Source: Piromyces finnis finn
Lineage: Eukaryota; Fungi; Neocallimastigomycota
Direction: 5' to 3'
Length of the DNA stretch: 64,000 nucleotides
Assembly (NCBI GenBank): GCA_002104945.1
Contig: MCFH01000001.1
Coordinates: 372,001-436,000, forward strand
Shown here: one piece after another, positions 1 to 64,000 of the stretch
How positions within the stretch are numbered: position 1 is the stretch's first letter
Layout of the letters: each line of letters opens with the position of its first letter
Program-made: the position numbers and the translations under genes
The notes under the pieces: model-generated
The model's database searches: none
Told to the model about the DNA's origin: nothing
The model's input: the letters and a program-made list of their open reading frames with translations, nothing else

Positions 1-924
1 ATATGTCCTAGTGGACAATGTTGTTCAAAATATGGTTACTGTGGTACAACAAGTGACCACTGTAGTACTGGTTGTCAAGCTAATTATGGTATTTGTACTA
101 ATAGCACAATAACTACCACAAATAGTGATCTTTGTGGTAAAGAAACTGGAAATAAATGTGCAAATAATTTATGTTGTTCAAAATATGGTTATTGTGGGGA
201 TTCAGATGCCCATTGTTCCGTTAGCCAAGGATGTCAAGCTGGTTATGGACGTTGTGGTGATTTTGTTTCTAACTCTAAATTACAATACTATTACAAGTGT
301 AAAAACCCAAATCACTGGGCTCTTTCCTTTGATGATGGACCATACAAATATGATATGGAATTACTCAATCTTCTTAAAAAAAAAGGTGTTAAAGCCACTT
401 TCTTCCTTAATGGTAATAATGTTTTAGATATCACTTCAAAAAAGGGTGAGGCAATTGTTAAAAGAATGTATAAGGATGGACATGTTATTGGTTCACATAC
501 TTGGAAACACAGTGACCTTACCCTTCTCAGTAAAGAAGAGATTATTAGCGAAATGACAAAGTTAGAGAATGTTCTTCAAAAATATATTGGTAAGAAACCT
601 GCTTTTATGCGTCCACCATATGGTTCTGGTGCTAATAATGCTGAAATTGCTTCTATTTTATCTGATCTTGGATACACCGCTTCTTGTATATGGAATGTTG
701 ATACTTTAGATTGGGATAAAGTTGGGGATATTGATTATTCTATTAAAGTTTTTAAAAGTAATTTAGGTAATCCAATTATGTCTTTAAACCATTGTTTTTA
801 TGAAGGTATTACTGAAGCTACCTTACTTGCTTTAGCTGAAGCAGAAATTGATTTTATGTTATCTAAAGGATATACACCAGTAACAATGGATGTTTGTCTT
901 GGACTTGATGCTTATCAAAAATAA
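1..924 (+). CDS. Chitin deacetylase (CE4/NodB) with at least two N-terminal CBM18 chitin-binding domains; 5' end lies outside the window
   Basis: Frame 1 is open from base 1: CCSKYGYCG twice (hevein/CBM18), then SFDDGP, HTWKH, RPPYG, DTLDW, LNH (all five CE4 motifs intact); stop at 922-924; no intron in the visible part. Confidence 0.93.
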   Translation: MCPSGQCCSKYGYCGTTSDHCSTGCQANYGICTNSTITTTNSDLCGKETGNKCANNLCCSKYGYCGDSDAHCSVSQGCQAGYGRCGDFVSNSKLQYYYKCKNPNHWALSFDDGPYKYDMELLNLLKKKGVKATFFLNGNNVLDITSKKGEAIVKRMYKDGHVIGSHTWKHSDLTLLSKEEIISEMTKLENVLQKYIGKKPAFMRPPYGSGANNAEIASILSDLGYTASCIWNVDTLDWDKVGDIDYSIKVFKSNLGNPIMSLNHCFYEGITEATLLALAEAEIDFMLSKGYTPVTMDVCLGLDAYQK

Positions 925-2309
925 GTTAATGTCAATTAAGGAATAACAACCTTTGTTTTTTTTTTTTTTTAATAAGAAAAAATATAGGACAAAAGATACA
1001 AATAAATTAAAGTGATAAATCTAATTATTTTAATAACATATAAATGTATTGCTTTTATTATTATTATTTTTTTTTTTATAAATATATCAAATCAAATCAG
1101 ATTAATTACACAATTATTATTTTTAAATTAAGTATTAATATTTACAACTGTATATCTATTATCTATCCAACATATATATTTTTTAACAAAATAAAATTTT
1201 ATTTATAATCAAAAGAAAAGACAAAAATACAATTAAAATATTTACTTTTAATTGTTATTCAATTTTATAAAAATTCATTTTCAGTATTTTATTAATGCCA
1301 ATTCAAAATTGAAAATTATACTATTATCAATCTAAGTTAACTAATAAAAAAAAAATAAAAATAAAAATAAAATTAATTTTTTGTATCACTGATATAATTT
1401 ATAAATTTTCACATATATAACCATACCATAATACAATTATCAAATGATATTTTTTTTTATTATTTTCAACCTAATTTCAATATCAATTCATGTAGTTATT
1501 ACATAAGCAATTATATATATATATACATTTAAAATAAGTATACATTAAATAAAATAATTTAAGTATTTATATACATATAATACATAAACTTATCATTGTT
1601 GCTATCTGTTATTATTATTTATAATGTTTTTAATTTAACTATTAAAGATTTATTTATATTTTATTTTATCTATCTATTTATTTATTTTTTTCAAAATAAA
1701 TAATATTTTATGAACCTTTAAGTATTTTATGTTATTAAATTATCTAAACATCAAAATAATTTTAGTGTAGTATCAATAATAAAAAATATTTAGAATATTA
1801 ATTAATATTTTGGATTAGAGTTAAAAATATCATACAATAAATATTTTTATTATAGTGAGTTATAATGATTTTATTTTTTCATATTTCTCTAAAACCGTCT
1901 GCATAATTTTATAAATACCTTTGTTATATAGTTCTTACAAAACTGTAATTCAGTATAATTTTATTAAATTTTACATTATTTCTAATGAATTTTATGTTGT
2001 CTTATTCAGCATACTAATTCTAAATAGTTTTTATTTTTTAAATTTACAGCATCAAGAGAACTTACATTTCATTTAGAAATAAACGGGGAAAAAAATAATA
2101 ATAATAAATTATATTTAGTTGAATTAATATTAATAACGTTGTTAAATATAAATTATTAATTATTTTTTTAATTTTGTAAAATGTATATTATTTATTCATG
2201 ATTTGTTAATCTTGTTCAATTTAATCTTTTAATTTCATTTTTATTTTTATTCTTTTTTATAATAATACATTTTGATAAGTATTAATCACCACACCTATTT
2301 CTTAATAAA

Positions 2310-2311
<2 letters not shown>

Positions 2312-2358
<47 letters not shown>

Positions 2359-2890
2359 TTCCGAGTGCATTTCTCCCATCGATCAGAGTTAGCTCCAATG
2401 GTGGTTCTTAGAGAAACGTTGGCTCATTCCTATTGCTAGGTGGTTGTGACCCTCCTGGTCTGTCATACTGTTTCTTCAGCTTCGACGCTCACTTAATCCA
2501 TGTACATTAGATGCATGTCGTTGTACGATATTTCACAACTACAATGCTAAGCCTCTTATAGTCAATTTGATCACGTGTCAACCGCCCCCTAATGTTTACA
2601 CTTAAATTGATTAAGGAATATTATGTGTTTTTGGCATAGCCTAAGTCACCACTTATTAAGTTCTAATTTGGAATGTACCATGTACACTAGACCCTCTCAG
2701 GCCGGCTAGACGAGTGTTATTATCATAGTAGTAAATTAGAAAGTTCATTTATACTTACCTGAATATCATAACCCAACCCATGGCAAACCCAGTGGGAAAA
2801 TCCACAGGCACTGACATCTGCGGGGTCGAACCAGAAGCCTTATGTATGCTAAGGAAACGCCTTAACAACCAGGATAAAAACTGGAACGAC
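2312..2890 (-). mobile_element. Full-length tRNA-derived SINE, copy 1 (535-bp body plus 44-nt poly(A))
   Basis: Reverse complement of the copy at 62839-63373 with no difference found by eye; B-box GGTTCGACCCC; poly-T 2312-2355 on + strand; direct repeat cttaataaaca(ttt) at 2301 and 2890 flanks it (TSD). Confidence 0.9.
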
Positions 2891-3666
2891 TTAATAAACA
2901 TTTATTTTTATTATTATTTAATATTTAAAATTTCCTTTTTATTATTATGTTTTTGTAGTGGTTAAATTATAACTCTTATTATTGTGTTTTTTTTATTAAT
3001 AAATAAGGTTTTATTAAATATTTTGAATGTGCCGTTTTCTATGATGATAAATGAAAGATTTTTAAAAAAATGGCCGCATTTCATTTATTTAATAATTTGT
3101 AATAAAGAAATGGCACCTCAATATCTATTGGTCAATAATAATAAAAAAAAGTTTTAATAATGATTTCTTCTAGTATTTTCATTTTTTTTTTTTTTTATCA
3201 AATGTTTTTTTTTTTTATTTTATTATGTGTAAAAAAAAAAAAAAAAGGGAATGAATAAAGGATACTAAAGTTGGGATATCGGCTGATAAAAAAAAGTTAT
3301 AATGAACAAGAATTATAAAATAAAGTGTTGCTTACATTTAGAAAAAAAAAAATAAAATTTTTTTATATTAAATTTTTATTGGTATTAATAATAATTAATT
3401 TTATTTTTAATTATTATTTATATTAATAATATTAAAATTAATAAAATCAAAAATATTTTTAATTTTATTATTGTTTAAAAAGTAATTGAATGGATATATA
3501 AAGCCAAAGAATTCTTTTAATAATAATAACTTTTTTTTTTTTAAAGAAATAAAAGCATATTATTTAAAAAGAGTATTTAAACAACATTAATATTTAAAAG
3601 TTTTAAAATAAATAATAAATAATAATTTGAATACAATACATAATAATAATTAAAAAAAAAAAAAGA

Positions 3667-4885
3667 ATGGTTTTGGTATCAAATTTGAAAAAAACTTTAT
3701 TGTTTATTACACTTTCTTCATTTATTAAATCTAGTATTGCTTTAGAACAATTCATCACTTGTATCAATAATGGAGATATTGCTTTAACTTTTGATGATGG
3801 TCCAAGTTTAGATTATACTAGTAGAATTCTTGATATTCTTGATTATGAAGATGTCAAAGCTACTTTTTTTGTTAACGGTATGAATACATGTGATTTAAAG
3901 AATAATCAAGTTGCTAGAGTATGTTTCTAACCAATATTAAATAAACATGAAAAGAAAATAATAGTAATAATAAAAGAATAGTAAAAGAAAAATATCATTA
4001 ATATTTATAGAATGAATGAATATTTATTTTTTTATTTTTCCTTAATAATAGGATATTATAAAAAGAGAGTATGAAAGTGGTCATGTTATTGCTAGTCATA
4101 CCTATTCTCATCCTCTTACTGGTATTACACCTTTAGGCGAAAAAAAATTGACTTTTGAAATTAATGCATTAAATAATATCCTTTATGATATTGTTGGTGT
4201 AAAACCAGCTTTCTTTAGACCTCCTTTAGGTGAATATACTCCTGAAAACGCAATAGTTCTCGAAAACTGTGGTATCACTGCTGTAAGAAATATTGAATAT
4301 ATTTCAAATTATAATTTAATAAATTTTTTTTCATTTTAATTAATTATTTTATTTTATTCTTTTTTTTTTTTTAAATTTATTATTTAGAATATTTTATGGA
4401 ATTTAGATTCAGAAGATTGGAATTCTCAATATAATGCCACTCAACAATATGTTGATATATTGGGAACTAGTGATCCATCAGTATCTTCATTTATTACATT
4501 AAATCATGATATTCAAGAAGTAACTGCTATGCAAAATTTGCCTATAGTCATTCCATATATTAAAAGTCTCGGATACCGATTTGTTACTATGGATGTATGT
4601 ACTGGTATGAGCGCATATCAAGATGGTAGTAATCCTCCTAAAGTTAGTACAAATTCAACTTCATATAAAAAAGGTAATAATCCTTATATCCCAATAACCT
4701 CTAATTTAAATTCAAACGGTAACACATACGGTAACACATATGGAATGTCTAATAACATGAATAGTTATGATGCTGTCAACAATGAAGGAATAACTTTCGA
4801 TCTTGAGGCTGGTGGTGCAATTCATTCTCATTCTTTTGGATTATTCGCACTATCCTTTTTATTTATCATTTTTTATTTAATTTAA
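3667..4885 (+). CDS. Probably GPI-anchored CE4 chitin deacetylase, 3 exons (3667-3918, 4052-4282, 4388-4885), ~326 aa, catalytic motifs intact
   Basis: Signal-peptide-like N-terminus; TFDDGP, HTYSH, RPPLG, DSEDW, LNH; two phase-0 GT-AG introns give one continuous frame; hydrophobic C-terminal tail ([16 protein letters not shown]). Confidence 0.9.
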
Positions 4886-5563
4886 TTTAATTAGATGTAT
4901 ACATTACATGATACCATTTTTCAATACATGTATATAAACAAAAAACGACTAAATTAAGCTATTTTTTAAAAAATTTATTATATATTAATAATAATAATAA
5001 TATAATTATTATTTTATAACTATCTATCATTATCTTTTAATATATCTTTATTTAATAAAGTGGTTCATTCTTTTATCACCGACTTTTTCTATTTTCCAAT
5101 AATATAATATATGAAAGTTTTCTTTGACATTATTTATTTTAAGTATCAACACTTTTTAATTATTTTTTTTTTTCTAATAGCAAAATTAAGATACACATTT
5201 ACTTTAAATTTTAATAAGATGATTTATATATATCATTTGCTACATAAAATGTGATATTTTGTAATACTACATAAAAAATATTTTTCTATTCCTTATACTT
5301 TGGTCATAAATAAAAAAAAAAAAAAACTTTTTAAATTAAGATTTTTTTTGGCTCTTTATTTAATTATTGATATTTTAATTATAATATAAATTATTTATTA
5401 ATATAATTATAAAAAATTATTTTAATAAAATTCTTTTATAAAAATTTAATTATATTAACATAATAGTAATAAAGAATAATATATTACTTATTTCTAATAT
5501 ATATTTAAAAGAATTCAAAAAAAATATAAACTATTAGGTAACTTAAAAAAAGTCTATCAATTC

Positions 5564-7941
5564 TTAAAATAATAAATATAATGAAGAAATAAGAATCATA
5601 ACGAATGAAGAGGTAATTGGATTAATCTTAATAAATCCGCTTTCACTAAGTTCACCATTATCACTAGATTCACCATTATCAGTATTAACAGTATTACCAT
5701 TATTTATGGTATTAGAGTTGGAGTTGTTACCATTATTGATATTGTTTCCATTGTTACTAACTGGTTTTTCTTCATCTTCACTTTCATTGTCACTTACTTG
5801 GACATATTCGTTATCATTGTCACTATCGACATCGTCATCATCAATATCAATATCTTTATCATTTTCACTTTCACTTTCATTGTCACCTTCACTGCTACTT
5901 TCACTATCACTTGTTGGTTTTGGACCTAATGAAGTAGTGGTTTCAGTAGTAGTGGTTTCAGTAGTAGTGGTTTCAGTAGTAGTAGTTTCAGTAGAAGTAG
6001 TTTCTTCAGTTGTGGTAGAAGTGGAAGTAGTTTCTTCAGTAGTGGTAGAAGTGGAAGTAGTTTCTTCAGTAGTGGTAGAAGTGGAAGTAGTTTCTTCAGT
6101 AGTGGTAGAAGTGGAAGTTGTTTCTTCAGTAGTGGTAGAAGTGGAAGTTGTTTCTTCAGTAGTAGTAGAAGTGGAAGTTGTTTCTTTAGTAGTAGTAGAA
6201 GTGGAAGTTGTTTCTTCAGTAGTAGTGGTTGAAGTTGTTTCTTCAGTAGTAGTAGAAGTGGAAGTAGTTTCTTCAGTAGTAGTAGAAGTGGAAGTTGTTT
6301 CTTCAGTTGTAGTGGTTGAAGTAGTTTCTTCAGTTGTAGTGGTTGAAGTTGTTTCTTCAGTAGTAGTAGAAGTGGAAGTAGTTTCTTCAGTAGTAGTGGT
6401 TGAAGTAGTTTCTTCAGTAGTAGTGGTTGAAGTAGTTTCTTCAGTTGTAGTGGTTGAAGTAGTTTCTTCAGTTGTAGTGGTTGAAGTAGTTTCTTCAGTT
6501 GTAGTGGTTGAAGTAGTTTCTTCAGTTGTAGTGGTTGAAGTAGTTTCTTCTTCAGTAGTAGTGGTTGAAGTAGTTTCTTCTTCAGTAGTAGTGGTTGAAG
6601 TAGTTTCTTCAGTTGTAGTGGTTGAAGTAGTTTCTTCTTCAGTTGTAGTGGTTGAAGTAGTTTCTTCTTCAGTAGTAGTGGTTGAAGTAGTTTCTTCTTC
6701 AGTAGTAGTGGTTGAAGTAGTTTCTTCAATAGTAGTAGTAGATGTTACAGTAGTAGTAATTGGTATAGTTGTGGTAGTAGTAGTTGTTGTTGTTGTAGTA
6801 ATGGTAGTAGTTGTTGTAATTGGTTCTTCGAAATTTGTGGTGGTATCTTCAATATCAACATCATCATCATCAAAATCTTCAAGAAATTCAATAATAGTTG
6901 GGTATGCTGCTCTAGATGCTATTGATGGTTGTACAACTTTAGCCGAGGTAACTAAAGAATCTTCAACATATTCATCTTTTAATCTTTTAACTAATAAAGT
7001 ATCCTCTTCATCAATTTCTTGATAAGCATTTACACCAATACATTCATCTATTGTAACAAATTTATATCCTAAACTTTTTACATAAATAATTATATTTTCC
7101 AATTCGTTTACAGGAGAATTATCATGATTTAGTGTAATAAATGAGTCTGTAGATGGATCTGAATTATCTAATATATTTTTAAATTGTTCTATACCCTTTG
7201 AATTTTTATTCCAATCTTCTGAATCTAAATTCCATAAGATATTCTTTTAATTTTTTTTTTAATTTAATAAATATAAATTATATATTTAAAAAAAATTGGT
7301 ATAAAATATTTTAATAATATTAATAATAGGTTCATATATTATAAATTTTTTCTTTTTTTTACATACAGCATTGAAATCACATTCTTCAAGAACTTCTAAC
7401 TTTGATTCATTATAATCACCATTTGGTGGTCTAAATAATGCTGGCTTAACACCAATAATATCATAAATTGCATTATTTAATTTATTAAGATCTTCTTCTA
7501 ATTCTTCATTACTTAATTTTGAAATACCAATTGGGTATGAATAAGTGTTACTTCCTATGATATGACCTTCACTAAATTGTCTTTCAATGATATCCTATAT
7601 TATTTATTTATTTGATTATTTATTCATTCATTCATTTAATAATTAATATTCAATCAATAATATGTATTTTTTAAAAAAAAATGGAAAATTTTTTATACCT
7701 TTAAACTTTGATTTTCAATAATACCATCTTTTTTTCCATTTACAAAAAATGTTGCTTTAACATTTTCTTTTTTAAGAATATTTAATATACTTTCGGTATA
7801 TAAAACATCTGGACCATCTTCAAATGTTAATGCAATTTCTCCTGGATTACTACAATGATTATATGTTTCGATGTTAACAGCGGTTACTGCATTAAAAATT
7901 GCTGTTAATATTAATAATGATTTTTTAAAACAGGAAAACAT
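5564..7941 (-). CDS. Probably GPI-anchored CE4-fold protein with long Thr/Glu mucin-like stalk, predicted catalytically inactive; 3 exons (7941-7699, 7594-7367, 7243-5564), ~716 aa
   Basis: Spliced translation gives TFEDGP, GSNTYSYP (instead of HTYSH), RPPNG, DSEDW, LNH; then a ~460-aa T/E/D-rich region and a hydrophobic C-terminal tail; both GT-AG introns are phase 0. Confidence 0.9.
5930..6810 (-). repeat. Coding minisatellite of 21-27-nt units encoding (E)ETTSTTTT / EETTSTSTTT repeats
   Basis: About 30 tandem units such as gaagtagtttcttcagtagtagtggtt on the + strand, inside the last exon of the 5564-7941 gene. Confidence 0.9.
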
Positions 7942-9479
7942 TTTTAATGTATTTTTTATAATTATTTAAATTAGTAATTATTTTTTTTATTGATGTTTAA
8001 ATATTGTTAAGACAAAACTATGTTTTTTTTTTTTTTTATTATTATTATATAAATTATTTTATTGTTAATGATATTAAAAAAAAAAAAAAAGAAGAAAAAA
8101 TTGGCATTTTTATGTGTTTTTCGTTTCCATAATTTAACTAATAATAAAAAATAATTTTCTGATAATAATTAATATTAAATTTAAATTTATTTCAAATTCA
8201 AAGTTAATTAACATTAATTAAAAAATAATTATTTAATAATTGATATTTTAAATATTTTAATGGATTTATTATACTAATTAGTCAAGCAGTTTAAATGAAT
8301 ATTTAAATATCCATCTAAATTCAAAAAAATATTTTTTTTTATTATTAATAGGAAAATATATCCAATAATATGAATAAAATATAATAATTAAAAGAGTAAC
8401 ATTAAGTTTATTATAATAAACTTTTTTGAATAACTTTATTACAATGTAATTTAAAGAAGAGTAAACTTTAATCATAATAATTACAATTTCAAAAATAAAA
8501 TTTAAAATTAAAATAAAAAACTATATAATTAAAATTGCAATTATTATATTAATTATGTGGAATACAAGATTTGATTATTATTGACATTATTGATTCTTAA
8601 TTCATGTTTGATTGATGTAAGCTAATATCAAACAATTTATCATACTTCATTTTTGATGAAAATAAGTATATAAAAGTTTCTAAAATTTTAATTAATATTA
8701 TTTATTTCTTATCAATCCACCTATTAAATGATTTTTTGATCTTTATCGCAGTTAAATAAAAATGATAATAGTTAACTTTAAAAGTCCATAATTATCATTT
8801 AAGTTTTATTTTATCAAACAATAAAAATAGAGAATAAATATTATTGAATATTTTTGGATTTTAAATCCATTTATACACATTTATTAATATAATGTAATAA
8901 ATTATATACTACAAAGAATACTAAATTAATTAAATAGATCAAAAGAAATATATAAAAAGAAATATATATTTTATATATATTTCATATTTTACTTTAAATA
9001 TTTATACGTATTCAAGATAAAATATTTTATATCATTGTCATAATGTTAATTATTCAATAAGGTTTAAATAGTTACTTTAAATATTTATAAATATTTTATG
9101 TAATGTTAATTATTTAATAATTAAATATTTAAACTTTATTTATTTAATTAAAATATTTTATAAAAAAAATAAGAAAAAAAAGAATTATGAAAAAAAATTT
9201 TGGATAAATATTTAATTATTATAATAATAGGATTTAGTTAAAAAAAAAGTTTAAAATTTGTATTGACATAATACATTTCATTTATTATTTATTACTAAGC
9301 AATATATTTCATATTTAATATTAATTCTATAATTAAAAGCATTTTGAGAAAAATTAAATATATTTGTCTATAAAATTATACATTTTAATTAGTAGAAAAA
9401 ATTATTTGATGATAATTTAATAATTTAATTTATTATTATTTTTTTATTAGAGTTATTTCTCAACTCATTTTAGTAATAA

Positions 9480-10320
9480 CGGATGGATCAACACATTTAT
9501 CTATATAAAGTGTCATTGAATAGTAAATACACATAAAGTCATTATTATTAGATAGAAGATAATCATTGGCGTCGTAAACATTAATTGGTTCATATTTAGC
9601 ATTATCTGAAGCATTATAGGTAGTATTAACTTCTAGATTCTATAGCTAATTTTGAAACATTGTTATTTTTTAAATTTAAAATATCGACTTCATTAAATGT
9701 TTTATGGTCTCTATACAATAATTTACCACCAATAATAATCATAGTATAATCATCATAGAATAACATTTTACCTTCTTTGAAGGTATCCCCAATATTTAAG
9801 ATATCCTCATCTGCATCATAGGCATGGTTGAAGATTTCACCAAGTGCCCATTTATATTCTCCATCGCTTAATTAAATTTTTATTATTAGAAATTAAATTA
9901 GTAATATCGGTCCTTTTTGTAGTATTTTTTGTGAATTTTATATTTATTATTATTTAATGTAATTTTAGCTTCATTGAAACTATTTCGATTCTACAACTTC
10001 CATCATGAAATGGATGAATCTTTCATTTTCATGGCAACTCCATATGTTTATATATCTTTACTATTTTTAATAAATTCCATTAATTTATTACTATTACCTC
10101 CATACACAGTATCTGTTGATTGATTATCATCACCTCCAATATATTTAAAATAACGCCCTATATTATTAACAATAAGCTACACCAAACCATGTAGGTTCAA
10201 TGTATTTCGAATACTCTTCAATAAACTGTTTCGTTTTTTAGAGTTAATATAAATGAGATCGACTATTTTTGTGATATCATTATAGTCGTGCATACAAAAC
10301 TCCTTTTTATCTGTCTTTAC
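9480..10320 (-). pseudogene. Degraded coding-like fragment of unidentified family
   Basis: Less AT-rich than the flanks; minus-strand frames give protein-like stretches (KQFIEEYSKYIEPTWFGVAYC; SDGEYKWALGEIFNHAYDADEDILNIGDTFKEGKMLFYDD...) broken by stops and frameshifts. Confidence 0.35.
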
Positions 10321-11046
10321 AAAAAAATATAATTAAGAAAATAAAAGATTTTATTCTTAATTATATTGAGGTGTTAAGGATATTTAAAAATGGTGTATCC
10401 AAATTGAATTATGATAAAGATAATTTCATTAATGGTATCTCAGAAAACGATATAAATAACACGGAAAAAGCATTCAATAAAATATAAAATATTCAACACT
10501 ATTGTTGATAATGAAGGAAATAAATTAGTATATTATAATATATTTAATAATGATAATCAATCTAAATTACATAAAGATATATTAATTAAAAATGTTAATA
10601 AATAAATTCTTATAATTTATTAAACGAAAACTCCGAGAAATGCACATTTGCATGTTACTTAATTTTGGTAAAGATAATAAAGAATTTGATTAAGTAGTTT
10701 TTTTCATGATATATTGTATTGTATTCCACAAGTTTTGAAAGAATCATAATTTTTTTTTATATATATACATTATACACTAAAAGTTAAGATAAAAAAAAAA
10801 CATCACTCTATATTTCATTAGTAATTATTTTTATATTCATTTCTTATTAAAGAGAATATTTTAAAATTATAATTTATTTATAATTATATATACTTTTTTT
10901 CTTTTTTTTATTTTATTTCATAACTTTTTATTTAAATATATATTTTTTATTATAATAATCTAAATTTTAATCTTTTTTAAAAAAATACAATTTTGTTTAT
11001 TAATACATAAATATTAATAAAAAATGTCTATTTCAAAATTTAAGAT

Positions 11047-12511
11047 TTAAAATAAAAAATAGAAAATAGTAAATAATAATACTAATAAAGTAGAATTAAT
11101 TGTGCTTATTCTAGTAAATCCATTAGATTCAGCATTTCCATTAAGAGAATTACCATCATAATTATTAATATTACCGTTTTTATTTGTATTAGTATTAGCA
11201 CCCATGTTTGAATTTTGATTTTGACTGTCTAAACTTTGGTTTTGACCTTCATATGGGGTTTCATCAATTTCAGCATTGTTAGCAATGTCTTGAATATTTA
11301 CACCTAAATTTTCTTCATCACTACTACTTTCAATTGCTTCATATTGAATATTTTCATTATCTTGGGTATTGTTAATGACATCCTCCTCACTATATTCATT
11401 ATTGATTTGATTATCACCATAATTCATTCCATTATTACCATTATTGTTATTGCTGTTGCTGTTGTTATTATAGCTGTTGTTGTTGTAGTTGCCATTTCCA
11501 TTTACATTGGTAATATTATTGTTAACAACAGTATTATTGCCACTATTACCATTATCATTTTCATCAGCACTGTCAATAACTTGGTCATCATTGATATTAG
11601 ATTCTATATTATCATCAATATTGTCTTCGACGTTATTTTCAATATTGTTATTATCAACATTGATATTATTGTTGCTTTCATTAATGTTTTCTTGGGTATC
11701 ATTGAAGTCATCATTGTTATTGCCATTATCATTTTCATCAGCACTATCAATAACTTGTTCATCATTAATATTACTTTCTATATTGTCATCAATATTGTCT
11801 ACAATATTGTTGTCAGCAATATTTTCAATAGTATTATCATCATTTATATTATCATTAATATTAACATCATCATTGTTATCATCAATATTTCCAATTTCAT
11901 TATTGTCTACTTCAATATTATCTTGAGAATTTTGAGAGTCATTATTATTGTTATCTTTGTTTTCGTTAGTTTCACCTTCATTATCATCATCGCTTTTATT
12001 ATCATCTTCCTCTTCATTGGAACTATCGTCACTACTACTGTTGTCATCATCCTTGTCATCATCCTTGTCATCATCCTTGTCATCATCCTTGTCATCATCC
12101 TTGTCATCATCCTTGTCATCCTCCTTTTCACTATCACTAACAACAATATCATTTCTATCATTATCAATTACTTCTTCAGCTTCTTCTTCATCACTAACTT
12201 GTGGTAAATCAATTTCATCATCGTTATATCTTTTTCCTAAGTTATCATCACTTAGAGGATCTGATTGGTATGGTTCCATACCAATACATTCACTCATAGT
12301 AACAAATTTATATCCAGATTCCTTACTATACTTTATTATTTTCTTTAAACTTTCTAATGTATTTCCTTGAATATCATGATTTAATGTGATAAATGAATTA
12401 CTACCTGAATCTAAATTTCCAAGAATTTCTATATATTGTTCGTAAGCATTTCTATTTTTATTACTCCAATCTTCAAAATCTAAATTCCATAAAATATTCT
12501 ATATTATTATA

Positions 12512-12544
<33 letters not shown>

Positions 12545-13243
12545 ATATTAAAAATAAAAAGGTAGAAATATATAAAATTTTTAGTTTCCAGAGGAAAGTG
12601 CAAATTTTAATTGTATATATACCATTTTATTAAAATAATATCTAGATTTTTTTATTTTCAATATACTTACAGCTGTAATATTATTTTCTTCGAGAACTCT
12701 CAAGCTTTCATCATTAAAATCGCCATGTGGTGGTCTAAAGAAGGCTGGTTTTTTTCCAATAACATCATAAATTGTATCACTTAATTTGGTAATATCATTT
12801 TTTAATTGTTCATTTGTTAATTCCGTAATACCAACTGGATGACTATAGGTATGACTAGCAATAACATGACCACTATCAAATTCTCTTTTAATGATTTTCT
12901 AAAAAAAAAAATAATAAAAAATTATAATTAATTTTTAATAATTTTTTTTCATTACAAAAATGCGAGAGATGATAAAAAAAAATAAAAAAGAATATATTAT
13001 AATTACTTTGGCATCTTCATTTTCAATTAATTCATTATCTTCACCACTAATGAAAAATGTTGCTTTAACATTTTCTTCATCAAGGATATCTAAAATTTTA
13101 TTTGTAAATTCAATACTTGGACCATCATTGAATGCTAATGCAATTTCTCCAGGTTGGGTACAATGATCAAAAGTTTTAATAGCTTTAGCCGTATTAAAAA
13201 CAGCAGCTAAAATCAAAAATGTATTTTTAAACTTATTAAGCAT
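11047..13243 (-). CDS. Probably GPI-anchored CE4-fold protein with long Asp/Asn-rich stalk, general-base Asp replaced by Asn; 3 exons (13243-13007, 12898-12671, 12498-11047), ~638 aa
   Basis: Spliced translation gives AFNDGP, HTYSH, RPPHG, DFEDW, LNH; ~385-aa D/N-rich region with (DDDK)n and a duplicated DNIDDNIESNIND.QVIDSADENDNGN block; hydrophobic C-terminal tail. Confidence 0.9.
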
Positions 13244-16223
13244 TTTCTATATTTAATATTTTTATCAAAACAATAAAAAATATAATAAATAAATGAATAA
13301 ATGATTTTAAAAAAATTATACGTTCTTATCACTTTATATATACTTTAAAAAAAAAAAAGAAAAATATAAAAATTCTACTTTACTAATTTGATCCTAATTA
13401 TTATATATATCGAAATATTTCATTTGTGAATTAATAATTGATTGTTTTTAGTATTTATGAAAATTTGGTTTTATTACTTAGACTTTATTGTAATTAAACA
13501 CTTTTTTTTTTTACCTCTAATAATTATTTATCATTTTATAAAATAAATTGATATAGAAACATGTCAATAATATCAAAATTCTGAATATTAAAGACGAATT
13601 ATTCGTGAATTATTATTTATAATTAAAGACTTTCTATTATAATTAAACATTTAATTATCATCATCCTATGATTTTTTTTATAATTTAATCCATTATTAAA
13701 TTGTAAAACTTTATATTAATATAATTAACTTTTTTTATGTATTAAATAAATTATTTTATGTGAAATAATCATAAATTATTTGTTCATATGATTAATCATA
13801 TAGATAATACTACGCCACGTTATATGAATTTTTTTATTTATTCATCGTCTATTAAAAAAAGTATAATAGTATTAACCTATTACAAGCATTAAATAAAGAA
13901 TAAACTTTCTTTTCTATATATATATAAATCATTAGTAACATCCAATATATTTTGTTTAATAATTCTACACAGAAAATATTGTTTGGAATTTAATTGGAAT
14001 TAGTTTTATAACAATCCAATAATCGATTCGATAAAGTTCTCGATTGTTATAGTTATAGTAGTGAAATTTCTAATAATAAAAAGAACAGAAGATTAAAAAT
14101 CTCAAATAAGAAAACCCACTCGAGCAACCCGCCGCATGTATTAAATTATCTTGTTTGTAGAAAAAAAAAATTGAAGTTAACTGTTGAAGAGTTTAGAAAA
14201 GTAACGCTCATAGTCAGATAAGGGAAAAACTGAAAGCTACTCAACAGACTACTAATCAGAATTCGTAAGCCATTAAATTTCAGTTAGTATTTCTTTTTTT
14301 AGAGATGCTGGTGAATTTTAGAGACCCTAAAAAAAATTATGATAAATATGAAAAGGATTTACAATTGGCTTGAAGGGGAGAAATATATAAATGGTCAAAT
14401 TATTTTTTATAGAAAATAAAGCATTCTAGATTGTTTTATAAATTATAAAATTTATATTAATATTAATAATATCATATTATTAATAAATAAATAAATAAAT
14501 ATATATATATATAAACCATGAAATGTATATATATTATTATCATTATCTTTATTATTATAAAAACTACTTTTAATACTATACCTATTAATTAAAACTTTAC
14601 AAAAAGTTAACTATAATATAGATTTCTTTATCCAACTCTAATAATTAAGGAATTTCATTGTTATAGAGTATTATATTTTTAAATAATGTTTACAACTATA
14701 TTTATGAAAATTTTATTTCAGCTATAATAAACTACATTATATCATTAAAATGCATCTTCATTATTAACCTTGTTTATTAATAAGATTTAGAATCATATAT
14801 ATAATGTATGTGTAATATGTTATTATGAGTTAATTATATTTTCAAATAAAAATTAACTGAACTATTTTTAGAATATCTTTTCTCTTAAAATATATATATA
14901 TAGGAAACGTAGTTGTATGATTAAAGGATTTCAAATCTATCCACACCAAATGAAATAAAAGTTCATAAAGTTTAAGTTTTATAATTCAACATCTTCAAAT
15001 CTCTCCACTCTAATATACTAATGAATTAAAAGGATTAACAGTCATGTTAAATACTAATGATTAAACCTTTTTGAAAAACTTTACAGAGATTGAAACTCCA
15101 ACCAAAACCTCTTTTTTAGATGCACTAAAATTTTTTTTCCCTTTTCCTACTTGATCACAACTAAATTAAAAAAATTAAAGTTTTTATTATGACAGCATGG
15201 AATTTAGCTACAAAAATAATTAAACAGAAAATTGTCAATTTTTTTGTTTGTTTATTGGAGGAATAAAAAAATATTTTTTCTTCTTTCTATATTTGATTCA
15301 TTTTAATATAAATAAATTAAAAATAGAGTTTTTTTTAATTCTAATTTTAATTTATTTTATAAGTTTAATGTTTTATTAAACTATTAAAAATAGATTAATT
15401 TAATTTATAATATTATTAAATAAACTTTTTTAATTTAATCATTTCCTAATTCTAAACTATTATTTAAAAAAAAAAGAAGGTAGTACAAGTTCTAGAATAA
15501 AATGTGTTTTATAAATTAAAAATATAAAAATTTTATAAAATATATAGAATACATATATAATATGTATAATGCATAATATATAAATAGTATTATTTAATTA
15601 ATACAATATTATTTATTCTATATATTAAAATCAAATGATAGTGAGATTACAATAAAAAAATTAATTAAAAATTTAATTTTATTTATATTTAAAATTATTA
15701 CTTCAAACCGCTAACAATAATAATATGTTGTATTATTTATTGTATTATATATTATATTATATATTCAATATAAATAAAATATATAAAAAGAAAAAAGTAT
15801 ACAATATAAATAATTATTGGTAAATATATAAATAATAAATAATAATATATACTGCTATTAGGGCTAATGTAATATATAATAAAAAAATATTAAATAGTAT
15901 TATTAGAATAATTAGAATAATTAGAATATATATAAAGATATTCATTTCTCTAAGTCTTTTATTTTTTATAAGAAATTAAATAAAAAAAAAAAAAAGTAAT
16001 TAAATAAATAAATTCTATACTTTTTTTTTTTTTTAAAAAAAATTGTTCTATTATAATAATTAAATATAATAAAAATAAAAGAAAAAGAAAAATATTCAAA
16101 TTATATATATATATTAAACAAAAAATAAAAATTCAAATAAAATCTTTATAAAAAAAAAAAAAATCAAATTTAATATTAAATCCGAAATTCAAAAAATAAT
16201 AATAATATAAATTTCAATTAAAA

Positions 16224-17717
16224 ATGAGATACATTAAATATATTTTAGCTGCTATTGCTTTAATTTCAAGTGCAAGTGCTGCCAATGAAGGTAAATGTGG
16301 ACCTGGTTTTGGTTCATGTTCATCTGGTCAATGTTGTTCACAATATGGTTACTGTGGTACCACTAATGATCACTGTGGTACTGGTTGTAAACCAGATTTT
16401 GGTCTCTGTTTATCAACTAAGAAAACCACTACTAAAACAGTAAATAAAAAGACTACTACTAAGGCAGCTGTTACTAAGAAAACTACCACCACAAAGGCTG
16501 CTGTCACCAAAAAGACTACCACCAAAAAGACTACCACTAAAAAGACTACCACTAAAGCAGCTGTCACCAAAAAGACTACCACCACCAAGGCTGTTGTCAC
16601 AAAAAAGACTACCACCACTAAGGCTGCTATCACTAAGAAAACTACTACTGTTAAACCAGTTACTACCACAGTTGCTCCAGTTGAAACTAAATTACCAGTT
16701 TCTACTACTGGTATGTGTGGTCCAGATGATGGTATTTGCCCAGGTACTTCATGTTGTTCTCAATACGGTTTCTGTGGTGTTTCTGATGCCCACTGTGGAA
16801 AGGGTTGTCAATCTGAATTCGGTCGCTGTGGTATCACTGAAACCAAAACTACTACTATAATTAAGAAGACAACCACTATCAAGAACTCTTCTACCACCAC
16901 TGCTGCTAACACTGATAAAATTTCTACTAATGGTAGATGTGGTGCTGAAGATGGTTCCTGCCCAGCGGGTCAATGTTGTTCACAATATGGTTACTGTGGT
17001 AGTACTGAAGATCACTGTGGTACTGGCTGTCAATCTGAATTTGGTTACTGTGGTGAAATTGAAACCGTTTCCGGTTTTAAATACTATTCAAAGTGTATAG
17101 CCAAGAACCAATGGGCTCTTACTTTTGATGATGGTCCATACGAATATGATATTAAATTACTTGATTTACTTAAAGCCAAGGGTGTTAAGGCTACCTTCTT
17201 CATTAATGGTAACAATGTTATGGACATTAGAACTGAAAAAGCAAAAAAGATTATTCAAAGAATGAATAAGGATGGTCACATTATAGCTTCTCACACTTGG
17301 TCTCATGCTAACATTGAAGAAATTTCAAAAAAAGATTTAATTATTGAAATGACTAACCTTGAAAAATACATTTCCGAATACACTGGTAAGAAACCTGCCT
17401 TTATGCGTCCACCATATGGTGCTGGTAATGGTAAGTTAGATATTGCTAAGACTCTTAAAAGTCTTGGTTACACTGCTGCTTGTATGTGGAATGTCGATAC
17501 TCTTGATTGGGAAAAATCCGGTAATGTTGATTATGCTCTTGGTGAATTTAAAAAGAATCTTGGTAAACCAATTCTTTCACTTAACCACAATTACTATGAA
17601 GATATCACCGAAGAAAGATTATTAAAGTTAGTTGAAGCAGAAATTGATTACATGATTTCTAATGGATACACTCCAGTTACTATGGATGAATGTCTTGGTC
17701 TTGAAGCCTATCAATAA
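16224..17717 (+). CDS. Secreted chitin deacetylase: signal peptide, three CBM18 domains, Lys/Thr-rich linkers, CE4 domain
   Basis: 497-aa intronless ORF; three CCSQYG(Y/F)CG domains; TFDDGP, HTWSH, RPPYG, DTLDW, LNH intact. Confidence 0.95.
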   Translation: MRYIKYILAAIALISSASAANEGKCGPGFGSCSSGQCCSQYGYCGTTNDHCGTGCKPDFGLCLSTKKTTTKTVNKKTTTKAAVTKKTTTTKAAVTKKTTTKKTTTKKTTTKAAVTKKTTTTKAVVTKKTTTTKAAITKKTTTVKPVTTTVAPVETKLPVSTTGMCGPDDGICPGTSCCSQYGFCGVSDAHCGKGCQSEFGRCGITETKTTTIIKKTTTIKNSSTTTAANTDKISTNGRCGAEDGSCPAGQCCSQYGYCGSTEDHCGTGCQSEFGYCGEIETVSGFKYYSKCIAKNQWALTFDDGPYEYDIKLLDLLKAKGVKATFFINGNNVMDIRTEKAKKIIQRMNKDGHIIASHTWSHANIEEISKKDLIIEMTNLEKYISEYTGKKPAFMRPPYGAGNGKLDIAKTLKSLGYTAACMWNVDTLDWEKSGNVDYALGEFKKNLGKPILSLNHNYYEDITEERLLKLVEAEIDYMISNGYTPVTMDECLGLEAYQ

Positions 17718-18694
17718 ATTAATCGTTTAAAATTGGTTTAAAAAAAAAAAAGATTTTTTACACCTTTTAAAAATACTTATAGATTTTAAAAAAAAATAAA
17801 AAATAAAAAAGAAATAATTCTTTTTTCCCTTTTTTTTTTTTTCTTTATTAAAAAAAAAGAGAAGAAAAAAAAAGTAATGTTGTATAATTATTTAAAATTA
17901 TTTATTATTATTAAAAAAAAAAATAGATTTTTCAATGTATAATAAAATTAAATTATCATAAAAATAAATAAATTTTTATTTTTATAAAAATAATTTTATT
18001 ATATCAAACAAACCAAAAAAAAAAAAAAAAATAGAATTCAACCATAATTAATACTAATCAATGGATGATAATAAATTCATAAAGTATTAGGATAAAAAAG
18101 AATTTTTTTTTTTTTTTTTTAAAATATATCATCTTTGAATATAAAACAAAGGAATATATATATATTTATTTTCTATTTAATAAATAAAATATTAAAATTA
18201 TTAAAATATTTAAGTTTATGATTTTGAAAATTATGAATCCATGCATAATTCTGATATATTTTATACCTGTTGTTTAGATCCTAATGATCTAATAAACTAA
18301 ATCAAAAAGCAAAAAGTTGAAAAAAAAGGATAAAATTTTTTTATTTCTTTTTTTATTTTTTTTTTATTTTATTTTTATTTTTTAATGTTAAAAAAAATTT
18401 TGTTTTTTAGAAATATATATATAGGATTAAAATAAATTATTTTATTTTATTTTATTTTATTTAGAATAATTTTATTTATTTAATGTTATTTTAAGGGTAA
18501 AATGAATATAAATTATTTATTTGTTTTTTGTTTTTTTGTTTTTTGTTTTTTTTTTTTTTTTTTGCTTTGCTTTGTTTTTGTTTTTTCTATAGGCTATTTT
18601 ATTTTAAGAGATAAAAGATAAAATTTTGATATTATGTATTTTTTCGTTTTTTCTTAAAAAAAGAAAGAGGTAAAAAAAAAAAAAAGGGATATTT

Positions 18695-18744
<50 letters not shown>

Positions 18745-18839
18745 TTTTGTTTAGTTTAATAAGGTTATAGTGGTTGGTAGGTTAAAAAAAAATAAAAAAA
18801 ATAAAAAAAATAAAATGGATTATGACATCATTTTTTTTT

Positions 18840-21800
18840 TTAGGAGGTTTCAAGCAATTCAAGGGTACATAAACATTCTTTACCCGTCATCATTTTAGAA
18901 TACATAATAACATTGCAGGCTTCATCATGAAGTAAAAGTTTAATGGTAGTACCGGTAAAAATGACTTGCTTATAATTACTGGAATCAAATTCATCCCAAA
19001 TAGAGATATAATCTTTGGTAAATACATAAATATATGGATGACGATAAGCAAAGGATTTAGGAATGGCATTCCATTTAAAGAATACTTTTGATCGAGTACG
19101 ATTACCATTTTTATCAATAAAGAAACCAATTTTATTATAACAAAGTAAAAAGTCGTTTTGTTGGGTTTTAAACATTTTCATTGGTGAATATTCTGATTTT
19201 AATAAATTTTTAAATACTACATCCCCCGGATTTAATAAACTTTGAGTTGTAAGATTCTTAATACTGACAACTTCAAAACTCTTTGAACAAGCCACACAAA
19301 TGGAACGACGTAAGAAACGAATACTAACACCTTCTGATGGTATATAGAATTGCTTAAAACTTGTGACAACATCACCAGTAAAATAAAGTTTTTGGAATTT
19401 CTTTCTATTTTCTACATTAGCTAGGAAACCTTTGGGTTCAAACATTTTAACTACTGTTTTATTCGTTGAGGCTTTAGCACAACATAATATAAATTTTTCA
19501 TCACAAAAACCAGTGGCTATAAAACTAACATTGGAACTAATCTTTTTATTATGTTTAACATACTTTTCATTAATATATACACCTCTAAGGGTTAAAGATA
19601 TACTAAAGGCATACACTTCACGATCTATAATATTTAAAATATAAAATAATGATATAAAATAGAATTAATATTAAATAAATTTGTATTTTTTTTTTTTTGT
19701 TATATAATTTTAATTTTTGTTTTGTTTTGTTTGTTTGTTTGTTTTTTGGAAGGGTTGGACAACTTACTAGCTAAAACAAATAATAAATCAAATTGTTCCA
19801 TGGTTTCTATTTGAGTAATTTTTGAAATTCGAAGTAATGGGTTCATGGCATGATTGTACAAACCATAGAGACCAATTTCATTAGAAACTAAACAAGTCTT
19901 ATTCTTTAATAAATGAATGGTTGAAACAGGACAATCAAGTTCTATATGAGAGAAAAATATATTTTCTCTAATAATTGGTGCTGGTAAGGTTTCTTGTTGT
20001 TTTTGAATGGCTTCAACCCAAGCCTTTTGTTCAGAAAGAATTGGTGTAATAAAGGTATAGCTACTAGTACTTATATGACTTATAGTAAAGGAATAACCCA
20101 TGGTATTTACATTAGAATTATTTTTATGAGTATTAAGTACTAAACGTTTACTTGCCATATGACTTTCTGAATGAGGTTTTAAACTTATTTGCTTATCGGA
20201 ATGAGTTAGTGTCATGAGGGATATTGGAATGGGTTTTCCATAAATGTGACAATTATTATTCTTTTCATAGGTAATAATTATGAAATTATCTAATAAAAGA
20301 AGGGTAACTTCAATGATCGGTTCATTAACATAATTTGATACGATAAGTGACAACTTTCCCTCACGAATATATTCACGTTTTGGATCTTCAAAGTTAACAC
20401 TAGAAATATCATTCTTCTTTTCAAATCTTAATAATTCATACCATTGTTCCATCTTCAAACGATTTGTTTCTTTACCTGCCAAATGATTTACCTCCTTTAA
20501 TATATCTTCAATTTTTGTATTGGCTTCCTTTAATAAAATTTGATCACGATGATTCTTTGAAGTATTCTTAAGAATATCACGAATTAAAATGGGGTAACGA
20601 CCTAATCTAGTGGTTGGTCTGGCTAAGAAACTTTCAACTGGTAATCTTCTAAATTGTGGCATTTTTTGACATTCCTTGAAAAAGTTATTCAAATAAATAT
20701 TTTTATTCTTTTGTATTTGTAATATTTGTTTAGCGGATGGTTGTTTTTCACCATACTTTGTGTAACAAATAAAGGTACCAACACATTCTTTAACAACATC
20801 ACCTAACGATTCTAATACCGGTTTTCTCTTTTGAATTTTACGAAGATTTTCATAAAATTCAGTATTAACTTGAGCTATCTCTTCAATATTACCGAATACC
20901 AATTCAACAAAACGATTATCCACACCAATAACCTTTCCATTTCTCAATGGATTGATCATATATTTAATGACGGATTGTAAATCATTAACATATTCCTTTT
21001 CAGTACGAATAAATTCAAATATAATTTCTTGACGTTTAATTTGTTGATGGGTTAATTTACCAACATAGGATTTACCAATAGAAGTTGACCATGCCGTTTG
21101 TAAACCAATGGTAATACTTAAATTAGAGAATCTACCCGCAGTTTCTTTTGAAGTAACTTTTTCTTTTATTCCTCTTCTTGGACAGGAATAGGCATAACAT
21201 GGAGATTCATCTGTACAAGTAGGGGAATAACATTGAGCAATTTCAACAAGAACACCACATGGATCACTTTCTTCAAACTCACCATTTTGACCATTTTTCT
21301 CACTTAACTTTCTTAATATAGACACTATTTAAATAGGTATATATATATATATATATCAAAATAAAAAAAAAAAAAATAGGTAAACAAGATTGATATTTAA
21401 AAAATATATTTATTATCTTTTTTTTATTACTCTTCTTTTCTGGACTTAGTCTTTCGGTTTCTTTTCTTTCCAAAATAGCAATAGGTTTGGCCAAATCTTC
21501 AAATTGATAGTAATGGTAATGACTATCTAATAATTTATGAAGATAGACTACATCATGGAACATACCTTGTTCTTCAAGTGCTTGGCCGGTGGTTTGAGCA
21601 ACCTTTCTATCATCAGTACCAAGAATATCTGCAAGAGCAGTAACAGCATCATAACCAGAGAAACTTTGCATATATTCAATTGAATCTTTAATATGTTTTA
21701 CCAACTTTATTCTCTTTCTGAAATTGGCAGCAATTTCAGACATATTAGCAGAATGATTAACTAATGGGAATTTTTGTTTTATATCACCTGAATGATAAAC

Positions 21801-24432
21801 GTAGTCATCTTCAAATTCTTCTTCTTTTGAATAATCTGTAATACTGGAAGAAGCAGTGGTACTCGATTTTGAAATAGTATCAATTTTAGATACTTCACTT
21901 TGATTATCACCCATAGCATTATCATTTATTCCAGTATTATTTGAATAATGTGATTCACCAATATAATCTACTGAATTTTGACCAGTAGCTATTACAACTC
22001 TTTTATTAATAGGTTGAGATACACTTTTAACCGGTGGAGTTGGAGGAACTATTTGTGAAGGGATTTCCAAACTTTGACGTCTTAATGGTTTTGGTAAAGA
22101 ATTTGATGAAGGAATACTAACACTTTCTCTGTAATGGCGTCTTGGTGGTACAGATGGTGCACCATCATTCTTTTGACTGTTACTATTCATTTCATAATAA
22201 CGAAGTGGTCTTTTTGGTGGATTTGCGGACATATTTGGATCTAAACTTGGTGATGGACTGGTATAATTCTCATTTTTGATTGAATGATTATCCAAGGATA
22301 TAGAAGATAAATGGGTATTGTATGACTTTTCATCGCCAATATAACCTAAAAATATATAAGAATTTTAATAAATATCAAAATTTAAATTTTATTTTTTATT
22401 TTTTTAAATTTTTTTTTTTTTTTTTTGGAATAAAAAAGTTTTTTTAAAACCTACCATCATTATTAGAGTAAACAGAATTACGACTAGATACAACAGATTT
22501 GACATCATTATTAGAATAAATAGAATTACAATGAGATTTTGATGGTTGATCTTCATATGGATAATAACTATCATAAGTTACATTAGATTGATAACTATTA
22601 TGCTTATATATACTATTGCGACTATCAGTTCTAACGGTTTCTTGACTTGGATTCATATGAGTGTAAACATCTTCTACATGAAGACTTTCTGAACTTGATA
22701 TGGAATTTGTATGTTCAGGTTTTAAGTTTTCAACTGATGTAATTGGCGAAGGATCAGCCATTTCTTTAGTATCATTTTCATCGACTTTATCAAATAAATC
22801 TTTAATTTCATCGGTTAATACATTTAATAAATCTTTATTTGATTGATCAAGTTTTTCCGACAAAAAGTCAATGTTAAAGTCTAAATCATTATCTTCTGAT
22901 TTTATAATTCTAAGATCTAAATCTAATTCAGGAAGTTGATATTCTTCATCACTCTTGATGATACCTTCCTTTCCTACACTAGTAATTGTAGAGATATCAA
23001 AATTTTCATAGTTTAATGAATCGCCATTTTCTATATTTTTCAAATCGGTACTAAGAATTTGAATTTCTTTCTCCTCTGAAGAATCAAGATTTTTAAAGGA
23101 TTTTTCTGTGTTAGCTGTTATTGTCTTTTCATCCAAAACTAAACTATTATTAATTAAATCCTTTTCCTTTTCTTCAGCCTCAATAACAATACGATTTTCA
23201 GTCTTGACTCTAACTTCTTCAACATCATCATCTGAACTATAATAATCTAAATTGTGGGTTTCCTTAATATCTGGAACTTCTTGATAGTAATTATCTTCCA
23301 CAGTACTATTTACATCCATCATATTTGGCACTGTTATAACCGATGAAGAATAAGAATTGTTACGATGGTGACTAGATGATTTATAAAGACCAGGTTCTTC
23401 ATGAAGATATGGACTGTATCCGTTATCATAACGAGCAGAGGATGCCAATGAATTAGGACTACCCATATTATTAACCCCCAATTTTTGAGAAGACACCGAT
23501 TGGCCGCGTCCTCTTTGGAATTGACGTACTGGAACTGGAAGGGAAACTTCACTAATACCAGGACTCAATGAGGGAGAATGAGAATAACGATAGGATGGAG
23601 AATGAGAACTATCTGGAGTTACGTAGACAGAATGACGGATTGGAGGATTTGGGGAATTACTTCCAGCTAACATTGGTGATAAAGATGGGGAACTATTACT
23701 TGATCTAGTAGGTGAAACCTGAACGGGCATCACTTTATGAGTATTACCTTGAGGTGGAATAACTTGTCGACGAGGAAGCGGAGGGCCACTATTATTATTT
23801 CCTACTGGCATTTGAGGATTAGGTGGATATTTTCTTGGTGGATTTGATAAACCATGTTCAGATGAAATATGAATTTCTGGTGAAGGTCTTTGTTCATAAC
23901 CATAATTAACTTGAGAACGTTGATTTTGAGGTTGATTATAGCCTTGATATATTTGGGATGGGTTATTTAATGGACTAGTTTGATTATAGTAACCTTGATT
24001 ATTTATTGGATTATTATAATTGATTTTTGGTGGTGGACCTCTAGCTGAATTAGGAAAGGATGGAGAAACTTGAATTGATGAACTTGATCTAGCATTATGA
24101 AGTGCTGAATAGGAAGGAGAATGTGATGGGGAATATCTATTTAAAGTTTGTAAGGAATAATTTGTATTTGTAGGTGGTTGAGAATTATAACTTATATTAC
24201 TGGAAGTTGAACTCATACGTTGATGACCCATACGACTAATATTATTATAACTTCCTTGATTATTATAACTTCCTTGATTATTATAACCTAAATTACCATT
24301 ATTATATTGATAGCCTTGATTCATATAGCCATTATTTTTCATATAAGGGTCTACACTTTGAGAAGAATTCAAAGGAGGTGGTGGTGGTCTTCTTTGTCTT
24401 GGTGGTACAGGTGGTACTTGTTTTTGTTGCAT
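18840..24432 (-). CDS. ROM2: Rom1/Rom2/Rgf1-type Rho1 guanine nucleotide exchange factor (Pro-rich N-terminus, DEP, DH, PH, CNH); 4 exons (24432-22455, 22345-21431, 21324-19768, 19624-18840)
   Basis: DEP-like FSGYDAVTALADIL...LEEQGMFHDV; DH KRQEIIFEFIRTEKEYVNDL...FLARPTTRLGRYPILI; CNH-like C-terminus; three phase-1 GT-AG introns join the four ORFs in frame. Confidence 0.9.
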
Positions 24433-25315
24433 ATTGTTTTTTTGTTTGTTTGTTTGTTTTGTTTTAATTTTTTTTTTTCTTTTACTAATTGGTTTTTAAT
24501 ATTTTTAAATTTGATATAAAACGCTTGTTACTTTATATAATATTCGTTATTATTTCTATATAATATAAATATTGTTTTTTTGTTTTTCGTTTTTTTTGTA
24601 ATAATTATACAAAATGTGAATAATAAATGGAATAATTATTATTATAATTTAATATAAATATCTATATTTTGAAGATTTTAAATATATTCCTTCTTAAACA
24701 TAAATTTTGAATTTTTTTAAAAATTTATATTTTTATTGAATATTTTTGATTTTCCCTATAAATATTTAATTAAAATATTGAATAAAAAAACGAATTAAAA
24801 AAAAAGGTTAGTAAAATCTTTAATAATGATGATTATCAATTAATAAATATATTTATTTATAATTATTAATATGATAAATTTTATTTATGATTGCTAATAT
24901 ATATATTTTGAATTAAACAGCTATTTTGATTTATAAATGATTATATCCAATACTATAATAAATAATACATTGTTAAAAAAAAAAAAAAATTATACAATAA
25001 AAAAACTGATTGCTGTTTAAATAACTTGTTCCTTGAAATTATTAATTTGTAGAGGATTTGTAAAACATTGATTTTATAATCATTTGTAAAGAAGTCTACT
25101 TTTTTCATAAAGACTAATGTTTTCAAAACTTACTTTTATAATTTAATATTTATATAACATTTCTTTCTTTCTTTCTTCTTTATTATTTATTTATTTATTG
25201 AAATCACAGAGATATAATAACGGAATAAAATTAAATTAATTTCAAGATTAATTTATTATTCCTCTTAACAACTAAATAAGTAATTTAGAGTATAAATCCT
25301 TTTTTTATTATATCT

Positions 25316-25356
<41 letters not shown>

Positions 25357-25533
25357 AACATTTAATGAGTTTAAATATAACTTTAATATTATAATAATTA
25401 CTTTCTTATATTATAATATAATTGAAGTAATTATAATTTATAATATTTTTTTTTTATTTTTATAAGAGTTTTTTGATTTTTTTTTTTTTTTTTGGACCAA
25501 GGGAAATAATTTTTTATTTATTTATTTATTTTT

Positions 25534-25580
<47 letters not shown>

Positions 25581-25996
25581 CTTACTTATTTATTTATTTA
25601 TTTATTTATTAAAATGAGGGTATAAAAAATTTTTTTTCTCCTTTTTCGATTGTTCTTTTTAAATAAAAAAATGATTCAAAAATTAAATGAATAAATAATA
25701 AATTAAAAAATAAATTAAATAAATAAATAAATATAAAAATAAATAAAATATTAAATAATATAAATGTATAATCAATTAATTATATAAATAAATTTCAATA
25801 AAAGTAAATGAATATATTTCTAAATTAAATAAATATCTCAAGATGATATGATCAAAAATAAATAAACGGAATATATAAAGCCACAAATGTTTTTATGATG
25901 CAATAATTTATGATTATAATTGTTAAATAGTCTTTATATATAAAAGTTTTTTTCTTTAATTCAATTTTATTTTTATGGTATTCTCATTGATATTAT

Positions 25997-26068
25997 GGTG
26001 TGTGGATGTGTATGTAGGTGTGTGGATGTGTATGTAGGTGTGTGGATGTGTATGTAGGTGTGTGGATG
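25997..26068 (+). repeat. 20-bp minisatellite (ggtgtgtggatgtgtatgta) x3.6
   Basis: Three exact units plus a 12-nt partial unit, read directly. Confidence 0.9.
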
Positions 26069-26898
26069 CGAACTGGTATTTCTTTCTATAAATTCTTTTA
26101 GAAATGACATCGTTCTCTTTCGAAGTTGTGTTATGAGTACAACCCTCCAACCACCACTACCACCACCATCGAAAGTATGACAAAAAAATTTTTTTATTGA
26201 TTTTCTTTTTTCTAGAATTTACAATTTTCTATATAAAAATGAATAATATTTATATATATTAGAATATATTAGAATATATTGTATCATAAAATACATGGGA
26301 GTCTTTTTTTAAAATAAATGAATAATAAATTTATTATTAAATTAATATATTAAATCTCAACTTTTAATATTATTAATAATTAAAAAAAATATATTATTTC
26401 TATATATTTGATTTAAAAAGGAAAAAAATAAAAGGTTAGGATTACAAAAAAAGTGGAAAGTTGCCTTTAAAAGAAAGAAAAAAAAGAAAAAACCTGAATA
26501 ATAGCAATTTAATTAAAATAAGAGATTTTATTTTATTAATAAAAATAATGTATAAAATGAATAGAATGTCATATGTGTAATGAATGTATAGAGACTGTAT
26601 AGTAGAATATAATAGAATATAATAGATGTAAAGAATAGACTTTATAAAATGTAATTATATTATATTTTAGTTATATTGATAAACGTTATCATTTTTTGCT
26701 TTATGCTTACCAATATTCTTAAAATTTATCCTATGAAATGTTAGCTAAAAGTGGATTAATATTTTTTATATTTCATAATATAATATATAATAATAGAAAT
26801 GATTAGGATCATTTCATCAGCATTAATAAATTCACTCTCCGATATAAATGTTAAGAAATAATTGAATTAATAAACTCTAATTAACCAGAAATTATTCA

Positions 26899-27226
26899 TT
26901 TTTTTTTTTTTTTTTTTTTATTTTTTTTTTAACTTCCGAGTGCATTTCTCCCATCGATCAGAGTTAGCTCCAATGGTGGTTCTAAGAGAAACGTTGGCTC
27001 ATTCCTATTGCTAGGTGGTTGTGACCCTCCTGGTCTGTCATACTGTTTCTTCAGCTTCGACGCTCACTTAATCCATGTACATTAGATGCATGTCGTTGTA
27101 CGATATTTCACAACTACAATGCTAAGCCTCTTATAGTCAATTTGATCACGTGTCAACCGCCCCCTAATGTTTACACTTAAATTGATTAAGGAATATTATG
27201 TGTTTTTGGCATAGCCTAAGTCACCA
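26899..27226 (-). mobile_element. 5'-truncated SINE, copy 2
   Basis: 3' ~296 bp of the SINE with one substitution seen (ttctaagag vs ttcttagag); poly-T 26899-26930; 15-bp direct repeat accagaaattattca at 26884-26898 and 27223-27237. Confidence 0.9.
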
Positions 27227-28191
27227 GAAATTATTCAAATTGGAAATACTAATAATATTGATATTCCTAATATTATATCCTTTTCCAGTATTGTTAAGAT
27301 ACAAAATGGCCTTATACTACCACCACCTTTGAAAACTTTGTTTAAATGAAATTTCCTAAACTGTTTGATTACATAAATTAATACATAATTAATTTATTTT
27401 ATTAATAATTACCATAAATCTATGTAAATCACGAATGAATGTAAAAGGGAAAAAACTTATTATAATTATTTATAATCTTGGTAAAGTTTAAAACCGATGT
27501 ATATTATACTTTTCATCCCATAATTACATCCATATTTTTTATGGGTTGAAAAGTAATATTCATCTTCTTATTTTATCATTTATATGTTTTATTAAGCCAT
27601 ATATAAACATACCTAAAATAAATAATATAAAATATAGTACAACGTTTTTTTTTTTTTTAATTTTGGAAAAATATAATAACAATAACAACAACGAATAGGC
27701 ATTATTAAAAATATAAATATTTTTAATAAATGATAGTATAAAGTTTCTTTAGCAGTTGCATTATCTCCCCTTTTAAAAAGTTTATTATTCATTAACCATG
27801 TTTTATTAATATTACATATGGTAGAAGAGTATTCATTATTAGTGTCACATACATCATTGTAGGATTTACCACAATGCATAAATGTTGATTTATTATTAAC
27901 ATTATCCCAATGCATTATTAGTGCTTCTTCACTAAAAAAAAACTCAATGATTTTTAATACATTTGTTAGATAAACATTCAAGGGCACATTTTCCCTATTA
28001 CATGCTCTTACATTTACATTACATTCTTTTTACATTAGAGATAATTAATAAGAAAAATTTATTAATTGATACAATAATAGGTTCAAGTCACATATTATTT
28101 TTATATTAATTAAAATATTTAGATCGAAAAAAAAAAAAAAAAAAATAATTATTAAAATTTTAAATATAAAAAAAAAATAATAAAAAACAAT

Positions 28192-29817
28192 ATGCCAATT
28201 CCAGAAAAGAAGTGGACTGTTGAACAAGTCAAATCTGACAGTGTTACTAAAAAGGAAGTTATTGAATACATTCAAGGTTTAGCTACTTTAGATGTAATAT
28301 ATTTAAAATAGTTTATTATAAATTTATTGATATATGAATTACAAAAAAAAATTATTTTTTATTTCAATCTATTGCTGTTCTAATGAAGTACTTTTTTTTT
28401 TATAGTCAAGTTTTCAAATTAACATTGAATACCACTATTATTGAAATATATAAATATATATATAATTAAAAATAGAAATAGGAAAAAAATAATAATATAA
28501 AATTGTTTTTTTTATTAGTATTTTAAATTGGATACTTTTTATATATATATAGAATAAAAAATTTGTAAATGTAAAGAAAAAATAATCTGTTTTATTAATA
28601 AACATATCTATTTTAATAGTTCTTAAAAGCCAACAAATTAAATGGAAAACTTGCCACTTTAGCAAAGAATGCTAAGAAGCCAGCACTTGTTAAGGCTTAC
28701 GAAGCTTTATTTGAATCCGAAGCTAACTTCCAAACTGGTGAAGGTCCATCTGCATTAGAAGAATATGAAAAGGAAAGAAAGGAAAAGGAAGCTGCTGCTG
28801 CTGCTGAAAAATTAGAAGCTTCCCAAAACAAAAAAGAAGTAATTAATATATCGTGTTTATTATAGTTGTTAATTTTAATAATTTATATTTTTATATAATA
28901 ATTTAAAATAGTTAAAATTTCAAAGTAATTTCATTAAACAATTATTAATAAATTAAAATATATATTTTATTTTAAAAAATACTTATATTAAAAAATAAAA
29001 AGGAAAAGGTCGAAGAAGTTAAATTCACCAAGCAAATTATTACCAAGGGTGATAAAACTCGTTTCCCAAAGGTAGGATTTAAAAAATAATAAATAATTAT
29101 TTTTTTTAAAAATATTTTATACTTTCAAAAAAAAAAAAAAACTAATCGCCTATTATTTTATAAAACTTTTTTTCTTTTATTACTATTTAAAAATAATAGA
29201 AAGGAGATCTTGTTAAATGTTTTTACACTGGTTCATTACCAGACGGTACTGTTTTCGATACCAATATTGGTAAAGTTAACAGAAAGAAGATTCCATTACA
29301 ATTTAAAGGTAATAATTAAAAAGATATAGAAATATATAGCAAAATAATACAAAAAAAAAAAAATAAACCTAAAAAAATACAAATCATTTATAAAATAGTT
29401 GGTACTGGTAGAGTTATCCGTGGTTGGGATGAAGCCCTTCTTACCATGAGTCGTGGTGAAAAGGCTAAAGTTGTTATTCAACGTAAGTCGATTTCTAAAA
29501 GTTTTATAATTTAATGAATTAAAAATAAATATATTTGTATATCCTATACGTTGTAATCAACATATTAATATTTGAATTATTTTATTTTTACTTATATTAG
29601 CTGAATGGGCCTATGGTTTTAAGGGTAATCCAGAAGCTGGGTAATTATCAATATTTTTAAATTCAATATATGTATATCCCATTTATTGTTTATTATATAG
29701 AACTTTTTATTAATGATTACTTTTTTTTTTTTTTTACTATTTTCTTTAATATGTTTGATTAGTATTCCACCAAACACCGAATTAACTTTTGAAATTATTC
29801 TTGAAGATATTGTTTAA
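28192..29817 (+). CDS. FKBP3: FKBP25/FKBP3-like peptidyl-prolyl isomerase with N-terminal BTHB-like domain; 7 exons (28192-28293, 28620-28838, 29003-29071, 29200-29308, 29399-29482, 29601-29640, 29763-29817), ~225 aa
   Basis: Spliced product: KWTVEQVKSDSVTKKEVIEYIQ...FLKANKLNGKLATLAKNAKKPALVKAYEALFE...KGDKTRFPKKGDLVKCFYTGSLPDGTVFDTNI...VGTGRVIRGWDEALLTMSRGEKAKVVIQPEWAYG...IPPNTELTFEIILEDIV; all six introns are GT-AG with consistent phases. Confidence 0.92.
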
Positions 29818-30406
29818 TCTGTTTGAATAATAGACCTTTTTAATTATTATTTATTTAAAATGTTAGTTTAATAAATTTACTTTAAAAGCAAATATCGTTT
29901 ACCTATAATAAAAAAAATTTTAAAAAAATAATATCAGAAACCTATTTAAATTAATATTGCTTTTATTTTTTTGTGTGTTTCCTCTAGTTTTCAATATTCC
30001 TTTTAACAGAAATGTTGAGATTCCTTTACGTTTTTTTTTTTTTTTATCATTTTTTCATTTTTAAAAGTAATTTGAAATTTTTTTAAAGTATCACGTGTAA
30101 CTTTTTAAAAATTAGAAATTTTTTTTTTGTTTTATTAAAAATTTATAAAAATTATGAATAATAAAAAAAAAAAAGGCATAAAATATTATATTTTAAAAAA
30201 GTATATATATAACGAAAATGTTTCATCCTTTATTTTCTTACATATATATATTTATATATATATTTTCATTATTTAAAAACTTTTATCAATTAAAAAAAAA
30301 AAAAGGATTATTTTTAAATAAAACATTTTTAATAATTAAATCCAAAAACTACATAAAAAAAAAAAGAGGACAAGATTAAGATATTAAATAACGAAATAAA
30401 AAAAAA

Positions 30407-38129
<7,723 letters not shown>

Positions 38130-41100
38130 TTTAAATACTCCTCATTGACTTTGGATTATTTAAAAAATTTTTTCACCAGCTTTATATAAAAAGACATAGG
38201 ATTTATTATATTTATTATCTTTATTTTTCCATTTTCATTTTCTATTAATTCCATTCTCAAAATTTTATTCATTAAAAAAAATGTAAATGTATATAATGTA
38301 TACATTTTTAATTTTTTATAAAATTATGATCTATGGACATTATTTTTCATATTTTATAATCATTTAATAATATTTAAAGTTTGTTAAATTGCTTTTTTTT
38401 TTAATGTTTCCCATTTCAAAATTTTAAATATGCAATGTTGTTAAGGTTGAGAATTTAGAACTCCTACATTTTATGGTAAATGGTCCATGCAATAAAATGC
38501 AATACATGCAATAAAATATAATAAAATGCAATAAAATACAATAAAATTAAAATAAACCAACAGTTGACTACAAAAAGAAGAAAAACAATTAAATTCAATT
38601 ATCAAAGTATTTTAAAGATTTATATTTAACACAATACTATTTATACTTTTGGTAATAAACAGTATTTATTGAAATAAATAAAATGAATAAAATATCATTA
38701 TCGTATTATTTATTACAAAGAAAAAAAAAAACGCAAGTAACAAACACTATATAGTTTTACAATTATTTCAATTTTATAGTGAAAAAAATCAAATAATGAA
38801 AAATCTCAAAAACAACAAAAAATTCTAATGACTATTACTAATTATAATATTCATTTTAAATTTAAATTTATCTTCTAATCAAAATACAAAAAAGGAATGT
38901 TTTTATCATTCCCTTTGAATACTTTTCTTCAGGATTTCATAATAATTTTCTATAGTTAACTATCATTGAATTATTAATAAGAAATATTTTTTTTTCCTTA
39001 TTTATAGTATCATTGATAACAACCACTCAATCATCACTTGTTGCTGCTGCTTCTGCTGCTGTTGCTGTTGCTGTTGCTGTTTCTGTCGAAATATAAAAAA
39101 AGTATTTTATTATTAATTTTTTTTTTTTTTAATTCAATGGAAGGCCGCCATATTTCCTTTTTTTTTTTATTCTATTTTACACCACTTTTAATAAATTAAA
39201 TTATATATTATTATATTAATTATAATATATTTGTATCATATTAGTATAAAATTAAAACTTTAATTATTATTTAATTTATCAATATTAAAAAAAATTAAAA
39301 AACAAAAATCTTAAATTCTATTTAATTTAAAAATTATATTAAATAATATATTGGATAATTTAATTGTTTATTTATTAAATAAATTTGTAAATAGATTTTG
39401 TAATGTAATGTAAAATAAAGGAAAGGGAATAATTAGTATTATGGATGAAAATGATGGATTGTATACCTAATTGAATGGCAGGTATAGAGTGTAAAAGTAT
39501 AGGTAAAAAGATAGAAAGAATATTAAAATATAATAAAGTAAAACAACCAGGATGATGAATGATGGTAATGATGATGCTATAACAAAGTATAACTAACCAG
39601 CTAACTAGGTATATTAACTCTTTATCTATAGTATATAAATATTAGTAATTTTAAAAATTGAAAAAAAATTAATTTTTAAAAAATTAAATTTTTTATCTAT
39701 GAAAAAAAAAATTATATATAAATAAATCTTTTTTTTTTTTGTAAAAAGTTTTTTTTTTTTTTTTTTTTTTTTTGAAAACGAAACTTTTTTTTTTAAAATA
39801 TATACATATATAATAAAATATACAATTTATATTTAGAAAAAGAATAAACTTTCAATAAAGGAATTCTTTTGTTTTTATTTTATTTCTTTATAAATATTTT
39901 TATATATTGTTTTAATATTTTCTCAAAAATAAAAAAAATAATAAATAAATTAAAAAAGTCTTTTATCCTAAAGATATTATTTTGATAATATTGAAATTCC
40001 AACCATAAAAAATAAAAGTACTAAAGACTTTAAAAAAGAAAGAAAAAAAAAGAGCATTTATAGTTGCATTTTATTTCAGCAAACCAAACCATAAAGTAAA
40101 TGTCTTATAAAAAATAATAACAATAATAATAAAACAAAATACTTCAAATAATAGCCACTTTTAATATAGTAAACATTTAAAGAAATATTATATTTATATA
40201 TAAAGATATTATAAAAAAAGAAAAAAAGAAAGAAAGAAAAAAAGTTTAACGTTTTAAAAATAATTTTCATTTTTTCAAATACATTAATAACGCTACTTTT
40301 ACACAAGAAGATTTTAACGTTTTTATTTATTAAATAATTACAATTTTAAATAAAAATAACCCTCCTTAAAAAGTAAATACTACATAGTTTTGTAAATTAA
40401 AGTAAATACATATATATATAATATGAAATATTATTTTTATTACAATATTGATTTTATATAATTTGTAATATATATTCAATGTAAAATTGGAAAGATAGGT
40501 TAAAATAAAAAGAATTGTTTTTTTTTTAAAAAAAAATATATAAATAGAATTGGATATTAATAGAAATAAACATAACATTTTACAAATAGTTCACTTTTTT
40601 GAGATAAATGAATAAAACAAAATAAAGTAATTGGAAAAATAATAATTAAAAAAAAAAAAAAAGATAAAAAATTCAACAATAGAAAAATATTAAGCAGTAA
40701 TTTATTGAAGAAATAGAAAAATATTGTATCATTTTTATTTTGGAATTAAATAATTTGGAATTTGGATACTATCTATTTCAAATAATTTAGGGTTAAACTA
40801 ATAGATGACAAATAATTTCCTCAGAGAATCGAATAAAATAATAAAATCTTTATTTAAAACAATAATATTCACTCAGAATAGATAATATTATAGATTTTAC
40901 AAATTCAGAAATTTCAACTTCTTAATAAATTAACAAATACTTTTAAAAAAAAAAAACTAATTAAATATTTATTTATATATATGATAGATATAAACTGTAT
41001 AATATTATTATAATATTATTTAAAAATAAAAAGTTTTTATGTAAAGTAAAAAGTAAAAATATAAAAAATAAAACTCTAACAAAATAAATAAATTATATGA

Positions 41101-41178
41101 AAAAGAAATTAATAAATAATAAAAAAGAGTAATTCCAAAAATAAATAGAAAAAAGATATATGAAATAATTTATAAAAA

Positions 41179-44100
41179 ATGTCAAATTATAATAATAATC
41201 ATTATTTAAATACATACAATTATGCACAATCAAATAATGTTGAAGAAGACAATACTTCAAGTAAGTAATTCATTCATTGATAATGATAGCCAAAGAAAAA
41301 ATATACTATTCCTATTTTTTTTTTTAATAACAATAATAAAAGAGGAAATTTTTATAATAATAAAATATTGTCGTCTTTTAATTTACCTTTTATTATATTA
41401 TAGTATTAAAAAATATTTTATTGAAATAATAATATATAAAAGAAAAAAATAATTAATACTATTTTTATTATTATTCTTTTTATTAGCCGTATATCCTGAA
41501 TCTACCCTTTCGGTAAAACCCCTTATAGATAATCATAATAATAATTACAGTAAGTTTATAGGAAATAATAATTGATGAATTTCTTAAACGATTACAAATG
41601 AGTAATATATAATAATTTATATTAATCTATTTTATATATATAATGTCAAAAAAAAAAATAAAAAAATAAAGACGCCACAAATAACTACGATTTCATTGAA
41701 TTAAACGAAATACATTCAAATAAAAAAATGTCAAATAATATAAACCAAGGGGATGAACAATCATCATCATCCTATATTACAGAAAACTCACAAACCTCAA
41801 CAAATAAAAGAATGTCATCAACAATGGATTATCCAGCATCAAGAGCTAAAAGAACAATGTCTATTGCTTCAAGGACATCAAGATTAAGTCGTGTAAGCAC
41901 ATTAAGTAGAATATATCAAAACGAACAAGTTGGTCGTGCTATTTATATAAATCCACAAAATGGTAGAACTTCAACAAATTTTGATAATAAAAAGAAATCA
42001 AAAAAGAAAAAGGGTGAATTTATAACAAATAAAGTTCGTACAGCTCGTTATACGGTTGCAAATTTTTTACCAAAACAATTGGTAGCTCAATTTTCTAAAT
42101 TGGCAAATGTATATTTCTTATTTGTTTCGGCACTTCAATTATACGATCATATATCCCCAACAGGTAAATATACTACTGTTTTCCCATTATGTCTTTTCGT
42201 ATCATTAGCTATGCTTCGTGAAGCGTATGATGATTATCACCGTCATAAACAAGATAGAGTTGAAAATTATTGTGATGCAAAGAAATTTGTAAGGAAATAT
42301 GATGGTAGCTATGAATGGCAAACAATCCCATGGAAAGATATTAGTGTTGGCGATATTATTTGTTTAAGTAATAATGAACAAATTCCAGCAGATATTATTG
42401 TATTAGCTTCTAGTAATGATAAAGGTATATGTTTTATTGAAACAGCTTCATTGGACGGTGAAACTAATTTAAAACAACGTCAAGCTTTAAAAGAAACTAC
42501 TGAAGCAATTTATGATGAAAATTCATTAAATGATTTCAGTTGTATGATTCAATCTGAATCTCCACACGAAGATTTATACAATTTTGATGGTTACATGGAA
42601 ATTTATAGTAATGATAATCCAGGAGAACGTATTCCATTAACCATTTCCCAATTATTACTTCGTGGTGCTATCCTTAGAAATACTGATTTTATTTTTGCAA
42701 TGGTTGTATTTACTGGTGAAGAAACTCGTATTCGTTTAAATGCTAGTAAAGGTATTCGTACAAAGGCTCCAGCCTTAGATAAATTTATTAATAAAATTGT
42801 TGTTTCCCTTTTTATTACTGTACTTTCTATCGGTTTAATTACATTATTAATGTCACTTTACTGGAATAAAAACCACCCACGTGAAAAACATTGGTATCTC
42901 GGTGCTAAGGAGGAAAATGATGATGATGATGAAGGAACTTTCTTTAAAACATTTAAACAATTCTTAACAGATACTGTTCTTTTTAACACGCTTATTCCAA
43001 TATCTTTATACGTTACACTCGAAGTAGTAAAACTTTTCCAAATTAATTTTATGAATAATGATATAATGATGTATGATGAAGAATCCGACACTCCATGTGA
43101 AGCCAGAACATCATCTTTGAATGAAGATTTAGGTCAAGTACGTTATGTTTTTACCGATAAGACTGGAACTCTCACGGAAAATCGTATGGTATTTAAAAAC
43201 ATGAGTATTGGTGGTGTATCGTATCTTCATGAAATTAGTAAGAATGTAGCAGCAGAACAAAGTTCAAAATCCTTAGAATCACTTTCTAATCGTCCTGAAA
43301 AAACATATGATAGTAACAATTACCATAATCGTTCTGCAGAAATTCCATTAACCATGTCAACCAGTACCATTGACAACAACAGCAGTCAAAAAAATTTAAC
43401 TAGTATTCAAGAAAATTCGATAAAAACGCAACTACTTATTAAAGAACTGTTAGAAAGTAATGGTAATTATACGGATAAACAAAATGAAGTGATCGACTTT
43501 TTAATCGGTATGGCTTTATGTCATTCTGTTGTACCAGAAAATGAAGATAAAGGTAAAGTACAACAAAATGATCATTTAAGAACCTCTTTAGCTCGTATTG
43601 ATACCTTTAATCCAAATGAAAATAAAAATAAGGATACTCTTTCATCTCAGGATAAATATCATATCACTTATCAATCATCATCCCCAGATGAAATGGCTTT
43701 AGTTATGGCCGCTCGTCAAATGAAATTTGTTTTAACTGATAAGTCCATGACTGATATTTCTGTAAATATATTAGGACAAAAAGTTGATACCCAATATAGG
43801 CTGTTAAATACCATTGAATTTAGTTCTGCGCGTAAAAGAATGTCAACCATTTATGAATATCCAGATGGTAGAATTGTTATTCTTTGTAAGGGAGCTGATT
43901 CCGTTATTCTTGAAAGATTGAAGCCTCGTGAGGAAATGACCGAGGAAGAAAAGCGTATTCTTGACATCACCAATGATCACTTGACACAATATTCAGTTGA
44001 AGGTTTACGTACCCTTCTCTACGGATACCGCCAAATTAGTTTAGAAGAGTATGAAGAATGGCTTAATATTTGGAATGAAGCCTCTACAGCTTTAACCGAT

Positions 44101-45807
44101 CGTGCAGAAAAGATTGCTCAAGCTGCCGAAGTCATTGAAACAGGTTTCTCACTTTTAGGTGCTACTGCCATTGAAGATAAGCTTCAAGAGGATGTACCAA
44201 AGACCATAGAAAAATTAAGAGAAGCTGGAATTCACGTATGGATGTTAACTGGAGATAAAAAGGAAACAGCTTTCAACATTGGTATGACCTGTAGTATTAT
44301 TAAGGATAATAGTATCATCTTTAGAATTGAAGGAAATAACATTTCAGAGCTTAGCCAAGTCATCGATAAAGCATTAATTGATATAGAAAATATCAAAAAT
44401 AGTAATAAAAATAAAAGAAATCCTGATCATACCGTTGTTATCATTGATGGTGATTGTTTATTAAAAATTGAAAAGGATGTTGAAAAGGAAGCCCTTTTAA
44501 ATTCTAAAAATTCTTCTTCTGCTGAAACATCTTCCAAGAAAAAGAAGTTGAATATTCATAAAAAATTACCAACTGGTAATTTATTGAAATTCCTTGATTT
44601 AGGATGTCAAGCTGATTCTGTAGTATGTTGTCGTTTCTCACCTTCTCAAAAAGCATTGGTTGTTTCTAGTATTCGTAACATTTTAATGAAGAATCCAACA
44701 TTTGCCTCTGGCGATGAATACTCAAAGAATTCTTCTGCTGTTACATTAGCTATTGGTGATGGTGCTAATGATGTACCAATGATTCAGGCTGCTCATGTTG
44801 GTATTGGTATTACTGGTCGTGAAGGTTTAGCTGCCGCTAGATCTTCAGATTATTCCTTTGCTCAATTCCGATTTTTACAACCTCTTCTTTTAATTCATGG
44901 ACACTATGATTACATTCGTGTATGTCGTTTCCTTTTAGGTACATTCTACAAATGCACTGCCTTTTACTTGACCCAATTCCTTTTCCAAATTTTCTGTGGT
45001 TGGAGTGGTAACAGTTTATACGAACAATGGACACTTTCCTTGTACAATGTTATTTTCAGTTCCATTCCGGTTGTAATTATAGGATGTCTTGAAAAGGATG
45101 TTGAAAAGGAAACCATTTTAAATAATCCAAAAATCTATCAATACGGTCAACATAACTTGGGTTTAAAATGGAGAACATTCTGGCGTTGGTTAATCCAAGG
45201 GTTCTGGCATTCCTTATGTTGTGTTTTAATTCCATTCATTCTTTACAACTGTTTTGCCCCAATACCAAAAGACGATCAATACAATTATTATGAAGTTAAA
45301 GGAAATCCATACTACTATGAAAAATCAGGACTCAAATGGAATTTACAAAAAATTTTCCGATCCGATGGTGCGATGAATGTTCAAGATAATTCATTATTAT
45401 TTATAGGTACCGTCATTTATACCTCTGCTATTTTTATTGTCACCATAAAAATTTGTTACATTGAAAGTCATAATTATACCTGGTTTACTCATGCAGCCGC
45501 CTTCTTTTCCATATTCTTCTGGTTTGGATTCAATTTTATTTATCAAAGATTCAGTTATATTCTTAATATGGGTGAAAATGTTCATCATATGATCTATAAT
45601 GTCTTTTCTTCTCCAGCAATGATTTTACAAGCCTTTTTAATGGTATTGATTACAGTAGTTACAGCATTAATTATTTGTGATTATTCATGTGCTGTTATCT
45701 GGAGTTGGTTTGATCTCGATAAGAACCGTGGTAATGAAAGTCTTGATATTGAACTTTGTCAACTTTGGGAAAAAAATATGAAAAAGAAGAAACGTCTTCG
45801 TTATTAA
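41179..45807 (+). CDS. P4-type phospholipid-transporting ATPase (flippase, Dnf3/Drs2 group); probable exons 41179-41260, 41487-41549, 41672-45807
   Basis: ETASLDGETNLK, PISLYVT, DKTGTLT, GDGAND motifs and TM segments in the 1359-aa ORF; two short phase-1 upstream exons with gtaagt donors splice in frame into it. Confidence 0.93.
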
Positions 45808-45901
45808 GAAAGAGAGGGGGGGGGGGAAAAAAAGTAAAAGAATTACTCCACCCGATCCTCCTTCTTTTATTGTATAGAATAAGAGAGAAGGGGGGGGTTT
45901 T

Positions 45902-45940
<39 letters not shown>

Positions 45941-46254
45941 TAAATTTAATCTAATTTTCATAATCTTCTTTAAAATACATAATTAAAATATATATCTTTT
46001 TTTCTACTTCTATTATAAGTATTATTTCTTTTTATTTCTTTTCTTTTTTTTTTTTTTTTTTATCTTTTTGCCTTTTTTAAAGTATAGACAATTTATATAT
46101 TAATTTTTTGAAAACTATATATTTTTGGTAGATAATTTTTTTTATTATTAATATCATTATAATTACATAAAGTAATAAAAAGAAATAAAATAAAATAAAA
46201 AAAAATAATAATAAAAAATATTTAAAAAAAAAAAGAAAGAAAGAAAAAATGTAA

Positions 46255-46255
<1 letters not shown>

Positions 46256-46330
<75 letters not shown>
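46256..46330 (+). repeat. (AAT)n microsatellite
   Basis: Read directly. Confidence 0.9.
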
Positions 46331-46333
<3 letters not shown>

Positions 46334-46493
46334 TAAAAGAATATATTTAAAAAGAAGATATTAAAATATTAAAACTTTAAGAAAATTTGAAAAATAAAGA
46401 TTGTCAAAAAAATAAAATAAAATAAAATAAAATAATAATTAATTAATTAAATAGAATTATAAAATAAAAGTAAATGTTTAATAAAAGAAATAA

Positions 46494-47290
46494 GAAGCAG
46501 ATACAAGTTGGATGCTAGAATTGCAAAAGCTGCTAAATTTGTTGATTCAGTTTGTCCTAAATACTGTCCATGTTGCAAGTGTGGAGCATTGGTTATTAGA
46601 TTGTCCAACATTTAAAGATATCCGTATTAAACATTATGATTCCATAGTCCAGCTACTAAATTTTTTCAGTCAACGTAATTCCTACAGTCCTATCAATAAT
46701 AATGAAAATGTTAATAACAGTAGAGATAGTAATAATATTAATAGTAATAGTAACAATAGTAGTAATAATAGTAACAATAGTAATAGTAACAATAGTAATA
46801 ATAACAATAGTAGTAGTAGAAATAATAATATTAGTAATGATAGCAATAGTGAAGATAATAATTCTAATTTAGATAGTAATTTAGTTTATGATAGTAATAG
46901 TTCTAATAATCCGGTGAATATTAATGTGTATGATTATTCTAGTGTGTGCAGTAAAATATTTAAATTCCTTCTTGGGGGAAGAATTTTTAACAATATCAAT
47001 TACAATTCAAGGGAATGGAAAGAACTTTGCAAGTATCAGATTCAATCTGGCACTAGCGAAGGAACACCATTCATGACGGTAACCGCGGAACTTCTAACCA
47101 AAATCATGCCTTTTGCTATTGACCAGCAATGGTCAATGTTCAAAAGGTTTGAAGCAGCATCCAAGAGCGTCGATGCTGAAGAAACAGTAAGACAGGCCAG
47201 GAGGGCCAGCGCAACCAATGGAGATCATAATTTTGTCCCATGATAAAATTTTGATCTTTGGCTCGGTGTCCCATTGGAAGTCAAATACAA
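46494..47290 (+). mobile_element. 5'-truncated non-LTR retrotransposon (LINE) fragment: C-terminal end of ORF2 with CCHC zinc knuckle, frameshifted
   Basis: One frame gives RYKLDARIAKAAKFVDSVCPKYCPCC and a shifted frame continues SVEHWLLDCPTFKDIR (CxxC...HxxxxC typical of LINE ORF2 ends); shares a 44-nt block with the SINE tail. Confidence 0.7.
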
Positions 47291-47562
47291 TTATTATACC
47301 TTAGTATAATAGTGGCTTTCTTACTTTAATTAAAATTACTAGAATACATTATACCCATTTTTTATTCATTTATTTTAACATGTTTTTTTTTTATTTCTAT
47401 TTTAATTTTTAATACATGTATTATAATTTTAATTAAATTAATAATAAAGTTTAAAATATTTGATGCCGTTAAAAAAAAAAATAAAATAAAATAAAAGAAA
47501 TTATCAATTAATGTAATGATATTTAAAATTAATACTTATTCTATAATTATTTTTTAGTGTAG

Positions 47563-48850
47563 AAATTTTACAAAATATTACTATTTATTTGGTCTGTAAT
47601 ATTTCAAGGATTTCCAAAAAATACAATTTATAATTATTCTATTGAGTTATCAAGCATTTCAGAGTTTTTAAATATAGGTAAAATTGATGGTAAATCAATT
47701 GAAAATTTAAAATCCGTCTTTCTCCTTCCTCAATTTACTAAAAGATTAGATAAAAATTCAATATTACGTTTTCAAGATTGCGTCTTTGATTTCAAGGTCA
47801 TGGCACCTCGTCCTGGAAAACCTAGTGATTTTTGCTTAAAAGGAACCGGTTATTCATTCCAAGAAGTGACCTGTTCCGACGGTCCAAAATTATCAAAAAT
47901 TTTACAATTTTTAAAGAATCTTTTTGTTGAAGAAGAGGTTATTGATTATGTTCTAAAATTATTGGCTTCTACCTTAACTCCTGTTAATAAATTACGTTCT
48001 CTTGTTTTCTTTATGGGAAATGGTCGTAATGGTAAAACTGCCCTTTCTAATATTTTTAAATATGATCTAGGAGAATACGCTGCAATTCCAAATGTTTCTT
48101 TATTCTTGGGTAAATTTGTAAGTTTAGAAAAACTAAATCCTCATATGGTTGAATTAAATAACGTTCATGTCATTATTGTGAAGAATCAGATATTAAAAAT
48201 GTAAAATGTTACGATTACTGGAGATGCAAAAGTAATTACTGGAAATGTTGGTTATATAAGGGCTAGAGGCCTTTATAAAGATTTAGAAAATGTATTTATC
48301 GATTTACTTCCAATTATTAATACTAATGATAAATTAACCATCAGTAATGTTGATACTGCCACCATGGATAGAATTTTAGTTATTCCATTTAACCAACGTT
48401 TCATTCCTAAACCTATAGCTGAATTGCATAAAGATAAAAATGAAAAATATGCTGATACCCTTTGGTAAGGAAGTTATTCTAAAAAGTTTGCACCTGCATT
48501 TATGAAACTATTACTCCAAAATTATCTCAATGATTATACCAAATTATCACCACCAAAAAAAAATTTATGATGCTACCCATGAATTTATTTTACGTGGTGA
48601 TCATCCAGGACGTTTTATAAAACAAAAGCTCTGTGAAACAGGGGATAAAAAAGACATGATAAAACTGGATACTATATATACTATCTATAAAAAATGGTAT
48701 AAGAATTATGTTAATGCTGGTATTCTTCATTATACTACTGAAGATCTACGATTAGGTTTTGCAAAATATAATCTCTATTTTGAGAAAGCAAACAATGAAA
48801 TAAATATTGATCAAGACACCGATGTCTTGATCGGGTATAAATTATATTAA
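47563..48850 (+). pseudogene. Decayed D5-like primase-helicase (SF3 helicase), probable endogenous large-DNA-virus or related mobile-element relic
   Basis: D5_N-like FTKRLDKNSILRFQDCVFDFK..RPGKPSD..KGTGY; Walker A GNGRNGKT; Walker B VII/CEE split by a frameshift; ARGLYKD; sensor region NTN..DTATMDRILVIPFNQRF; at least three frameshifts and one in-frame TAA. Confidence 0.82.
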
Positions 48851-50208
48851 TTTATTTTTTAGTTTTGATATATATATATAATAGGGTTATAATAAATTTT
48901 TGTATATGATTATGAATAAAAAAAAAAAAATATTGGTGGTGGTGGTGGTGGTGGTAAATACTTTTATACCAAATAAAAATAGTAATAAAAAATATTTAAA
49001 ACTATAAATGTTTTTTAATATTTGATTAATCCACTTTTAATAAATTTTAAAGTACCTAACTAAATTTTATAATTCTTTAATACTAAAAAATGTTTAAAAA
49101 TCTTAAAATTTGAATTGATAAATAATATATTTTTAAATATTAATGTATATATGAAATTGAGGCTACAAATTATTATTCTTATTCTTATTATAATTATTAT
49201 TATTAATAAATAATAATAATAACAAAGATGTGTTATTTTTAAAGTTGCAACTTAACAATAAATTAAAAGTTATATTAAAATGTGAAAATTATATTAATTA
49301 AAAGAATATAGTTTATTTATAATAAATCAAATCATCTTCATATACATTTTACATTCTCATATTTATTATTTAGAGAAGAAAGAAATAATAAATACATATA
49401 TATTTATTTTATTTTTACTTATAAAAAACTCTTTTATGTTTCCTTTAATTTTTATCTTCCATTTAATACAAACATTTTCTTTTTTATTAAGATTTTACAG
49501 ATAATAAATCTTTTTTAAAAACTGTTATTTTTTCCTTTTTTTTTTTTTTTAAAAAAAAAAAAGGAAAAAAGTATTTAAATTAAAATAATAATAATTAACA
49601 TATAATAATAAAGTACTAATAATAAATAATTCATAATTAACTTTAGACTGTTATAAAAAAAAATAAAAAAAAAAGAATTTTTTATTTAACACTTTATTTA
49701 AGTCATTTATCAAATTCATATATGCAAACAATTAATAATAAAATTTAAAATTTTTTAAAACTTTCAAATATAAACTAAAATTTATAATAAAAAAAAATAA
49801 TAAATAAAATAAAAAAAAGGAATAATAATAATAATAATAATAGAGAATAATAATAATTATTCATTCAAAACTTTAAAACTATTTTTATTCTTTTTAATTT
49901 TAAAAAATTTATTATAGTAGCATATCTTTTTTTTTTAGAAAAAAAATAAAGTAGTAAAGTAAAAAGAATTAGAATAATTTATTATACTTTATACTAAGCA
50001 ATCAAAAAATTTTATTAAATATTTTTTTTAATATTTTACTCTCTTTTTAAAAAAAAAAAAAAAATAATTACTTACTCTTTAAAAAACTAACAACTATTTT
50101 CTTAAGCAATTTTTTTTCTTTTATTTTATTTAACTCTTTATCGAAATTGGAAGAATACATTTAATTAAAAACCCCATTTTAAATAAGAATCAAAAATATA
50201 ATAAATTA

Positions 50209-52946
50209 ATGCGATTTATAAACCTATATTTTTTAATTTTATATAGTCTTTTGATATGTAACTATTATTTCTTCACTACTATTATTTTTTATTATATACA
50301 CATAATGAAATATTAAATAAATGAATAAAAATTAATTTATTTTAATTTTTTTTATGATTCTTAAACTTTGGATTAAAATCCTTTTAAAATAAAATATTAA
50401 AAAAATAATAATAATAATAATTTAGATGAAAAATGTAAAGCAACTGTTGAATTAAGAGCAATTGCATTAACCTATAGTGAAAAGGAAAAAAACTTTTTAC
50501 CAATAACAAACCAATTTAATGAATATGCAAAAGAAAATAATATTGATATTAGAATTGATGTACAACTTTATTCCCCAACAAATTCTTCATTAAATGTAAA
50601 TGATTATGGAACAGAAATTGAAGTTCTTATGAAAAAAAAATCCGAAAAATATGATCTTATTTTTTATGATACTATGTATTCTCCTAGATATGCACCATAT
50701 TTTCTTGATTTAAGTAAACATATGCCAAAAGAACACATAGATATGTATAAAAACACTATTGCTAACAAAACCTGTACCTATCAAGGTAAATGGGTTGGAT
50801 TAGTAAGTCTTCAATATTAATCTTGTAATTTTCCCTAAAATGTAATACTATATAAATTTATTAATTTTTATTACAAATTATTAAATAATTTACAGCCATT
50901 ATCAGTTGGTTACGAAATTTTATATTCAAATTTCTCTCTTTTAGAAAAATACGGAAAAAAAATTCCAGAAACATGGGATGAATTACTTGAAACTGCAAAG
51001 TATATCAAGGAAATGGAAGAAAAAGAAGGAAATAATAATGTGTTATATTACAATGGACTTTTCCCATGTATGAAAAAAATACAATTATTAATAATAAAAT
51101 TAAAATTTTGAAATTCTAATTAGGCATAAATTAATTAATAGTATAATTATAAATATTTTATAAATATTTTTTACTTGGCATAAATATAAAAAGTATATGA
51201 AACAGCTATATGTTCTTTTCAAGAATTCATTCATTCTTACAGAGAAACTATAGAATCGCCTTATCCGGATTATTCAAGCCCTGAAGCACTAAATGCTTTA
51301 AATAAATTGAAGGAAATTATGAATGAAATTTCAAGTGGTAATAAATAGTTAAAAAAAATAAATATCAAAAAAACTATAAATAATATAAATCTTTTACTAA
51401 TTAATAATTAATTATTAAAAAAAATACAATTTACAACTATAATATAAAAGGTGAAACATTTAAATCAAACGATCCAATAACTTTGGGTGCTATATATTCA
51501 GGTAATGCCTTGTTTCTTAAATATTGGTATATTGGTACTGTACATTCAAGTTTCAAAAGATCCATTATTCCAGGAAGAAATAAAGGTGTTTCAGCAAGTA
51601 CTGTTGGTGGAACAAATATTGGAATTAATGGTTATATTAGTGAAGAGAAAAAAAAAGCTGCATTAGAAGCTTTAGAGTATATGACATCATTAGAAGGTCA
51701 AAGAAAATATATGCATGAATCAACAGAGTTTTCAGCTCTTACTGAATTATATGACGATGAAATAGTATGTAAGAAATATGATTGTAATATATTAAAAAAA
51801 ATACAATTAATACCTAGACCTAGTTCAGTAGCTAAAAATTATGATGAATACTCCACACAAATAAGAAATTATTTGTATGACTTTTTATACAACGGAGCAG
51901 ATGCCTCTAAAACCTTGGAAGCAATGAATGATATTGTTAAAATATATAATATTTCAATATATCCATCAGAAAGTAAGGAAGGATTTACCATATTATTGGT
52001 TACTATAGGAGCAATAGTTCTTATATTATTATCATCGGTATTTTTCTTTATAAAAAAATTTAAAAGCCATTTTAGCTTCTTTAGTATCGATAGTTGGGTT
52101 ATATTTTTCTTAAGTTTTATTGTAATTATATCAAGTATATTTACGGAATATGGAGAAGTTACCGAAAATAAATGTCAAATAAGAATGATTTTAAACACTT
52201 TTGGATGCTCTTTTCTATACATTCCAATTTTATATAAATTAATTACCACTTTTCCTGAAAAAAATAGATTTTTTAATTGGATAGAAAATAGCAAGTTTAG
52301 CTTCTATTTAATATTTACTTTAATAGATATTTTCCTTTGTGGATTGACATTTATATCCACACATAATATAATAGATATTAATGTTAAAGAAGGGAAAAAA
52401 TATAGATTATGTGAAGCCAATAGTTTCGGTACAGTCCTTTTATCATTAATATTTGCTGAAAAAATAATTATCGGTATATTGATAGCATTTATGTTGTTTT
52501 TAGAATGGAATATAATTAAAATAAATAGAGAAATTAAATTAATAACTTGTACATTCTATGTAAATATTCTATCTGGCATAGTATTAATAATTATGAAATA
52601 TATGGACCTAAACAATTATAAAGCTCACTTTTTAATCTACACAATTATTAATTTAGTATACGTTCTTTCATGTTATTTCTTCATGTATGGAGTAAGAATA
52701 TTTGATGTTATAATTAAAAAAAAGGAACCTAAATTGAAATTTATTAAGCAAGCTGGCACTGTTAATTCTACATTAACTGAAAGAAGTAAAAATAGTTCAA
52801 CAATAAATTATGATACAAACAGTAAATTTGGTTCCATGACACTTAAAGTATTGCAATATCACTATTTTACCGGTGAAGAAACAAAAACAACTGATGATTT
52901 TTCTGTGCCATCAATGTCATTTACAAATGGCGAGTCATTAAAATAA
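50209..52946 (+). CDS. Receptor with extracellular sugar-type solute-binding domain fused to a class C GPCR-like 7TM domain; 5 exons (50209-50257, 50426-50802, 50896-51067, 51194-51337, 51451-52946)
   Basis: Signal-like N-terminus; KYDLIFYD and IPETWDELLETAK (SBP family 1-like); seven hydrophobic segments in the last exon with CQIR and EWN motifs; all introns GT-AG and in phase. Confidence 0.85.
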
Positions 52947-53803
52947 AAAATATATTTGTTAATTATTATCATTTTATGTTGACAATAACATTTGTATATA
53001 AAATATACAAATTTTTTATCATATTACGAATGCTTATTTGTATTCAATTAAATGATATTAATAAATTATTATTTTAATTCTTTATATTTTTTTTTATTTT
53101 TTTTTTTCATTTTTATAAAAAAAAAAATAAAACATAATATTTTCTTATCAATTTATGTAAATAATTAATAACTGTAATAAAATTCATATTATTACTTATA
53201 TTCCTAAAATAAAGTTTATAAATGATAGTTTTGAAATAGTAAAACTATTGAATTTATTCACATTTATATTAGATATATATATATATATATAATGAAGGTA
53301 GGAATTATTCATAATAATATTTATAACTATATTGGAAAATAATAATATATATTGGTGTCCCAGTGTATTAAGGCATATATATTATGCAAATTTAGATTTT
53401 TAAAAAAAATTAAATATAATAAAATAAAAATGAATAATAAATTTTAGTAATTATGTATAAAAGAAAGTACTATTATTACATATGAATGAGAATAATAAAT
53501 ATATCTGACTTCTGATCTTCCAATATAACGAAAAGTCAAAGATAATAAGATTATATTTATATTTTTTTATAGGAGTATAATTAAAAATCAATCAAATCAG
53601 GTTTATTCATTGATATCATCATGGTCATCAAAAAGAAAAAATAATAATTAATTATTAAAAAAAAAAAAAAAAAAAACATATAAACAAATAAAAAAACACA
53701 ATAAATGAAAATATATAGAGATATAGAGTATTATGATATTATAAAGAAAAAAAAAACATCATTATTATCATTATAACAACCTTTTTTGTTCTTTTTTATT
53801 TTT

Positions 53804-53805
<2 letters not shown>

Positions 53806-53879
<74 letters not shown>
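53806..53879 (+). repeat. (TTA)n microsatellite
   Basis: Read directly. Confidence 0.9.
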
Positions 53880-53880
<1 letters not shown>

Positions 53881-53963
53881 AATATTGTTTAAGATTTTTT
53901 TTTTTTTCTTCGATTTTTAATACTTTAATTTAATTATATATATCACTCACTCAAAACTAAATC

Positions 53964-55679
53964 TTAATGGTATCCATAAAATCGATAATATCCTTTTTTA
54001 AATTTATTATCATAAGTATTTTCAATATTGGCTTTGATTTTAAAAAAATAAGATTTTTCTATAGATAAGATTGATTTAGTCATTGTAAATTCAGAAAAAT
54101 GGTTTTTAATCCATGGATATAGGTATTCATAAGTTTCTTGATATTTATTAGATAGAGTTTGTTTTGATTTTAAAGGGTTCTCTTTTTCTATATGAGAGTA
54201 AGACTCAGGATGTAATAAGACATTTAATAATTCCTTGTCACCAATTTCATTAGCTAAATCTAATGGTGACTTTCCTATTTTATTTTTAATATTCATATCG
54301 GCATTACCGCGGATCATACTCTTAATTATTTCAAAATTTCTTAAATCTACAGCATAGTATAAAGCAGTATTACCTAAATAATCTTGTTGATTTATATTAA
54401 TAATTTCATATTTTAGCAATTTTTTAACAGAATCTTCATTTTCTAGTTTTGTAGCAACAATTAAAGCACTTTCATCTTTGCTATTTACACTATTAAGACT
54501 GTTAACATCATCTTCAATAAATTGATTAATGAACATCGACTTGTTCATTACACTAAGCATAAGCATAGTATTTTTGTTGTGTGGATCAATATAATTGATA
54601 TCAAATGTTGAATGGTTAACAATTTTTTTAATTATTGCTAAATTGTCATTTAACTTCATTGCTAAAGAACTAGCATTTTCTCCAAATTTATTTTTAATAG
54701 ACAAATCATAATTATTACTATAGTTTAAGACATATGAAAGAGTTGTCATATCATTAACTATCATAAATACCATAATAGCAGTATTTTCGTCATCATCTAC
54801 TGGTAAATTAAAACTGCAATTGAAGTGAATTAACATAGTAAGTATATGGAGGTATTGTACGAATTCACCACATACTTTTTCTTCATTAGAAGAATACATT
54901 TTTTGGATAATTATTGACAAAACTGATTCATTTCTTTTATTTACAAAATCATAATTGCAATTCCTTTTATTTAAACTTCGTAATTCTTTAAATTTTGCTT
55001 TCTCAGCTAAATACATTGCTGCTGTTTTATTTTCACTATCGGTAATATTAACATCAATTTCATTATTAAGTGTTAATAGTTCAATAGGTTCATAAATTTC
55101 ATTCTTACAACAATGTAATAAAACAGTATCATTATTATTATTTTTTTGATTTATATTAATGGATGTTCCTATTAATTCATAAAGAGCATCTTTATTACAT
55201 AAAGCATGGAATAAAGAATTTTCACCATTCTTATCTAATAGATTCAAACAATTAGAATCAAGAACAAGCTTTTTAATAATAGAGGTAAGCAAAGGATTTT
55301 CACATACATACATTAAAGCTGTCATTCCATTATCATCCTGTACACAAACATTAACATTCATATTTAAAAGCCATTTTATCATATTTTTATTTCCAAGTTT
55401 ACAAGCTTCAACTAAAATTTCACTATTTTTGAAAACTTCATTAACGTTAGATAAAGTTTCATGATTTAAAATCTTTTCAAATAAATTAAATTTATTTTCA
55501 TTTTTAAGGATAATATTATTTATTTCCTTTACAAATTTATTAATTATTTTAGGATTTTCGTTTTGACCTAAATTAATTTCAATTAATTGTTTATTGGCAT
55601 TAATTAATTTTATACAATTATTTTTATTGTTCCTTGATAATTCATTTAAAAATTCTCTTTCAAATTCTTTAAAATTCAT
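53964..55679 (-). CDS. Ankyrin-repeat protein
   Basis: 571-aa intronless ORF with repeated ankyrin motifs (GMTALMYVC, GENSLFHA, GNTALYYAV, GKSPLDLA). Confidence 0.9.
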   Translation of the reverse strand: MNFKEFEREFLNELSRNNKNNCIKLINANKQLIEINLGQNENPKIINKFVKEINNIILKNENKFNLFEKILNHETLSNVNEVFKNSEILVEACKLGNKNMIKWLLNMNVNVCVQDDNGMTALMYVCENPLLTSIIKKLVLDSNCLNLLDKNGENSLFHALCNKDALYELIGTSININQKNNNNDTVLLHCCKNEIYEPIELLTLNNEIDVNITDSENKTAAMYLAEKAKFKELRSLNKRNCNYDFVNKRNESVLSIIIQKMYSSNEEKVCGEFVQYLHILTMLIHFNCSFNLPVDDDENTAIMVFMIVNDMTTLSYVLNYSNNYDLSIKNKFGENASSLAMKLNDNLAIIKKIVNHSTFDINYIDPHNKNTMLMLSVMNKSMFINQFIEDDVNSLNSVNSKDESALIVATKLENEDSVKKLLKYEIININQQDYLGNTALYYAVDLRNFEIIKSMIRGNADMNIKNKIGKSPLDLANEIGDKELLNVLLHPESYSHIEKENPLKSKQTLSNKYQETYEYLYPWIKNHFSEFTMTKSILSIEKSYFFKIKANIENTYDNKFKKGYYRFYGYH

Positions 55680-56431
55680 TTTTATTATTTATAAAATTAT
55701 TTATTTAAAAAATAAAAAAAGGTTTGTTCGTTTTTGTTACTGTTGTTATTATTATTAATACTTTTAAAATTAATGTATTTTTATTTTAATTTATATTTGA
55801 TTTCACTTTAGTAAAAGTTTTTTTTTTTTTCAAAAATTTTAAAATAGAAATTTTGAAATTTTCTTTATTAATGATTCTAAAAAATAAAAACTTGATTTCA
55901 TTGGTTTTTAATAAATTAAAAAAATGGCCTATCATTATCATAAACTTTAAACTAAAATGTGCATTTTACATTTTACAATTTATCTATTAATTATTCTATT
56001 AATTATTCTATTACTAATCCTTTTATTATAATTTTTTCTATATAATAAAAGGATTAGTAATTATTATTCTATTAGTAAACGTGGTAAATGTGTAATTGAA
56101 ATAAAAAAAAACATATAATGAAATTATAAAACAAATAAATTAATTGTTAATAAACAAAAATATAGCATTATAGGCCGTAACAACCAAAATGAAATTTCTT
56201 CTTAAATGTTATGCTTGAATGAAATAAATCAAAAATATAATAAGATTTGTCATATATAAAAGTTTCAGATGAAATCACGTTTTTAATAACAATATTACAT
56301 TTATTAAAACTATAGTAAGCAGTTATTTTTTACTAAAATATTCAAATGCTTATATCATTCATAAATGACTAGTTAAAAGGTCCGCAGTAGTATCAAAATG
56401 TAGCTTTTTATATAGATTTTCAAGAATAGCT

Positions 56432-56466
<35 letters not shown>

Positions 56467-56859
56467 GTGATATAAGTAATGTTTTATATTTTTTTATTTT
56501 TTGTTAAGAGCTATAATTTATTGAAATTAAATTTTTTGTAATTTTAACCCTTTCAAAGATTAAAGTTGGTTTTTAAAATAATATTCGAATTATCGCATCC
56601 AGTTAATATTTTCTCAAGAGTTCATACTAAAAGTATAACTCTTGAGAAAATATATCAGTCGTGTATCAAGCGTATTAAAATAATAAGTTGAATAATATAT
56701 TTTTGAATAACATGTTTCTAGAATGGATAATAGATTCTAAAAACTTAATGAAACAATAAATATAGTTTACAATATACAGTTCTCTATTTATGTTTTATTA
56801 CTGTCTATAATCTCTTATTATATTTTTATTATATTTTTTTTATTGTCTATTTATTGTCT

Positions 56860-59100
56860 ATTTATTGTATATTTTTATAAAGAAGAAGTTTTATCTTTCT
56901 TTTATTCATGTATTGTTATTTTTAATTATCAAATATTACTATTACTATTATTATTATTTATTAAAATTAAAATTATATTTTAGTATTATAAATATTATAT
57001 ATCTGATCTTCTTTTACTACAGAATGTTCAAATTTAAACAAAACCATCATTAACTATTATTAAATGTATTATACCTTAAATAAAATAATATTAAAAAATA
57101 AAATCATAATAAAATTATAATATTAAAATTAGCAATTATTTTAAACGCTCATTTTATACAAAAGAATAAAAAGGTTTTGCACTTTTTTTATTAATTTAAC
57201 AAATAGTTATTATTTTTTCCCGAGTTTTTTTAACTTTACTATTATTATTACTATATTATTTAATTCTATATTAGTTTGTAAATTTAAAAAGATTTTTAAA
57301 GAATACCATGGATAAGACATTAGAATTAATAATATAAGTATTTTATTTTGAGTTTATTTATTTTTATTTTTATGATTTCAATGCATGATGCTTACATAAG
57401 ACTTCTGGTTCGACCCCGCAGTGCCTGTGGATTTTCCCCAATAAATTTTGCCATGGGTTGGGTTATGATATTCAAGTAAATATTAATACACTTTCTAACT
57501 TACTACTATGATATTAACACTCGTCTAGTTGGCCTGAGAGGGTCCAGGTGTATATGGCACATTTCGAATTAGAACTTTATAAGTGGTGATTTACGTTATG
57601 TCAAATGCACAAGCAACATTTCTTAATTTAAGTGTAAACATTAGGGAACAGTTGGTACGTGATCAAACTATATGAGGCTTAGAATTATAGTTGGAAATAT
57701 CGTACGGCGACATGCATCTAATGTACATGGATTAAATGAGTGTCGAAGCTGAAGATTCAGTATGACAGACCAGGAGGGTCACAACCATCTAGCAATAGGA
57801 AGGAGCCAACGTTTCTCTAAAAACCACCATTGGGACTTACTCTGATTGATGGGAGAAATGCATTCAGAAGTTAAAAAAGAAAATCAATACATGATTAAAG
57901 TAGGTCGTTTTAATTTTTATTTTTATTAAGTTGTTTTTATTTGAGAATATTTTATTTAAAAGGGTTATTAATTTATAAACATATATGGGTTAAGTTATAA
58001 TATTATCAACCAGCTTAAATATATTTTTAAATGAATAGTAAAATTTTAATGATGCGTTGACCGATATATTTTTGAATAATATAATGTTTTTAATAAATAA
58101 TAAACTCTATATTATTATGATGAAACAATAAATTTAAAATAAAATAAAAATATGTTTTATAATTAACAAATAAATCACTCAAAACTCGAAAATAAACTCT
58201 TAAATCTTTATTATATTTTATAATTTATTTATTATCTATTTATTGTTTTTTTTTTATTCTCTTATTTATTGTCCGCCCTTTATAAAGAAGAATTTTATCT
58301 TCCTTTTATACATTTTCATTTATTACATGTATTATTATTTTTAACTATTAAATGTTATTATTACTATTGTTATTATTTATTAAAATTAAAAGAATAAATT
58401 AAAATTATGTCTTAGTATTATAAAATATTATAGAATATTACTTATTTGATTTTCTTATTACTTCAAAATGTTTAAATTTAGAAAAATTATTGTAAATTAT
58501 CATTGACTATCATTAAATGTATAATACCTTGAATAAAATAATTAAAATTTAAAATTAAAATAATATTAAAATAAAATTAAAATGAAATTAAAATATTAAA
58601 AGTATCAATTATTATAAACACTCATTTTATACAGAAACATAAAAGAGTTCTGTATTTTATCTTTGGAATTGTTATTATTGTTCTATTTCCAGGTTTTAAG
58701 TTTATCATTTTAATAATAATTACTCAATTAGTTATTTATTAATTTATAAGTTTAAAGGAATTTCTAAAGAACACTTGGATAAAACACTAGAATTAATAAT
58801 TTGATGTATATCATTTTATTTTTAGTTTATTTATTCATTTTTATTTATTTATTTATTATTATTTTATTATTTTAATACATTATTGGATTAAGTCATTTTA
58901 TTTTATTTAATAATTTATTTTATTATTATCACAATTAGGTCGTTTTTACTCAGAATTTATTATATAATAAAGAGAATATTATTTATTTAAAAAAAAAGAG
59001 TTATATTTTCATAAAATTATTATTCATTCATTTTTAAAGGTTATTTTCATTTATTTTTATTATAAGTTACTATGGGTTAAGTCGTGTTTATTCAGCTAGT
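56860..59100 (+). repeat. Diverged AT-rich tandem duplication (units ~56860-58015 and ~58265-59100)
   Basis: Collinear shared anchors in both units: tataaagaagaa, ctcattttataca, ggataa.aca.tagaattaataat, taggtcgtttt, tatgggttaagt. Confidence 0.7.
57390..57878 (+). mobile_element. Old, diverged, 5'-truncated SINE, copy 3
   Basis: Collinear with the SINE from tacataag through the B-box to gaagtt, with many substitutions and small indels; short A tail; no clear TSD. Confidence 0.88.
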
Positions 59101-59251
59101 TTTTATTATGTTTTTATGGGAGTAGCGTATCATTATGTAATAATTTTATTATATGCATTAGTATTTCACATAATAAAATTATTAGCTACATTTTAACACT
59201 AATTGTTAAAATGAGATAATGATAAGGAAACTATTTATTAAAATAAAGAAG

Positions 59252-60476
59252 ATGTAAAGATATCAAACGCCTCTGTTTGATATCTTTAATGTAACTTAAG
59301 CCACAAGTATTATTGTTTAAGTTACACAAATTATATTCAGAAAAAGAAAATGAGACATAATTTATTTATTAATAATTAAAGTTTAAAACAAAATAAATTA
59401 TTAGTTTATTTTTAATGTTTAACAAGTAAATTAATATTCTCAATTTAAATCCCTAGTTTTAGTATTGTTTTTTCATAGAAATAAATAAATAATAAATGAT
59501 TAATATATCAATAATACATGGGCACATATTCAAATTGAATAGTACTTAATTTGAATTGCCAATTGTATTTTACTAAAAATAGTTATAGTTTAAATATTTA
59601 TTAATAATTAAGATTTTAGTGTAGATTTTAAATAATAATATATAAGAAATAAATAGTTATAATATAATATAAATGTATTTAGGAAAAATATAAATAGAAG
59701 ATATTTTTTGTAATGTTGAACACTGAAAGAATAGATTAGGATATCTATTCTATTACAATAACACAAAAATTTGAAAAAATAAAATAAAAAATTGTTTTAT
59801 AAAATATCTTTTATTATAATAGAATTTTAATAATAACAATTACATCGATAAAATGATGAAAAATATCTTCTATTTATATTTTTCCTAAATACATTTATAT
59901 TATATTATAACTATTTATTTCTTATATATTATTATTTAAAATCTACACTAAAATCTTAATTATTAATAAATATTTAAACTATAACTATTTTTAGTAAAAT
60001 ACAATTGGCAATTCAAATTAAGTACCATTTAATTTGAATATGTGCCCATGTATTATTGATATATTAATCATTTATTATTGATCTATTTCTAAAAAAAAAC
60101 AATACTAAAACTAGGTATTTAAATTGAGAATATTAATTTACTTGTTAAACATTAAAAATAAATTAATAATTTATTTTGTTTTAAACTTTAATTATTAATA
60201 AATAAATTATGTCTCATTTTCTTTTTCTGAATATAATTTGTGTAACTTAAACAATAATACTTGTGGCTTAAGTTACATTAAAGATATCAAACAGAGGCGT
60301 TTGATATCTTTACATTTTTCATCATTTTATCGATGTAATTGTTGTTATTAAAATTCTATTATAATAAAAGATATTTTTAATAAAACAATTTTTTATTTTT
60401 ATTTTAAATTTAGTGTTATTGTAATAGAATAGATATCCTAATCTATTCTTTCTGTGTCGCCATTACAGAAGAATAT
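59252..60476. repeat. Interlocked double inverted repeat A-B-A'-B' (A ~457 bp, B ~150-160 bp)
   Basis: 59859-60315 is the reverse complement of 59252-59708 with few mismatches; ~60316-60476 is the reverse complement of the spacer ~59701-59863. Confidence 0.88.
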
Positions 60477-62838
60477 ACTTATCGAGTTTATTATAAGAGC
60501 CTATAAATAACGTTTGTGTGAGGGTTTAAAATATTTTTTATTATAAGAATGTTTTATTTATGTTAAAAAATGTATCAATTTATTTATGTTATTTATTATA
60601 ATTTCTTATAATAATAACTCTTGATTTTCAAATGAAACTCAAGAGGTCTTTTTATATAAAAACTTAAAGAATAAAAGAAAGTTCTAATCTTAATAAATTT
60701 CTTTTCTAGAAAAAGATTAGAAGAAAAAACTAGAAAAGTTTCGATTGATAATCTATTCTTATCAATCATCGTATTATTAGATAAAACCGAATGGATTCGG
60801 GAAAATTCTAATAATCGATTTTTTCTAAATACAATAATTTACATTACATTTAAAATACATTATGTATTATAATAAAATTTAATAAAATTTAATAAAATAT
60901 TAAAGGTTAAATAAAAAATATAATAGATTATTTATTATAAAATAAATCTAATTTCTTACACATTAATGATGCAATATATTTCAAAAACACCATAAATAAA
61001 ATATAATTGTGAACGTTAGCAATAGGGAATGAGAGTTGAATAATATATTAGATAATATTGTATTTATTTCTATTTTATAATAATAAAAATAAATAATAAA
61101 AACAAATAATAAAAATAATAAATTTTATAATAATATAATTAAATAGATTTTGGTTTAAAGTTTCTTTATTTAATTATTATTATTATTATTATGATTATAA
61201 TTATAACATTAATAACATTCAATACTAGTAGAATCGAAAGTTATTGTTTAATGAATATAAATACTTAAATATAAAATGTAAATATAAAAATATGTTGATA
61301 AAATTCTTATTAATAATAAAATATAATTTTTGAAATAATAAAAATAAACAATAATTATTCTTTTCTTTTATAATTAATATTTTAAACTGAATTAAATATA
61401 ATAAATACTAAATACGTAATTAGTAACCTAAAACTAAACTAAAATAAACTGTAACTAAAATAAAATAAAATAGAACTTATACTTAAAACTAAAATATCAA
61501 ATATTATTTATATATGAAAAGTTTTTCTCTCTTTTATATATTGTTCTTTATCACTATTTTTATATCTTTTCGTTTCTTGTGTAATTAATTATTCTAATAT
61601 ATGTGTAACATTTGCGTCATAATAATTTATACTAATATAGTTTAATTATTATTAACACTAGTAATTGATAAATTTATAAAAGGATTAGATCTTATTCATG
61701 AAATATTTAAAATATTATATTTTTCTATGCATCTTGTATCATTAATGGTACAACCTGTTTGTTTTGTTTGTACCTTTATATGGATCAATACAACTAGAAT
61801 GAATAAAACAATTATTATATTATAATGAAATAACACAACAATAAAAATGATTTTTATATTTTATGTATTATTGTTTATATTCTTTTTATTTATCTTTGAT
61901 CAATAATGTACTATTAATGATTTAAACTCTTATAATAGAAATAAATAAGTATAATTCACTAGATTATAATCTGAATATCACTATTAATTCCTACTTAAAT
62001 CTAATAATAATATTATTTATCTATCTAGTATTATCACTTATGCCTATTTTCTTATTATTATTTCTTATTATCTTTTTATGTCGTTTCTTCTCTTTTAATA
62101 TTTATTAATTCTCTTTTATTAAATACTCTTTGTTGTAATTAAGGTTTTTAGTCTTTTTAATTAATTTTATTTATAATTTTTATTTTAGTTATTGCTATAA
62201 GCGTTATTAATTAAATCAATAATTGTTAGCTTATAAATTTATATATTAAATTTTTATTAAACCTAAAATACTTAAAGTAGAATTATTATTAGTAAAATTA
62301 AAGGTTAAATTGGAATTCCTATGCTCCTACATTTTTCTGAATCAGTCGTACCATTAATGATAACGGATTAGTAGTTATATTATAACTTTTTAACTACTTC
62401 TTCTGTTATCTTATATTGTTTTATCTCGACAGCTATTGTACGAGCTTTAACAATATCTACTAGTTTTATTAATTTATTTTAAGTTATTTTATAGTTTTAA
62501 TAGTTTTATTATTTTAATAATATTTATATAGAATAATAACACCAGATTTATTCTATAAAATATTATTTATTATTAACACAATAATTACAAATTAGACAAG
62601 TTTAATTTCGTTTTTATATTTTCTTTTATTTATTGTTCTTACGCTCTTTTTAACAATAATTTTTATTATATAAAAACTTATTTTTGTCTTTTAAATATTA
62701 TTATGTATTCACTAATTAATTATATTAACTATTATTAAAATTTAACTTATTATTAATAATCTAAGTCTTTTCATTTTCTACTAAAAATTATTATTATTCT
62801 TTATATTAAAAATTATTTTTATAATTTAACCCAATCAA

Positions 62839-63370
62839 GTCGTTCCAGTTTTTATCCTGGTTGTTAAGGCGTTTCCTTAGCATACATAAGGCTTCTGGTT
62901 CGACCCCGCAGATGTCAGTGCCTGTGGATTTTCCCACTGGGTTTGCCATGGGTTGGGTTATGATATTCAGGTAAGTATAAATGAACTTTCTAATTTACTA
63001 CTATGATAATAACACTCGTCTAGCCGGCCTGAGAGGGTCTAGTGTACATGGTACATTCCAAATTAGAACTTAATAAGTGGTGACTTAGGCTATGCCAAAA
63101 ACACATAATATTCCTTAATCAATTTAAGTGTAAACATTAGGGGGCGGTTGACACGTGATCAAATTGACTATAAGAGGCTTAGCATTGTAGTTGTGAAATA
63201 TCGTACAACGACATGCATCTAATGTACATGGATTAAGTGAGCGTCGAAGCTGAAGAAACAGTATGACAGACCAGGAGGGTCACAACCACCTAGCAATAGG
63301 AATGAGCCAACGTTTCTCTAAGAACCACCATTGGAGCTAACTCTGATCGATGGGAGAAATGCACTCGGAA

Positions 63371-63406
<36 letters not shown>
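62839..63406 (+). mobile_element. Full-length tRNA-derived SINE, copy 4
   Basis: 535-bp body plus 33-nt poly(A); B-box GGTTCGACCCC; CCTTA-7nt-TAAGG anticodon-like hairpin; TSD aacccaatcaa at 62828-62838 and 63405-63415. Confidence 0.92.
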
Positions 63407-63408
<2 letters not shown>

Positions 63409-63591
63409 CAATCAAATATATAAATTTATAAAATATTTGATTTTATGTAAATTATATTTTTATAATAAACTATATAAAATTATTTAATAATTATTTTATA
63501 ATAAAATTTTCTACTAATATCAAATTTATAATATATTTATAATTATTATTTATCATTAATGATAAATAATTAAATTTATAAATTATGAATT

Positions 63592-63832
<241 letters not shown>

Positions 63833-64000
63833 TTAAAACACAGATAGTTAAAAATTAAAATAATTAACATGTATAAAATTATTAAATTAAAAACTATAAA
63901 TGTGAACTTTTTGTCTATTTAATTGTTTATTTATTTTTAAATTAAATAGTTTATATTTGTTTATAATTATACTTTAAAATAATAACTTTGTATAAATAGT

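Follow-up and report, generated by a model that had tools for sequence, protein, structure and literature searches.

Chitin deacetylase paralogues with active-site lesions and polyanionic stalks in a CE4 gene cluster of the gut fungus Piromyces finnis

Described GPI-anchored and non-catalytic CE4 proteins

Catalysis by CE4 enzymes depends on the first Asp of motif 1, which acts as the general base, and on a metal triad formed by Asp-His-His. Among fungi, Cda1-3 of Cryptococcus neoformans and five of the CDAs of Ustilago maydis are GPI-anchored paralogues with divided roles (PMC3280450, PMC8092297). Each has a single NodB domain behind a signal peptide, joined by a low-complexity linker to a GPI signal, and g2, one of five CE4 genes (g1-g5) at the Piromyces finnis locus analysed here, is an ordinary member of this group. 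Meanwhile, two other genes of the locus, g3 and g4, depart from it. The C. neoformans and U. maydis proteins are active and have short Ser/Thr linkers, whereas g3 and g4 display active-site lesions and polyanionic stalks of 380-460 aa. The sole inactive copy of U. maydis, cda6, is a stop-ridden and unexpressed pseudogene, unlike g3 and g4, whose reading frames are intact.

Non-catalytic members of the family have also been described. ECU11_0510 of the fungus-related eukaryote Encephalitozoon cuniculi (EcCDA, 2VYO) resembles g3: its fold is of the CE4 type, its base Asp and metal His residues are missing, and it is inactive as a deacetylase (PMC5855634, PMC10967932). Unlike for g3 and g4, neither an acidic repeat stalk nor neighbouring active paralogues are reported for this protein. 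BA0330 and BA0331 of Bacillus anthracis, two membrane-anchored lipoproteins, have no deacetylase activity and stabilise the wall (PMC4505593). Along with BA0150 (4M1B) and BA3943 (7BKF, named a CE4 pseudoenzyme in PDB titles), they are non-catalytic CE4 paralogues found beside active ones, as at g1-g5. However, they are bacterial proteins that act on peptidoglycan, with an N-terminal lipid anchor and no polyanionic stalk, and their origin is independent from that of g3 and g4. The title of PDB entry 6HM9 names a mutant of BA3943 in which activity was restored. Finally, SpPgdA D275N (2C1I) and the base mutant of VcCDA, which binds substrate but has no activity (PMC5855634), carry the same type of change as g4 and two of its relatives, one from Piromyces sp. 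E2 and one a gene of 871 aa from Anaeromyces robustus. Those are laboratory mutants, whereas the change of the g4 type is natural, and inherited or recurrent in several species.

Non-catalytic wall-stabilising CE4 proteins and GPI-anchored deacetylases are already known, and nothing reported here overturns that knowledge. What is new is that g3 and g4 belong to a single clade, that its stalks are polyanionic, and that eight of its nine sampled members bear lesions. In the open-access literature we found no paper specifically on the chitin deacetylases, wall chitosan or CE4 pseudoenzymes of gut fungi.

The CE4 cluster of Piromyces finnis

We examined a 64-kb stretch of the P. finnis genome (GCA_002104945.1, contig MCFH01000001.1, positions 372,001-436,000), hereafter the window, whose features are listed in Table 1. 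A first-pass annotation of this DNA had reported five CE4-fold genes at one end of it, and tblastn together with matches to PF01522 (CE4/NodB) recovered exactly five. No sixth CE4 copy was detected by tblastn of g5 within the 64-kb window, and a further copy was absent from the 10 kb upstream of it. All five genes matched PF01522 above the gathering score, with spliced genes searched exon by exon: g1 scored 121 bits, g5 111 bits, and exons 1 and 2 of g2, g3 and g4 38-63 bits each, against a cut-off of 23.1. The NCBI gene calls on the contig, with products of 334, 326, 716, 638 and 497 aa, correspond to our models of g1-g5. The introns of g2, g3 and g4 occupy the same two positions and are all GT..AG and phase 0. 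The locus is probably a cluster of paralogues for secreted chitin deacetylases that arose by tandem duplication.

Table 1 Coordinates of the CE4 cluster, its sequence motifs and the flanking gene (positions within the window)
Feature	Position	Exons	Strand	Description
CE4 cluster	1-17717			five genes, g1-g5; tblastn with g5 as query over all 64 kb
g1	1..924		+	CBM18 x2 + CE4; first 81 nt (27 codons, signal peptide) precede the window
g1 motif 1	325-342		+	SFDDGP, intact
g1 motif 2	493-510		+	SHTWKH, intact
g2	3667..4885	3667-3918 / 4052-4282 / 4388-4885	+	326 aa; P0270
g3	5564..7941	7941-7699 / 7594-7367 / 7243-5564	-	716 aa
g3 stalk core	5978..6738		-	tandem 30-nt repeat (10 codons, TTEETTSTTT-type), ~26 copies; tandem-repeat scan
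g3 motif 2	7535-7552		-	SNTYSY; metal His to Asn (AAC) and Tyr (TAC)
g3 motif 1	7810-7827		-	TFEDGP; base Asp to Glu (GAA, 7816-7818)
g4	11047..13243	13243-13007 / 12898-12671 / 12498-11047	-	638 aa
g4 motif 2	12839-12856		-	SHTYSH, intact
g4 motif 1	13118-13135		-	AFNDGP; base Asp to Asn (AAT, 13124-13126)
g5	16224..17717		+	497 aa; P0001
DEP/RhoGEF/PH/CNH gene	18840..21914		-	918 aa

The base Asp and the full metal triad are present in g1, g2 and g5, whose sequences would satisfy all requirements of an active CE4 metallo-deacetylase. Two of these, g1 and g5, are the CBM18-CE4 fusions with intact motifs that the annotation had recognised. The full g1 protein (P0021, 334 aa) consists of a signal peptide, two CBM18 modules and the CE4 domain, and that of g5 of a signal peptide, three CBM18 modules with Thr/Lys-rich linkers between them, and a CE4 domain with the motifs TFDDGP and SHTWSH; PF00187 matched two stretches of g1 (65 bits) and three of g5 (90 bits). 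The complete fusion, g5, had been described as having a signal peptide and no anchor, and it does possess the former and no hydrophobic tail. Meanwhile, g2 (TFDDGP and SHTYSH) displays a signal peptide, a CE4 domain, a neutral N/S/T tether and a hydrophobic GPI-like tail, matching the probable GPI protein with a short tether and intact motifs of the earlier account. The products of g1 and g5 are probably soluble and steered to chitin by CBM18, and that of g2 probably sits on a short tether of the GPI type.

The two remaining genes share a layout of signal peptide, CE4-fold head, long stalk and GPI-like tail. The stalk of g3 is Thr/Glu-rich with a net charge of -101, and that of g4 is Asp/Asn-rich with a net charge of -102. 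Measured stalk lengths of 65, 462 and 383 aa for g2, g3 and g4 agree with the approximate values of 60, 460 and 385 aa first given. The lesions of the two long-stalk genes differ, as had been noted: in g3 the base is Glu and only the Asp of the metal triad is kept, both His residues being gone, whereas in g4 the base is Asn and the metal triad is complete. In g4 and its nearest relatives the base is the sole active-site residue lost. Motifs 3-5 (RPP.G, D..DW, LNH) are retained in g1-g5, with the Arg of motif 3, the Asp and Trp of motif 4 and the His of motif 5, the catalytic acid, present in all five.

According to a heuristic based on hydropathy and small residues, g2, g3 and g4 are probably GPI-anchored. 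Their tails display 14-16 terminal hydrophobic residues (mean hydropathy 2.1-2.6), their last 20 residues are uncharged, and G/S/N-rich sites precede them; g5 has no such tail. Assembly or sequencing error was rejected as a source of the altered residues in g3 and g4, which comprise several independent codon changes with similar ones in relatives, and one DNA run contained 96% of the words of the region. In four runs presumed to be RNA, 33-52% of the words were present from a stretch of which about 40% is g3/g4 exon, an indirect sign that both genes may be transcribed.

An acid-stalk clade shared by gut fungi

Relatives were collected by profile search and representative search. In the tree, g3 and g4 fall in one gut-fungal clade (96/99), inside a gut-fungal clade of the GPI type (100/99). 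The stalks of this acid-stalk clade contain 21-42% Asp+Glu, measure from 120 to about 600 aa and have net charges of -24 to about -200, and those of intact GPI-type paralogues have net charges of 0 to -10. A strongly polyanionic stalk is the most consistent derived trait of the clade, and one that the first-pass annotation did not mention. Conservation also extends to the signal peptide, a Cys pair and a motif of the anchor signal (S/N-G-F-T/I-K/R-I).

DD and H..H are kept in all of the other 39 sampled CE4 domains. Canonical residues in orthologues had been named beforehand as grounds against regarding g3 and g4 as pseudoenzymes; within the clade they were found in P0268 only, and the eight other members bear active-site lesions. 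P0268 has canonical motifs throughout and is nested within the g4 subclade. Hence the clade is not uniformly dead, and the Asn of g4 may be a change at the level of its lineage. Parsimony label counts on the tree require at least two events, by which a single catalytic loss at the base of the clade was rejected. A topology in which the eight lesion-bearers group to the exclusion of P0268 was marginally rejected (AU test, p-AU 0.045). Both P0268 and another relative, P0277, lie on intronless, transcript-like contigs, again an indirect hint of expression.

Motif loss is graded among the relatives and reaches all five motifs. The base position is occupied by E, N, S or D, and residues of motifs 3-5 are lost to a varying degree in the relatives from A. 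robustus and Neocallimastix. A core of 43 columns, including the Cys pair, is conserved alike in intact GPI-type enzymes and in the acid-stalk clade. Another 28 columns are conserved in the intact enzymes and variable in the clade, and among these are the general base, two metal ligands (the Asp and the first His), the Pro of motif 3, the Trp of motif 4 and the loop after LNHD (motif 5).

A gene of the RhoGEF type flanks the cluster in four species and was used as neighbourhood anchor. The comparison of synteny and motifs proposed in the annotation revealed lesion-bearing relatives in this same neighbourhood in Piromyces sp. E2, A. robustus and Neocallimastix. Piromyces sp. E2 displays a g4-type gene with TFNDGP by the RhoGEF gene and a g5 orthologue, as well as a second stalk homologous to the C-terminal stalk of g4. 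In A. robustus there are three acid-stalk genes, namely P0136, a gene of 737 aa and one of 871 aa. Neocallimastix californiae possesses an inverted, truncated pair, and adjoining its g5 orthologue is a head remnant of ~50 aa followed by an acidic stalk and an anchor signal. The mixture of intact and altered paralogues first seen in P. finnis is also present in Anaeromyces and in Piromyces sp. E2, and the architecture and intron positions are common to three genera. Replacement of the base Asp by Asn with an intact metal site is shared by g4, the E2 relative and the A. robustus gene of 871 aa.

AlphaFold2 models were obtained for two relatives of g3 and g4, from input alignments made up mostly of true enzymes. 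The head of P0125, which is of the g4 type and 56% identical to the g4 head, was modelled with a pLDDT of 96.9 and a TM of 0.90 to ClCDA (2IW0), and P0136, in which all motifs are degenerate, with a pLDDT of 91 and a TM of ~0.8. For both models, the inactive E. cuniculi protein 2VYO ranked near the top of the fold matches, at ~21-28% identity to the modelled heads. In these two relatives the head is confidently predicted to keep the deformed (beta/alpha) barrel of CE4.

Selection was assessed with a maximum-likelihood codon model on eight lesion-bearing heads. Omega was about 0.10 (lnL -4709.21 when free, -4937.75 at omega = 1), a rough value because synonymous sites are saturated, to be read beside 0.088 for the intact CBM18 clade, which spans a different depth; omega = 1 was rejected (2dlnL = 457). 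Pairwise Nei-Gojobori dS was 0.6-1.0 even between deep paralogues, a sign that synonymous sites are saturated and codon usage is extremely A+T-biased. Within one and the same species pair, lesion-bearing genes had a higher dN than their intact neighbours (0.35 vs 0.157; 0.42 vs 0.27), and end branches were longer (0.5-1.6 vs 0.05-0.4). The earlier view that g3 and g4 do not represent simple decay, for which a dN/dS check had been suggested, is borne out by this omega and by the same architecture and lesion type in other genera. Both lesions in the genomes of relatives and purifying selection were found, as would be expected of pseudoenzymes. Since selection maintains the clade in at least three genera of gut fungi, g3 and g4 are better seen as working non-enzymes than as decaying genes.

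Possible roles of the altered proteins

We consider it likely that g3 and g4 represent an acid-stalk clade of selected, non-catalytic surface proteins composed of a folded NodB head and a polyanionic stalk. The clade would be specific to gut fungi and would have split from GPI-type deacetylases before the divergence of Piromyces, Anaeromyces and Neocallimastix. In its course the NodB head would have been kept as a folded module and the catalytic machinery lost piecemeal, and the tether would have become a long, repeat-built polyanionic stalk with a GPI-type signal at its end. The products of g3 and g4 would thus act as non-catalytic surface or wall glycoproteins, in which the negative stalk would extend through the wall or decorate it and may hold divalent cations or polycationic chitosan from the neighbouring enzymes, with the head as a distal folded cap. 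In members of the g4 type this cap would probably have kept its ability to bind metal and chitin oligomers, the latter without turning them over; CE4 enzymes mutated at the general base lose activity but can still bind their substrate in a productive manner (PMC5855634).

The first-pass annotation had proposed that the non-catalytic paralogues bind chitin or chitosan at different wall depths, serving as tethers, shields or sensors. On this view the altered heads would be kept for a substrate groove that can still bind, and stalk lengths would set the depth, which is possible, although we regard it as rather unlikely. The metal triad, the Arg of motif 3, the Asp and Trp of motif 4 and the His of motif 5 are kept in g4, the E2 relative and P0268, productive binding of chito-oligomers is described for enzymes engineered to lack the general base (PMC5855634), and enzymes of the active type that would make the ligand are encoded in the same cluster. 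However, the 28 relaxed columns include the active-site positions listed above, members of the g3 type have lost most groove motifs, the N. californiae form lacks most of the head, and stalk length is very variable among relatives. A combined arrangement is a speculative proposal, and an unlikely one as it stands: the clade would organise chitin and chitosan, with a NodB cap (dead in g3; base-dead and metal-competent in g4) recognising the acetylated polymer, the membrane-anchored stalk (about -100 charges) binding by charge the chitosan from co-located deacetylases, and enzyme and non-enzyme genes forming one wall-building module peculiar to gut fungi.

It is improbable that the dead heads pair or compete with active deacetylases, or soak up chitin-directed factors of rumen competitors, and so tune chitosan output or shield the wall. 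Genes for enzymes and pseudoenzymes are adjacent across genera, and enzyme-pseudoenzyme pairing is described as common in other families (PMC5106787, PMC10211241), but such linkage is equally expected from tandem duplication alone. Very improbable, too, is that g4 with its Asn or g3 with its Glu base hydrolyse acetyl or other esters of wall polymers, with the base moved elsewhere or by a route that needs no metal. The Glu of g3 is chemically able to serve as base, the metal site of g4 is complete and its catalytic His present, and migrated catalytic residues are described for some so-called pseudoenzymes (PMC10211241). Nonetheless, both metal-binding His residues are missing in g3, ECU11_0510 is inactive without its base Asp and His residues (PMC5855634, PMC10967932), and the base position is free to vary in the clade, which is unexpected for a catalytic residue. 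Finally, that g3 and g4 are young pseudogenes with frames open by chance is scarcely credible: amino acids do change faster than in the intact neighbouring paralogues, but reading frames as long as 638 and 716 codons remain open in a genome of ~80% A+T, three genera share architecture and intron positions, the secretion signal, Cys pair and anchor motif are conserved, and omega = 1 is firmly rejected.

Very little work has been devoted to the cell walls of anaerobic gut fungi, and non-catalytic proteins such as those of g3 and g4 would be candidate surface proteins of fungi that are important in fibre digestion. Within one family, the acid-stalk clade and its neighbours provide a graded natural series, which goes from fully active-type genes to those with a dead base and intact metal site, those with a dead metal site and, in the relatives, those with all motifs gone or a truncated head. 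Because this series is conserved across genera, it offers a natural experiment on how a fold may be re-used once catalysis is dispensable.

Three intact and two crippled CE4 paralogues in one cluster

The locus, on Piromyces finnis contig MCFH01000001.1 (GCA_002104945.1), is a tandem cluster of five CE4 (NodB) genes, g1 to g5, in which three intact deacetylases accompany two catalytically crippled paralogues. Gene models were built from reading frames and splice sites in this very A+T-rich window (G+C 13-36% per kb), and the NCBI calls on the same contig (334, 326, 716, 638 and 497 residues) equal our own. A tblastn search with the one complete intronless gene as query found these five CE4 copies in the whole window and nothing else, no extra CE4 copy was found up to 10 kb upstream of g1, and a DEP/RhoGEF/CNH gene lies downstream of g5; the cluster thus comprises exactly five CE4 genes. 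All five matched PF01522 (Pfam) above cut-off, and PF00187 (CBM18) was also matched two times by g1 and three times by g5. The g2, g3 and g4 genes each have two GT..AG introns, in phase 0 and at identical protein positions.

In CE4 enzymes, the first Asp of TFDD is the general base, the second Asp and the two His of H(S/T)xxH are the metal ligands, and catalysis further requires the motif 3 Arg, the motif 4 Asp/Trp and the motif 5 His (PMC5855634). This set is complete in g1, g2 and g5. The g3 gene encodes TFEDGP and SNTYSY (codons GAA, AAC and TAC) and g4 encodes AFNDGP (AAT) with SHTYSH intact, while motifs 3-5 are kept in both. From these residues we predict, with good confidence, that the usual catalytic metal binding is impossible for g3. 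The g4 product lacks the base, and by analogy with ECU11_0510 and engineered base mutants it is predicted with good confidence as well that neither g3 nor g4 should deacetylate (PMC5855634, PMC10967932).

The products of g2, g3 and g4 begin with a hydrophobic signal-like segment; their last 14-16 residues are hydrophobic and carry no charge, and G/S/N-rich sites lie before these. In g5 the C-terminus is that of the globular domain. The stretch from head (the NodB domain) to tail measures 65 residues in g2, 462 in g3 and 383 in g4, and the central part of the g3 stalk is encoded by a 30-nt unit repeated in tandem about 26 times. The first-pass description of the cluster was correct in all checkable details, with GPI anchoring of g2, g3 and g4 being a heuristic call.

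Acid-stalk genes in other gut fungi

Genomes of relatives were identified by a search with the g5 domain, and their loci were then fetched. These share a common order: a RhoGEF gene, the g5 orthologue, then GPI-type CE4-like genes. The RhoGEF gene borders the cluster in four species (P. finnis, Piromyces sp. E2, Anaeromyces robustus and Neocallimastix californiae), providing a convenient anchor for finding the neighbourhood in other gut-fungal assemblies.

Features of the P. finnis cluster and of related loci (L-numbers, fetched loci of relatives; A. robustus genes 1-3 listed as they follow the RhoGEF gene and g5 orthologue on contig MCFG01000073.1)
Feature	Location	Strand	Description
g1	window 1-924	+	cut by window start
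g2	window 3667-4885	+	three exons
g3	window 7941-5564	-	three exons
g4	window 13243-11047	-	three exons
g5	window 16224-17717	+	
DEP/RhoGEF/PH/CNH gene	window 18840-21914	-	flanks cluster
Piromyces sp. E2, second acidic stalk	L002:963-1520	-	past an assembly gap
A. robustus 1, P0136			374 aa; TFSNGP, SQIFIH, RSA, no D..W, VNS
A. robustus 2	L012:12487-15070	+	737 aa, most g3-like; AFSNGP, SHSYSN, SPPNG, DLEDL, LNY
A. robustus 3			871 aa; IFNDGP, CHTFSH, CAPNG, LNH
A. robustus g2 orthologue	L005:16494-17390	+	intronless
N. californiae ~200-aa gene	L009:1518-1828	-	beside g5 orthologue; same in L010
N. californiae ~200-aa gene	L009:3829-4520	+	near-identical inverted partner; same in L010

The gene adjoining the g5 orthologue in Piromyces sp. 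E2 matches in exon structure, displays TFNDGP with HTYNH intact and a 186-aa acidic stalk, and carries the tail motif S-G-F-T-K-I of g3 and g4. Parts of these low-complexity stalks are conserved, since the C-terminal part of a second stalk in this species (YEEIESSDDDENPGVNIHDI ... SGFTK) is homologous, in an alignment by eye, to that of g4. Each of the paired N. californiae genes encodes a signal peptide and a CE4 exon 1 remnant of about 50 residues, in which motif 1 is ruined (IFDNKP), followed by an acidic stalk and then a hydrophobic tail; the product is an acid-stalk protein without its head. Both N. lanati and N. 'constans' encode, elsewhere in the genome, a full-length head with all motifs gone, followed by a DTDNT repeat stalk. 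Two further members came from short JGI contigs: P0277 has lesions in motifs 1-4, while P0268 is canonical in all motifs and lacks an anchor signal, its C-terminus being a 40-aa acidic tail.

The annotated model of the A. robustus 737-aa gene stops at acidic repeats (...GSINENY) and shows no hydrophobic tail; either the model misses the last exon or the product is secreted without being anchored. The contig also carries, farther on, three CBM18-CE4 genes and the g2 orthologue, with intact motifs. This orthologue lacks the two introns of P. finnis g2, which occupy the same positions in g3 and g4; intron loss or gain has taken place inside the g2 orthologous group.

In a maximum-likelihood tree of 48 head domains, g3, g4 and all other lesion-bearing proteins formed one clade with P0268 (96/99), nested within that of the gut-fungal GPI-type CE4 proteins (100/99). 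An unresolved fork joins it to two other lineages, one made up of the g2-type group plus another intact GPI-type group (89/86), the other a further intact group; the CBM18-type genes form a separate clade. Outside the acid-stalk clade, DD and H..H are retained in 39/39 rows. Within it, g4, the Piromyces sp. E2 gene and P0268 form a subgroup (98/91), and there is weak support for placing g3 with the A. robustus 737-aa gene, P0136 and the Neocallimastix protein (81/59). Terminal branches measure 0.5-1.6 substitutions per site in this clade versus 0.05-0.4 in the intact clades.

Lesion-bearing relatives of the two altered genes were found in Piromyces sp. E2, A. robustus and Neocallimastix, but P0268 departs from the pattern with its canonical motifs. 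The tree requires at least two changes of the lesion trait, and a constraint grouping the eight lesion-bearers without P0268 cost 9.7 log-likelihood units (p-AU 0.045). The catalytic residues were therefore not lost in a single clean step: the base was either lost repeatedly or regained by P0268.

Constraint on the altered heads and stalks

Pairwise synonymous distances were saturated; therefore a codon model on trees (GY+F3X4+G4) was used. For the eight lesion-bearing heads (238 codons) omega was 0.10 and for six CBM18-type domains 0.088, both rough as absolute values; fixing omega at 1 lowered the log-likelihood of the eight heads from -4709.2 to -4937.8. Neutral evolution of these heads is excluded, and the persistence of open frames of 600-870 codons in several genera, in a genome of about 80% A+T, agrees with this. 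As first proposed, the two altered genes do not represent simple decay. Non-synonymous divergence of the lesion-bearing genes is 1.6-2.2 times that of their intact neighbours in the same species pairs.

The acid-stalk and intact GPI-type clades alike conserve 43 core positions, including the Cys pair. Another 28 are conserved only in the intact group and are variable among acid-stalk proteins; the base, the metal Asp, the first His and its Thr, the motif-3 Pro, the motif-4 Trp and the loop after LNHD all belong to this set. Constraint has therefore moved from the active site to the fold. AlphaFold2 models of relatives' heads, leaning on alignments of 79-81 sequences that include homologous enzymes, gave pLDDT 96.9 and TM 0.90 to Colletotrichum deacetylase 2IW0 for P0125 (the Piromyces sp. 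E2 g4-type head), and pLDDT 91 and TM ~0.8 for the fully degenerate P0136 head. Fold matches include 2VYO (inactive E. cuniculi protein), 7BKF and 4M1B (B. anthracis pseudoenzymes) and 2C1I (SpPgdA D275N).

Stalks of the acid-stalk clade contain 21-42% Asp+Glu, with net charges from -24 to about -200 (g3 -101, g4 -102); tethers of seven intact GPI-type paralogues carry 0 to -10. Stalk charge, rather than any given lesion, is the clade's most uniform derived character. Since the Neocallimastix form nearly without a head retains stalk and tail, the anchored polyanion seems to make up half or more of what selection has preserved.

Precedents and possible role

Active GPI-anchored deacetylases are known in Cryptococcus and Ustilago (PMC3280450, PMC8092297). 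Inactive CE4-fold proteins occur likewise in a microsporidian (2VYO) and in Bacillus; two of the latter, the lipoproteins BA0330 and BA0331, lend stability to the wall although they lack activity (PMC4505593). In principle, therefore, such proteins have precedents. What appears undescribed is a dead head joined to a very long polyanionic repeat stalk with a GPI-type signal, along with the graded lesion series of acid-stalk proteins and their conserved linkage to active paralogues in Neocallimastigomycota; our literature searches, which covered an open-access library, gave no account of these.

Expression of g3 and g4 is hinted at in two ways. Four runs, taken by guess as RNA, contain 33-52% of the words from a stretch in which g3/g4 exons make up about 40%, and P0277 (L014) and P0268 (L015-L020) lie on intronless, transcript-like contigs recurring in several samples. 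At least six JGI samples contain the same ~1-kb P0268 contig, its ends almost unchanged from one to the next, as a transcript would be.

The first-pass annotation had proposed that the altered heads bind chitin or chitosan at different wall depths. We tentatively regard this as a special case of a broader surface-glycoprotein role, and the conservation pattern favours it for the g4 subclade only, whose heads may still bind metal and oligomer. Collectively, g3 and g4 belong to a conserved, selected, gut-fungus-specific acid-stalk clade. Our preferred reading, held with low confidence, is that proteins of this type would be non-catalytic surface or wall glycoproteins, in which the polyanionic stalk may interact with chitosan or cations and the head may act as a folded cap.

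Follow-up and report, generated by a model that had tools for sequence, protein, structure and literature searches.

A CE4-domain protein of Piromyces finnis without the metal-binding histidines and with a mucin-like stalk: a putative surface-anchored pseudoenzyme

Results

On the minus strand of the contig MCFH01000001.1 from the anaerobic gut fungus Piromyces finnis, within the 64,000-nucleotide stretch of DNA analyzed here (hereinafter the window, from whose first letter all positions are counted), we delineated a three-exon gene that runs from 7941 to 5564 and codes for a product of 716 aa. The NCBI gene call on the assembly GCA_002104945.1 is identical in both span and product length. A prior sequence-only reading of the locus had given its range as 7243-7941; this takes in exons 1 and 2 and reaches one base into exon 3, but the gene extends to 5564. 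Exon 1 (7699..7941) encodes 81 aa, in which a signal-peptide-like N-terminus is followed by the beginning of a CE4 domain, with motif 1 in the form TFEDG. Intron 1 (7595..7698; 104 nt, GT..AG, phase 0), matched in position by an intron of paralogue D, separates it from exon 2 (7367..7594; 228 nt, 76 aa), which carries motif 2 as NTYSY and motif 3 as RPPNG. Beyond intron 2 (7244..7366; 123 nt, GT..AG, phase 0) lies exon 3 (5564..7243), which encodes the end of the CE4 domain, a linker, repeats, a low-complexity region and a tail; the CE4 portion that opens this exon (7016..7243) has DSEDW as motif 4 and LNH(D) as motif 5, each of them intact.

The protein accordingly reads as a signal-peptide-like N-terminus, a CE4/NodB domain, approximately 300 aa of Thr/Glu/Ser repeats, an acidic and Asn-rich region and a GPI-like tail. 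By sequence composition, an acidic linker (6823..7015) connects the CE4 domain to the repeats, which form a mucin-like stalk (5978..6822). About 26 copies of a 30-nt (10-aa) unit make up the main array of this stalk, and Thr, Glu and Ser account for 63%, 20% and 13% of residues 300-600, respectively. The low-complexity region (5648..5977) is first acidic and Ser/Asp/Glu-rich and then Asn-rich, and the GPI-anchor-like C-terminal signal (5564..5647) consists of SESG, a short spacer and a hydrophobic tail, with the stop codon at 5566-5564. The earlier description of the locus mentioned neither the mucin-like stalk nor the GPI-like tail. Similar C-terminal tails are present in the likely orthologue discussed below and in all B/C/D-type relatives, and the stalk and anchor signal are common to this protein and its active-looking paralogues.

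Multiple observations bear on the soundness of this gene model. The frame has 716 open codons despite the 21.8% GC content of the genome, where a random frame would have about 0.093 stops per codon (P ~4e-31). Four runs of P. finnis contain 0.61-0.71 of the words in 6850-8050, which by our arithmetic is approximately the expectation for a transcript without both introns. Exon 2 is 228 nt long and in the same phase in this gene, in paralogue D and in a 737-aa relative from Anaeromyces robustus, and the intron-less contigs of the likely orthologue are colinear with the gene over both exon junctions. As its own potential refutation, the sequence-only reading had named a different exon 2 restoring HxxxH; this finds no support, as tblastn within the window detects one exon-2-like segment per paralogue and no such segment inside the introns. 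Its description of an otherwise intact gene holds with respect to the reading frame, the splice sites and, as detailed below, 28 of 31 family-conserved positions.

Membership in the CE4 family is recovered independently from both of the first two exons: the Pfam model PF01522 matches exon 1 with 42.9 bits (5.7e-11) and exon 2 with 54.9 bits (1.1e-14), against a gathering cut-off of 23.1, and the exons match CE4 chains in the PDB at 1e-9 to 2e-9. Structure prediction followed by superposition on a fungal chitin deacetylase, which had been suggested as a check, was carried out on the corresponding domain of the likely orthologue (P0157:23-240, 56% identical to the P. finnis domain). The AF2 model has a pLDDT of 94.8, giving a confident NodB fold, and its best structural match in a Foldseek search is the fungal chitin deacetylase 2IW0 (TM 0.85, rmsd 2.0 A); the match to 2VYO has a TM of 0.80 at approximately 26% sequence identity.

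In active CE4 enzymes, the TFDD motif supplies the general base and a metal-binding Asp, H(S/T)xxH supplies the metal-binding His residues, LxH supplies the general acid, and the Arg of motif 3 tethers the base. The P. finnis protein departs from this at three positions, whose codons are exactly as previously read: GAA at 7821-7819 encodes Glu41 in TFEDG, AAC at 7549-7547 encodes Asn97 and TAC at 7537-7535 encodes Tyr101 in NTYSY, the latter two lying in exon 2 (7594-7367), where they had been placed. Thus, Glu41 replaces the general-base Asp, the metal-binding Asp42 being kept (TFED rather than TFDD), and Asn97 and Tyr101 replace both metal-binding His residues of motif 2. HMMER alignments to solved structures concur: the Asn and Tyr fall on both His of H(S/T)xxH in 8he1, and the Glu falls on the first Asp of TFDDG in Bc1960 (5o6y/4l1g).

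The rest of the site is largely preserved. The RPP, DxxDW and LNH elements reported as retained are all read in the protein (as RPPNG, DSEDW and LNH), and with them the Arg and Pro of motif 3, the Trp preceding motif 4 and the Leu-x-His of motif 5; in motif 3, the sugar-contacting aromatic is replaced by Asn, and intact-looking paralogues (RPPLG) likewise have no aromatic there. In active CE4 enzymes, the groove and the pocket for the acetyl methyl group are built from the Arg and Pro of motif 3, the Trp, DxxDW and Leu-x-His (PMC5855634). To quantify the retention, we used a 92-row alignment including 85 other CE4 domains and defined as family-conserved any column conserved in >=85% of the non-degenerate rows. 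The P. finnis protein keeps 28 of the 31 such columns, the three misses being precisely the general-base Asp and the metal-binding His pair; by our arithmetic, the chance that three random changes would all fall in the 7 catalytic or metal-binding columns of the 31 is 35/4495 = 0.008.

Intact CE4 genes neighbor this one in tandem, in a cluster in which two of five CE4 genes are unable to be normal deacetylases; in the syntenic cluster of A. robustus, this is so for three degenerate CE4 genes out of four. Two intron-less metagenome contigs, L002 and L003, each carry one continuous ORF (794 and 639 aa, respectively) with an architecture and C-terminal tail like those of the P. finnis protein and a CE4 domain 56% identical to it, also without both His (TFDNG/NAFLN/RSPNG). 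From their lack of introns, rather than from their records, we infer these contigs to be transcripts; their architecture and a tree node of weak support (37/83) make them the likely orthologue of the P. finnis gene. The exact NTYSY variant, for which a search in related genomes had been proposed, was not found among the best 150 of 1543 matches of the representative search or in word-index searches. Instead, the closest degenerate relatives have motif 2 as NAFLN, NAFNH, HSYSN, QIFIH or QINAQ. Across the closest relatives, the paired positions are E-D, D-N, N-G, S-N or N-N in motif 1 and N..Y, N..N, N..H, H..N, Q..H or Q..Q in motif 2, and the His of motif 5 has also been lost in some.

The best tree has the 10 degenerate rows all to the same side of a branch, where they are sister to the intact B-type clade, a weakly supported placement (66/68); the tree does not resolve a single from a repeated loss of the His residues, the relevant nodes all having <70% bootstrap. 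The terminal branch of the P. finnis protein is 0.54, as against 0.05-0.25 in intact paralogues. The Nei-Gojobori dN/dS of the CE4 domain against L002 is 0.33, a rough value given a dS of 0.91 near saturation and strongly biased codon usage. A value of 0.58 against the within-genome paralogue D was set aside on account of shared codon bias and near-saturated synonymous sites. The long-stalk members have no Pfam record in a large protein collection and are absent from the search results of that collection.

Discussion

With a NodB domain devoid of the His-His ligands and the base, in a gene that is intact, the P. finnis protein fits the category of CE4 pseudoenzymes. This category, typified by ECU11_0510, BA0150 and BA3943, is a functional one and not a clade, the losses being independent. 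ECU11_0510 (2VYO) and BA0150 (4M1B) provide the precedents for inactive and metal-free versions of the domain with the same lesions (PMC5855634, PMC10967932), of which the sequence-only reading made no mention. ECU11_0510, from the fungus-related parasite Encephalitozoon cuniculi, resembles the P. finnis protein in having a NodB fold without the general-base Asp and both His (PMC5855634, PMC10967932), and exon 1 matches it by sequence. However, it has also lost the Arg of motif 3 (PMC10967932), which the P. finnis protein keeps, and no Thr-rich stalk has been described for it; their identity of only about 26% indicates that the loss occurred independently of the P. finnis lineage. BA0150 of Bacillus anthracis has a CE4 fold without the Asp-His-His triad and with the catalytic Asp and His kept (PMC5855634), and in our alignment its motif 2 likewise has non-His residues where the P. 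finnis protein has Asn and Tyr. BA3943 (7BKF/6HM9) is named a "CE4 family pseudoenzyme" in PDB titles, and both it and BA0150 have been placed beside the MurNAc peptidoglycan deacetylases (PMC10967932). Unlike the P. finnis protein, to which they are 22-24% identical, these two are bacterial and have neither a eukaryotic secretion and GPI architecture nor a mucin stalk. The fungal chitin deacetylases (ClCDA 2IW0, AnCDA 2Y8U) share with the P. finnis protein all five CE4 motifs in register; however, the active enzymes have TFDD, HxxxH and an aromatic in RxPY, in contrast to its TFED, NxxxY and RPPN.

The layout of the protein invites a further comparison. The GPI-anchored fungal wall adhesins of the Als, Flo and Epa types have a signal peptide, then a folded N-terminal domain of the ligand-binding type, then long tandem repeats rich in Ser/Thr, and a GPI signal at the C-terminus. 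The sequence of the P. finnis protein shows the same layout: an N-terminal signal, Ser/Thr-rich repeats and an omega-site-like stretch with a hydrophobic tail, three elements of GPI wall proteins, can all be read in it. This is a resemblance of design and not of membership, for its CE4 domain has no sequence or fold relation to the adhesin domains. GPI anchoring of a fungal CE4 protein has a precedent in Cryptococcus Cda2 (PMC3280450).

The proposal of a "metal-free, lectin-like" CE4 domain made in the sequence-only reading can now be taken in two parts. The first is supported: the metal site has been lost in an intact gene with 28 of 31 conserved columns kept, and the likely orthologue and syntenic relatives have also lost the His pair. 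With the Asp-His-His triad reduced to Asp alone, the domain would no longer bind the catalytic metal, and its general base is altered from Asp to Glu; hence, there are good grounds to predict that metal-dependent catalysis has been lost. In other enzyme families, Asn and Tyr can serve as metal ligands, and it is conceivable that the Glu still functions as a base. As for the second part, it is the kept residues, those that in active CE4 enzymes contact the sugar and the acetyl methyl group (PMC5855634), that suggest a lectin-like binding of glycans. The aromatic of motif 3, which touches the sugar in CE4 enzymes active on chito-oligomers, is replaced by Asn in this protein and by a non-aromatic residue in intact paralogues too, so that binding of the chitin type is not assured. 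Candidate ligands might include the chitin or chito-oligomers of the fungus itself and possibly plant acetylxylan. The stalk of approximately 300 aa, Thr-rich and of the O-glycosylation type, would hold the dead CE4 domain outward, and the GPI-anchor signal would bring the protein to the surface of P. finnis, at either the plasma membrane or the cell wall; both the surface location and the glycosylation are predictions from these sequence features. Taken together, we assign a probability of about 0.6 to the reading that this is an expressed, selectively maintained and surface-anchored CE4 pseudoenzyme that binds acetylated glycan without deacetylating it.

Among the alternatives, the one that survives best, albeit as an unlikely one, is that the protein has a structural or regulatory role without binding glycan: it might simply cap a mucin of the wall with a folded domain, modulate an active paralogue such as that encoded by the neighboring gene B, or protect chitin against deacetylation. 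The tandem arrangement with intact CE4 genes and the sharing of stalk and anchor with active-looking paralogues would accord with such a role. However, a mere folded cap would not need its groove and pocket residues to be kept so selectively, and we see no sign of a protein–protein interface. Rather improbable is the persistence of enzymatic activity with a changed chemistry, namely a metal-independent hydrolase or esterase acting via Glu41, Asp42, the Asp of motif 4 and the His of motif 5. The protein does still have the general-acid His together with its partner Asp, the Arg, and a carboxylate at each motif 1 position, and 3CL6 has been described as a non-metal-dependent enzyme of the NodB fold without the motif 1 Asp residues and one His (PMC10967932). 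Against this, the replaced positions of motifs 1 and 2 vary among the closest relatives, some of which lack even the motif 5 His, a pattern expected of former sites freed from constraint and not of a new active site.

We consider it very improbable that a recently inactivated gene is being observed on its way to becoming a functionless pseudogene. While its long terminal branch and the failure of our searches to recover an orthologue with the exact NTYSY could be read in this manner, the long open frame and intact splice sites, the degenerate relatives of the same architecture in other taxa (two of them on intron-less contigs), the dN/dS of 0.33 and the confinement of changes among the family-conserved columns to the catalytic ones all speak against decay. 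Finally, a gene-model artefact concealing a true exon 2 with HxxxH is hardly credible in view of the single exon-2-like segment per paralogue, with none in the introns, the 228-nt exon shared with paralogue D and the A. robustus 737-aa relative, the concordant 716-aa NCBI model and the colinear continuous ORF of the likely orthologue, which has also lost the His residues.

If the dead domain does bind acetylated glycan, as in the reading that we prefer, it would constitute a lectin that arose from the CE4 family, much as the chitinase-like lectins arose from GH18, and a candidate for a receptor or adhesin at the surface of organisms that interest biotechnology for their ability to break down lignocellulose. 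Extending this to the group, a lineage of "CE4 lectins", conserved and syntenic, might exist across the anaerobic gut fungi: one-time chitin deacetylases that have lost metal and base and are now borne, in the manner of adhesins, on long O-glycosylated stalks with GPI anchors. They would serve as surface receptors or adhesins for acetylated polysaccharides, either the chitin of the fungus itself at wall assembly or, more strikingly, acetylated xylan in the colonized plant fibre; we advance this tentatively, as a conjecture more apt to fail than to hold. On the genomic side, the number of CE4 genes in a fungal genome is routinely taken as a guide to its chitin/chitosan and acetylxylan capacity. 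Given the degenerate CE4 genes in these clusters and the long-stalk members without a Pfam record, such censuses may inflate the number of enzymes and at the same time overlook these proteins. To specialists, the finding should be only moderately surprising, since metal-free CE4 pseudoenzymes have previously been described and crystallized; what is unusual here is the adhesin-like stalk on which such a domain is borne.

Replacement of catalytic residues in a CE4 domain

The minus-strand gene at 7941-5564 (gene C) encodes a NodB-type CE4 domain without two of the three metal ligands and with a Glu in place of the general-base Asp. The polysaccharide deacetylase (NodB) domain of CE4, PF01522, is recovered by Pfam from both exon 1 (5.7e-11) and exon 2 (1.1e-14), and HMMER comparisons with solved structures align TFEDG onto the TFDDG of Bc1960 and GSNTYSYP onto the GSHTWSH-type motif of Pst_13661 (8he1). 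The three codons concerned, GAA at 7821-7819, AAC at 7549-7547 and TAC at 7537-7535, lie exactly where the sequence-only reading of the DNA had placed them; each is a single-base step from the usual Asp or His codon. We aligned the translations of the three exons with 88 other CE4 domains (alignment A1) and counted a column as conserved when 85% or more of the non-degenerate rows had the same residue. Gene C matches 28 of the 31 such columns, its sole deviations being general-base Asp to Glu, first His to Asn and second His to Tyr, which together with the codons bears out that reading's observation that the catalytic residues are replaced. Among the retained residues are the Asp that binds the metal, Arg and Pro in motif 3, the Trp before motif 4, DxxDW and Leu-x-His, to which roles in the charge relays, groove walls and acetyl-methyl pocket of CE4 enzymes are assigned (PMC5855634). 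By our own count, the chance of all three changes falling in catalytic columns is 35/4495 (0.008); judged from the alignment, such clustering is not like random drift.

The window, from the anaerobic gut fungus Piromyces finnis, has a GC content of 21.8%, and the gene model comprises three exons. Exon 1 (7941-7699) runs from the ATG at 7941 through 81 codons to a GT; exon 2 (7594-7367) is preceded by an AG at 7596-7595 and has 76 codons followed by GT; exon 3 (7243-5564), preceded by the AT-rich intron 2 with its AG at 7245-7244, ends with the stop codon at 5566-5564. Joined, these give a 716-aa product, and the NCBI gene call at the locus is identical in span and residue number. An alternative exon 2, which the sequence-only reading had set as a check on itself, finds no counterpart: tblastn with the exon-2 peptide returned one segment per paralogue and no other within gene C. 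The two-intron model of paralogue D, which is unique and yields the annotated 638 aa, likewise has a 228-nt exon 2 in identical phase, as does an Anaeromyces robustus relative in length, and the uninterrupted ORF of two intron-less metagenome contigs (L002 and L003) aligns gap-free over both junctions of gene C. This evidence argues against a different exon 2.

A probably maintained and expressed gene

A random frame of this composition would have about 0.093 stops per codon, and 716 open codons would arise by chance with a probability of about 4e-31. Over the CE4 domain, gene C and L002 have a Nei-Gojobori dN/dS of 0.33, which, because of a dS of 0.91 and strong codon bias, is only a rough sign of purifying selection. 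Further, the missing introns of the L002 and L003 relatives give them a transcript-like appearance. In the maximum-likelihood tree the end branches of degenerate proteins measure 0.42-1.1, as against 0.05-0.25 for intact ones, a pattern that fits a constraint that is relaxed rather than absent. Of the words sampled from 6850-8050, four P. finnis runs contain a share of 0.61-0.71; our arithmetic predicts a share of about 1.0 for genomic DNA and of about 0.71 for a spliced transcript whose 5' UTR is short, and the observed shares are no more than suggestive of a spliced transcript. Taken together, we regard gene C as probably a functional, expressed gene.

Predicted stalk-and-anchor architecture

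Following a hydrophobic N-terminus, the CE4 domain ends at about residue 233 and is succeeded by an acidic linker and a stalk of about 300 residues, of which 63% are Thr, 20% Glu and 13% Ser; most of it is encoded by about 26 copies of a 30-nt unit. Beyond the stalk lie a region that is first acidic and then rich in Asn, and a C-terminal tail in which small residues precede a stretch of about 17 hydrophobic ones. From this layout we predict a protein of the wall or membrane that is secreted, O-glycosylated and held by a GPI anchor. Fungal adhesins combine a folded tip, a Ser/Thr stalk and a GPI signal, and gene C resembles them in this overall design. For the predicted GPI signal in particular, there is a precedent in Cryptococcus Cda2, a GPI-anchored fungal CE4 enzyme (PMC3280450).

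Degenerate relatives and their phylogeny

The likely orthologue of gene C, P0157, is encoded on both metagenome contigs (794 aa on L002 and 639 aa on L003) and shares its architecture, with repeats of the TSTEE type, an acidic/Asn region and a tail closely resembling that of gene C. The two CE4 domains are 56% identical, and that of P0157 has the motifs TFDNG, NAFLN, RSPNG, DSEDW and LNH. Both His are again gone, the first being Asn as in gene C; unlike gene C, it retains the base and has lost the metal Asp. The ORFs from the two samples (L002 165-2549; L003 137-2056) differ by 155 aa inside the Thr/Ser/Glu repeats, reflecting either stalk-length polymorphism or assembly collapse of the repeats.

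Other degenerate relatives include P0006 (TFNGC/NAFNH), P0029 (VINNG/QINAQ/LNQ) and P0007 of A. robustus (TFSNG/QIFIH/VNS). The CE4 cluster around the last (MCFG01000073.1 38930-60792; L004 1-21863) matches that of P. finnis, and three of its four CE4 genes are degenerate: its first gene is an intact CBM18-CE4, a 737-aa gene has AFSNG/HSYSN/SPPNG/DLEDL/LNY, and an 871-aa gene has IFNDG/HTFSH/CAPNG/LNH together with poly-Thr and NEPTED repeats and a GPI-like tail. Degeneration is graded, affecting the base only in D-type proteins and the base and/or metal ligands in C-type ones. The replacement residues vary between proteins, as is expected where catalytic sites would be freed from constraint with the fold retained. 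Support in the maximum-likelihood tree is good for the family of GPI-type proteins (97/98), and the clade of intact B-type proteins is supported as well (95/94); all 10 degenerate rows lie beyond one branch with a support of only 66/68, and the node uniting gene C and P0157 has 37/83. With such supports, a single origin of the non-catalytic lineage would be compatible with the tree rather than shown by it.

For the fold, the domain of P0157 (residues 23-240) was modeled with alignment A1 in place of that of gene C, giving a pLDDT of 94.8 and a pTM of 0.92. Foldseek against the PDB matched this model to the Colletotrichum chitin deacetylase 2IW0 (TM 0.85, rmsd 2.0 A), Bc1960 (5O6Y/4L1G; TM 0.81-0.82), the A. 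nidulans CDA 2Y8U (TM 0.82), the inactive E. cuniculi homologue 2VYO (TM 0.80), BA3943 (7BKF/6HM9, titled "CE4 family pseudoenzyme"; TM 0.79-0.80) and BA0150 (4M1B; TM 0.78).

Proposed function

In CE4 catalysis, water activation and polarisation of the acetyl carbonyl fall to the metal, and Asp is the base; ECU11_0510 and BA0150, which are without these metal/base residues, are metal-free and inactive (PMC5855634). We propose that gene C would have lost deacetylation, and loss of the canonical activity is very likely. The domain might still recognise an acetylated sugar chain, since the residues of the groove and the acetyl-methyl pocket are retained; glycan binding is a tentative prediction, at somewhat under even odds. 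The stalk and anchor would then present the binding domain at the cell surface. To the whole statement, namely lost activity, a functional expressed gene and glycan binding, we assign a probability of roughly 0.6.

Published work and PDB entries already include CE4 pseudoenzymes that lack precisely these residues (PMC5855634, PMC10967932); hence, gene C is not a new kind of protein. Less usual are its adhesin-like stalk-and-anchor architecture and the occurrence of such proteins as a small lineage in synteny across anaerobic-fungus genera; within the searchable literature, CE4 pseudoenzymes of Neocallimastigomycota are the subject of no paper that we found. Also less usual is that these long-stalk proteins escape Pfam annotation and protein searches: in a large collection that includes this genome, the gene table lists no Pfam record for either the 716-aa or the 638-aa product, and both are absent from protein-search results that should have included them. 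Such indexes may systematically miss long low-complexity stalk proteins.

The CE4 cluster

Gene C is one of five CE4 genes (A-E) in the window. Gene A (plus strand, from 80 nt before the window to 924) combines CBM18 with a CE4 domain with intact motifs. Paralogue D (minus strand, 13243-11047) has AFNDG, with the base Asp replaced by Asn, and retains HTYSH, RPPHG, DFEDW and LNH, followed by an acidic, Asp/Asn-rich stalk; a GPI-like tail is common to B, C and D. Among the relatives of D, P0002 and P0012 share TFNDG, and P0272, also of the RPPHG type, still has TFDDG. Gene E (plus strand, 16224-17717) encodes 497 aa in a single exon, with three CBM18 domains, an intact CE4 and, at the N-terminus, a Lys-rich region with a weak resemblance to the histone H1-like HC2 (E 0.001, below cut-off). 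Gene B (plus strand, 3667-4885; 326 aa), identical in sequence to P0001 from the homology search, has intact TFDDG/HTYSH. In it, and in the similarly intact-looking GPI-type proteins P0003-P0005, P0015, P0020, P0158 and P0160, RPPLG replaces RxPY; all chito-oligomer-active CE4 enzymes are said to have an aromatic residue in this motif (PMC5855634), and the RPPLG paralogues are without it. Their substrate may not be chito-oligomers.
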